Assembly: GCF_035084215.1 (NCBI RefSeq)
Contig: NC_090359.1
Location: forward strand, 20,398,001-20,462,000
DNA: 64,000 nt
Direction: 5' to 3'
Origin: Heptranchias perlo
Taxonomy: Eukaryota
Both the position numbers and the translations under genes were made by a program. The notes under the pieces are model-generated. The model saw nothing but the letters and a program-made list of their open reading frames with translations, did not search any database and had not been told where the DNA came from. This document shows, one piece after another, positions 1 to 64,000 of this stretch (position 1 is the first letter of the stretch; each line of letters begins with the position of its first letter).

Positions 1-401
1 CCAGAAAGTTCCTTTGCAGTGGGGAGGAACACCCTCACCAGTCCGTGTGCTGCTTTTCTGGGGTGACACGGCGGAGGCCCGGGTGAGCTGGTGTAACTCC
101 GTCAGCAGGGAATGGGCCCCATTGACCCAGGAAGAAGGAGGTCTCTGATTCCACCCCGAGCTGTGCTCGGCCTCACTCGGAGATGTTTGATTCTGTCCTG
201 GAAAATAACGGGCAAATGAAGAATCGATCAGAGTGATAAATGTGTTCGAGGATTCATTAAAACAGGAGCACTCTCGGATTGAGAGTTTATTCTCGGTGTA
301 AATGTTATGGTCATTGAGGTGAGGGATGTTATTGCTGGAAAATGGGACAGGTTTGATTTGAAGACTGTCAAGGCGGACAAATTCAAGGTCAACCACAGAA
401 C

Positions 402-739
402 GGGTTAGATAGAGAGTAAAGCTCCCTCTACACTGTCCCATCAAACACCCCCAGGGCAGGTACAGCACGGGTTAGATACAGAGTAAAGCTCCCTCAACAC
501 TGTCCCATCAAACACTCCCAGGGCAGGTACAGCACGGGTTAGATACAGAGTAAAGCTCCCTCAACACTGTCCCATCAAACACTCCCAGGGCAGGTACAGC
601 ACGGGTTAGATACAGAGTAAAGCTCCCTCAACACTGTCCCATCAAACACTCCCAGGGCAGGTACAGCACGGGTTAGATACAGAGTAAAGCTCCCTCTACA
701 CTGTCCCATCAAACACTCCCAGGGCAGGTACAGCACGGG
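402..739 (+). repeat. 67-bp tandem satellite, 5 units (2 more at ~2175-2310 after the LINE)
   Basis: Unit gggttagatacagagtaaagctccctctacactgtcccatcaaacactcccagggcaggtacagcac starts at 402, 469, 536, 603, 670. Confidence 0.95.
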
Positions 740-2166
740 TTGGAACTAGCTGCGTCTCTAGTCAAGCTGTTCCAGTACAGCTACAACACTGGCATCTACT
801 CGACAATGTGGAAAGTTGCCCAGATATGTCCTGTCCACAAAAAGCAGGACAAATCAAATCCGGCCAATTACCGCCCTATCAGTCTACTCTCAATCATCAG
901 CAAAGTGATGGAAGGTGTTATCGACAGTGCTATCAAGCGGCACTTACTCTCCAATAACCTGCTCACCAATGCTCGGTGGCCCAAACATGGACAAAATTCC
1001 AGAGGTGAGGTGAGAGTGACTGCCCTTGACATCAAGGCAGCATTTGACCGAGTGTGGCACCAAGGAGCCCTTGTAAAATTGAAGTCAATGGGAATCAGGG
1101 GGAAAACTCTCCAGTGGCTGAAGTCATATCTAGCACAAAGGAAGATGGTAGTGGTTGTTGGAGGCCAATCAGCTCAGCCCCAGGACATTGCTGCAGGAGT
1201 TCCTCAGGGCAGTGTCCGAGGCCCAACCATTTTCAGCTGCTTCACCAATGACCTTCCCTCCATCATAAGGTCAGAAATGGGGATGATTGCACAGTGTTCA
1301 GTTCCATTCGCAACCCCTCAGATAATGAAGCAGTCTGTGCCCGCATGCAGCAAGACCTGGACAACATCCAGACTTGGGCTGATAAGTGGCAAGTAACATT
1401 CGCGCCAGATAAGTGCCAGGCAATGACCATCTCCAAGAAGAGAGAGTCTAACCACCTCCCCTTGACATTCAACGGCATTACCATCGCCAAATCCCCCACA
1501 ATCAACATCCTGGGGGTCACCATTGACCAGAAACTTAACTGGACCAGCCATATAAATACTGTGGCTACAAGAGCAGGTCAGAGGCTGGGTATTCTGCGAC
1601 GAGTGACTCACCTCCTGACTCCCCAAAGCCTTTCCACCATCTACAAGGCTCAAGTCAGGAGTGTGATGGAATACTCTCCACTTGCCTGGATAAGTGCAGC
1701 TCCAACAACACTCAAGAAGCTCGACACCATCCAGGATAAAGCAGCCCGCTTGATTGGCACCCCATCCACCACCCTGAACATTCACTCCCTTCACCACCGG
1801 CACACTGTGGCTGCAGTGTGTACCATCCACAGGATGCACTGCAGCAACTCGCCAAGGCTTCTTCGACAGCACCTCCCAAACCCACGACCTCTACCACCTA
1901 GAAGGACAAGAGCAGCAGGTACATGGGAACAACACCACCTGCACGTTCCCCTCCAAGTCACACACCATCCCGACTTGGAAATATATCGCCGTTCCTTCAT
2001 CGTCGCTGGGTCAAAATCCTGGAACTCCCTTCCTAACAGCACTGTGGGAGAACCGTCACCACACGGACTGCAGCGGTTCAAGAAGGCGGCTCACCACCAC
2101 CTTCTCCAGGGCAATAAATGCTGGCCTCGCCAGTGACGGCACATCCCATGAATTAATAAAAATAAA
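740..2166 (+). mobile_element. 5'-truncated, decayed CR1-group non-LTR retrotransposon (RT and 3' end) inserted in the 67-bp satellite
   Basis: RT motifs NYRPISLLS, ALDIKAAFDRVWH, GVPQGS; the catalytic (F/Y)ADD region is disrupted by a frameshifting deletion near 1280-1290; C-terminal ORF 1294-2136; A-rich tail 2150-2166. Confidence 0.9.
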
Positions 2167-2309
2167 TACAGATCGGGTGAGATACAGAGTAAAGCTCCCT
2201 CTACACTGTCCCATCAAACACTCCCAGGGTGGGTACAGCACGGGTGAGATACAGAGTAAAGCTCCCTCTACACTGTCCCATCAAACACTCCCAGGGTGGG
2301 TACAGCACG

Positions 2310-2645
2310 GGTCAGGTGCAGTGTAACTCTCCCTCTGATCTACGTAAACAGGATACTCAAATCGCACCCTCAGAGGAGCGCTCCCTATTACCGCCCCCTC
2401 CCTCCCACAAACTCTGCATTTCTTCAAGTCCAGCCTCTTCTCCATCCCCCACTCCCTTTTCCCCATCATTTCCTGTCCTGCCTTCAGCCGTTTAAATCCC
2501 ACACTCTGGAATGTCCTCCCTAATCCCCTCCACCCTCCCCAATATCTCCTTTGGTTCGCTGTCGATTTCTCTCTGATTACACCTCTGTGAAGGACCTTGG
2601 GATGTTTCGCTCCGTTAAAGGGGTGATATAATCACAAGTTATTGT
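2310..2645 (+). mobile_element. Degenerate L2-like LINE 3' end (also ~19350-19683 and ~28328-28661)
   Basis: ctctggaat..cctccctaa...cctctgtgaag..ccttgggatgttt...gttaaagg..g.tatataa..caagtt resembles the L2-like tail at 53060-53500. Confidence 0.6.
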
Positions 2646-3054
2646 TCCCCCAGTGTGACAGGCCCCATTCCCCATCACCCCATTTATCAGACTGGACCAA
2701 ACAGGACAATTGGAATGAGAGTTACTTTGCCTCTACTTTGGAGTTTGAGTTTGGACAGTCTGATTCCTCTCCATGATGTCCTTTTAGTTACCAGCAGGGG
2801 GTGGGCGAGGGGGCCCTTGTCCTGTTTTGCAGGCCACGGGTCAGGGGCAATGGGCAAAGCTCAGTCCCACAGTGATCATCTATAAGGGCCCCCTCCCCAC
2901 AAGGGACAGGACCCCACCAACAAGAACAAACAGTCTGCCTGAACCAACATCCCAAAGTACATGAAAACTGACCAAAGCCCCAACTTTCAGATCCGGTTCA
3001 ACGAGGCGACGATCCCGCCCGGCTCCGGCCAGTTGTAGAAGCTGCCGGAAAACC

Positions 3055-3385
3055 CATCCGACGCTGAGTGCCCGCGCGCCAGGCTCCCTGGGCAGGAGCG
3101 TGCGGTGCCCACCGATAGGCTCGAGGCCTTCCACGACCGGTGGGCACCGCAAGGAATGGAGCGAATTATTGAGAGGAGCAGCAATATTAGGATTTAGCTT
3201 TAGTTATAAGTCTCCTTTTGTTTTGTTGAAAGTACATTTTCCGTTTGACTTCCTTCATTAGTGGCGCCCCTTAAAATGGTCGGGGGAGGGGCGGGGGGGC
3301 GGGGTGGTCGGGGGGATGGGCGGGGTGGGGGGAGGTGTAAATTTGTGCAACTCAGTGTCGTCCTTATGGCCTGTTTAATAAAAAG
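3055..3385 (+). mobile_element. Tx1-like LINE 3' fragment (i) with G-rich 3' UTR; also ~20093-20495 and ~29071-29410
   Basis: Encodes ERAVPTDRLEAFHDRWAPQGME, matching the EHAVSAGTLEAFRDRWAPQGLE C-terminus of the neighbouring fragments, then a stop and T/G-rich UTR. Confidence 0.7.
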
Positions 3386-3516
3386 AGGCTCCCTGGGTCG
3401 GAGCCACAGACTGTCACCCTCCCAGACAACAATCCCATTCGATCAACGATAATTAATTCATCAGTCTCTAAGGGTAAAGGACTCCCCACCCCCGGCAATA
3501 AATCCATTCGTTCTGT

Positions 3517-4452
3517 CTTTTTTTTGTTTAAGCCCCTTATAAAGTGGAGGGAGGGGGTTTAGAGATAAACGTGTCCCAGTTTTTTTATTGATGATGGGAG
3601 ACCCGTGTCATCCCGACAGATCAATTAGAAAAAAGAACCAAATTCAATCATAATTTTATTGTCTGTAACCACGATGCACTCCGGTCCCTGCGGTACCCAC
3701 CGGTCGGGGAAAGCCTCGAGGGTACCGGCAGACACCGCGTGCTCCCTCTCCAGGGCCACCCGGGCGCGGAGAATGCCGCGGAAGAGAGGCAGAGAGTCGG
3801 AGCGACCGCCCCCACGGGCCACAACCAACCTGGACCTGTGGATAGCCACCTTGGACAGGCCCAGGAGCAGGCCCACGAGGACGTCCACCGACCTGCCCGC
3901 CCCTCCCTCCTCACCGGGCGGCCAAAGATCAGGAGCGTGGGACTCAAGTGCAGCCAGAACTTGAGGAGCTGCCCCTTTAAATACGAAACTTTTAATAAGA
4001 AATTTTTTTTTTTTTCTTTTTTTTTGTGTATTAGGCCCCCCTTTTATAAGAAGGAGGGGGTGTGGGGTGTGGTTAAATACTAAAAACCAAATAAACCAAA
4101 ACCAAGTGTTCAAATTAAAATTTTATTCTCCTCGTCCAGGATGCACTCCAGCCCCTGCGGTGCCCACCGGCCGCGGAAAGCCTCGAGGGTACCGGCAGAC
4201 ACCGCGTGCTCCATCTCCAGGGCCACCCGGGCGCGAAGCATTCCGCGGAAGAGAGGCAGACAGGCCGAGTGACCGCCCCCACGGACCACGATCCTCCTAG
4301 ACCTGTGGATGGCCACCTTGGACAGGCCCAGGAGCAGGCCCACGAGAACGTCCACCGACCTGCCCGCCCCCCTCCTCACCGGGCGGCCAAAGATCAGGAG
4401 CGTGGGACTGAAGTGCAGCCAGAACTTGAGGAGCTGCCCCTTTAAATACGAA
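3517..4452 (-). mobile_element. Two tandem Tx1-like LINE 3' fragments (ii ~3517-3987; iii ~4003-4452)
   Basis: Minus strand encodes YLKGQLLKFWLH.SPTLLIFGRPVRR...LLLGLSKVAIHRSR...LPLFRG.LRARVALE.EHAVSAGTLEAF..RW.PQG.EC, which I recognise as a Tx1-clade ORF2 C-terminus; poly(A) tails seen as T runs at ~3517-3525 and ~4003-4025. Confidence 0.75.
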
Positions 4453-4506
4453 ACTTTTAATAAGAAATTGTTGTCACGAGGTTAGTCTATCGATCTCGTT
4501 GAGCCT

Positions 4507-4551
4507 CATCTGGTCCAATTGGAGTCAGGTGAGTGCAGGTTGTGTATAAAA
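4507..4551 (+). promoter_or_regulatory. Type-A zp3 core promoter
   Basis: E-box CATCTG 4507, palindromic CCAATTGG 4515, E-box CAGGTG 4526, TATAAAA 4545, 51 nt before the ATG; core conserved in all six copies. Confidence 0.8.
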
Positions 4552-4595
4552 GGTGCTGGTTGGTCAGTAAAGTGATAGTTGAGTTGTTTGGTATC

Positions 4596-7468
4596 ATGGG
4601 GGATTGTGTGGTGAGGGGTTTAGTCCCAGTGCTGGTGTTAGTCGGATCTGTTTGTTGCTCTGATATTTGGCAACAGTTTAGAGACCAGAGATTTCCATGG
4701 AGAAGAGTAAAACCCACCCCTGTACCCCAGAGAGTCCCTCCCCCTGGGCCTCCCTTTGGTTCCCATTTCAGCCTGTCTGAGGGGAGAAGTCTGTCCCCAC
4801 TGCAGACTGTGATGGTGCAGTGTGGAGAGCAGAACCTCCTGGTGAGGGTAAACATGGATTTATTTGGAACCAGGCACCTGATTAAAGCTGCTGACCTGAC
4901 CCTGGGGTCAGCAGGTTGTCGGCCAACTGGGGTCTACTCTCAGAACCACACCGTCCTCTTTGACTATGGGCTCCATGAATGTGGCAGCAGATTGCAGGTA
5001 ATGTGATTCCTCAACTCTTGCTCCAATTTCCCTGTGTAGATTACTCCTCACTCTGAGCTCATTAACATTGGGTGAAACTCCAGCCACTTAGTTTGAGGAG
5101 ATCCCTGAACTCTTCCTCCAATCCCTGTACAGGTTCTTGACATGTTAACTCACACCCAGTGTGAAACTACTTTGTTGACATGTCTCTTATCTTTTATTTA
5201 AATAAGATTCTAATTTGTCTCCTAGACTCTACAACTTTCTTCAACTGGTCTTTCCTATTCTCTAACTTTGATTTTCAATTCTATTGGCCTTGCACCTTCA
5301 CCTACATTTCCCCAAACAAGTCCTTCCTTTTGTTCCTCTGTAGATTTATCCTTTTCCTTCACATGGATATTCTGGTCTGTTGCCTCAACTTCAGGTCAAT
5401 GGATGTTCAGTGTTGTCGAACCTGTTGGGACTTCTCTTGAAAGACTAAACTCGTGGGATAATTGGGCGACAATGTATTAAAGGGGAACTCCACTTTTGGT
5501 TCTTAGACCTGCCGACCCCCTCCATGATTCCACGGACACAGATGAGGTTTAAAAGTGATGTGGTGTTTAGTGCTCCATCCCAGGGGTCAATTGAAGCCCC
5601 TTACGGTGGAAGCTCTATTCTATATCGGGTAGAATTCTCATCTAACCTGGCCGAGCCAAATCATTTCAGGGTTTCTGACTGCAGGCCTGAAGTCCCCTGT
5701 AATAGAAGGTGGACTGAGCAGAGTAACAGAGGCTGCTCCAGGCAACTTCGCTCAATGGTGGAGCTGCTTCAATCATGTGTCATTGGGGAGCAACTGAAAC
5801 CCCTCAAACTGCTGCTTAACAGGGTAGGAAAATGACCAGAAATAGCTTTTGTCCAATGAGACCAGCTCTTCATTCCTTCACCTGATGTCTTTCAGATGGC
5901 TGGAGATTTCCTGGTCTACACCACCCACCTGAACCACACCCCAAATGCTGGTGGATCAGTTATTGTGAGAACTAATGGAGCTGTCATTCCCATCCAGTGC
6001 CACTATTTGAGGTAAGAATCTTTACTCTGTTGCAAATCTGATCTGCTGCTGCTGTAGTGCTCTGAACTTGTCCTGAAATGAGTCCACTGTCCTTTCCAGG
6101 AAGGGCAATGTGAGCAGTAACCCCATCAAGCCCACCTGGATCCCATTCAGCTCGACCAAGTCTGGAGAAGGGCTTCTGTCATTCTCACTGCGTCTAATGA
6201 ATGGTATGTGATGGGTGGACGGGGAGGGCTTTCCTGTCGTTGCCCAATGGGAGTTACACCCACTGTCTCCAACTCTTGTTCTTCAGATGATTGGCTTACA
6301 GAGCGCACCTCGACTGTCTACTACCTGGGTGACCTCATTCACATTGAGGCCTCTGTTTCAATGACCAACCACATGCCCCTGAAGCTCTACATTGACAGCT
6401 GTGCAGCTACATTGAGCCCAGACAAGGATTCCACCCCAAGATACAACATCATTGAGTACCATGGGTAAGGAGCTCTCTGCTTTCTCCAGCTGCTCTCCTC
6501 CCAATGGCTTCACTTGATTCACTTCATGGCCCTTTTTTTGAATCTTCAGTTGCCTCCTGGACAGCAAAGCCGAGGACTCCTTTTCAACCTTTGTGTTGCC
6601 CAGAGATGAACATGAGCTGGACAAACTCCAGTTTGACCTGGATGCGTTCCGTTTCTTTGGAGATGACCGTTCCCTGGTAAGAGGAAGCCGATCATTGGGT
6701 TCCCCATGTTGGGAGGGGAGTCACTGAATAACAACTTGTATTGAATGTGTCCCTCAGATTTTCATCACCTGTCACCTGAAAGTTGCTGCAGTGGATCGGA
6801 GAGATTCCATGAACAAAGCTTGTACTTTCCACAAGATGCAGAATGTGTAAGTTCCCTTTCTCCCACGGGGATGTGTTGTGTGAAGTGATGCACAACCTGG
6901 TTGATAAACTGATTCTCTGGTTTAGCTGGACCCCATTGGAAGAATCGACCAATGACGTATGTGCCTGTTGTCATCTGGGCAACTGCAGTGTCACGAGGGA
7001 ATTCCGATTTGATTCCAGAGGAAGGAGGGATCTTGTATCTGGACCTGGTAGGACATTGATCCTCTCTATGTTGGAGGTCACCCTTTACCCTCTCTAACTG
7101 GAATGTTTGATATTGCAGAGAGTGATGCTGAATTGAAGTGGGAGGGTGAGGCCTCACTTGGACCCCTGGTCATTCTGGATCCTGATGTGACAGACCTGGC
7201 AACTGAGCCCCTGAATGAGGTTGAGCAAAGGATGCAGGAGAGGTCTCCAGGTGGTGAGTTGGCCGACTGCTAGTTCCCATTTTCCCCTCAGTATTTCCTT
7301 CTCTCACCATTGGTTTCTTGTTGCTTTTTAGGTGTGGAGTCTGAGGTGGTCCTGATCTTGGCCCTGAGTGTGAGCGCTGTCTCTCTGATCTCTGCTTCTT
7401 TGATCGCCTTGTTCCTGTACAGGAAACACAAGCCAACCCAGTTCAACTCGTTATCAAATGACCAATAA
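4596..7468 (+). CDS. zp3: Zona pellucida ZP3 (ZPC)-like protein, copy 1 (exon-1 type A, 3' type X), 469 aa
   Basis: Exons 4596-4997, 5896-6011, 6100-6203, 6287-6464, 6550-6676, 6758-6846, 6926-7047, 7119-7253, 7332-7468; all GT-AG and in phase. Signal peptide, ZP-N (4 Cys), IHP FSLRLM, ZP-C with CACC..GNC, furin site RGRR (7017-7028), [15 protein letters not shown] helix; AATAAA 7464. Confidence 0.93.
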
Positions 7469-7859
7469 AGCAGTGACTACTTGTATCTTCTAATGGCTGG
7501 TTGCTCATTTGTCACTGGATGTTGTGTGGGCTGGAGACAGACAATAAGTGCCAGTCATCAAATAATCAATAAAGTGATTGAATGAGGAACAAATCTCATT
7601 GCAGTGAATTTCATTTGGTTACTGACTGAAGACTAGTGTAATAACTAGCTATACAAATGTTCCATGTTCATTGTTGATGAAATGTCTATTGGTCTTGAGG
7701 GGTTCTCCTGGTCTTGAGTATCTGTGGTGTGAGTTTGACCAGCCTGACTGTAGTCTCCCTGATCGTCTGACCGTGGGGATATTGAGTCCCACTGAACTGT
7801 GCCAAGTTCTCAGTGATTGGGAGCATTTTGTAAATTGATTTGCTGGTCTTGTCATAGGA

Positions 7860-9125
7860 TCATGTTCTACCATTCAATTAGATCATGGCTAATCTCTTAA
7901 CCCCCATCGACTCACCTTGGTTCCATAAACCCTCAATACCCTTACCTAACACACACCTATTGATCAGTTTTGAAATTCTCAATTAATCCCCTTCACCAGC
8001 TTTTGGGAGAAAATTCGAGATTTCCACTCCCCTTTGTGTGAATTGCTTCCTAGTTCTAATTTTAAGGTTATGCGCCTTTGTTCTGGACTCTACTGACGAG
8101 TCGGAATAGTTTCTCTCTCTCATCCCCATCAAATCCTTCAATCATCTTAAACATCTCAATTAAATCACCCCTTTACCTTCTGCACACAGGGAATACAAGC
8201 CCAGTGTGTGCAACCTGTCCTCATAACTTAACCCTTTTAGCTCCAGTATCCTTCCTGAGCTTCGCTACCCAGAACTGAACGCAGTATTTAAATGGGGTCT
8301 GACCAGAGCTTTATATAACTGTAGCATAATTTCCATCCCTCGTGAGATAAAGACCAACATTCCTTTAGCCTGCTAAATTATTTTTGGTACCTGTCCACTA
8401 GCTTTCAGTGATTCCTGTACAGGGACCCCTCCATCTCTCTGCTCCTCCACAGTTCCGAGCTTCTCCCCATTTTGAAAATACTCTGATCTTTCTTGGGTGT
8501 AAAGTGGGTGATCTCACCCTCCCCCCATGGTGAACTCCACCAGCCACGGTTTTGCCCACTCACTTAATCTATCAATGTCCCTTTGAAACGTTCTACACTA
8601 TTTATTGTGTCACCTCACTTTGTGTCATCAGTAAACTTGGATATACAGCTCTCTATTCCTTCATCCAAGTCTGTTATAGATAGAGTGAAAAGCTGAGGCC
8701 CCAGTACAGATCCCTGGGGGACACCACTGGTCACATCCTGCCAATTTGAGTACAGACCCATTATCCCCACCCTGTCTCCTAACCAATTCTCTACCCTCAT
8801 CAATAGGTTGCCTCAAATTCCAGATATTTCTCATTTTTGTGACTAGTCTCTTATGTGGAACGCTATCGAATGCCTCCTGGAATTCCACATAAATAACATC
8901 CATGAACATTCCCTCATCTACCCCGTTAGTGACCTCAACAAATTTAACTGGGTTTGTTAAACATGACTTATCCTTTACAATCCATGCTGGCTCCATCTTG
9001 ATCCAAGTGCTCAGTCACTGCCCCTGACAACAGATTCCAGTCGATTAATGTCTCTCATTATCTCTCCTCCCAATAATGGAGTGACATTGGCAATTTTCCA
9101 ATCCAAGGGGACAATTCCTGAGGAA
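7860..9125 (-). mobile_element. Decayed CR1 LINE fragment (also ~33420-34725 and ~41100-42400)
   Basis: Minus-strand RT remnants [34 protein letters not shown](T/A)DDTK, with frameshifts. Confidence 0.85.
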
Positions 9126-9349
9126 TCTTATCTCCAATAAAAAGTGCCCCTGGGAAGGAGGCACCCCCTTGAGTTGCTGAACATCTCGATGTGACATCAG
9201 TGTAGAATCTACATCTTTTATCTAAAAAGAGCAAACTACCCACTAAACAGCCGGGGCCCAATTGTGATTCAGTTACAGTACTGGGTCACCAACAGCAGGT
9301 GGCACAGCACCCACACCAATTATAATGAGCACATCCTTGTCCCCCGAGT

Positions 9350-9905
9350 GGCACTGCCCGGTCACTACAGGAGCCGGGCACCGCCCGGTCACTGCAGGAG
9401 CCGGGCACTGCCCGGTCACAACAGGAGCTGGGCACTGCCCGGTCACAACAGGAGCTGGGCACTGCCCGGTCACTACAGGAGCTGGGCACTGCCCGGTCAC
9501 AACAGGAGCTGGGCACTGCCCGGTCACAACAGGAGCTGGGCACTGCCCGGTCACTACAGGAGCTGGGCACTGCCCGGTCACCACAGGAGCTGGGCACTGC
9601 CCGGTCACCACTGGAGCCGGGCACTGCCCGGTCACTACAGGAGCCGGGCACTGCCGGTCACCACAGGAGCCGGGCACTGCCCGGTCACCACAGGAGCCGG
9701 GCACTGCCCGGTCACCACTGGAGCCGGGCACTGCCCGGTCACTACAGGAGCCGGGCACTGCCCGGTCACCACAGGAGCCGGGCACTGCCCAGTCACCACA
9801 AGAGCTGGGCACTGCCCGGTCAATACAGGAGCTGGGCACTGCCCGGTCATTACACAAGCTGGGCACTGTCTGGTCACTACTGGAGCTGGGCACTGCCCGG
9901 TCACT
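9350..9905. repeat. 27-bp GC-rich VNTR, ~20 units
   Basis: Unit ggcactgcccggtcacNacWggagcYg; one unit with a 1-bp deletion near 9655. Confidence 0.95.
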
Positions 9906-10194
9906 GTCCCCTGTGTGAAAACTCTTGTGAATATTAACTTATTACTGTGAATACAGAGAGACGCCGGGACAACAAAGGAAAAGTCTGACAGTCTCACCCG
10001 GGTTTACTGAGAGTTTGCACAAAGTCTCGAGCACAACATACAAACGATGGCTGTGCATTTATAACCTGCCTTCTCCAGCCTCCCAATACATGCGCAGAAT
10101 TATAGAAGCTGTTATCTGGGCCGAATGGCCTACTCCTGCTCCTATTTTCCATGTAAACCAATCCACATTGTATTTTCTCACAGCAAGACCCCCT

Positions 10195-10790
10195 GCAGAC
10201 ACTATTTCGAAGGAGAGCGGGGGAGTTCTCCCCGGTGTCCAGATTATCTGGTGATTATCTCATTGCTGTTTGTGGGATCTTGCTGTGCGCAAATTGGCTG
10301 CTGCGTTTCCTACATTACAACAGTGACTACACTTAACAAAATACTAAGGGTGTGGGGGGATATACAGACTGGGACAAGCCTTCTGACACTTGCTGTCTCC
10401 GATCGCACAGGAGGAGCAGTCACTTGATCGAACAACAGGACGTCCCAAAGCGTTTTACAGCCAATGAAGTACTTTTTGAAGTGCAGTCACTGTTGTAATG
10501 TGGGAAACGCAGCAGCCAACTTGCACACAGCAAGATCCCACAAACAGCAGTGAGATAAATGACCAGATTATCTGTTTTAGTGATAATGGTTGAGGGATAA
10601 ATATTGGCCAGGACACGGGGAGAACTCCTCTCTCTTCTTCGAAATAGAGGGCGTGGGATCTTTTACGTCCACCTGAGAGGGGCCTCCGTTTAACATCTCA
10701 ACGGAAAGACGGCCCCTCCGACGGTGCAGCACTCCCTCAGTACGGGCACTGGGGGTGTCGGCCTGGATAATGTGCTCAAGTCTCTGGATT
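10195..10790. mobile_element. Inverted pair of Deu-domain-like (SacSINE1/AmnSINE1-type) tRNA SINE fragments: + 10195-10334, - 10433-10790; also ~36660-37260 and ~43285-43883
   Basis: Same body (gatcttgctgtgcgcaaattggctgc..cgtttcctacattacaacagtgac) as the fuller SINE copies at 50175 and 58538. Confidence 0.75.
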
Positions 10791-11170
10791 GGGGCCACCC
10801 AGTGAGGAAGGGGGGGGGCGGGCAGGTCGAAGGATCTCCTCGTGGGCCTGCTCCTGGGCCTGGCCAAGGTGACCATCCACAGGTCCAGGTTGGACACGGC
10901 CTGTGGGGTGCAGTCTCTCCGACTGTCTGCCTCTTTTCCGCGGCGTTCTCCGCGCCCGGGTGACCCCTGGAGAGGGAGCACGCGGTGTTTGCCGGTACGC
11001 TCGAGGCTTTCCGCGGCCGGTGGGCACCGCAGGGACCGGAGCGCCTATCGTTCAGTATTATGATTGAATTTGATAAGTTTCCTTTGCTTTTTTATGATTT
11101 GGGTGATTATCGTTTGTGCCCCTCTCAGGAGGGGGCACTTTAGTTGAGATTGGTTGTTAGGGGGGTTTTT
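10790..11170 (+). mobile_element. Tx1-like LINE 3' fragment (iv); also ~37261-37640 and ~43884-44270
   Basis: Encodes GHPVRK...LLVGLLLGLAKVTIHRSR...EHAVFAGTLEAFRGRWAPQG (frameshifted); 3' UTR hairpin gtgcccct..aggggggcac ~11116-11138. Confidence 0.75.
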
Positions 11171-11381
11171 ATGATGGTGACACAAGAAGAGGAGACCCAG
11201 ATTGTCTGCAACCTGGACTAATTCCATTGGATCATCTCCCAATCACTAACCCAGTCTCTCCGTGTGAAGATCTTTTGCGAGACCAACCAATGAGTGAGAT
11301 TGTTGGAAGATGTCATGAGATTAGTCTATTGGTCGTTTATCCAATTGGTGTCAGGTGACTGACTACAGGCTGTGTATAAAA
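11149..11381 (+). promoter_or_regulatory. Type-B zp3 promoter with CCAAT cluster
   Basis: ATTGG/CCAAT at 11149, 11226, 11239, 11287, 11328; CCAATTGG 11341; CAGGTG 11352; TATAAAA 11375. Confidence 0.8.
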
Positions 11382-11431
11382 GGGATCAGTGACTCCCTTC
11401 AGTTCCCAGTTGAGCTGTAATAGTTTGTATT

Positions 11432-14260
11432 ATGGGGCAACTAGTGAAGGGTTTGGTTTCTCTGTTGGTTTTGGTCGGAGCTGTTTGTTGCTCTGATACT
11501 TGGCAGTGGTTTAGAAACAGGGACTTCCCATGGAACATTGAGAAGGCCACTCCTGCCCCTCCCTTTGGTTCCCATTTCAGCCTGTCTGAGGGGAGAAGTC
11601 TGTCCCCACTGCAGACTGTGATGGTGCAGTGTGGAGAGCAGAACCTCCTGGTGAGGGTAGACATGGATTTATTTGGAACCAGGCACCTGATTAAAGCTGC
11701 TGACCTGACCCTGGGGTCTGCAGGTTGTCGGCCAACTGGGGTCTACTCTCAGAACCACACTGTCCTCTTTGACTATGGGCTCCATGAATGTGGCAGCAGA
11801 TTGCAGGTAATGTGATTCCTCAACTCTTGCTCCAATTTCCCTGTGTAGATTACTCCTCACTCTGAACTCATTCACATTGGGTGAAACTCCAGCCACTTAG
11901 TTTGAGGAGATCCCTGAACTCTTCCTCCAATCCCTGTACAGGTTCTTGACATGTTCACTCACACCCAGTGTGGAACTACTTTGTTGACATGTTTCATCTT
12001 TTTCTTTTAACAAAGATTCTAATTTGTCTCCTAGACACTACAACTTTCTTTAACTGGTCTTTTCTATTCTCTAACTTTGATTTTCAATTCTATTGGCCTT
12101 GCACCTTCACCTACATTTCCCCAAACAAGTCCTTCCTTTTGTGCCTCTGTAGATTTATCCTTTTCGTTCTCATGGATATTCTGGTCTGTTGCCTCAACTT
12201 CAGGTCAATGGATGTTCAGGGTTGTCGAACCTGTTGGGACTTCTCTTGAAAGACTAAACTCGTGGGATAATTGGGCTACAATGTATTAAAGGGGAACTCC
12301 ACTTTTGGTTCTTAGACCTGCCGACCCCCTCCATGATTCCATGGACACAGATGAGGTTTAAAAGTGATGTTGTGTTTAGTGCTCCATCCCAGGGGTCAAC
12401 TGAAGCCCCTTACGGTGGAAGCTCTATTCTATATCGGGTAGAATTCTCATCTAACCTGGCCGAGCCAAATCATTTCAGGGTTTGTGACTGCAGGCCTGAA
12501 GTCCCCTGTAATAGAAGGTGGACTGAGCAGAGTAACAGAGGCTGCTCCAGGCAACTTTGCTCAATGGTGGAGCTGCTTCAATCATGTGTCACTGGGGAGC
12601 AACTGAAACCCCTCAAACTGCTGCTTAACAGGGTAGGAAAATGACCAGAAAAAGCTTTTGTCCAATGAGACCAGCTCTTCATTCCTTCACCTGATGTCTT
12701 TCAGATGGCTGGAGATTTCCTGGTCTACACCACCCACCTGAACCACACCCCAAATGCTGGTGGATCAGTCATTGTGAGAACTAATGGAGCTGTCATTCCC
12801 ATCCAGTGCCACTATTTGAGGTAAGAATCTTTACTCTGTTGCAAATCTGATCTACGGCTGCTGTAGTTCTCTGAACTTGTCCTAAAATGACTCCACTGTC
12901 CTTTCCAGGAAGGGCAATGTGAGCAGTGACCCCATCAAGCCCACCTGGATCCCATTCAGCTCGACCAAGTCTGGAGAAGGGCTTCTGTCATTCTCACTGC
13001 GTCTAATGAATGGTATGTGATGGGTGGACGGGGAGGGCTTTCCTCTCGTTGCCCAATGGGAGTTACACCCACTGTCTCCAACTCTTGTTCTTCAGATGAC
13101 TGGCTTACAGAGCGCACCTCGACTGTCTACTACCTGGGTGACCTCATTCACATTGAGGCCTCTGTTTCAATGACCAACCACATGCCCCTGAAGCTCTACA
13201 TTGACAGCTGTGCAGCTACATTGAGCCCAGACAAGGATTCCACCCCAAGATACAACATCATTGACTATCATGGGTAAGGAGCTCTCTGCTTTCTCCAGCT
13301 GCTCTCCTCTCAATGGCTTCACTTGATTCACTTCATGGCCCTTTTTTTTGAATCTTCAGTTGCCTCCTGGACAGCAAAGCCGAGGACTCCTTTTCAACCT
13401 TTGTATTGCCCAGAGATGAACGTGAGCTGGACAAACTCCAGTTTGACCTGGATGCGTTCCGTTTCTTTGGAGATGACCGTTCCCTGGTAAGAGGAAGCCG
13501 ATCATTGGGTTCCCCATGTTGGGAGGGGAGTCACTGAATAACAACTTGTATTGAATGTGTCCCTCAGATTTTCATCACCTGTCACCTGAAAGTTGCTGCA
13601 GTGGATCGGAGAGATTCCATGAACAAAGCTTGTACTTTCCACAAGATGCAGAATGTGTAAGTTCCCTTTCTCCCACGGGGATGTGTTGTGTGAAGTGATG
13701 CACAACCTGGTTGATGAACTGATTCTCTGGTTTAGCTGGACCCCATTGGAAGAATCGACCAATGATGTGTGCGCCTGTTGTCATCTGGGCAACTGCGGTG
13801 TCACGAGGGAATTCCGACTTGATTCCAGAGGAAGGAGGGATCTTGTATCTGGACCTGGTAGGACATTGATCCTCTCTATGTTGGAGGTCCCCCTTTACCC
13901 TCTCTAACTGGAATGTTTGATATTGCAGAGAGTGATGCTGAATTGAAGTGGGAGGGTGAGGCCTCACTTGGACCCCTGGTCATTCTGGATCCTGATGTGA
14001 CAGACCTGGCAACTGAGCCCCTTAATGTGGTTGAGCAAAGGATGCAGGAGAGGTCTCCAGGTGGTGAGTTGGCCGACTGCTAGTTCCCATTTTCCCCTCA
14101 GTATTTCCTTCTCTCACCATTGGTTTCTTGTTGCTTTTTAGGTGTGGAGTCTGAGGTGGTCCTGATTTTGGCCCTGAGTATGAGCGCTGTCTTTCTGATC
14201 TCTGCTTCTTTGATCGCCTTGTTCCTGCACAGGAAACACAAGCAAACCCAGTTCAACTAG
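11432..14260 (+). CDS. zp3: ZP3-like protein, copy 2 (type B / 3' type Y), 454 aa
   Basis: Exons 11432-11806, 12705-12820, 12909-13012, 13096-13273, 13360-13486, 13568-13656, 13736-13857, 13929-14063, 14142-14260 (TAG); intact frame, same domains as copy 1. Confidence 0.93.
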
Positions 14261-14419
14261 TTATCAAATGACCAATAAAGCAGTGACTACTTGTATCTTC
14301 TAATGGCTGGTTGCTCATTTGTCACTGCATGTTGAGGGCAAGTTAGTTAACACTCAGCCATCCTCCATTGGTTCCTTCTGTTGAAATGGGGTTTGATGGG
14401 TCCACGTACCTATTGGATC

Positions 14420-15000
14420 CAGGGCTTTATAAATAGAGGAGGCAGAGAGTACAGAAGGAAGGAAGTCATGATGAACCTTTTATAAAACACTGGTTCAGCC
14501 ACAAGTGGAGTGTTGTCCAATTCTGGGCACCGCACTTTAGGAAGGATGTGCAGACGTTGCAGATAGGATTTGCTGGAATGGTTCTGGGGATGAGGGACTT
14601 CAGTTATGTGGGTGGACTGGAGAAGTTGGGCTTGTTCTCTTAACCTTCTCTGCTGTAAGTAGAATTGATGGAAGTGTTACATGATGGGTTTTGATAAAGT
14701 CCATAGAGAAACTGTTACCAATGGTGGAAGGGTTGAGATCCAGAGGACAGATTTATAGCGATTGGTTTAAAAAAAACCAAATGCGATGTGAGGTGAAACT
14801 TTTTTATGCAGCGAGTCGTTACAATGTGGCATGTGCTGCCTGACAGTGTGATGGGAGCGGATTCAGTCACTGCTTTCAAAAAGGAATTGGATAAATATTT
14901 GCAGGGCTGCAGGGAAAGAGTGGGGGAATCGGACGAACTGGATTGGTCTTACAAAGAGCTGGGATGGGCCAAATGGCTGCCTTCTGTGTTTCTATTGTAT
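14420..15000 (+). mobile_element. Decayed CR1 3' fragment (also ~24715-25290)
   Basis: FFMQRVVTMW.VLP..V..ADS..AFKKELDKYL followed by the gggccaaatggc tail motif. Confidence 0.8.
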
Positions 15001-15964
15001 GTAATTAGTGGCACAATGGCTGGTGTATTCAGGCCGAGTTCAGGGATGGGTGGTGGGTATAATTAATGCCCAGACCTCTCTTTTGGGGGAAGGTGCCAAT
15101 GAGTTGCAGAGCAGTGGTACTGGCCTGAGGTACTGGTGTGTGCTGGCTGTTGGGCCGAAGTTATTTCATTGTCTCCTTTTGGTGCTCTGTGGCCAATAAT
15201 AATAAAACCCCACATGGGCTCAGAGTTCCAGTGTGGAGCTACTTGTCCAAAGACTACTAGGGTTTAAGGATGGTGGACTTGGAACTTTTCCCAAGATTGA
15301 AGACCTCTGCCCTTTCTCTGAAGACTCTTGGACAGTGGGGCTTTCGGTCAATCTGTGTCCTCTGCACTTTTTTCCCTGAGTCTCATTGCCCAGAGCACCT
15401 GCTGTTTAGTCTGGAATCAAACCCCTTCCTGTTACAGGGTGAGTTTGAGAGTGCTCTCCATCAACTCTCAAATGACCTCTAGTTTAGCTGGCTAGGATCG
15501 ACTAACCCTGTTTGTGTTTAAGGAGATCTGGGAGCTTTCGCTAGTGGAGGCACCAAAACCCTTTGTAGGGTGGGATCTTGACTCTTCCATTGGGTCCAGT
15601 ATCTATGAGCTTGCTTTACAGACTGGGCCAGGAGTGGGTTTGTACCATTTCTGGCCTGGATACACTTTGCTCTTGTTGCTGTACTTTCCCTATTGTCTAA
15701 TTCACCCTGCCGTGTAAATGGGGTGACTGGCTCCCAATGGGAGCTGGCACTGTTACACACTATTATACAACTGTTATACTGCATCTTCCCCTGGGTGAAG
15801 GGTAGGACCTGACCTTAGCCAGGATCCAAATAATTGCAGAGGTTAGGGGGTTTTGAACTAGTTGGCATCTCTGTGAATAGAGAAGAAAAGGAGCTGCTAA
15901 TTGAGAACTTTCACAATTCCATCTTTTGCTTTCTTCCTTCCCAAGTGCTGAGACCATCTCCTGC

Positions 15965-16445
15965 ATGAGGTTGATTTTGGGTATGGAAGAGTTGCCTTAT
16001 GAGGAAAGATTGAACAAGTTGGGTCGATACTCATTGGAGTTTAGCAGAATGAGAGGAGATCTTATTGAAACATACAAGATTCAGAGGGGACTCGATAGGG
16101 TAGATGCTGAGAGGATGTTACCCCTCATGGGGGAATCTAAAACTAGGGGGCATAGTCTCAGAATAAAGGGGTCGCCCGTTTAAGATGGAAATGAGGAGGA
16201 ATTTCTTCTCCCAGAGGGTCGTGAATCTTTGGAATTCTTTACCCCAAAAAGCTGTGGAGGCCGAGTCATTAAATACATTCAAGGCTGAGTTAGACACATT
16301 TTTGGTCAGCAAGGGAGTCAAAGGATATGGGGAAAGGGTGGGAAAGTGGAGTTGAGGCCAGAATCAGATCAGCCATGATCTCATTAAATGGCAGAGCAGT
16401 CTCGAGGGGCCGAACGGCCGACTCCTGCTCCTATCTCTTATGGTC
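15965..16445 (+). mobile_element. CR1 3' fragment (also ~26255-26735)
   Basis: YEERL..LG.YSLEF.RMRGDLIETYKI...RRNFFSQRVVNLWNSLP and a ggccgaa tail. Confidence 0.85.
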
Positions 16446-17505
16446 ACTTTGCATCTCCACTGTCAGCTTGTTCAATCCCTTGCTCCTGTCTGGGTTTGGA
16501 CTGAGCACAAGGTGGGCTCCCTAATGGAGCCTCCAGTGTCACTGCCCCCTATTGGGTGTTGAGTCCTCAAAGCCACGGCCCACAACAATCATCCAAGAAG
16601 AGTTGAAGATGCAGTAATATCAGTGGGGGGAGGGGCTGAACTTTGTGAACCCAATCATTGACCTGAGTGGCCCCAGTCTGGGCCTTGCCATCGATTTCAC
16701 TCTTGTTTTTGCCCCTCTGAATTCCCTGTGGATGTTGATTGCTCTATTATGGGCTGTCTCCCTGGTTACGGCATTGCACGAAAGCAGCCTCCCACCACAA
16801 TCACACAAACTCAAAAGTTACAGACCACAACTGAACCCGACAGCTCACAACAGAGCCCAGGACAAGTCACATTAAAATTCTAAACAGGGGAATCTCGAAT
16901 GTTTTAATTAAATAAAACTCATCACTGCTCTAATCCCACGAGTTTATTGCCAAACCCTCGCTAACCAGTGTAGTGAGAGAGATGGTCAAATAAAACCAGC
17001 TGATTGCATTCACACCAAAGATCAGCCGTCTCCTCTCAAAGTTGCTGCATCGACATTTGAAGGATGTAAATCTTCACATAAGACAACAGTCGGGCAAGGC
17101 CCAGAAAGTTCCTTTGCAGTGGGGAGGAACACCCTCACCAGTCCGTGTGATGCTTTTCTGGGGTGACACGGCGGAGGCCCGGGTGAGCTGGTGTAACTCC
17201 GTCAGCAGGGAATGGGCCCCATTGACCCAGGAAGAAGGAGGTCTCTGATTCCCCCCCCCCCGAGCTGTGCTCGGCCTCACTCGGAGATGTTTGATTCTGT
17301 CCTGGAAAATAACGGGCAAATGAAGAATCGATCAGAGTGATAAATGTGTTCGAGGATTCATTAAAACAGGAGCACTCTCGGATTGAGAGTTTATTCTCGG
17401 TGTAAATGTTATGGTCATTGAGGTGAGGGATGTTATTGCTGGAAAATGGGACAGGTTTGATTTGAAGACTGTCATGGCGGACAAATTCAAGGTCAACCAC
17501 AGAAC

Positions 17506-17843
17506 GGGTTAGATACAGAGTAAAGCTCCCTCTGCACTGTCCCATCAAACACTCCCAGGGAAGGTACAGCACGGGTTAGATACAGAGTGAAGCTCCCTCA
17601 ACACTGTCCCATCAAACACTCCCAGGGCAGGTACAGCACGGGTTAGATACAGAGTAAAGCTCCCTCTACACTGTCCCATCAAACACTCCCAGGGCAGGTA
17701 CACCACGGGTTAGATACAGAGTAAAGCTCCCTCTACACTGTCCCATCAAACACTCCCAGGGCAGGTACAGCATGGGTTAGATACAGAGTAAAGCTCCCTC
17801 TACACTGTCCCATCAAACACTCCCAGGACAGGTACAACATGGG
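17506..17843 (+). repeat. 67-bp satellite, 5 units (1 more at ~19280-19350)
   Basis: Same unit as 402-739. Confidence 0.95.
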
Positions 17844-19272
17844 TTGGAACTAGCTGCGTCTCTAGTCAAGCTGTTCCAGTACAGCTACAACACTGGCATC
17901 TACTCGACAATGTGGAAAATTGCCCAGATATGTCCTGTCCACAAAAAGCAGGACAAATCAAATCCGGCCAATTACCGCCCTATCAGTCTACTCTCAATCA
18001 TCAGCAAAGTGATGGAAGGTGTTATCGACAGTGCTATCAAGCGGCACTTACTCTCCAATAACCTGCTCACCAATGCTCGGTGGCCCAAACATGGACAAAA
18101 TTCCAGAGGTGAGGTGAAAGTGACTGCCCTTGACATCAAGGCAGCATTTGACCGAGTGTAGCACCAAGGAGCCCTAGTAAAATTCAAGTCAATGGGAATC
18201 AGGGGGAAAACTCTCCAGTGGCTGAAGTCATATCTAGCACAAAGGAAGATGGTGGTGGTTGTTGGAGGCCAATCATCTCAGCCCCAGGACATTGCTGCAG
18301 GAGTTCCTCAGGGCAGTGTCCTAGGCCCAACCATTTTCAGCTGCTTCAACAATGACCTTCCCTCCATCATAAGGTCAGAAATGGGGATGATTGCACAGTG
18401 TTCAGTTCCATTCGCAACCCCTCAGATAATGAAGCAGTCTGTGCCCGCATGCAGCAAGACCTGGACAACATCCAGACTTGGGCTGATAAGTGGCAAGTAA
18501 CATTCGCGCCAGATAAGTGCCAGGCAATGACCATCTCCAAGAAGAGAGAGTCTAACCACCTCCCCTTGACATTCAACGGCATTACCATCGCCAAATCCCC
18601 CACAATCAACATCCTGGGGGTCACCATTGACCAGAAACTTAACTGGACCAGCCATATAAATACTGTGGCTACAAGAGCAGGTCAGAGGCTGGGTATTCTG
18701 CGACGAGTGACTCACCTCCTGACTCCCCAAAGCCTTTCCACCATCTACAAGGCACAAGTCAGGAGTGTGATGGAATACTCTCCACTTGCCTGGATAAGTG
18801 CAGCTCCAACAACACTCAAGAAGCTCGACACCATCCAGGATAAAGCAGCCCGCTTGATTGGCACCCCATCCACCACCCTAAACATTCACTCCCTTCACCA
18901 CCGGCACACTGTGGCTGCAGTGTGTACCACCCACAGGATGCACTGCAGCAACTCGCCAAGGCTTCTTCGACAGCACATCCCAAATCCACGACCTCTACCA
19001 CCTAGAAGGACAAGAGCAGCAGGCACATGGGAACAACACCACCTGCACGTTCCCCTCCAAGTCACACACCATCCCGACTTGGAAATATATCGGCCGTTCC
19101 TTCATCGTCGCTGGGTCAAAATCCTGGAACTCCCTTCCTAACAGCACTGTGGGAGAACCGTCACCACACGGACTGCAGCGGTTCAAGAAGGCGGCTCACC
19201 ACCACCTTCTCAAGGGCAATAAATGCTGGCCTCGCCAGTGACGGCACATCCCATGAATTAATAAAAATAAAT
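17844..19272 (+). mobile_element. Duplicate of the CR1-group LINE at 740-2166
   Basis: Same junctions and deletions, plus a private TAG at 18159 and a +1 frameshift near 19093. Confidence 0.9.
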
Positions 19273-20623
19273 ACAGATCGGGTGAGATACAGAGTAAAGC
19301 TCCCTCTGCACTGTCCCATCAAACACTCCCAGGGTGGGTACAGCACGGGTCAGGTGCAGTGTAACTCTCCCTCTGATCTACGTAAACAGGATACTCAAAT
19401 CGCACCCTCAGAGGAGCGCTCCCTATTACCGCCCCCTCCCTCCCACAAACTCTGCATTTCTTCAAGTCCAGCCTCTTCTCCATCCCCCACTCCCTTTTCC
19501 CCACCATTTCCTGTCCTGCCTTCAGCCGTTTAAATCCCACACTCTGGAATGTCCTCCCTAATCCCCTCCACCCTCCCCAATATCTCCTTTGGTTCGCTGT
19601 CCATTTCTCTCTGATTACACCTCTGTGAAGGACCTTGGGATGTTTCGCTCCGTTAAAGGGGTGATATAATCACAAGTTATTGTTCCCCCAGTGTGACAGG
19701 CCCCATTCCCCATCACCCCATTTATCAGACTGGACCAAACAGGACAATTGGAATGAGAGTTACTTTGCCTCTACTTTGGAGTTTGAGTTTGGACAGTCTG
19801 ATTCCTCTCCATGATGTCCTTTTAGTTACCAGCAGGGGGTGGGCGAGGGGGCCCTTGTCCTGTTTTGCAGGCCACGGGTCAGGGGCAATGGGCAAAGCTC
19901 AGTCCCACAGTGATCATCTATAAGGGCCCCCTCCCCACAAGGGACAGGACCCCACCAACAAGAACAAACAGTCTGCCTGAACCAACATCCCAAAGTACAT
20001 GAAAACTGACCAAAGCCCCAACTTTCAGATCCGGTTCAACGAGGCGACGATCCCGCCCGGCTCCCGCCAGTTGTAGAAGCTGCCGGAAAACCCATCCGAC
20101 GCTGAGTGCCCGCGCGCCAGGCTCCCTGGGCAGGAGCGTGCGGTGCCCACCGATAGGCTCGAGGCCTTCCACGACCGGTGGGCACCGCAAGGAATGGAGC
20201 GAATTATTGAGAGGAGCAGCAATATTAGGATTTAGCTTTAGTTATAAGTCTCCTTTTGTTTTGTTGAAAGTACATTTTACGTTTGACTTCCTTCATTAGT
20301 GGCGCCCCTTAAAATGGTCGGGGGAGGGGCGGGGGGCGGGGTGGTGGGGCGGGGTGGTGGGGGTAGGGGCGGGGTGGTGGGGGAGGGGCGGGGTGGGGGG
20401 GAGGGGCGGGGTGGTCGGGGGGATGGGCGGGGTGGGGGGAGGTGTAAATTTGTGCAACTCAGTGTCGTCCTTATGGACTGTTTAATAAAAAGAGGCTCCC
20501 TGGGTCGGAGCCACAGACTGTCACCCTCCCAGACAACAATCCCATTCAATCAACGCTAATTAATTCATCAGTCTCTAAGGGTAAAGGACCCCCCGCCCCC
20601 GGCAATAAATCCATTCGTTCTGT

Positions 20624-21558
20624 CTTTTTTTTGTTTAAGCCCCTTATAAAGTGGAGGGAGGGGGTTTAGAGATTAACGTGTCCCAGTTTTTCTATTGATG
20701 ATGGGAGACCCGTGTCATCCCGACAGATCAATTAGAAAAAAGAACCAAATTCAATCATAATTTTATTGTCTGTAACCACGATGCACTCCGGTCCCTGCGG
20801 TGCCCACCGGTCGGGGAAAGCCTCGAGGGTACCGGCAGACACCGCGTGCTCCCTCTCCAGGGCCACCCGGGTGCGGAGAATGCCGCGGAAGAGAGGCAGA
20901 GAGTCGGAGCGACCGCCCCCACGGGCCACAACCAACCTGGACCTGTGGATAGCCACCTTGGACAGGCCCAGGAGCAGGCCCACGAGGACGTCCACCGACC
21001 TGCCCGCCCCTCCCTCCTCACCGGGCGGCCAAAGATCAGGAGCGTGGGACTCAAGTGCAGCCAGAACTTGAGGAGCTGCCCCTTTAAATACGAAACTTTT
21101 AATAAGAAATTTTTTTTTTTTTCTTTTTTTTTGTGTATTAGGCCCCCCTTTTATAAGAAGTGGGGGTGTGGGGTGTGGTTAAATACTAAAAACCAAATAA
21201 ACCAAAACCAAGTGTTCAAATTAAAATTTTATTCTCCTCGTCCAGGATGCACTCCAGCCCCTGCGGTGCCCACCGGTCGCGGAAAGCCTCGAGGGTACCG
21301 GCAGACACCGCGTGCTCCATCTCCAGGGCCACCCGGGCGCGGAGCATTCCGCGGAAGAGAGGCAGACAGGCCGAGTGACCGCCCCCACGGACCACGATCA
21401 TCCTAGACCTGTGGATGGCCACCTTGGACAGGCCCAGGAGCAGGCCCACGAGAACGTCCACCGACCTGCCCGCCCCCCTCCTCACCGGGCGGCCAAAGAT
21501 CAGGAGCGTGGGACTCAAGTGCAGCCAGAACTTGAGGAGCTGCCCCTTTAAATACGAA
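20624..21558 (-). mobile_element. Tx1-like fragments ii and iii, duplicate
   Basis: ORF 21216-21518(-) gives an uninterrupted Tx1-like C-terminus SPTLLIFG...RWAPQGLECILDEENKILI*. Confidence 0.75.
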
Positions 21559-21612
21559 ACTTTTAATAAGAAATTGTTGTCACGAGGTTAGTCTATCGAT
21601 CTCGTTGAGCCT

Positions 21613-21657
21613 CATCTGGTCCAATTGGAGTCAGGTGAGTGCAGGTTGTGTATAAAA
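21613..21657 (+). promoter_or_regulatory. Type-A zp3 core promoter
   Basis: CATCTG, CCAATTGG, CAGGTG, TATAAAA 21651. Confidence 0.8.
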
Positions 21658-21701
21658 GGTGCTGGTTGGTCAGTAAAGTGATAGTTGAGTTGTTTGGTAT
21701 C

Positions 21702-24555
21702 ATGGGGGATTGTGTGGTGAGGGGTTTTGTCCCAGTGCTGTTGTTAGTCGGATCTGTTTGTTGCTCTGATATTTGGCAACAGTTTAGAGGTCACAGATTT
21801 CCATGGAGAAGAGTAAAACCCACCCCTGTACCTCAGAGAGTCCCTCCCCCTGGGCCTCCCTTTGGTTCCCATTTCAGCCTGTCTGAGGGGAGAAGTCTGT
21901 CCCCACTGCAGACTGTGATGGTGCAGTGTGGAGAGCAGAACCTCCTGGTGAGGGTAGACATGGATTTATTTAGAACCAGGCACCTGATTAAAGCTGCTGA
22001 CCTGACCCTGGGGACAGCAGGTTGTCAGCCAACTGGGATCTACTCTCAGAACCACACCGTCCTCTTTGACTACGGGCTCCATGAATGTGGCAGCAGATTG
22101 CAGGTAATGTGATTCCTCAACTCTTGCTCCAATTTCCCTGTGTAGATTACTCCTCACTCTGAGCTCATTCACATTGGGTGAAACTCCAGCCACTTAGTTT
22201 GAGGAGATCCCTGAACTCTTCCTCCAATCCCTGTACAGGTTCTTGACATGTTAACTATCACCCAGTGTGAAACTACTTTGTTGATATGTCTCTTATCTTT
22301 TATTTAACAAAGATTCTAATTTGTCTCCAAGACACTACAACTTTCTTCAACTGGTCTTTCCTATTCTCTAACTTTGATTTTCAATTCTATTGGCCTTGCA
22401 CCTTCACCTACATTTCCCCAAACAAGTCCTTCCTTTTGTTCCTCTGTAGATTTATCCTTTTCCTTCTCATGGATATTCTGGTCTGTTGCCTCAACTTCAG
22501 GTCAATGGATGTTCAGTGTTGTCGAACCTGTTGGGACTTCTCTTGAAAGACTAAACTTGTGGGATAATTGGTCTACAATGTATTAAAGGGAACTCTACTT
22601 TTGGTTCTTAGACCTGCCGACCCCCTCCATGATTCCACGGACACAGATGAGGTTTAAAAGTGATGTTGTGTTTAGTGCTCCATCCCAGGGGTCAATTGAA
22701 GCCCCTTACGGTGGAAGCTCTATTCTATATAGGGTAGAATTCTCATCTAACCTGGCTGAGCCAAATCATTTCTAGGTTTGTGACTGCAGGCCTGAAGTCC
22801 CCTGTAATAGAAGGTGGACTGAGCAGAGTAACAGAGGCTGCTCCAGGCAACTTCGCTCAATGGTGGAGCTGCTTCAATCATGTGTCATTGGGGAGCAACT
22901 GAAACCCCTCAAACTGCTGCTTAACAGGGTAGGAAAATGACCAGAAATAGCTTTTGTCCAATGAGACCAGCTCTTCATTCCTTCACCTGATGTCTTTCAG
23001 ATGGCTGGAGATTTCCTGGTCTACACTACCCACCTGAACCACACCCCAAATGCTGGTGGATCAGTCATTGTGAGAACGAATGGAGCTGTCATTCCCATCC
23101 AGTGCCACTATTTGAGGTAAGAATCTTTACTCTATTGCAAATCTGATCTACGGCTGCTGTAGTTCTCTGAACTTGTCCTAAAATGACTCCACTGTCCTTT
23201 CCAGGAAGGGCAATGTGAGCAGTGACCCCATCGAGCCCACCTGGATCCCATTCAGCTCGACCAAGTCTGGAGAAGGGCTTCTGTCATTCTCTCTGCGTCT
23301 AATGAATGGTATGTGATGGGTGGACGGGGAGGGCTTTCCTGTCGTTGGCAATGGGAGTTACACCCACTGTCTCCAACTCTTGTTCTTCAGATGACTGGCT
23401 TACAGAGCGCACCTCGACTGTCTACTACCTGGGTGACCTCATTCACATTGAGGCCTCTGTTTCAATGACCAACCACATGCCCCTGAAGCTCTACATTGAC
23501 AGCTGTGCAGCTACATTGAGCCCAGACAAGGATTCCACCCCAAGATACAACATCATTGACTACCATGGGTAAGGAGCTCTCTGCTTTCTCCAGCTGCTCT
23601 CCTCTCAATGGCTTCACTTGATTCACTTCATGGCCCTTTTTTTTGACTCTTCAGTTGCCTCCTGGACAGCAAAGCCGAGGACTCCTTTTCAACCTTTGTG
23701 TTGCCCAGAGATGAACGTGAGCTGGACAAACTCCAGTTTGACCTGGATGCGTTCCGTTTCTTTGGAGATGACCGTTCCCTGGTAAGAGGAAGCCGATCAT
23801 TGGGTTCCCCATGTTGGGAGGGGAGTCACTGAATAACAACTTGTATTGAATGTGTCCCTCAGATTTTCATCACCTGTCACCTGAAAGTTGCTGCAGTGGA
23901 TCGGAGAGATTCCATGAACAAAGCTTGTACTTTCCACAAGATGCAGAATGTGTAAGTTCCCTTTCTCCCACGGGGATGTGTTGTGTGAAGTGATGCACAA
24001 CCTGGTTGATAAACTGATTCTCTGGTTTAGCTGGACCCCATTGGAAGAATCGACCAATGATGTGTGCGCCTGTTGTCATCTGGGCAACTGCGGTGTCACG
24101 AGGGAATTCCGACTTGATTCCAGAGGAAGGAGGGATCTTGTATCTGGACCTGGTAGGACATTGATCCTCTCTATGTTGGAGGTCCCCCTTTACCCTCTCT
24201 AACTGGAATGTTTGATATTGCAGAGAGTGATGCTGAATTGAAGTGGGAGGGTGAGGCCTCACTTGGACCCCTGGTCATTCTGGATCCTGATGTGACAGAC
24301 CTGGCAACTGAGCCCCTTAATGTGGTTGAGCAAAGGATGCAGGAGAGGTCTCCAGGTGGTGAGTTGGCCGACTGCTAGTTCCCATTTTCCCCTCAGTATT
24401 TCTTTCTCTCACCATTGGTTTCTTGTTGCTTTTTAGGTGTGGAGTCTGAGGTGGTCCTGATCTTGGCCCTGAGTATGAGCGCTGTCTTTCTGATCTCTGC
24501 TTCTTTGATCGCCTTGTTCCTGTACAGGAAACACAAGCAAACCCAGTTCAACTAG
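21702..24555 (+). CDS. zp3: ZP3-like protein, copy 3 (type A / 3' type Y), 463 aa
   Basis: Exons 21702-22103, 23001-23116, 23205-23308, 23391-23568, 23655-23781, 23863-23951, 24031-24152, 24224-24358, 24437-24555; intact. Confidence 0.93.
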
Positions 24556-27363
24556 TTATCAAATGACCAATAAAGCAGTGACTACTTGTATCTTCTAATG
24601 GCTGGTTGCTCATTTGTCACTGCATGTTGAGGGCAAGTTAGTTAACACTCAGCCATCCTCCATTGGTTCCTTCTGTTGAAATGGGGTTTAATGGGTCCAC
24701 GTACCTATTGGATCCAGGGCTTTATAAATAGAGGAGGCAGAGAGTACAGAAGGAAGGAAGTCATGATGAACCTTTTATAAAACACTGGTTCAGCCACAAG
24801 TGGAGTGTTGTCCAATTCTGGGCACCGCACTTTAGGAAGGATGTGAAGACGTTGCAGATAGGATTTGCTGGAATGGTTCTGGGGATGAGGGACTTCAGTT
24901 ATGTGGGTGGACTGGAGAAGTTGGGCTTGTTCTCTTAACCTTCTCTGCTGTAAGTAGAATTGATGGAAGTGTTACATGATGGGTTTTGATAAAGTCCATA
25001 GAGAAACTGTTACCAATGGTGGAAGGGTTGAGATCCAGAGGACAGATTTATAGCGATTGGTTAAAAAAAACCAAATGCGATGTGAGGTGAAACTTTTTTA
25101 TGCAGCGAGTAGTTACAATGTGGAATGTGCTGCCTGACAGTGTGATGGGAGCGGATTCAGTCACTGCTTTCAAAAAGGAATTGGATAAATATTTGCAGGG
25201 CTGCAGGGAAAGAGTGGGGGAATGGGACGAACTGGATTGGTCTTACAAAGAGCTGGGATGGGCCAAATGGCCGCCTTCTGTGTTTCTATTGTATGTAATT
25301 AGTGGCACAATGGCTGGTGTATTCAGGCCGAGTTCAGGGATGGGTGGTGGGTATAATTAATGCCCAGACCCCTCTTTTGGGGGAAGGTGCCAATGAGTTG
25401 CAGAGCAGTGGTACTGGCCTGAGGTACTGGTGTGTGCTGGCTGTTGGGCCGAAGTTATTTCATTGTCTCCTTTTGGTGCTCTGTGGCCAATAATAATAAA
25501 ACCCCAAATGGGCTCAGAGTTCCAGTGTGGAGCTACTTGTCCAAAGACTACTGGGGTTTAAGGATGGTGGACTTGGAACTTTTCCCAAGATTGAAGACCT
25601 CTGCCCTTTCTCTGAAGACTCTTGGACAGTGGGGCTTTCGGTCAATCTGTGTCCTCTGCACTTTTTTCCCTGAGTCTCATTGCCCAGAGCACCTGCTGTT
25701 TAGTCTGGAATCAAACCCCTTCCTGTTACAGGGTGAGTTTGAGTGCTCTCCATCAACTCTCAAATGACCTCTAGTTTAGCTGGCTAGGATCGACTAACCC
25801 TGTTTGTGTTTAAGGAGATCTGGGAGCTTTTGCTAGTGGAGGCACCAAAACCCTTTGTAGGGTGGGATCTTGACTCTTCCATTGGGTCCAGTATCTATGA
25901 GCTTGCTTTACAGACTGGGCCAGGAGTGGGTTTGTACCATTTCTGGCCTGGATACACTTTGCTCTTGTTGCTGTACTTTCCCTATTGTCTAATTCACCCT
26001 GCCGTGTAAATGGGGTGACTGGCTCCCAATGGGAGCTGGCACTGTTACACACTATTATACAACTGTTATACTGCATCTTCCCCTGGGTGAAGGGTAGGAC
26101 CTGACCTTAGCCAGGATCCAAATAATTGCAGAGGTTAGGGGGTTTTGAACTAGTTGGCATCTCTGTGTAGAGAAGAAAAGGAGCTGCTAATTGAGAACTT
26201 TCACAATTCCATCTTTTGTTTTCTTCCTTCCCAAGTGCTGAGACCATCTCCCTGCATGAGGTTGATTTTGGGTATGGAAGAGTTTCCTTATGAGGAAAGT
26301 TTGAACAGGTTGGGTCTTTACTCATTGGAGTTTAGAAGAATGAGAGGAGATCTTATTGAAACATACAAGATTCTGAGTGGACTCGATAGGGTAGATGCTG
26401 AGAGGATGTTACCCCTCATGGGGGAATCTAAAACTAGGGGGCATAGTCTCAGAATACAAGGTCACCCGTTTAAGATGGAAATGAGGAGGAATTTCTTCTC
26501 CCAGAGGGTCGTGAATCTTTGGAATTCTTTACCCCAAAAAGCTGTGGAGGCTGAGTCATGGAATACATTCAAGGCTGAGTGAGACACATTTTTGATCAGC
26601 AAGGGAGTCAAAGGATATGGGGAAAGGGCGGGAAAGTGGAGTTGAGGCCAGAATCAGATCAGCCATGATCTCATTAAATGGCAGAGCAGTCTCGAGGGGC
26701 CGAACGGCCGACTCCTGCTCCTATCTCTTATGGTCTCTTTGCATCTCCACTGTCAGCTTGTTCAATCCCTTGCTCCTGTCTGGGTTTGGACTGAGCACAA
26801 GGTGGGCTCCCTAATGGAGCCTCCAGTGTCACTGCCCCCTATTGGGTGTTGAGTCCTCAAAGCCACGGCCCACAACAATCATCCAAGAAGAGTTAAAGAT
26901 GCAGTCATATCAGTGGGGGGAGGGGCTGAACTTTGTGAACCCAATCATTGACCTGAGTGGCCCCAGTCTGGGCCTTGCCATCGATTTTACTCTTGTTTTT
27001 GCCCCTCTGAATTCCCTGTGGATGTTGATTGCTCTATTATGGGCTGTCTCCCTGGTTACGGCATTGCACGAAAGCAGCCTCCCACCACAATCACACAAAC
27101 TCAAAAGTTACAGACCACAACTGAACCCGACAGCTCACAACAGAGCCCAGGACAAGTCACATTAAAATTCTAAATAGGGGAATCTCGAATGTTTTAATTA
27201 AATAAAACTCATCACTGCTCTAATCCCACGAGTTTATTGCCAAACCCTCGCTAACCAGTGTAGTGAGAGAAATGGTCAAATAAAACCAGCTGATTGCACT
27301 CACACCAAAGATCAGCCGTCTCCTCTCAAAGTTGCTGCATCGACATTTGAAGGATGTAAATCT

Positions 27364-27587
27364 TCACATAAGACAACAGTCGGGCAAGGCCCAGAAAGTT
27401 CCTTTGCAGTGGGGAGGAACACCCTCACCAGTCCGTGTGCTGCTTTTCTGGGGTGACACGGCGGAGGCCCGGGTGAGCTGGTGTAACTCCGGCAGCAGGG
27501 AATGGGCCCCATTGACCCAGGAAGAAGGAGGTCTCTGATTCCCCCCCGAGCTGTGCTCGGCCTCACTCGGAGATGTTTGATTCTGTC
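27364..27587 (-). other. Candidate orphan terminal exon ending in CaaX (..PDCCLM*); copies at 1-197 (cut by window edge) and 17074-17301 (+4 frameshift)
   Basis: Minus-strand acceptor ttattttccag, 74-codon phase-1 frame to TGA, AATAAA 126 nt downstream (tttatt 27233-27238). Upstream exons not found. Confidence 0.4.
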
Positions 27588-27791
27588 CTGGAAAATAACG
27601 GGCAAATGAAGAATCGATCAGAGTGATAAATGTGTTCGAGGATTCATTAAAACAGGAGCACTCTCGGATTGAGAGTTTATTCTTGGTGTAAATGTTATGG
27701 TCATTGAGGTGAGGGATGTTATTGCTGCAAAATGGGACAGGTTTGATTTGAAGACTGTCATGACGGACAAATTCAAGGTCAACCACAGAAC

Positions 27792-28328
27792 GGGTTAGAT
27801 ACAGAGTAAAGCTCCCTCTACACTGTCCCATCAAACACTCGCAGGGCAGGTACAGCACGGGTTAGATACAGAGTAAAGCTCCCTCTGCACTGTCCCATCA
27901 AACACTCCCAGGGCAGGTACAGCACGGGTTAGATACAGAGTAAAGCTCCCTCTGCACTGTCCCATCAAACACTCCCAGGGCAGGTACAGCACGGGTTAGA
28001 TACAGAGTAAAGCTCCCTCTACACTGTCCCATCATCACTCCCAGGACAGGTACAGCACGGGTTAGATACAGAGTAAAGCTCACTCTACACTGTCCCATCA
28101 AACACTCCCAGGGCAGGTACAGCACGGGTTACATACAGAGTAAAGCTCCCTCTACACTGTCCCATCATCACTCCCAGGACAGGTACAGCTCGGGTTAGAT
28201 ACAGAGTAAAGCTCACTCTACACTGTCCCATCATCACTCCCAGGACAGGTACAGCTCGGGTTAGATACAGAGTAAAGCTCACTCTACACTGTCCCATCAA
28301 ACACTCCCAGGGTGGGTACAGCACGGGT
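27792..28328 (+). repeat. 67-bp satellite, ~8 uninterrupted units
   Basis: Same unit; several units carry a catcatcact..caggac variant. Confidence 0.95.
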
Positions 28329-29536
28329 CAGGTGCAGTGTAACTCTCCCTCTGATCTACGTGAACAGGATACTCAAATCGCCCCCTCAGAGGAGCGCTCC
28401 CTATTACCGCCCCCTCCCTCCCACAAACTCTGCATTTCTTCAAGTCCAGCCTCTTCTCCAGCCCCCACTCCCTTTTCCCCATCATTTCCTGTCCTGCCTT
28501 CACCCGTTTAAATCCCACACTCTGGAATGTCCTCCCTAATCCCCTCCACCCTCCCCAATATCTCCTTTGGTTCGCTGTCCATTTCTCTCTGATTACACCT
28601 CTGTGAAGGACCTTGGGATGTTTCGCTCCGTTAAAGGGGTGATATAATCACAAGTTATTGTTCCCCCAGTGTGACAGGCCCCATTCCCCATCACCCCATT
28701 TATCAGACTGGACCAAACAGGACAATTGGAATGAGAGTTACTTTGCCTCTACTTTGGAGTTTGAGTTTGGACAGTCTGATTCCTCTCCATGATGTCCTTT
28801 TAGTTACCAGCAGGGGGTGGGCGAGGGGGCCCTTGTCCTGTTTTGCAGGCCACGGGTCAGGGGCAATGGGCAAAGCTCAGTCCCACAGTGATCATCTATA
28901 AGGGCCCCCTCCCCACAAGGGACAGGACCCCACCAACAAGAACAAACAGTCTGCCTGAACCAACATCCCAAAGTACATGAAAACTGACCAAAGCCCCAAC
29001 TTTCAGATCCGGTTCAACGAGGCGACGATCCCGCCCGGCTCCGGCCAGTTGTAGAAGCTGCCGGAAAACCCATCCGACGCTGAGTGCCCGCGCGCCAGGC
29101 TCCCTGGGCAGGAGCGTGCGGTGCCCACCGATAGGCTCGAGGCCTTCCACGACCGGTGGGCACCGCAAGGAATGGAGCGAATTATTGAGAGGAGCAGCAA
29201 TATTAGGATTTAGCTTTAGTTATAAGTCTCCTTTTGTTTTGTTGAAAGTACATTTTACGTTTGACTTCCTTCATTAGTGGCGCCCCTTAAAATGGTCGGG
29301 GGAGGGGCGGGGTGGTGGGGCGGGGTGGTGGGGGGGGATGGGCGGGGTTGGGGGAGGTGTAAATTTGTGCAACTCAGTGTCGTCCTTATGGACTGTTTAA
29401 TAAAAAGAGGCTCCCTGGGTCGGAGCCACAGACTGTCACCCTCCCAGACAACAATCCCATTCGATCAACGCTAATTAATTCATCAGTCTCTAAGGGTAAA
29501 GGACCCCACCCCCCGGCAATAAATCCATTCGTTCTG

Positions 29537-30008
29537 TCTTTTTTTTGTTTAAGCCCCTTATAAAGTGGAGGGAGGGGGTTTAGAGATAAACGTGTCCCAG
29601 TTTTTTTATTGATGATGGGAGACCCGTGTCATCCCGACAGATCAATTAGAAAAAAGAACCAAATTCAATCATAATTTTATTGTCTGTAACCACGATGCAC
29701 TCCGGTCCCTGCGGTGCCCACCGGTCGGGGAAAGCCTCGAGGGTACCGGCAGACACCGCGTGCTCCCTCTCCAGGGCCACCCGGGCACGGAGAATGCCGC
29801 GGAAGAGAGGCAGAGAGTCGGAGCGACCGCCCCCACGGGCCACAACCAACCTGGACCTGTGGATAGCCACCTTGGACAGGCCCAGGAGCAGGCCCACGAG
29901 GACGTCCACCGACCTCTCCGCCCCTCCCTCCTCACCGGGCGGCCAAAGATCAGGAGCGTGGGACTCAAGTGCAGCCAGAACTTGAGGAGCTGCCCCTTTA
30001 AATACGAA
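29537..30008 (-). mobile_element. Tx1-like fragment ii alone
   Basis: Joined directly to the promoter via aataagaaattgttgtcac. Confidence 0.75.
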
Positions 30009-30062
30009 ACTTTTAATAAGAAATTGTTGTCACGAGGTTAGTCTATCGATCTCGTTGAGCCT

Positions 30063-30107
30063 CATCTGGTCCAATTGGAGTCAGGTGAGTGCAGGTTGTG
30101 TATAAAA
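30063..30107 (+). promoter_or_regulatory. Type-A zp3 core promoter
   Basis: CATCTG, CCAATTGG, CAGGTG, TATAAAA 30101. Confidence 0.8.
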
Positions 30108-30151
30108 GGTGCAGGTCGGTCAGTAAAGTGATAGTTGAGTTGTTTGGTATC

Positions 30152-33004
30152 ATGGGGGATTGTGTGGTGAGGGGTTTAGTCCCAGTGCTGGTGTTAGTCG
30201 GATCTGTTTGTTGCTCTGATATTTGGCAACAGTTTAGAGGCCAGAGATTTCCATGGAGAAGAGTAAAACCCACCCCTGTACCTCAGAGAGTCCCACCCCC
30301 TGGGCCTCCCTCTGGTTCCCATTTCAGCCTGTCTGAGGGGAGAAGTCTGTCCTCACTGCAGACTGTGATGGTGCAGTGTGGAGAGCAGAACCTCCTGGTG
30401 AGGGTAGACATGGATTTATTTAGAACCAGGCACCTGATTAAAGCTGCTGACCTGACCCTGGGGACAGCAGGTTGTCGGCCAACTGGGATCTACTCTCAGA
30501 ACCACACTGTCCTCTTTGACTATGGGCTCCATGAATGTGGCAGCAGATTGCAGGTAATGTGATTCCTCAACTCTTGCTCCAATTTCCCTGTGTAGATTAC
30601 TCCTCACTCTGAGCTCATTCACATTGGGTGAAACTCCAGCCACTTAGTTTGAGGAGATCCCTGAACTCTTCCTCCAATCCCTGTACAGGTTCTTGACATG
30701 TTAACTCACACCCAGTGTGAAACTACTTTGTTGACATGTCTCTTATCTTTTATTTTAAAAGATTCTAATTTGTCTCCTACACACTACAACTTTCTTTAAC
30801 TGGTCTTTCCCATTCTCTAACTTTGATTTTCAATTCTATTGGCCTTGCGCCTTCACCTACATTTCCCCAAACAAGTCCTTCCTTTTGTTCCTCTGTAGAT
30901 TTATCCTTTTCCTTCTCATGGATATTCTGGTCTGTTGCCTCAACTTCAGGTCAATGGATGTTCAGGGTTGTCGAACCTGTTGGGACTTCTCTTGAAAGAC
31001 TAAACGAGTGGGATAATTGGTCTACAATGTATTAAAGGGAACTCTACTTTTGGTTCTTAGACCTGCCGACACCCTCCATGATTCCACGGACACAGATGAG
31101 GTTTAAAAGTGATGTTGTGTTTAGTGCTCCATCCCAGGGGTCAATTGAAGCCCCTTACGGTGGAAGCTCTATTCTACATAGGGTAGAATTCTCATCTAAC
31201 CTGGCCGAGCCAAATCATTTCAGGGTTTCTGACTGCAGGCCTGAAGTCCCCTGTAATAGAAGGTGGACTGAGCAGAGTAACAGAGGCTGCTTCAGGCAAC
31301 TTCACTCAATGGAGGAGCTGCTTCAATCATGTGTCATTGGGGAGCAACTGAAACCCCTCAAACTGCTGCTTAACAGGGCAGGAAAATGACCAGAAATAGC
31401 TTTTGTCCAATGAGACCAGCTCTTCATTCCTTCACCTGATGTCTTTCAGATGGCTGGAGATTTCCTGGTCTACACCACCCACCTGAACCACACCCCAAAT
31501 GCTGGTGGATCAGTCATTGTGAGAACTAATGGAGCTGTCATTCCCATCCAGTGCCACTATTTGAGGTAAGAATCTTTACTCTGTTGCTATTCTGATCTAC
31601 GGCTGCTGTAATTCTCTGAACTTGTCCTGAAATGACTCCACTGTCCTTTCCAGGAAGGGCAATGTGAGCAGTAACCCCATCAAGCCCACCTGGATCCCAT
31701 TCAGCTCGACCAAGTCTGGAGAAGGGCTTCTGTCATTCTCACTGCGTCTAATGAACGGTATGTGATGGGTGGACAGGGAGGGCTTTCCTGTCGTTGCCCA
31801 ATGGGAGTTACACCCACTGTCTCCAACTCTTGTTCTTCAGATGACTGGCTTACAGAGCGCACCTCGACTGTCTACTACCTGGGTGACCTCATTCACATTG
31901 AGGCCTCTGTTTCAATGACCAACCACATGCCCCTGAAGCTCTGCATTGACAGCTGTGCAGCTACATTGAGCCCAGACAAGGATTCCACCCCAAGATACAA
32001 CATCATTGACTACCATGGGTAAGGAGCTCTCTGCTTTCTCCAGCTGCTCTCCTCTCAATGGCTTCACTTGATTCACTTCATGGCCCTTTTTTTGAATCTT
32101 CAGTTGCCTCCTGGACAGCAAAGCCGAGGACTCCTTTTCAACCTTTGTGTTGCCCGGAGATGAACGTGAGCTGGACAAACTCCAGTTTGACCTGGATGCG
32201 TTCCGTTTCTTTGGAGATGACCGTTCCCTGGTAAGAGGAAGCCGATCATTGGGTTCCCCATGTTGGGAGGGGAGTCACTGAATAACAACTTGTATTGAAT
32301 GTGTCCCTCAGATTTTCATCACCTGTCACCTGAAAGTTGCTGCAGTGGATCGGAGAGATTCCATGAACAAAGCTTGTACTTTCCACAAGATGCAGAATGT
32401 GTAAGTTCCCTTTCTCCCACGGGGATGTGTTGTGTGAAGTGATGCACAACCTGGTTGATAAACTGATTCTCTGGTTTAGCTGGATCCCATTGGAAGAATC
32501 GACCAATGATGTATGTGCCTGTTGTCGTCTGGGCAACTGCAGTGTCACGAGGGAATTCCGACTTGATTCCAGAGGAAGGAGGGATCTTGTATCTGGACCT
32601 GGTAGGACATTGATCCTCTCTATGTTGGAGGTCACCCTTTACCCTCTCTAACTGGAATGTTTGATATTGCAGAGAGTGATGCTGAATTGAAGTGGGAGGG
32701 TGAGGCCTCACTTGGACCCCTGGTCATTCTGGATCCTGATGTGACAGACCTGGCAACTGAGCCCCTGAATGAGGTTGAGCAAAGGATGCAGGAGAGGTCT
32801 CCAGGTGGTGAGTTGGCTGACTGCTAGTTTCCATTTTCCCCTCAGTATTTCCTTCACTCACCATTGGTTTCTTGTTGCTTTTTAGGTGTGGAGTCTGAGG
32901 TGGTCCTGATCTTGGCCCTGACTGTGAGCGCTGTCTCTCTGATCTCTGCTTCTTTGATCGCCTTGTTCCTGCACAGGAAACACAAGCAAACCCAGTTCAA
33001 CTAG
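30152..33004 (+). CDS. zp3: ZP3-like protein, copy 4 (type A / 3' type X), 463 aa
   Basis: Exons 30152-30553, 31450-31565, 31654-31757, 31841-32018, 32104-32230, 32312-32400, 32480-32601, 32673-32807, 32886-33004; intact; Y>C at 31942. Confidence 0.92.
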
Positions 33005-34949
33005 TTATCAAATGACCAATAAAGCAGTGACTACTTGTATCTTCTAATGGCTGGTTGCTCATTTGTCACTGGATGTTGTGTGGGCTGGAGACAGACCATA
33101 AGTGCCAGTTATCAAATCATCAATAAAGTGATTGAATGAGGAACAAATCTCATTGCAGTGAATTTGATTTGGTTGCTGACTGAAGACTAGTGTAATAACT
33201 AGCTATACAAATGTTCCATGTTCATTGTTAATGAAATGTTTATTGGTCTTGAGGGGTTCTCCTGGTCTTGAGTATCTGTGTGGTGTGAGTTTGACCAGCC
33301 TGACTGTAGTCTCCCTGATCCTCTGACCGTGGGGATATTGAGTCCCACTGAACTGTGCCAAGTTCTCAGTGATTGGGAGCATTTTGTAAATTGATGTTAA
33401 TTTGCTGGTCTTGTCATAGGATCATGTTCTACCATTCAATTAGATCATGGCTAATCTCTTCACCCCCATCGACCCACCTTGGTTCCATAAACCCTCAATA
33501 CCCTTACCTAACACACACCTATTGATCAGTTTCGAAATTCTCAATTAATCTCCTTCACCAGCTTTTGGGAGAGTTCCAGATTTCCACTCCCCTTTGTGTG
33601 AAGAAGTGCTTCCTGACATCACCCCTGAACGGCGTGGCTCTAATTTTAAGGTTATGCCCCCTTGTTCCAGACTCTCCTGACCAGTAGGAATACTCTCTCT
33701 CTCTCTCTCTCTCTCTACCTGAGCAAATCCTTTAATCATCTTAAACATCTCAATTAAATCACCCCTTTACCTTCTGCAGACAAGGGAATACAAGCCTTGT
33801 GTGTGCAACCTGTCCTCATAACTTAACCCCTTTCGCTCCAGTATCCTTCCTGAGCTTCGCTGCCCAGAACTGAACGCAGTATTTAAATGGGGTCTGACCA
33901 GAGCTTTATCTAACTGTAGCATAACTTCCATCCCTCCTGAGATAAAGACCAACATCCCTTTCGCCTGCTAAATTATTTTTGTACCTGTTCATTAGCTTTT
34001 AGTGATTCCTGTACTTGGACCCCTCAATCTCTCTGCTCCTCCACAGTTCCGAGCGATTCACCATTTTGAAAATACTCTGATCTTTCGTGGGTGTAAAGTG
34101 GGTGACCTCACCCTCCCCCCATGGTGAACTCCACCTGCCACAATTTTGCCCACTCACTTAATCTATCAATGTCCCTTTGAAACGTTCTGCTCCCGTCTAC
34201 ACTATTGTGTCACCTCACTTAGTGTCATCAGCAAACTTGGATATACAGCTCTCTATTCCTTCATCCAAGTCCGTTATAAATAGAGTGAAAAGCTGAGGCC
34301 CCAGTACAGATCCCTGGGGGACACCACTGGTCACATCCTGCCAATTTGAGTACAGACCCATTATCCCCACCCTGTCTCCTAACCAATTCTCTACCCTCAT
34401 CAATAGGTTGCCTCCAATTCCGGATATTTCTCATTTTTGTGACTAGTCTCTTATGTGGAACGCTATCGAATGCCTCCTGGAATTCCACATAAATAACATC
34501 CATGGATATTCCCTCATCGACCCCGTTAGTGACCTCAACAAATTTAACTGGGTTTGTTAAACATGACTTATCCTTTACAATCCATGCTGGCTCCATCTTT
34601 ATCCAAGTGCTCAGTCACTGCCCCTGACAACAGATTCCAGTCGATTAATGTCTCTCATTATCTCTCCTCCCAATAATGGAGTGACATTGGCAATTTTCCA
34701 ATCCAAGGGGACAATTCCTGAGGAATCTTATCTCCAATAAAAAGTGCCCCTGGGAAGGAGGCATCCCCTTGAGTTGCTAAACATCTCGATGTGACATCAG
34801 TGTAGAATCTACAACTTTTATATAAAAAGAGCAAACGACCCGCTAAACAGCCGGGGCCCAATTGTGATTCAGTTACAGTACTGGGTCACCAACAGCAGGT
34901 GGCACAGCACCCACACCAATTATTTTGAGCACATCCTTGTCCCCCTAGT

Positions 34950-36370
34950 GGCACTGCCCGGTCACTACAGGAGCGGGGCACTGCCCGGTCACTACAGGAG
35001 CCGGGCACTGCCCGGTCACGACTGGAGCCGGGCACTGCCCGGTCACTACAGGAGCCGGGCACTGCCCGGTCACTACTGGAGCCGGGCACTGCCCGGTCAC
35101 TACAGGAGCCGGGCACTGCCCGGTCACCACAGGAGCCGGGCACTGCCCGGTCACCACAGGAGCCGGGCACTGCCCGGTCACCACAGGAGCTGGGCACTGC
35201 CCGGTCACGACTGGAGCCGGGCACTGCCCGGTCACCACAGGAGCCGGGCACTGCCCGGTCACTACTGGAGCCGGGCACTGCCCGGTCACTACAGGAGCCG
35301 GGCACTGCCCGGTCACAACAGGAGCCGGGCACTGCCCGGTCACAACAGGAGCCGGGAACTGCCCGGTCACCACAGGAGCTGGGCACTGCCCGGTCACGAC
35401 TGGAGCCGGGCACTGCCCGGTCACTACAGGAACTGGGCACTGCCCGGTCACCACAGGAACCGGGCACTGCCCGGTCACCACAGGAGCCGGGCACAGCCCG
35501 GTCACCACAGGAGCCGGGCACTGCCCGGTCACCACAGGAGCCGGGCACTGACCGGTCACCACTGGAGCCGGGCACTGCCCGGTCACTACAGGAGCCGGGC
35601 ACTGCCCGGTCACAACAGGAGCCGGGCACTGCCCGGTCACAACAGGAGCCGGGCACTGCCCGGTCACCACAGGAGCTGGGCACTGCCCGATCACGACTGG
35701 AGCCGGGCACTGCCCGGTCACCACAGGAGCCGGGCACTGCCCGGTCACTACTGGAGCCGGGCATTGCCCGGTCACCACAGGAACCGGGCACTGCCCGGTC
35801 ACCACAGGAGCCGGGCACTGCCCGGTCACCACAGGAGCCGGGCACTGCCCGGTCACCACTGGAGCCGGGCACTGCCCGGTCACTACAGGAGCCGGGCACT
35901 GCCCGGTCACAACAGGAGCCGGGCACTGCCCGGTCACAACAGGAGCCGGGCACTGCCCGGTCACCACAGGAGCTGGGCACTGCCCGGTCACGACTGGAGC
36001 CGGGCACTGCCCGGTCACCACAGGAGCCGGGCACTGCCCGGTCACTACTGGAGCCGGGCACTGCCCGGTCACTACAGGAACCGGGCACTGCCCGGTCACC
36101 ACTGGAACCGGGCACTGCCCGGTCACCACAGGAGCCGGGCACTGCCCGGTCACCACAGGAGCCGGGCACTGCCCGGTCACCACAGGAGCCGGGCACTGCC
36201 CGGTCACCACAGGAGCCGGGCACTGCCCGGTCAATACAGGAGCCGGGCACTGCCCGATCAATACAGGAGCCGGGCACTGCCCGGTCACCGCAGGAGCCGG
36301 GCACTGCCCGGTCACCACAGGAGCCGGGCACTGCCCGGTCAATACAGGAGCCTGGCACTGCCCGGTCACC
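34950..36370. repeat. 27-bp VNTR, ~52 units
   Basis: Same unit as 9350-9905; no indels (ORFs stay in frame across the array). Confidence 0.95.
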
Positions 36371-37618
36371 GTTCCCTGTGTGAAAACTCTTGTGAATATT
36401 AACTTATTACTGTGAATACAGAGAGACGCCGGGACAACAAAGGAAAAGTCTGACAGTCTCACTCGGGTTTACTGAGAGTTTGCACAAAGTCTCGAGCACA
36501 ACATACAAACGATGGCTGTGCATTTATAACCTGCCTTCTCCAGCCTCCCAATACATACGCAGAATTATAGAAGCTGTTATCTGGGCTGAATGGCCTACTC
36601 CTGCTCCTATTTTCTATGTGAACCAATCCACATTGTATTTTCTCACAGCAAGACCCCCTGCAGGCACTATTTCGAAGGAGAGCGGGGGAGTTCTCCCTGG
36701 TGTCCAGATTATCTGGTCATTTATCACTTTGCTGCTTGTGGGATCTTGCTGTGCGCAAATTGGCTGCTGCGTTTCCTACATTACAACAGTGACCACACTT
36801 AATAAAACACTAAGGGTGGGGTGTGGGGGGATATACAGACTGGGACAAGCCTTCTGACACTTGCTGTCTCCGATCGCACAGGAGGAGCAGTCACTTGATC
36901 GAACTACAGGACGTCCCAAACGTTTTACAGCCAATGAAGTACATTTTGAAGTGTAGTCACTGTTGTAATGTGGGAAACACGGCAGCCAATTTGCGCACAG
37001 CAAGATCCCACAAACAGCAATGAGATAAATGACCAGATCATCTGTTTTAGTGATGATGGTTGAGGGATAAATATTGGCCCAGGACACGGGGAGAACTCCT
37101 CTCTCTTCTTCGAAATAGAGGGCGTGGGATCTTTTACGTCCACCTGAGAGGGGCCTCCGTTTAACATCTCAACGGAAAGGCGGCCCCTCCGACAGTGCAG
37201 CACTCCCTCAGTACGGGCACTGGGGGTGTCGGCCTGGATAATGTGCTCAAGTCTCTGGATTGGGGCCACCCAGTGAGGAAGGTTGGGGCGGGCAGGTCGG
37301 AGGGTCTCCTCGTGGGCCTGCTCCTGGGCCTGGCCAAGGTGACCATCCACAGGTCCAGGTTGGACGCGGCCTGTGGGGGGCGGTCTCTCCGACTGTCTGC
37401 CTGTCTTCCGCTGCGTTCTCCGCGCCCGGGTGATCCCTGGAGAGGGAGCACGCGGTGTTTGCCGGTACGCTCGAGGCTTTCCGCGGCCGGTGGGCACCGC
37501 AGGGACCGGAGCCCCTATCGTTCAGTATTATGATTGAATTTGATAAGTTTCCTTTGCTTTTTTATGATTTGGGTGATTATCGTTTGTGCCCCTCTCAGGA
37601 GGGGGCACTTTAGTTGAG

Positions 37619-37851
37619 ATTGGTTGTTCGGGGGGGTTTTATGATGGTTACACAAGAAGAGGAGACCCAGATTGTCTGCAACCTGGACTAATTCCATTGG
37701 ATCATCTCCCAATCACTAACCCAGTCTCTCCGTGTGAAGATCTTTTGCGAGACCAACCAATGAGTGAGATTGTTGGAAGATGTCATGAGATTAGTCTATT
37801 GGTCGTTTATCCAATTGGTGTCAGGTGACTGACTACAGGCTGTGTATAAAA
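37619..37851 (+). promoter_or_regulatory. Type-B zp3 promoter
   Basis: CCAAT cluster, CCAATTGG 37811, CAGGTG, TATAAAA 37845. Confidence 0.8.
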
Positions 37852-37901
37852 GGGATCAGTGACTCCCTTCAGTTCCCAGTTGAGCTGTAATAGTTTGTAT
37901 T

Positions 37902-40689
37902 ATGGGGCAACTAGTGAAGGGTTTGGTTTCTCTGTTGGTTTTGGTCGGAGCTGTTTGTTGCTCTGATACTTGGCAGCGGTTTAGAAACAGGGACTTCCCA
38001 TGGAACATTGAGAAGGCCACTCCTGCCCCTCCCTTTGGTTCCCATTTCAGCCTGTCTGAGGGGAGAAGTCTGTCCCCACTGCAGACTGTGATGGTGCAGT
38101 GTGGAGAGCAGAACCTGCTGGTGAGGGTAGACATGGATTTATTTGGAACCAGGCACCTGATTAAAGCTGCTGACCTGACCCTGGGGACAGCAGGTTGTCG
38201 GCCAACTGGGATCTACTCTCAGAACCACACCGTCCTCTTTGACTATGGGCTCCATGAATGTGGCAGCAGATTGCAGGTAATGTGATTCCTCAACTCTTGC
38301 TCCAATTTCACTGTGTAGATTACTCCTCACTCTGAACTCATTCACATTGGGTGAAACTCCAGCCACTTAGTTTGAGGAGATCCCTGAACTCTTCCTCCAA
38401 TCCCTGTACAGGTTCTTGACATGTTAACTCACACCCTGTGTGAAACTACTTTGTTGACATGTTTCATCTTTTTCTTTTAACAAAGATTCTAATTTGTCTC
38501 CGAGACACTACAACTTTCTTTAACTGGTCTTTTCTATTCTCTAACTTTGATTTTTGATTCTATTGGCCTTGCACCTTCACCTACATTTCCCAAAACAAGT
38601 CCTTCCTTTTGTGCCTCTGTAGATTTATCCTTTTCGTTCTCATGGATATTCTGGTCTGTTGCCTCAACTTCAGGTCAATGGATGTTCAGTGTTGTCGAAC
38701 CTGTTGGGACGTCTCTTGAAAGACTAAACTCGTGGGATAATTGGGCTACAATGTATTAAAGGGGAACTCCACGGACACAGATGAGGTTTAAAAGTGATGT
38801 TGTGTTTAGTGCTCCATCCCAGGGGTCAATTGAAGCCTCTTACAGTGGAAGCTCTATTCTATATAGGGTAGAATTCTCATCTGACCTGGCTGAGCCAAAT
38901 CATTTCTGGGTTTCTGACTGCAGGCCTGAAGTCCCCTGTAATAGAAGGTGGACTGAGCAGAGTAACAGAGGCTGCTCCAGGCAACTTCACTCAATGGTGG
39001 AGCTGCTTCAATCATGTGTCATTGGGGAGCAACTGAAACCCCTCAAACTGCTGCTTAACAGGGCAGGAAAATGACCAGAAATAGCTTTTGTCCAATGAGA
39101 CCAGCTCTTCATTCCTTCACCTGATGTCTTTCAGATGGCTGGAGATTTCCTGGTCTACACCACCCACCTGAACCACACCCCAAATGCTGGTGGATCAGTT
39201 ATTGTGAGAACTAATGGAGCTGTCATTCCCATCCAGTGCCACTATTTGAGGTAAGAATCTTTACTCTGTTGCAAATCTGATCTACGGCTGCTGTAATTTT
39301 CTGAACTTGTCCTGAAATGACTCCACTGTCCTTTCCAGGAAGGGCAATGTGAGCAGTAACCCCATCAAGCCCACCTGGATCCCATTCAGCTCGACCAAGT
39401 CTGGAGAAGGGCTTCTGTCATTCTCACTGCGTCTAATGAATGGTATGTGATGGGTGGACGGGGAGGACTTTCCTGTCGTTGCCCAATGGGAGTTACACCC
39501 ACTGTCTCCAACTCTTGTTCTTCAGATGACTGGCTTACAGAGCGCACCTCGACTGTCTACTACCTGGGTGACCTCATTCACATTGAGGCCTCTGTTTCAA
39601 TGACCAACCACATGCCCCTGAAGCTCTACATTGACAGCTGTGCAGCTACATTGAGCCCAGACAAGGATTCCACCCCAAGATACAACATCATTGACTACCA
39701 TGGGTAAGGAGCTCTCTGCTTTCTCCAGCTGCTCTCTTCTCAATGGCTTCACTTGATTCACTTCATGGCCCTTTTTTTGAATCTTCAGTTGCCTCCTGGA
39801 CAGCAAAGCCGAGGACTCCTTTTCAACCTTTGTGTTGCCCAGAGATGAACGTGAGCTGGACAAACTCCAGTTTGACCTGGATGCGTTCCGTTTCTTTGGA
39901 GATGACCGTTCCCTGGTAAGAGGAAGCCGATCATTGGGTTCCCCATGTTGGGAGGGGAGTCACTGAATAACAACTTGTATTGAATGTGTCCCTCAGATTT
40001 TCATCACCTGTCACCTGAAAGTTGCTGCAGTGGATCGGAGAGATTCCATGAACAAAGCTTGTACTTTCCACAAGATGCAGAATGTGTAAGTTCCCTTTCT
40101 CCCATGGGGATGTGTTGTGTGAAGTGATGCACAACCTGGTTGATAAACTGATTCTCTGGTTTAGCTGGATCCCATTGGAAGAATCGACCAATGACTTATG
40201 TGCCTGTTGTCGTCTGGGCAACTGCAGTGTCACGAGGGAATTCCGACTTGATTCCAGAGGAAGGAGGGATCTTGTATCTGGACCTGGTAGGACATTGATC
40301 CTCTCTATGTTGGAGGTCCCCCTTTACCCTCTCTAACTGGAATGTTTGATATTGCAGAGAGTGATGCTGAATTGAAGTGGGAGGGTGAGGCCTCACTTGG
40401 ACCCCTGGTCATTCTGGATCCTGAAGTGACAGACCTGGCAACTGAGCCCCTTAATGAGGTTGAGCAAAGGATGCAGGAGAGGTCTCCAGGTGGTGAGTTG
40501 GCTGACTGCTAGTTTCCATTTTCCCCTCAGTATTTCCTTCACTCACCATTGGTTTCTTGTTGCTTTTTAGGTGTGGAGTCTGAGGTGGTCCTGATCTTGG
40601 CCCTGACTGTGACCGCTGTCTCTCTGATCTCTGCTTCTTTGATCGCCTTGTTCCTGTACAGGAAACACAAGCAAACCCTGTTGAACTAG
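37902..40689 (+). CDS. zp3: ZP3-like protein, copy 5 (type B / 3' type X), 454 aa
   Basis: Exons 37902-38276, 39135-39250, 39339-39442, 39526-39703, 39789-39915, 39997-40085, 40165-40286, 40358-40492, 40571-40689; intact. Confidence 0.93.
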
Positions 40690-42627
40690 TTATCAAATGA
40701 CCAATAAAGCAGTGACTACTTGTATCTTCTAATGGCTGGTTGCTCATTTGTCACTGGATGTTGTGTGGGCTGGAGACAGACAATAAGTGCCAGTTATCAA
40801 ATAATCAATAAAGTGATTGATTGAGGAATAAATCTCATTGTAGTGAATTTCATTTGGTTACCGACTGAAGACTCGTGTAATAACTAGCTATACAAATGTT
40901 CCATGTTCATTGTTAATGAAATGTTTATTGGTCTTGAGGGGTTCTCCTGGTCTTGAGTATCTGTGGTGAGTTTGACCAGCCTGACTGTAGTCTCCCTGAT
41001 CCTCTGACCGTGGGGATATTGAGTCCCACTGAACTGTGCCAAGTTCTCAATGATTGGGAGCATTTTGTAAATTGATGTTAATTTGCTGGTCTTGTCACGG
41101 ATCATGTTCTACCATTCAACTCGATCATGGCTGATCTCTTCACCCCCATCGACCCACCTTGGTTCCATAAACCCTCAATACCCTTACCTAACACACACCT
41201 ATTGATCAGTTTTGAAATTCTCAATTAATCTCCTTCACCAGCTTTTGGGAGAGTTCCAGATTTCCACTCCCCTTTGTGTGAAGAAGTGCTTCCTGACATC
41301 ACCCCTGAATGGCCTGGCTCTAATTTTAAGGTTATGCCCCCTTGTTCCAGACTCTCCTGACCAGGAGGAATAGTTTCTCTCTCTCTCTTGACCTGAGCAA
41401 ATCCTTTAATCATCTTAAACCTCTCAATTCAATCACCCCGTTACCTTCTGCACACAGGGAATACAAGCCCAGTGTGTGCAACCTGTCCTCATAACTTAAC
41501 CCTTTCAGCTCCAGTATCCTTCCTGAGCTTCGCTGCCCAGAACTGAACGCAGTATTTAAATGGGGTCTAACCAGAGCTTTATATAACTGTAGCATAACTT
41601 CCAGCCCTCTTGAGATAAAGACCAACATTCCTTTAGCCTGCTAAATTATTTTTGTACCTGTCCACTAGCTTTTAGTGATTCCTGTACTTGGACCCCTCAA
41701 TCTCTCTGCTCCTCCACAGTTCCGAGCTTCTCACCATTTTGAAAATACTCTGATCTTTCTTGGGTGTAAAGTGGGTGACCTCACCCTCCCCCCCATGGTG
41801 AACTCCACCTGCCACAGTTTTGCCCACTCACTTAATCTATCAATGTCCCTTTGAAACGTTCTGCTCCCGTCTACACTATTTATTGTGTCACCTCACTTAG
41901 TGTCATCAGCAAACTTGGATATACAGCTCTCTATTCCTTCATCCAAGTCCGTTATAAATAGAGTGAAAAGCTGAGGCCCCAGTACAGATCCCTGGGGGAC
42001 ACCACTGGTCACATCCTGCCAATTTGAGTACAGACCCATTATCCCCACCCTGTCTCCTAACCAATTCTCTACCCTCATCAATAGGTTGCCTCCAATTCCG
42101 GATATTTCTCATTTTTGTGACTGGTCTCTTATGTGGAACGCTATCGAATGCCTTCTGGAATTCCACATAAATAACATCCATGGACGTTCCCTCATCGACC
42201 CCGTTAGTGACCTCAACAAATTCAACTGGGTTTGTTAAACATGACTTATCCTTTACAATCCATGCTGGCTCCATCTTTATCCAAGAGCTCAGTCACTGCC
42301 CCTGACAACAGATTCCAGTCGATTAATGTCTCTCATTATCTCTCCTCCCAATAATGGAGTGACATTGGCAATTTTCCAATCCAAGGGGACAATTCCTGAG
42401 GAATCTTATCTCCAATAAAAAGTGCCCCTGGGAAGGAGGCATCCCCTTGAGTTGCTAAACATCTCGATGTGACATCAGTGTAGAATCTACATCTTTTATA
42501 TAAAAAGAGCAAACGACCCACTAAACAGACGGGGCCCAATTGTGATTCAGTTACAGTACTGGGTCTCCAACAGCAGGTGGCACAGCACCCACACCAATTA
42601 TAATGAGCACGTCCTTGTCCCCCTAGT

Positions 42628-42995
42628 GGGACTGCCCGGTCACCACAGGAGCTGGGCACTGCCCGGTCACTACAGGAGCCGGGCACTGCCCGGTCACTAC
42701 AGGAGCTGGGCACTGCCCGGTCACGACTGGAGCTGGGCACTGCCCGGTCACTACTGGAGCTGGGCACTGCCCGGTCACCACAGGAGCCGGGCACTGCCCG
42801 GTCACCACTGGAGCCGGGTACTGCCCGGTCACTACAGGAGCTGGGCACTGCCCAGTCACCACAGGAGCTGGGCACTGCCCGGTCACCACAAGAGCTGGGC
42901 ACTGCCCGGTCAATACAGGAGCTGGGCACTGCCCGGTCATTGCACAAGCTGGGCACTGTCTGGTCACGACAGGAGCCGGGCACTGCCCGGTCACT
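42628..42995. repeat. 27-bp VNTR, ~13 units
   Basis: Same unit as 9350-9905. Confidence 0.95.
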
Positions 42996-44243
42996 GTCCC
43001 CTGTGTGAAAACTCTTGTGAATATTAACTTATTTCTGTGAATACAGAGAGACGCCGGGACAACAAAGGAAAAGTCTGACAGTCTCACCCGGGTTTACTGA
43101 GAGTTTGCACAAAGTCTCGAGCACAACATACAAACGATGGCTGTGCATTTATAACCTGCCTTCTCCAGCCTCCCAATACATACGCAGAATTATAGAAGCT
43201 GTTATCTGGGCCGAATGGCCTACTCCTGCTCCTATTTTCTATGTAAACCAATCCACATTGTATTTTCTCACAGCAAGACCCCCTGCAGACACTATTTCGA
43301 AGGAGAGCGGGGGAGTTCTCCCCGGTGTCCAGATTATCTGGTGATTATCTCATTGCTGTTTGTGGGATCTTGCTGTGCGCAAATTGGCTGCTGCGTTTCC
43401 TACATTACAACAGTGACCACACTTAACAAAATACTAAGGGTGGGGTGTGGGGGGATATACAGACTGGGACAAGCCTTCTGACACTTGCTGTCTCCGATCG
43501 CACAGGAGGAGCAGTCACTTGATCGAACTATAGGACGTCCCAAAGCGTTTTACAGCCAATGAAGTACATTTTGAAGTGCAGTCACTGTTGTAATGTGGGA
43601 AACACGGCAGCCAATTTGCGCACAGCAAGATCCCACAAACAGAATGAGATAATGACCAGATCATCTGTTTTAGTGATGATGGTTGAGGGATAAATATTGG
43701 CCCAGGACACGGGGAGAACTCCTCTCTCTTCTTCGAAATAGAGGGCGTGGGATCTTTTACGTTCACCTGAGAGGGGCCTCCGTTTAACATCTCAATGGAA
43801 AGGCGGCACCTCCAACAGTGCAGCACTCCCTCAGTACGGGCACTGGGGGTGTCGGCCTGGATAATGTGCTCAAGTCTCTGGATTGGGGCCACCCAGTGAG
43901 GAAGGGGGGGGGCGGGCAGGTCGAAGGATCTCCTCGTGGGCCTGCTCCTGGGCCTGGCCAAGGTGACCATCCACAGGTCCAGGTTGGACGCGGCCTGTGG
44001 GGGGACGGTCTCTCCGACTGTCTGCCTCTCTTCCGCGGCATTCTCCGCGCCCGGGTGACCCCTGGAGAGGGAGCACGCGGTGTTTGCCGGTACGCTCAAG
44101 GCTTTCCGCGACCGGTGGGCACCGCAGGGACCGGAGCGCCTATCGTTCAGTATTATGATTGAATTTGATAAGTTTCCTTTGTTTTTTTATGATTTGGGTG
44201 ATTATCGTTTGAGCCCCTCTCAGGAGGGGGCACTTTAGTTGAG

Positions 44244-44476
44244 ATTGGTTGTTAGGGGGGTTTTTATGATGGTTACACAAGAAGAGGAGACCCAGATTGT
44301 CTGCAACCTGGACTAATTCCATTGGATCATCTCCCAATCACGAACCCAGTCTCTCCGTGTGAAGATCTTTTGCGAGACCAACCAATGAGTGAGATTGTTG
44401 GAAGATGTCATGAGATTAGTCTATTGGTCATTTATCCAATTGGTGTCAGGTGACTGACTACAGGTTGTGTATAAAA
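44244..44476 (+). promoter_or_regulatory. Type-B zp3 promoter
   Basis: CCAAT cluster, CCAATTGG, CAGGTG, TATAAAA 44470. Confidence 0.8.
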
Positions 44477-44526
44477 GGGATCAGTGACTCCCTTCAGTTC
44501 CCAGTTGAGCTGTAATAGTTTGTATT

Positions 44527-47204
44527 ATGGGGCAACTAGTGAAGGGTTTGGTTTCTCTGTTGGTTTTGGTCGGAGCTGTTTGTTGCTCTGATACTTGGCA
44601 GCGGTTTAGAAACAGGGACTTCCCATGGAGCATTGAGAAGGCCACTCCTGCCCCTCCCTTTGGTTCCCATTTCAGCCTGTCTGAGGGGAGAAGTCTGTCC
44701 CCACTGCAGACTGTGATGGTGCAGTGTGGAGAGCAGAACCTCCTGGTGAGGGTAGACATGGATTTATTTGGAACCAGGCACCTGATTAAAGCTGCTGACC
44801 TGACCCTGGGGACAGCAGGTTGTCGGCCAACTGGGGTCGACTCTCAGAACCACACTGTCCTCTTTGACTACGGGCTCCATGAGTGTAACAGCTCAGTAAA
44901 GGTAATGTGATTCTTCATTAAAACACGTCTCTCTGGACAGACTGAATAACCAGGTTTAATGAGCTCTCCTGAGCAGGGTAACAGTGGAGGAAGTGAATGA
45001 GAGTTTGTAGCTTTGTCGGTCAGAGTGCAGGCAATTTTTTATTACACTGGGGTGGTTTTGAATAAACTGTCTCTAATTTCTACTGTCCATTGGTTAGGAC
45101 ACAGTCGGGGTGTCATGTGGTTTTGGGCCCTGTTACAGGAAGGATCATGGGAAGAGCCTGCTGAATAGTCACACGAGCTTCTTTCTGCAGGAAGGTTTGG
45201 GGAAACATTGAGACCTTTCTCATTGGCCGGTTAAGGGGAGCTTCTAGAGTAAAGAGATGACTTGCCTCGGGTGACATGGCGATGAGGGAACATAGACTGA
45301 GGATTATCCTTTGAAGAAATTCTCAGGGTTGTGAAGGTGTGGAATGCCTTAACACAAATGACTATTGAGGTACTTGAGAGAGAACCAATGGAGCAGTCAA
45401 TTGTCTCTTGAGTGTCTTCATCCTGGGGAAGGAGGTGATTGAGAGGCTCCTTCACCCAATGGCCTACAATATCACTTCAAATGGAAATGGCAGGTTTCAT
45501 TTTTGAAAGGCAGAAATAAGATGTAGGAAAAGGGTTGGTTGGTTGGCTCTCGTTGGTTGGCTCTAGTTAGTTAGCTAGTTAACACAAGTATGAAGGGCTC
45601 AGTGGGTTTCTTTCTTCAGCAGCAATTGATTTAAAACAAATTGCACTCTTGTCCAAGAATGACTTCCCCCTGTTCTGTACCTGACCCTAACCAGATTTCC
45701 TCCCCCTCTCTCTCCCAGATGACTGAGGACCTGTTGATTTACGCCACCCACCTGTACTACAGGCCGAGCCCTATTGGAGGAGTCATTGTGAGAACCAGTG
45801 GAGCTGTTATCCCTATTGAGTGCCATTATCCCAGGTAAGGGGGGGTGATTGAGAGGCTCCCAATTTGGGGGGGTGGGTGGGGGTTGTGAATTGGAAGTAA
45901 AGCTGGCCTTGCTCCTTCCCACAGGAAGAGGACGGTGAGCAGCAATGCTATCAAGCCCACCTGGATCCCATTCTCCTCCACCAAGTCGGCCGAGGGACGT
46001 CTGTCGTTCTCCCTGCGTCTGATGACTGGTAAGTGATGGCCAATTGTCTACCTTGCTGGTTTTTAACCTGTCTCTTGGGATCGAGTGAGGAATCCAGAGC
46101 TCTTCCCCTCGTGTGTGTGTTCCAGATGACTGGAGTGCAGAGCGTGCCTCCCAAATCTACCACCTGGGTGACCTCATTCGCATCGAGGCCTCTGTTGTGA
46201 CGGTGAACCACATGTCGCTGAGGCTCTACATTGACAGCTGTGTAGCTACACTGAGCCCAGATCCGGAGTCCACCCCCAGATACCATATCATTGACTTCAA
46301 TGGGTAAGGTCTATAGCTGGGCTCTGCAATGCCTGTCCCATAGCTGGTGGGATCCATTCTTATCCATACAGCTCTTTCCCACCCTCTTTCCAGTTGCCTG
46401 TTGGACAGCCAAGGTGAAGACTCCCTTTCGTCTTTCGTCTCACCGCGAGATCACCGGGACAAGATCAGGTTCAACCTGGATGCCTTCCGCTTCTTTGAGG
46501 ATGCTCGGGATTTGGTAAGAGGAGGCTGGATGTTGAAGGGTGAGATGGTGAGTGTTGACACTCAGTGACTCCTGAATGTGTCTCCTGTAGATCTTCATCA
46601 GTTGCCACCTGAAAGTAGTGGCAGCAGAGCGAAGGCCAGATTCGATGAACAAGGCTTGTTCCTTCCAGAAGCCAGCCAACCGGTGAGCTAAATCCGCCCA
46701 AGAACGGTGGACTTTTTTTTTGGAGTATGGATGCAACTCTTGACCGATGGCTTGCTTCCTTGTTTAGATGGTTCCTGGTGAATGAATTGGACCTGACCCA
46801 GTTGGAAGGATCCAATGAGGTTTGTGCCTGTTGTGATGGGGGCAACTGCACCGCTCCGATATTGGGACCAGGCGGAAGACTGCACTCCAGGGGCTGGAGG
46901 GAGGTTCCATCTGAGCTCGGTATGTTGTGGTGGTGGGTGTTGAGGGGGGGGTGAAGTTGGATGTTTTGTAACTGGATGGAACCAATTGCAGAGTCTGAGC
47001 CTGTGTGGGAGGGTGAGGCCTCCCTTGGACCCCTGATCGTTCTGGATGCTGATGTGAAGGGCCTGGTTCATTCAGCGGGCCGTGAAGCGGCCGAGACTCT
47101 TAGCGGTTCCACGTTCTCCTCCAGGTGAGTGTTGATTCGACGACAACCCAATTCCAGTCTTGTGCCTCTTGACTCAAAATTGGCTTCTCATTCTCCGCAG
47201 GTGA
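44527..47204 (+). CDS. zp3: Divergent ZP3-like protein, copy 6, predicted to lack the transmembrane domain, 424 aa (pseudogene not excluded)
   Basis: Exons 44527-44901, 45719-45834, 45925-46028, 46126-46303, 46394-46514, 46591-46682, 46768-46919, 46992-47124, 47201-47204 (TGA). All GT-AG; 12 ZP Cys, IHP and EHP intact; ends TFSSR*; AATAAA 47343. Confidence 0.8.
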
Positions 47205-47466
47205 TGTGGGTTCTGAGGTGCCTCAGGTCATGGCTGTGACACCAGCAGCTCTGGCCCTGATCTCTGGCCTTCCTACTGTCCAGGAAACATGACTGAATCT
47301 TTCCCTGAATTGAGCTTTTCATTATTTGTCAAAAAATGGTTCAATAAAGCTGAAATGTGACTGATTTTGAGTCAACGCTGAAGACTAGTACACTGGTATT
47401 GGTAATTTGCACTTCAGTTGTCTAAATAACACTCGACCAGTTACGGAGGTCTACATTTAACTATTT

Positions 47467-47580
47467 TAAGAACACAAGGAATAGAAGCAGGAGTAGGCCA
47501 ATCGGCCCTTCGAGCCTGCTCCGCCATTCAATAAGATCATGGCTGATCTGATCCTAACCTCAAATCTAAATTCATGTCCA
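47467..47580 (-). mobile_element. CR1 3' tail fragment
   Basis: Reverse complement of the CR1 tail at ~55988-56100. Confidence 0.75.
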
Positions 47581-47989
47581 ATTTCACCACATGCAACTTT
47601 TTTTTGAAGTTGCACCTGGAGTAATAATGTGGCTTTTAAAGGGATGAACATAATATAATGCTCTTACTATCTTTTTAGACAAAGTAGATGGGGTTACAGA
47701 CATTGTCAGCTAGGTGAGCGAGACAGTTATAGTCACACACCCCAATTCCTAATGAAAATGGACCAAAGAAGCATCTCTTCAATTGGCCATCTTGCTCCAT
47801 GGCCACTGGTGGTAGGTGTATGTGGGCCTCTTGACCTGTACATGTACTATAACCCTTAGTTGTAATTGTTTTTTAATATTGGTGTAAGATAACCCATCAC
47901 TCAAACTAGTTAGTTACACAAGGGTGGTCATTGAAGTCAAACGCGGTGAGTGATATTTGGGAAAAGATTAGTTACCTTTCCATTGATCT

Positions 47990-48155
47990 CGGGCCTCTAG
48001 TCCATTGGTGGCCCGAAGCTCTGGATTTCCCCTCCCTAAACCCCTCTTCCCTCAAATACTACCTCTTTGACCAAGTGTTTGGTCACCGGTCCTAATATCT
48101 CCTCCTTTGGCTCGGTGTCAAATTTTGTTTGGTTTTTTTATGCTGCTGTGAAGCC
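47990..48155 (+). mobile_element. Degenerate L2-like 3' tail
   Basis: ctaaacccct..tacctctttgaccaag..tttggtcacc..tcctaatatc..tggctcggtgtcaaattttg, as at 53310-53450. Confidence 0.7.
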
Positions 48156-48989
48156 TTGACACCGTCCACTCTAAGCTGTGCACGGCCAGGCAGAGCACTT
48201 AAACATTCTGCCCACGCACCAAACCAGTGCTCTCTCTGGTCAGTTTTGAGTTAACAGATATCGACGGTGGAGATGCTGCCTGATTCACTGTCCGGGGGTG
48301 ACTGCTTTCCCCTTGTGATCGTTATCGAGTGACCCCGACTAAGGTGTGGCCGGCCAGCGGGTGGTAGAAGATTGGCTCTGTCTGGCCTCACTGGTCAGCT
48401 GCCTTGCTGACGTTCGCTGCCTGGGTGGGCCCGTAGAGAGTGACTGGTGTGTGAAGCAGTGGCACCATTGGCCAGTGAGAGTCAACACCTGAGGGAGAGG
48501 GAAACTTTAAAGGGAAAAAGGAGAGTCGGCTGAGGCACGTTTTGGAAGTCTCTGGATAACCCGGGCTGCTCTGTAACGCTGTAAACAGCGAGCGGTCAGT
48601 TGTCCTGAGTCAGTCTGGCTGGCTGTGGGAGGTATGTAAAGATATTTGGTTACATAATCCGTGTTTGAATAGCTGAGTGTGATCCTATGTGACACAAGCC
48701 AGCTGTTCCCCAGTATCAGCACTGCTCCATTAACCATCATTCAGGACTTGCTGGTTTCTTAAAGGGACAGTGCCCTTAGCAGTGTCCAACTGATGTTTGG
48801 TGTGAATCTTCAGTGAATGACACGGGGCAATGGAATTGCTCCTCTCCTGCCTGTGAGATACCTTTTAATTCACAGAACTCCAAGTGGGGAAGCTCGAAAC
48901 TAGACATTTAGAACAATCTTGGCCACTTCAAATACACAGTCCAATCTGAATGGCTGTCTGGTAATAAAGGTGTGATAGTGTGGCTCCAA

Positions 48990-50072
48990 GGAGCCTGAGT
49001 AAAATTGAAGTCAATGGGAATCGGGGAAAACTCCAGTGGCTGGAGTCGTACCTAGCACAAAGGAAGATGATAGTGGTTGTTGGAGGCCAATCATCTCAGC
49101 CCCAGGACGTTGCTGCAGGAGTTCTTTAGGGTAGTGTCCTAGGCCCAATCATCTTCAGCTGCTTCATCAATGACCTTCCCTCCATCATAGGGGACAATTG
49201 CTAATGATTGCAGTGTTCGGTTCCATTTGCAACCCCTCAGATGATGCAGTCTGTGCCTACGTGCAGCAAGACCTTGACAACATCCAGGTTTGGGCTGACA
49301 AGTGGCAAGTAACATTCATGCCAGGCAATGGCCATCTCCAACAAGAAAGTCTAACCACCTCCCCTTGACATTCAACGGCATTACTGTCGCCAAATTCCCC
49401 ACCATCAACATCCTGGGGGTCACTATTGACCAGAAACTTAACTGGACCAGCCACATAAATACTGTGGCTGCAAGAGCAGGTCAGAGGCTGGGTATTCTGC
49501 GGCAAGTGACTCACCTCCTGACTCCCCAAAGCCTTTCCACCATCTACAAGGCACAAGTCAGGAGTGTGATGGAATACTCTCCACTTGCCTCGATGAGTGC
49601 AGCTCCAACAACACTCAAAAGCTCGACAGCATCCAGGACAAAGCAGCCTGCTTGATTGGCACCCCATCCACCACCTTAAACATTCACTCCCTTCACCACT
49701 GGCGCACTGTGGCTGCAGTGTGTACCATCCACAGGATGCACTGCAGCAACTCGCCAAGGCTTCTTTGACAGCACCTCCTAAACCCGTAACCTCTACCACC
49801 TAGAAGGACAAGGGCAGCAGGCACATTGGAACAACACCACCTCCAAGTCACACACCATCCCGACTTGGAAATATATCGGCTGTTCCTTCATCATCGCTGG
49901 GCCAAAATCCTGGAACTCCCTTCCTAACAGCACTGTGGGAGAACCTTCACCACACGGACTGCAGCGGTTCAAGAAGGCGGCTCACCACCACCTTCTCAAG
50001 GGCAATTAGGGATGGGCAATAAATGCCGGCCTCGCCAGCGATGCCCACATCCCATGAATGAATTTTTTTTTT
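48990..50072 (+). mobile_element. Independent, more decayed copy of the CR1-group LINE family seen at 740-2166
   Basis: Colinear with 1062-2150 with separate indels and stops; tail caccaccaccttctcaagggcaattagggatgggcaataaatgc. Confidence 0.9.
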
Positions 50073-50174
50073 AAATAATTGTTTTATAGACTGATGCTGC
50101 CTCTGATTCGAGATTGTTTACAGGGAGTGGTCATTGTGGATCTGTATAGCATTCATGATATGTGTGACCCAAAT

Positions 50175-50610
50175 GGGTAGCGCACTCTTGCCCCTCAAGC
50201 AGAAGGTCATGGGTTCAAATCCCACTCCAGAGACTTGAGTACGTTAGCCAGGCTGACACTCCAGTGCGTTACTGAGGGAGTGCTACATGGAGGTTCCGTC
50301 TTTCCGATGACGCGTCAAACTGAGGCCCTGTCTGTCCCCTCGGGTAAACGTAAAAGACCCCATGACACTTTTTGAAGAACGAGTGAGTTCTCCCTGGTGT
50401 CTTGGGCCAATATTTATCCCTCAACCAACATCACTAAAACAGATTATCTGGTCATTATCTCATTGCTGTTTGTGGGATCTTGCTGTGCGCAAATTGGCTG
50501 CCGTGTTTCCCACATTTAAACAGTGACTACACTTCAAAAGTACTTAATTGGCTGTAAAGAGTTTTGGGCCAAATGGAGGTCACAAAAGGCGCGATTATAA
50601 ATACAAGTCC
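50175..50610 (+). mobile_element. Deu-domain-like tRNA SINE, near full length
   Basis: B-box gggttcaaatccc at 50211, body tctttccgatgacgcg..aaac.gagg, L2-like tail. Confidence 0.8.
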
Positions 50611-51219
50611 TTTCCTTAAATTTAACTTCAACCTTTGGGGGGAAAAAATGGGGAAACTGTATTTAAAACCAAACTGCACCCTGCCTTACACGGAAACCTG
50701 CAAGATTTACACTTGTAATGCAGTAATTTAATGGGGAGGGAGAGAGAGAGAGAGAGAGGGGAGCTTTAATTAAACTGTTCCCCGTTCCCAAATTCACACT
50801 GACTGATTTGATGGTTGTTTTGTACTTGGTTCAATTTATAAATTCTGATTGCACACTATTTATTTCTGTTTGAATCAGTCATAAAGCTGATTGGAGTCAT
50901 CCCCATCGGATAATTTTTAATAAAATATAACTAGACTGTTGTGCTCAATCCTAGTGAAACTTAAGAAACCCATCTTGTAAATTTATCAGCCAATATAACA
51001 TTAAATTGTTATAATTATCCATTATTTTGTTCTTTTTTTTTATATTCTGATTAATGTTTTTTGAAAAGAAGTTCTATTTGACGTTGTAATTTTTTTTTAC
51101 AGTGAGGCCTTTATATCGATGCACAAACCCAAATTCATTCTGCACATGGTCGAAAAAAAAATTAGAGGCAGCATTGTGCCTTGGCATGTTAACTTGCATT
51201 TATATAGCACCTTTATCGA

Positions 51220-51490
51220 CTTCTACAGCACAGAAGAGGCCATTCGTCCCATCATGCCTGTGCTGGCTCTCTCTGAAACAGCTACTGTATCAGTCCCACT
51301 TTCCTGCTCTTTCCCCATAGCCCTGCAAATCTTTCCTTTTTTTTTGAAGTAAAGATCGAATTCCCTTTTGAAAGTTAATACTGACTCGAAGGTGAACAAT
51401 CCCAGCTTCTCTTGTCTCTCCGGCTAACTGAAGCCCCTCATCCCTGGTACCTCTCCTCTGCACCTGCTCAAAGGCCTTGAGGTCCTTCTA
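51220..51490 (-). mobile_element. CR1 3' fragment
   Basis: tacagcacagaagaggccattcgtcccatc tail in reverse orientation. Confidence 0.65.
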
Positions 51491-51874
51491 TAATAAATAA
51501 ATTAATACACAAATGAAAATATTGTATAATAAAACATTGTTTGCTAACAGCCATTCCTCCTGGAGCTTTAGGAGACTGTGCCCATTCTCCAAGTTGGCTT
51601 TAGTTGAGTGTAGTTTATTTAGCAGTGCGATGCTATTCATTAAACAAAATTCTACCGGGACAATTACTCATTTGAGGTTTGCTGCCGATGCACTGGCCTA
51701 AAATGAGATTGCTCACTACTCAATATTAGCAAGGGCATACCAAGTAAAAGGAGGTAATATTGATGGACTATAGCCAGCCTGACACAAACTGGGACTGGCC
51801 AAATGGTGAGGACTCCTAGATCAATCCATATGATGCATAACTACTGCTTGAGGCAATGGAGAATGTTGGTTGAG

Positions 51875-52270
51875 ATACATAGGATTTACAGCACAGAAAC
51901 AGGCCATTCGGCCCAACTGGTCTATGCCGGTGTTTATGCTCCACACGAGCCTCCTCCCTCCCTACTTCATCTCACCCTATCAGCATATCCTTCTGTTCCT
52001 TTCTCCCTCGTGTTTATCTTGCTTCCCCTTAAATGCATCTGTCATTTGCCCCAGCTACTCCTTGTGCTAGTGAGTTCCACATTCTAACCACTCTCTGGGT
52101 AAAGAAATTCCACCTGAATTCCTTATTTGATTTATTAGTGACTATCTTGTATTTATGACCCCTAGTTCTGGATTCCCCCTCAAGCAAACATTTTCTCTAC
52201 GTCAAACTCTATCAAACCCTTCATAATTTCTATAACCTCCATTAGACCAACCCTCGGCCTTCTCTTTTCT
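51875..52270 (-). mobile_element. CR1 3' fragment
   Basis: Same subfamily as 56680-57115 and 62020-62670. Confidence 0.8.
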
Positions 52271-53059
52271 ACATGTTGAGGCACTAGGAGAACTGGTATA
52301 ATTTCTATCCAATACACTACCAGGGGATCTTTTACCTGAAAAGGCAGACCAAGCCTGGGTTTAATATCTCAGTTGAACGATGCTGCCTTTGACAATGCAA
52401 CACTCCCTCAGTACTACCCTGAACCCTTTAATTGGAAAACTACTAGAAGCAACGAGAGACCAAAATGGAGGCAATAAACGACCTACTCATTGAGAGTGAA
52501 CAGTGTTTTCAAAAGGGCAAGATCTTGCCTGATTATTCTCTTGTTTTTTTTTTGACCAGGTGACGTTCTGAATTTGCCTGTTTGGAGGGCAGGAGTCATA
52601 TCGTGTAGAGTACCTTGAATACCAAAAGGATTAGATAAAGTGGTTCCTTTTAACAAATGACAGTCAAGGGGTATGAAGGATGAGATGTCAATATGGCTAT
52701 GGGCTTGGTCACGACAGGGTGCAATGTAACAGGGAGCTGGGCTGGGGCTCTTCCTGTGTCCATGTAACGCACAGACGACCTTGAAGACACAGGAGACTGA
52801 CTAGTATACAGAAGCTGATCTCGCCAGGCTGTTCCAGATTAGTATCCACAACAAAACACACTGCTTTTACAAAGACCGCTGACCGTAGCTGAGAATGTAT
52901 TTTCGTCCATTGCCCTCTTGAGTAGTGAAGTGCAGACGGAATGTGGAAAACCATCTTGGGCGTCAGCTTGGCTCAGTCGGTAGCACTGTCCCCTCCAGTC
53001 GAAAGGTCGTGGGTTCGAACTCCACTCCAGGAGCGGAGAAAACAATCAGATCGCACCAG

Positions 53060-53500
53060 GCCCCGTTCAGCTATCGCCCCCCCCGCCCCACCGTGCTCGC
53101 TGACCTACACTGACTCCCGGTCCAGCAACGCCTCGATTTTAAAATTCTCGTCCTTGTTTTCAAATCCCTCCGTGGCCTCGACCCCTACGACCCTCCGAGA
53201 TCTCTGCGCTCCTCCAATTCTGGCCTCTTGCGCATCCCCCGATTTTCATCGCTCCGCCATTGGCGGCCGTGCCTTCAGCCGCCTAGGCCCCAAGCTCTGG
53301 AATTCCCTCCCTAAACCTCTCCGCCTCTCTCTCCTCCTTTAAGACGCTCCTTAAAACCTACCTCTTTGAACCAAGCTTTTGGTCACCTGTCCTAATATCA
53401 CCTTATGTGGCTCGGTGCCAAATTTTGTTTGATAATCGCTCCTGTGAAGCACCGTGGGACGTTTAACTACGTTAAAGGCGCTATATAAATGCAAGTTGTT
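53060..53500 (+). mobile_element. L2-like LINE 3' end
   Basis: IGGRAFSRLGPKLWNSLPKPLRL and tail gttaaaggcgctatataaatgcaagttgttg. Confidence 0.8.
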
Positions 53501-53619
53501 GTCTTATGGGGTTTTCTTTTAAAAAGACATTGCCAAATTCCACAACAAAAGCAAAATACTGCGGATGCTGGAAATCTGAAATAAAAATTCCATATCTTGC
53601 TTTGCTCAGTTGGTAGCAC

Positions 53620-53857
53620 TGGAATTTTTTTAACGCAGCGAGTTGTTCTGATCTGGAACGCGCTGCCTGAAAGGGCGGTGGAAGCAGATTCAATAGTAAC
53701 TTTCGAAAGGGGAATTGGATAAATACTTGAAGGGAAAAAATTTACAGGGCTATGGGGAAAGAGCAGAGGGGGAGTGGGACTAACTGGATAGCTCTTGCAA
53801 AGAGCCGGCACAGGCACGATGGGCCGAATGGCCTCCTCCTGTGCTGCGTGATTCTAA
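53620..53857 (+). mobile_element. CR1 3' fragment
   Basis: FFTQRVVLIWNALP..; tail gatgggccgaatggcctcctcctgtgctg. Confidence 0.8.
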
Positions 53858-54213
53858 CGGTGGGCTCAAGCCCCAGTTGAGCGAGCCGCCGCGATGAGGG
53901 AGTGCCGCACGGTTGGAGGTGCCTTTCCTCGGACGACGCATTAGCATCCCTCCAAACAGGTCGATGGGATACTCGGGTTCGAGGGCCCCTGTGGTGCTAT
54001 CTGAAGGAGGCTCTCCTGGTGGACCTGACCAATAGTCCTCTCTCAAGCAGCAGAGCACCCAAAACTGATTGACTAGTCATTCATCTCATTGCTGGTCTGT
54101 GGGACCTTGCTGTGCGCAAAGGCTCTCCAGGACACCAACCACGACGGCACTCCAAAATAATTCAATCTCTACGACCGGCTATTACGTACATACGAAAATG
54201 TGGGACAAGAACT

Positions 54214-55243
54214 CGCATTTATATAGCGCCTTTCACGACCTCAGGGTGTCCCAACACGCTACTTTTTGAAGTGCAGTCACTGTTGTAATGTAGGAAACGC
54301 AGCAGCCAATTTGTGCACAGCAAGATCCCACAAACAGCATTTTTTTTTTTCAGTGATGTTGGTTGAGGGATAAATATTGGCCCCAGGACACCCGGGGAGA
54401 ACTCCCCCTGCTCTTCTTCGAAATAGTGGCTGTGGGATCTTTTACATCCGCCTGAGAGGGGCAGACGGGTCCTCGGCTTTAACATCTCTTACGAGAGACG
54501 AAATACAAAAGCCAAGAGAATACAAAAGCATGGATGTAATGACGGAACTGTATAAAACGCTGGTAAGGCCACAGCTGGAGTATTGTGCGCAGTCCACATT
54601 ACAGGAAGGACGTAATTGCTCTGGAGAGAGTGCAGAGAAGATTTACAAGAATGTTGCCAGGGCTTGAAAATTGCAGCTACGAGGAGAGATTGGATAGGCT
54701 GGGGTTGTTTTCCTTGGAGCAGAGGAGGCTGAGGGGAGACTTGATTGAGGCGTACAAAATTATGAGGGGTCTAGATAGAGTAGACAGGAAGTACCTGTTT
54801 CCCCTAGCGGAGAGTTCAAGAACTAGAGGTCATAGATTTAAGCTGATTGGTGGAAGGATTAGAGGGGACATGAGGAAAAACTTTTTTACCCAGAGGGTGG
54901 TGGGTGTATGGAATTCGTGCCCGAATTGGTGGTAGAGGCAGGGACCCTCAACTCTTTTAAAAAGTACCTGGACCTGCACCTAAAGTGCTGTAAGCTGCAG
55001 GGCTACGGACTGGGATTAGAATGGGCACCTGGTTGTTCTTCGAGCCGGCACAGACACGATGGGCCAAACGGTCCCCTTCTGTGCTGTATCTTTTCCATGG
55101 CACCTCCGACAGTGCAGCACTCCCTCAGTACTGCACTGGGAGCATCAGCCTGGATTGTGTGCTCAAGTCGGCAGTAGTGGGGTTCGAACCCACGACCTTG
55201 TGACTCAGAGTCAGGAGAGAGCTACCCACTAAGCCATGGCTGA
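54214..55243 (-). mobile_element. SINE split by a CR1 insertion (SINE halves 54214-54485 and 55099-55243)
   Basis: The halves are consecutive parts of the SINE consensus in reverse orientation. Confidence 0.8.
54500..55098 (+). mobile_element. CR1 3' fragment nested in the SINE
   Basis: LYKTLVRPQLEYC..HYRKDVIALERVQRRFTRM..RRLRGDLIE..FFTQRVV.VWNS. Confidence 0.9.
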
Positions 55244-55576
55244 CAATTAAATCTAGACTTGAAGCAGTTGATGGTCAAGAGGCTGATTTGCGAGTTAAAA
55301 CCTTCATATGTGTGATTACATTTTTACTTAATTGAATAATGGCTGGAGCAACAAGATGTCAAGAGCAAAGGGGCATGAATATAAGACAGCCCTTAATAGA
55401 TCACTAAAGAATTTAGGAGGTGTTTCTTTTCACAGAATGTGGAACGCGGAGTGGTTGAAGCAGATAATATTGATACATTTAAGGGGAGGCTTGATGCATG
55501 GATGGGGGAGAAGGGATTAGAGGGTTATGGAGGCAACAACAACTTGCATTTATATAGCGCCTTTAACATAGTCAAA

Positions 55577-56100
55577 CATATGTCCGCCCCCTCATCCCCG
55601 GGATTAACCGAGTGAAGGTCACTCGGTTAATCTCGGGGATGAGGGGGCGGACATATGAGGAGAGGTTGAGTAGATTGGGACTCTACTCATTGGAATTCAG
55701 AAGAGTGAGAGGCGATCTTATTGAAACATATAAGATTGTGAAGGGGCTTGATCCTTGTTCCCAAGGATGGGTGAAACTAGAACTAGGGGGCATAATCTTA
55801 GAATAAGGGGCTGCTCTTTCAAAACTGAGATGAGGAGAAACTTCTTCACTCAGAGGGTAGTAGGTCTGTGGAATTTGCTGCCCCAGGAAGCTGTGGAAGC
55901 TACATCACTAAATAAATTTAAAACAGAAATAGACAGTTTCCTAGAAGTAAAGGGAATTAGGGGTTACGGGGAGCGGGCAGGAAATTGGACATGAATTTAG
56001 ATTTGAGGTTAGGATCAGATCAGCCATGATCTTATTGAATGGCGGAGCAGGCTCGAGGGGCCGATTGGCCTACTCCTGCTTCTATTTCTTATGTTCTTAT
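55577..56100 (+). mobile_element. CR1 3' fragment with fold-back 5' end, nested in an L2-like tail (minus strand, 55535-55576 and 56100-56440)
   Basis: YEERLSRLGLYSLEFRRVRGDLIETYK..RRNFFTQRVVGLWN; 39-bp inverted repeat at the 5' junction. Confidence 0.85.
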
Positions 56101-56679
56101 CCCAAAGCGCTTCACAGGGGCGATTATCAGACAAAAATTCACACCGAGCCAAAGAAGGAGACATTAGGACAGGTGACCAAAAGCATGGTCAAAGAGGTAG
56201 GTTTTAAGGAGCATCTTAAAGGCGGAGAGGTTTAGGGAGGGAATTCCAGAGCTTAGGGCCTAGGGCAGCTGAAGGCACGGCTGCCAATGGTGGAGCACAG
56301 GAAGTGGGGATGGACAAGAGGTCAGGGTTGGAGGAGCACAGAGTCCTCGGAGGGTTGTAGGGCTGGAGGAGGTAGGGAGGGGGCGAGGCCATGGAGGGAT
56401 TTGAGCACGAGGACGAGAAGTTTAAAATTGAGGCGTTCGGGGAGTCCAGGTGGGAAGGGGTAATTAGAGTGGGAGGAGGCTCAGGTGGGGTAAAAACACC
56501 GGCAGAGGCCAGTGGGGCCGAATGGCCTGTTTCTGTGCTGTAGATTCTATGTGGTCTTGTAGAATGATGGTCCATGAGTAACATTTCCTTCAGCTGTCCT
56601 CAGGAGGTCAGTATTGATACGATGGACCAGCTCTGAGCTTCACCCACTATGGAGATCGGACATTACATAAATAGATTTA

Positions 56680-57115
56680 CATAGAACGTACAGCACAGAA
56701 ACAGGCCATTCGGCCCAACTGGTCTATCCCGGTGTTTATGCTCCACGCGAGCCGCCTCCCTCCCTACTTCATCTCACCCTATCAGCATATCCTTCTATTC
56801 CTTTCTCCCCCATGTGTTTATCTCGCTCCCCCTTAGATGCATCTATGCTATTCGCCTCAACTACTCCTTGTGGGAGCGAGTTCCACATTCTCACCGCTCT
56901 CTGGGTAAAGAAGTTTCTCCTGAATTCCCTACTGGATTTATTAGTGACTATCTTATATTTATGGCCCCTTAATTTTTTTTTAGCACGCCCCACAAGTAGG
57001 AACATCTTCTCTCCGTCCACACTATCGAACCCCCTTCATAATTTCAAAGACCTCTATCGGTCAACCCTTCGGCCTTCTCTTTTCTAGAGAAAAGAGCCCC
57101 AGCCTGCTCAGTCTT
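56680..57115 (-). mobile_element. CR1 3' fragment
   Basis: RRNFFTQRAVRMWNSLPQGVVEANS on the minus strand. Confidence 0.85.
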
Positions 57116-57167
57116 TCAGACGAGGGCAGCATCAGCCGAGCAATCGAATGCCCCTCGTCTCCCAGCT

Positions 57168-57343
57168 TTATCTTCTGAGCGATTCGGGAGCTGGCAGTGC
57201 CCGCTGGCTCGTGAACAGGTCTTGTGGCTGCACGACCCCGTTCCTTTGGGCCCAACTCCACATTGCGACTTGATATTGGGGGAGCGGGGGAGATGACTGA
57301 AATACCAGTTTGCCCTTCTCTTGATCTGCTTGTTGTATCCTCC
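57168..57343 (-). other. Candidate terminal exon of an unidentified minus-strand gene
   Basis: Long C-rich pyrimidine tract and ctctacag acceptor, then RIQQADQEKGKLVFQSSPPLPQYQVAMWSWAQRNGVVQPQDLFTSQRALPAPESLRR*; not matching any repeat in the window. Confidence 0.35.
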
Positions 57344-57683
57344 CTGTAGAGGGTGGGATGGGTGGGGGGAGGGGAGGTTGGATGGGGTAGGTCGTCTTCA
57401 TAAATAAAGTGGCAAATTTTTTTTGGGCACTTTTTGTTCTTCAAGGAACAGAACTATAAATGTTAGGTCAGCCAAGAGTTCCACTGATATGTTAATAAAT
57501 GCTTTACTTAGCGATCTATTTGAGGGCTGGCTTTTCTTTCCAGAAGCCACTGGGTTCACCTTCCTGTTTACTCTTTACAAAGATGGGTTTTGTTGGGAGA
57601 GGAAAGGGTTAATTTTTTGCTTCCACTGGATTCTTGGCAGCGCAAAGGAATAAAACTGGACAACTTTCAGTAACACGTGGTAC

Positions 57684-58426
57684 CATCAAACACTCCCAGG
57701 GCGGGTACAGCACGGGTTAGATACAGAGTAAAGCTCCCTCTACACTGTCCCATCAAACACTCCCAGGGCAGGTACAGGGTTAGATACAGAGTAAAGCTCC
57801 CTCTACACTGTCCCATCAAACACTCCCAGGGCAGGTACAGCATGGGTTAGATACAGAGTAAAGCTCCCTCTACACTGTCCCATCAAACACTCCCAGGGCG
57901 GGTACAGCACGGGTTAGATACAGAGTAAAGCTCCCTCTACACTCCCTCTACACTGTCCCATCAAACACTTCCAGGGCAGGTACAGCACGGGTTAGATACA
58001 GAGTAAAGCTCCCTCTACACTGTCCCATCAAACGCTCCCAGGGCAGGTACAGGGTTAGACACAGAGTAAAGCTCCCTCTACACTGTCCCATCAAACACTC
58101 CCAGGGCAGGTACAGTACGGGTTAGATACAGAGTAAAGCTCCCTCTACACTGTCCCATCAAACACTCCCAGGGCAGGTACAGGGTTAGATACAGAGTAAA
58201 GCTCCCTCTACACTGTCCCATCAAACACTCCCAGGGCAGGTACAGCATGGGTTAGATACAGAGTAAAGCTCCCTCTACACTGTCCCATCAAACACTCCCA
58301 GGGCAGGTACAGGGTTAGATACAGAGTAAAGCTCCCTCTACACTGTCCCATCAAACACTCCCAGGGCAGGTACAGCACGGGTTAGATACAGAGTAAAGCT
58401 CCCTCTACACTGTCCCATCAAACACT
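57684..58426 (+). repeat. 67-bp satellite, ~11 units
   Basis: Same unit as 402-739; some units shortened (gtacagggttag), one with an internal duplication near 57940. Confidence 0.95.
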
Positions 58427-58537
58427 GACCACTCCCCCCAGCCAGAGGAAATAATCTTTCCCTATTCACTCTCTTCGTAATATTATAAATCTCCTCTTCG
58501 CTTTCCCTGCTTCAGTGGAAATAGTCCTAGTTTTTGT

Positions 58538-58935
58538 GTCAGCTGTGGCTCAGTGGGTTGCACTCTCACCTCTGAGTCAGAAGTTCATGGGTTCAAGTCC
58601 CACTCCAGAGACTTGCACCCATTATCCAGGCTGACACTCCCAGTCTAGTACTGAGGGAGCGTTGCACTGTCAGAGCAGGTGGAGATAAAAGATCCAATCG
58701 CCCGATTGGAAAAAGAGCAGGGGAGTTCTCCCTGGTGATCTGGCCAATATTTATCCCTCAACCAACATGACCAAAACAGTTTATCTGGTCATTTATCACC
58801 TTGCTGTTTGTGGGATCTTGCTGTGTGCAAATTGGCTGCAGTGTTTCCCTATATTACAACAGTGACCTCACTTTGAAAGTACTTAATTGGCTGTAAAGCA
58901 CTTTGGGACGTGAAAGGAGATATATAAATGCAAGT
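58538..58935 (+). mobile_element. Deu-domain-like tRNA SINE
   Basis: A box tggctcagtgg, B box gggttcaagtccc, conserved body and tail. Confidence 0.8.
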
Positions 58936-60111
58936 TTTTCTTTTATACTTTAGTATCTCAAGTCTCTCCTCATAATTATAGTTTCCTATCTCCTGACATA
59001 AAGTGGGATTTTAGATTGGCGTGATATTCGACCGTGGAGGGCATTGCAATTGACCTCCAACCACTGATTCCATCAGCGTCCCACCGGACAGTAGTCACCA
59101 AGAGGAATGACCTCTCCTAGTTCAATTTAGTTAGGTTTTGGGGGTGGGACAAGGGTAAGGGGATTAGTAGGGTGATTTTCCCTCGTTATGCCGTGTGTTC
59201 CCCATTCTTAACTAAGTGTACTTTGTATCTCAGTGTTATCCTAATGTTATAAGTTCATTTGTGATTTCAATAAACCCAGTTTCTTTTCTTGCACCAAAAC
59301 CAGTTGTCTGCTGCATTTTTTGTCACAACCCCCAAATAAGTCCACGGTCTAGAACCCAGGGAGTGGGAGCGATTCGGACCGCTCAGTGGTCAGAGGTGAA
59401 GCTGACACAGACCATCACCCCCTACAAGGAACCATCACCTAGAAATCAACTGTGCGTCCCCTATCACTGCTCTAGAACGCACACTGGGTGAGGTACTGGA
59501 AGGCATCTAATGCTTATGGGACGCAACCCCAGTAGAGTAAGAACAGGAGAGGAAGGCGGGCGGGCGGGGGGGGGGGGGGTGGGGGAGTGGAATTCTGGAC
59601 AAGGGGAAAAATGGTCCACATCTCCACTGTAGATGGCAAAGCCCTTTTGCATCCGAACTTGACCGAGTATCCTCCTCTGTCAGGTGTTTGGTGAAACGCT
59701 GGCGATGGAACTGCTCCATTCCTTTGTAGGCAGGATGAAGAGTTTCGAAAGATCACATGCTTTTACCATAAGTAAAACTGTTTGGGAGATCTTTCTTTTG
59801 GGAGAGGGAGCTGGGCGACTGTAGGTCATTAAGTGCAGCCCACATGCCCTCAGCTGCAGGGAGTTCTGCCAAAGCATTTCCGACAGCTGCACTGGAGCCC
59901 AGTGTTGAGAGGGTAGTGGAAGTCGGCCTCTCAATCTTCCATCACTTGTGCTGTAAATATACAGCCCAGGATCAATCTCATTGTGCTCGTTGGAGACACT
60001 TGTCGATGGTCGCAGGCAGGCATTGCTCTCCTGGGATAGCACTGTCTATTCAGGTTTGGATGTTGCAAGTCCCTTCCCTCCGATTATCTCCCCTCCTTTC
60101 CTGAAGTTCAG

Positions 60112-60482
60112 GCCCCACTCCAGAGACTTGAGCACACAATCCAGGCCGTCACTCCCAGTGCAGTACTGAGGGAGCGCTGCACTGTCAGAGGTGCCGTCTT
60201 TCGGATGAGACGTTAAACTGAGGCCCCATCTGCGGCAATGGAAGAAGAGTAGGGAGTTCTCCCCGCTGTCCTGGCCAACATTTATTCCTCAACCAAAACC
60301 ACCAAAAAAAACAGATTATCTGGTCGTCTATCTCATTGTTGTTTGTGGGATCTTGCTGTGCACAAATTGGCTGCCATGTTGGCCTACACTACAACAGTGA
60401 CCGCACTCCAAAGGTGATCATTGGCTGTGAAGCACTTTGAGACGTCCGGAGGATGTGAAAGATGCTAAATAAATGCAAGTTT
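60112..60482 (+). mobile_element. Deu-domain-like SINE, head truncated
   Basis: gccgtctttcggatgagacgttaaactgaggcccc body and tail. Confidence 0.8.
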
Positions 60483-60889
60483 CCTCTCTCACTCTCCCTC
60501 TTTAGAAAAGCACTGGGAGGCGATTTCAAAGGCAGCTGTCTAAATGATGAGGTCACTATAGGAAGCAGTCGTATCCCAAATTAAGACGTCCTATAATTTC
60601 TATCTGACATCTTCTTAACGTTTAAGAGAGTTGCTGGTGATCGTTGGGGGGGTCACTGTGGGGTGGGGGTGGGGCTTATTCTACGCCAAGCCTGAAGGGT
60701 TGGCCAATACCAAAGAACGTCATTTTAAGTTGGTGGAAAGCAAATTTAATGTGGATATTTGGAAGATTCACTTGAGTGAGGAATATTTGTAACGGTCTGT
60801 CAGGCACGGTAATCGAGATAGAGATGTTAGGAGCATTCACAATGTGGCAGGTGGGATACTTAGGGTACTCGAGGAATGAACTTCAAGGG

Positions 60890-61392
60890 CCCGGTCTTCA
60901 ATGGGCCAAGTGGGTGAGTTCAATGGGCCGAATCTTCAATGGTCCGGAAGGGTGAGTTTCGATGGGCCGAATGGGTGAGTTTCAATGGGCCGAGTGGGTG
61001 AGTTTCGATGGGCAGAATGGGTGAGGTTCGATGGACAGAATGGGCTAGTTTCGATGGGCCGAGTGGGCGAGTTTCGATGGGCAGAATGGGTGAGTTTCGA
61101 TAGGCCGAATGGATGAGTTTTGCTGGGCAGAATGGATGAGTTTCAATGGGCCAAGTGGGTGAGTTTTAATGGGCCAAATGGGTGAGGTTCAATGGGCTGA
61201 ATGGGTGAGGTTCAATGGGCCGAATGGGCGAGCTTTAATGGGCCAAATGGGTGAGCTTTAATGGGCCAAATGGGTGAGCTTTAATGGGCTGAATGGGTGA
61301 GCATTAATGGGCCGAATGGGTGAGTTTCGATGGGCCGAATGGGTAAGCTTTAATGGGCCAAATGGGTGAGTTTCGATGGGCCGAATGGGTGA
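60890..61392 (+). repeat. 23-bp minisatellite, ~21 units
   Basis: Unit gggtgagtttcgatgggccgaat. Confidence 0.9.
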
Positions 61393-61705
61393 AAATCTGG
61401 TACCAGTAAGTGACCATGAAGCTGTCAGATTGGGTAAAAACCCCAACTGTTTCACCAATGTCCTTTAGGGAAGGAAACCTGCCGTCCTTACCCGGTCTGG
61501 GCCTATATGTGACTCCAGTCCCCCACCAATGCAGTTGACTCTTATCTGCCCTCTGAAGTGGCCTAGCAAGCCACTCAGTTGTATTAAACCGCTACCTGCA
61601 GCAGTTAAAGCAGAAGGCCCACCACCACCTTCTCAGGGCAACTGGGGAATGAGCAATAAATGCCAAACTTGCCAGCAACGCCCACATCCCCAAAATTAAT
61701 CTTTT
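61393..61705 (+). mobile_element. Non-coding SINE-like element sharing its 3' tail with the CR1-group LINE
   Basis: Ends caccaccaccttctcagggcaact.ggga.tg.gcaataaatgcc..cttgccagcaacgcccacatccc, as at 49983-50053. Confidence 0.65.
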
Positions 61706-62019
61706 AAAAACTACAACCCAGATTTTCTTTCGATTGGCTTTCTTTTAACCATGGTGGTAACTCACCTCCGAATCATGACCTCACCCGTGCACTGTCCTAG
61801 TAACTCCTTGCACTAGGGAAAGTACCAGGGTGCTATGGAGGTGGGGCTATCCCAGCATGCATAGCACCAGTGAAAGCCTTCTATTAAAATGATAGATTGT
61901 TTTCCCCTCTCCCGATGGCGCTTGCTGGCATCTGATACCATGGATGGCGACAGCCCTCCTGAAGTCACCATTCTTCATACGATAGCCTCGATGGTGAGTA
62001 CATTGAGTTACATTGAGCC

Positions 62020-62670
62020 TACAGCACAGAAACAGGCCATTCGGCCCAATAGGTCTATCCCGGCGTTTATGCTCCACACGAGCCTCCTCCCTCCCTACTT
62101 CATCTCACCCGATCAGCACATCCTTCTATTCCTTTCTCCCTCATGTGTTTATCCAGCTTCCCCTTAAATGTATCTCTGCTATTCGCCTCAACTACTCCTT
62201 GTGGGAGTGAGTTCCACATTCTCACCACTCTCTGAGTAAAGAAGTTTCTCCTGAATTCCCAATTGAATTTATTAGTGACTAATTTATATCGATGACCTCC
62301 AATTTTGGTCTCCCCCACAAGTGGAAACATTTTATCTACGTCTACCCTATCAAACCCTTTCATTATCTTAAAGACCTCTATCAGGTCACCCCTCAGCCTT
62401 CTCTTTTCTAGAGAAAGGAGCCCCAGCCTGTTCAGCCTTTCTTAATAGGTATAAACTCTCAGTTCTGGTATCATCTTTGTGAATCTTTTTTGGCACCTTC
62501 TCCAGTGCCTCTATATCCTTTTTATAATATGGAGACCAGAACTGTGCTCAGTACTCCAAGTGTGGTCTAACCAAGGTTCTATACAAGTTTAACATAACCT
62601 GTCTGCTTTTCAGTTCTATCCCTCCAGAAATGAACCCCAGTGCTTGGTTTGCCTTTATTTATGGCCTTAT
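62020..62670 (-). mobile_element. CR1 3' fragment
   Basis: KGFDRVD..RRNFFTQRVVRMWNSLPQ on the minus strand. Confidence 0.9.
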
Positions 62671-62684
62671 TAGGATTAGCGATT

Positions 62685-63128
62685 AGGGCCAGGGATGAGG
62701 GATTCAGTTACGTGGAGAGACCGGAGAAGCTGGGGTTGTTCTCCTGAGAGCAGAGAAGGTTAAGAGGAGATTTAATTGAGGTGTTCAAAATTATCAGGGG
62801 TATTGATAGAGTAGAGAGGGAGAAACTGTTTCCAGTGGCAGAAGGGTCGGTAACCAGAGGACACAGATTTAAGGTAATTGGCAAAAGAACCAGAGGGGGA
62901 GACGAGGAGAATCTTTTTTTAACACAGCGAGTTATGATCTGCCTGAAAGGGCGGTGGATGCAGATTCAGAGGAGAACTGGGTGTACACTTGAAAAGGAAA
63001 AATTTGCAGGGCAATGGGGGAAAAAGCAGGAGGGAGTGGGGCTAATTGGATAGCTCTTTCAAAGAGCTGGCACAGGCTCGATGGGCCGAATGGCCTCCTT
63101 CGGTGCTGGACGATTCTATGATTCTATT
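62685..63128 (+). mobile_element. CR1 3' fragment
   Basis: RRLRGDLIEVFKII.GIDRV; tail gattctatgattcta. Confidence 0.85.
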
Positions 63129-63429
63129 CAACAACAGGGTGCATAACAGATAGGTCTCATCCCATCTAAAAGGGGGCAGTGGATTGGGAATGATGGCTGA
63201 GTTTTTCCCTGCTTCCCCTTCCTCGTTCAAGATTCTGAGATCCTAGCCACTGGGATCAACATACCTCACCAGGATTAATCCCTCGGTGAAGCCAAAGGAG
63301 GAAATTCTCCCTCCTCGCTGCCACAGTAGCTGAGATCAGTCAACTCAGCGCTGACGGTGAATCGAACTCAGGGCGTTTCTTTGGCCTGTGCGTCTCAGTT
63401 AAACTGGCTCTACGGGCCGAGGGAGCTCT

Positions 63430-63752
63430 GCCCTGTCGGAGGTGCTGCCTTTCGAATGAGAATTTAAACCGTGGCCCCGTCTGCCCTCTCAGGTGGACGT
63501 AAAAGATCCCAAGGAGCTATTTCGAAGAAGGGCAGGGGGGGAGTTCTCCCCCGACCAGTGTAATGGCCAATATTTATCCCTCAACCAACATCGCTAAATC
63601 ACAGATGATCTGGTCATTATCACATTGGGATTGTGGGATCTTGCTGTGCGCAAATTGGCTGCCATGTTTCCCTATATTACAACAGTGACTACACTTCAAA
63701 AGTACTTCATTTGCTGTGAGGCGCTTTGGGACGTCCTGAAGTCATGAAAGGC
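63430..63752 (+). mobile_element. Deu-domain-like SINE body and tail
   Basis: Same consensus as 50175-50610. Confidence 0.8.
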
Positions 63753-64000
63753 ACATTTGCTATGGAACTGATACGTCCTTGAAGAGCAAGTGACCTGATG
63801 CCAACAGCATTTCAAGATTGCTTTGCACTTGTAAGAAAGCATGTGCGTATGAGCTGGCAGTTGGGGTCAATGGCTGACTAGCCTGCTGACACTGGCTCTC
63901 TGGGGTCTGAGGTACCAGACGGTGCTTGAAACCAACCTCCAGCGAGAGGAGAGAAGGAGGGAAGGGAGGAGAGCAAAGGGAAGGAAATAAATTGCATTTA

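Follow-up and report, generated by a model that had tools for sequence, protein, structure and literature searches.

TM-less ZP3 proteins are already known from teleosts, and tandem amplification of ZP3 genes from catfish. The natural chicken ZP3 precursor is membrane-anchored. The chicken precursor structure (PDB 3nk3, 3nk4) is the basis of the EHP-lock model and the nearest solved structure of P0023, a sawshark protein discussed below (E = 2e-102). According to the accessible text of PMC8391237, ZP precursors are locked by the EHP and the IHP, both of which have to be intact for a TM-less precursor to be secreted; once R-X-X-R or R-X-K/R-R has been cut, the EHP is released and the precursor can polymerise (PMC8391237; bioRxiv 2023.06.21.544075, in the parts available). 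The accessible parts of two further papers describe TM-less fish precursors as cleaved upon reaching the egg (PMC9692296; PMC8362008), and teleost TM loss is usually read there as a result of liver synthesis (PMC8362008). As far as their available sections go, other sources place liver expression of ZP proteins in the ancestor of Clupeocephala and report that the amplified ZP3 arrays of catfish are expressed in ovary only (PMC13704971), that cyprinid chorion proteins are made by the oocyte (PMC9330664), and that chicken ZP1 is carried in blood (PMC4475693). Full-text searches of the open literature, which leaves out most subscription journals, gave no description of a TM-less shark ZP3, and neither sharks nor TM loss were treated in the available parts of PMC10140178, PMC6262864 and PMC13361971.

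Here we describe a ZP3 gene of Heptranchias perlo, copy 6 of a tandem array, whose product is laid out like choriogenin L of teleosts and further fish ZP3 proteins without a TM (medaka; stickleback, accessible text of PMC8362008): it has a signal peptide, ZP-N, ZP-C, a cleavage site and a C-terminal hydrophobic patch but no TM, and would be a soluble precursor that cleavage at the egg activates. Copy 6 lacks the TM and keeps the EHP, as expected of a choriogenin. Unlike choriogenin L, it is of separate origin, inside a shark ZP3 subfamily, and it has a visible fossil TM exon, a promoter common to anchored genes and a weakened furin site. Descent from a teleost liver-type ZP3 duplicate is not what we find, since copy 6 is sister to anchored sawshark proteins in a tree that holds no teleost rows. 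Copy 6 is a ZP3 built like choriogenin L, and its identity as a choriogenin is not established. With moderate confidence, we favour the explanation that copy 6 and its twin are spliced TM-less ZP3 genes that likely encode a working soluble precursor, probably made in the ovary, locked by its EHP, cleaved late outside the cell and used as a minor egg-coat subunit.

A ZP3 gene without a TM segment in an array of anchored genes

The window analysed here is the whole 64 kb stretch (G000:C38:20398001-20462000), which contains six ZP3 genes, all on the + strand. Copies 1 (4596..7470, 469 aa, main subfamily), 2 (11432..14260, 454 aa), 3 (21702..24555, 463 aa), 4 (30152..33004, 463 aa) and 5 (37902..40689, 454 aa) encode anchored precursors of 454-469 aa with RGRR, EHP and TM. 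The named protein nearest to them is P0030, labelled Heptranchias perlo, which is identical to copy 1 at 206 of 217 residues. This main elasmobranch array resembles copy 6 in its nine-exon plan, the phases of exons 1-7 and the cysteines, lies in one gene cluster with it, and differs in being anchored and carrying RGRR; copies 1 and 6 are identical at only 149 of 218 residues.

Copy 6 itself is a nine-exon gene at 44527-47204 (+) with GT-AG at every intron. Exon 1 (44527..44901; PF23344) encodes the signal peptide and the first half of ZP-N. It is followed by exons 2 (45719..45834), 3 (45925..46028), 4 (46126..46303; ZP-C, PF00100), 5 (46394..46514), 6 (46591..46682), 7 (46768..46919; CxCC cluster and furin-type site) and 8 (46992..47124), and the joints of exons 2 to 8 are all present in run X1, which is described below. 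Exon 3 carries the motif FSLRLM (46007-46024, +), which we take to be the IHP. The IHP motif of a sawshark relative aligns with chicken ZP3 (3nk3). The EHP (GPLIVLD, 47027..47047, +) is recognised by the consensus ..s.GPl.. in the accessible text of PMC9692296. The product is 424 aa long, with a signal peptide followed by ZP-N and ZP-C and with neither a trefoil nor an extra ZP-N; all 14 of its cysteines, CxCC cluster included, align with those of copy 1, and 13 are common with turtle P0011. Copy 6 is a member of the ZP3 (ZPC) subfamily and groups among ZP3 proteins in a tree whose rows are ZP3 only. An N-glycan sequon common to most ZP3 proteins at the start of exon 3 (window 45925-45940) is absent from the copy-6 subfamily (N to T, residue 167), the sawshark members included.

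The 3' end of the gene is altered. In copies 1-5, exon 8 measures 135 nt and ends in phase 1; in copy 6 it is 133 nt long and ends in phase 2, so that translation stops at a TGA at 47202..47204 (+) when intron 8 is spliced and at 47126-47128 when it is retained; in both cases the C-terminus is TFSSR, just as an earlier note on this DNA had proposed. Exon 9 (47201..47296, +), which begins at 47201, is now 3' UTR and a fossil TM exon; the polyadenylation signal AATAAA lies at 47343..47348 (+). The maximum 19-residue hydropathy C-terminal of CxCC is 0.96, against 2.45-2.52 in copies 1-5. Copy 6 thus has no TM segment and is not a canonical membrane-anchored precursor, and it is co-arrayed with membrane-anchored copies, as the note had it. 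None of the eight AG sites that were tried as acceptors downstream of the exon 8 donor restores a TM. A conceptual form that skips exon 8 would be 409 aa long, without the EHP and with a hydropathy of only 1.49, and no exon-8-skipping joint is among those listed for copy 6 in run X1.

Protein alignment with the tails of sawshark relatives puts a net loss of 2 nt at approximately 47098..47104 (+); the old frame of copy 6, to which these tails align, appears to return at 47103, where it matches the sawshark linker. The fossil TM exon is legible in two frames, the later one reading AFLLSRKHD and then a stop; relative to two sawshark proteins it shows Leu to Pro twice, Leu to Gln and Gly to Leu, and relative to copy 1 it lacks 11 nt between 47266 and 47267. 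As had been claimed, the old TM exon is therefore recognisable, with prolines and a second frameshift. The claim that exons 1-8, all cysteines, IHP, EHP, splice sites and AATAAA are intact is likewise borne out. The further claim that damage lies solely past the EHP stands in part: no stop or frameshift occurs in the 1.2 kb upstream of the EHP and two frameshifts and four radical changes lie downstream of it, but the furin-type site, which precedes the EHP, has changed to RGWR.

The surroundings of copy 6 offer several observations of their own. The ZP3 expansion is very large, with at least 87 exon-1 loci (88 scored matches) on G000:C38:9.1-20.9 Mb, C725, C1048 and C1246; DNA searches for ZP3 loci in this genome gave 146-166 candidates. 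Hybrid genes with a copy-6-type exon 1 on copy-1-type anchored bodies occur in the window at 11432-11806 and 37902-38276 and, elsewhere, at L010, L026 and L035, with a candidate further hybrid at G000:C38:20843018. The two in the window are copy 2, which joins a copy-6-type promoter and exon 1 to copy-1-type exons 2-9, and copy 5, which also has the copy-6-type promoter and is where anchored-type spliced contigs place. Two main-subfamily loci with fresh lesions past the EHP and an intact-looking TM exon, L013 (exon 9 acceptor AG to CG) and L014 (stop in exon 8), are independent young candidates for TM-less genes. A 27-bp minisatellite of 14 to 53 units lies upstream of each copy-6-type promoter (window 9350-9905, 34950-36370, 42627-42995), and 67-bp minisatellites occur at 395-741, 2167-2336, 17499-17845, 27785-28352 and 57683-58426. 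Beside the latter are reverse-transcriptase-like fragments (677-2133, 18356-19138, 48977-50063), presumably of LINE type, which were duplicated with the array. A fibrinogen gene cluster (PF08702) was found at G000:C1:138.77-138.88 Mb (L029-L033), where one chain seems to be present twice, at 138812373 and 138876780.

Ancestry of copy 6 and its twin

In a tree built on exons 2-7 of 32 ZP3 proteins, copy 6 falls with sawshark proteins (97/92), with P0004 as its sister (96/85), while copies 1-3 and other shark and ray proteins form a separate clade (100/99). On this tree, copy 6 belongs to a second, ancient ZP3 subfamily that split off before the divergence of sharks and rays. Protein database searches did not find this subfamily outside the sawshark Pristiophorus japonicus. 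The sawshark proteins P0004, P0005, P0023, P0024 and P0037 are identical to copy 6 at 182-190 of 225-226 residues over exons 2-7. The sawshark relatives share its exon 7 insert and its EHP, and differ from it by their TM and their full furin motif (each in 14 of 18 members). The remaining sawshark members are two that have the EHP and no TM (P0131 and P0138, which are gene models only), one fragment and one aberrant protein; the furin motif is RGRR or RDRR, and the four models without it lack that stretch.

Given this distribution, the anchor and the full furin site would be ancestral and lost on the line to Heptranchias perlo, and the loss of the anchor is, by this comparison, lineage-specific. 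The subfamily is expanded in sawshark and down to two TM-less genes in the Heptranchias perlo genome. The idea that a TM-less ZP3 arose independently in a cartilaginous fish is supported by the tree, in which copy 6 is sister to an anchored sawshark protein. The note had also suggested looking for the same truncation in related species; the protein database searches showed the subfamily only in sawshark, where 14 of 18 members have a TM. Short or TM-less main-subfamily proteins in the database are gene models and were left out as evidence. Six models (P0004, P0040, P0046, P0053, P0067, P0077) skip exon 8, which is phase 1-1 in anchored genes, and so are anchored without an EHP, either by model error or as a real isoform. 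P0033, labelled Salmonella enterica, is a shark main-subfamily ZP3 with a TM and likely a contamination.

The second TM-less gene is a twin of copy 6 (L009), inverted and 380 kb away at G000:C38:20828300-20825626. A search with the 3' end of copy 6 gave one other full match, which is the twin, and exon 7 as a protein query gave exactly two genome matches (98 candidates scored). The twin shows the reading frame, the stop and the 11-nt deletion of copy 6, and differs from it at 17 of 1617 intron sites (about 1%). Directly past the fossil exon (window 47300) the twin departs from copy 6; its 3' end is a different one and carries a separate AATAAA.

In run X1, contigs span all eight introns of copy 6 with GT..AG joints and are free of indels in exon 8. 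X1 is called RNA by guess only, no run being recorded as RNA, and X1-X3 are a single sample of a single study and possibly the source of the assembly. The lack of expression that had been raised as a possibility is not what we see, spliced copy-6-type contigs being present in X1 (RNA by guess). These contigs agree with the window at position 46199 but with the twin at 46870, so either of the two loci may be the expressed one. No copy-6-specific cover was seen in runs X2 and X3, which were not counted as evidence.

Probable selection after the loss of the anchor

Transcription alone does not show function: with the stop in its last exon, even a dead gene would be spared decay and remain transcribed. 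The two TM-less genes may be young relics, the last members of a shrinking subfamily whose anchor and furin site drifted away in a birth-and-death array, and which continue to be transcribed through a strong promoter and escape from nonsense-mediated decay. We consider this unlikely, mainly on the basis of the twins. Both postdate the loss, and their exons 2-8 differ at five silent and no replacement sites, whereas about 7 replacement changes would be expected from the intron rate (17 in 1617); neutrality is rejected at P = 0.0008-0.002 in a test that comprises these five sites only. The two differences between their fossil exons would each alter a residue in the old frame. Exon 1, which has three replacement and one silent difference, was set aside only after its exchange with copies 2 and 5 had been seen; with exon 1 included, the count is six silent to three replacement (P = 0.014). 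Since the split of the twins postdates both frameshifts, their silent-only divergence suggests that selection outlasted the anchor. A neutral ZP module, another outcome that the earlier note had allowed for, is thus not what exons 2-8 of the twins indicate (P about 0.001). The contrast between two frameshifts and four radical changes past the EHP and no frameshift or stop in the 1.2 kb before it also speaks against a relic.

Other measures of constraint point both ways. The ZP module shows no degradation: over it, the branch length of copy 6 is 0.11 versus 0.095 for its anchored sister P0004, and copy 6 has changed 3 of 95 conserved columns, the median among 95 homologues being 2. Branch-specific replacements in exons 2-7 number 22 in copy 6 versus 13 in P0004, and also 23 versus 16. 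The dN/dS of copy 6 versus copy 1 is 0.35, a low value that does not date selection, as most of the branch may predate the loss of the anchor. The fossil exon, which the earlier note had suggested comparing with the module, shows no significant excess of replacement changes over exons 2-7 (4 of 31 versus 22 of 245, P = 0.51); faster decay is not apparent from these counts, and under drift the loss may be recent. Among 36 paralog loci, taken as the best matches of genome searches and not as a random sample, 21 are intact, 2 carry fresh lesions past the EHP and another 12 have breaks upstream of it, with one locus uncertain, which is compatible with a decaying array. As truncations past the EHP thus arise by chance in the array (2 of 36 paralogs, as fresh lesions), where the lesion lies is in itself weak evidence. 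The weakened furin site and the listing of mammalian TM-less truncations among infertility alleles (in the accessible text of PMC8391237) also agree with a relic.

Taken together, the reading frame of copy 6 is likely not evolving neutrally, a claim carried by the twin test and its few sites. Of the proposal that damage past the EHP implies selection on a secreted form, the selection is upheld by the twins (five silent, no replacement), while the position of the damage argues little.

Site of synthesis, cleavage and meaning

According to the explanation that we favour, copy 6 would be made in the ovary alongside the anchored copies and would leave the cell as a soluble precursor locked by its own EHP. 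Secretion in this form is predicted because the signal peptide, IHP, EHP and all cysteines are kept. Extracellular cleavage at RGWR would be slow, after which the protein would join the egg coat, late, as a minor subunit.

The promoter bears on the site of synthesis. The upstream region and exon 1 (42628..44917, +) recur in anchored copies 2 and 5, with 96% identity over 2.3 kb and 98-99% over the last 300 bp; the same 98-99% identity over 300 bp holds for the promoters of the intact anchored genes L010 and L035, while L026 has the copy-6-type exon 1 with a less similar upstream stretch, and exon 1 has been exchanged between copy 6 and copies 2 and 5. A TATA box at 44470..44475 (+) is common to copy 1. 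The E-box CAGGTG at 44447..44452 (+), 80 nt upstream of the ATG and likewise present close to the TATA box in copies 1, 2 and 5, is presumably an oocyte (FIGLA-type) element. In run X1, contigs of the anchored type whose splicing reaches the TM exon occur beside those of copy 6; anchored-type contigs number 944 in X1 and are few in X2 (26) and X3 (15). Because the promoter is common to anchored genes and X1 also has spliced anchored ZP3, the ovary, beside the anchored neighbours, is probably a likelier site of synthesis than the liver.

The same evidence weighs against a shark counterpart of euteleost choriogenins, that is, a soluble ZP3 from liver or another somatic tissue, driven by oestrogen and carried in blood to the follicle. 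The architecture does match the liver-made, TM-less ZP3 of stickleback (accessible text of PMC8362008), a precursor that has to survive secretion might well have a weaker furin site, and at 43956 there is an ERE-like site that departs from the consensus at one position. That site is, however, inside a repeat and common to anchored copies 2 and 5, and 38 of 1000 shuffles contain one; the promoter and exon 1 are those of intact anchored genes, and the run with copy 6 contigs also has spliced anchored ZP3. On this analysis, a liver origin is less likely, and we regard the whole choriogenin-like scenario as improbable.

The furin-type site in exon 7 (46889..46900, +) reads RGWR in place of the RGRR of copies 1-5. 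By the consensus in the accessible text of PMC8391237, RGWR satisfies the minimal R-X-X-R and not the fuller R-X-K/R-R; cleavage there is predicted to be slow, as RGWR fits the minimal consensus only. Judging from the relatives, the P2 arginine of the furin site and the anchor were both lost on the copy 6 branch, with the ZP module still under selection. This pairing would fit a soluble regulator that is secreted, stays uncleaved at RGWR, keeps its EHP and, without polymerising, caps or spaces the filaments of the anchored copies or acts as a decoy for them, polymerisation requiring release of the EHP (PMC8391237; bioRxiv 2023.06.21.544075, in their accessible parts). RGWR nevertheless still fits the minimal consensus of PMC8391237 (accessible text), the change from RGRR or RDRR may be a CpG transition, the full motif is missing from 14 of 92 ZP3 sequences, and RGWR recurs in one Heterodontus model, P0048, so that we hold such a regulator to be slightly less probable still. 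Finally, an assembly or sequencing error, which the note had also contemplated as the source of the frameshifts, has next to no chance of being right and is ruled out by the twin, which carries both frameshifts at about 1% intron divergence, and by the X1 contigs, which lack an indel in exon 8; no support for it was found.

A bolder form of the idea, to which we give little credence, is that in this shark a whole ancient ZP3 subfamily, having lost its anchor and the key furin arginine, turned into a secreted EHP-locked precursor that tunes or caps the filaments of some ninety ZP3 neighbours without a shift to the liver.

What copy 6 offers is one shark lineage in which the anchor is gone, the promoter is still that of anchored genes and the dead TM exon is still readable. 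If the ovary is the site of synthesis, as our preferred explanation has it, loss of the anchor can precede, and occur without, a shift to the liver, which would make the order of these steps testable. With copy 6, nature also puts to the test whether the egg coat admits a ZP3 that has no TM and only a weak furin site; should it instead act as a soluble regulator, it would be a natural one of ZP polymerisation, again without a liver shift.
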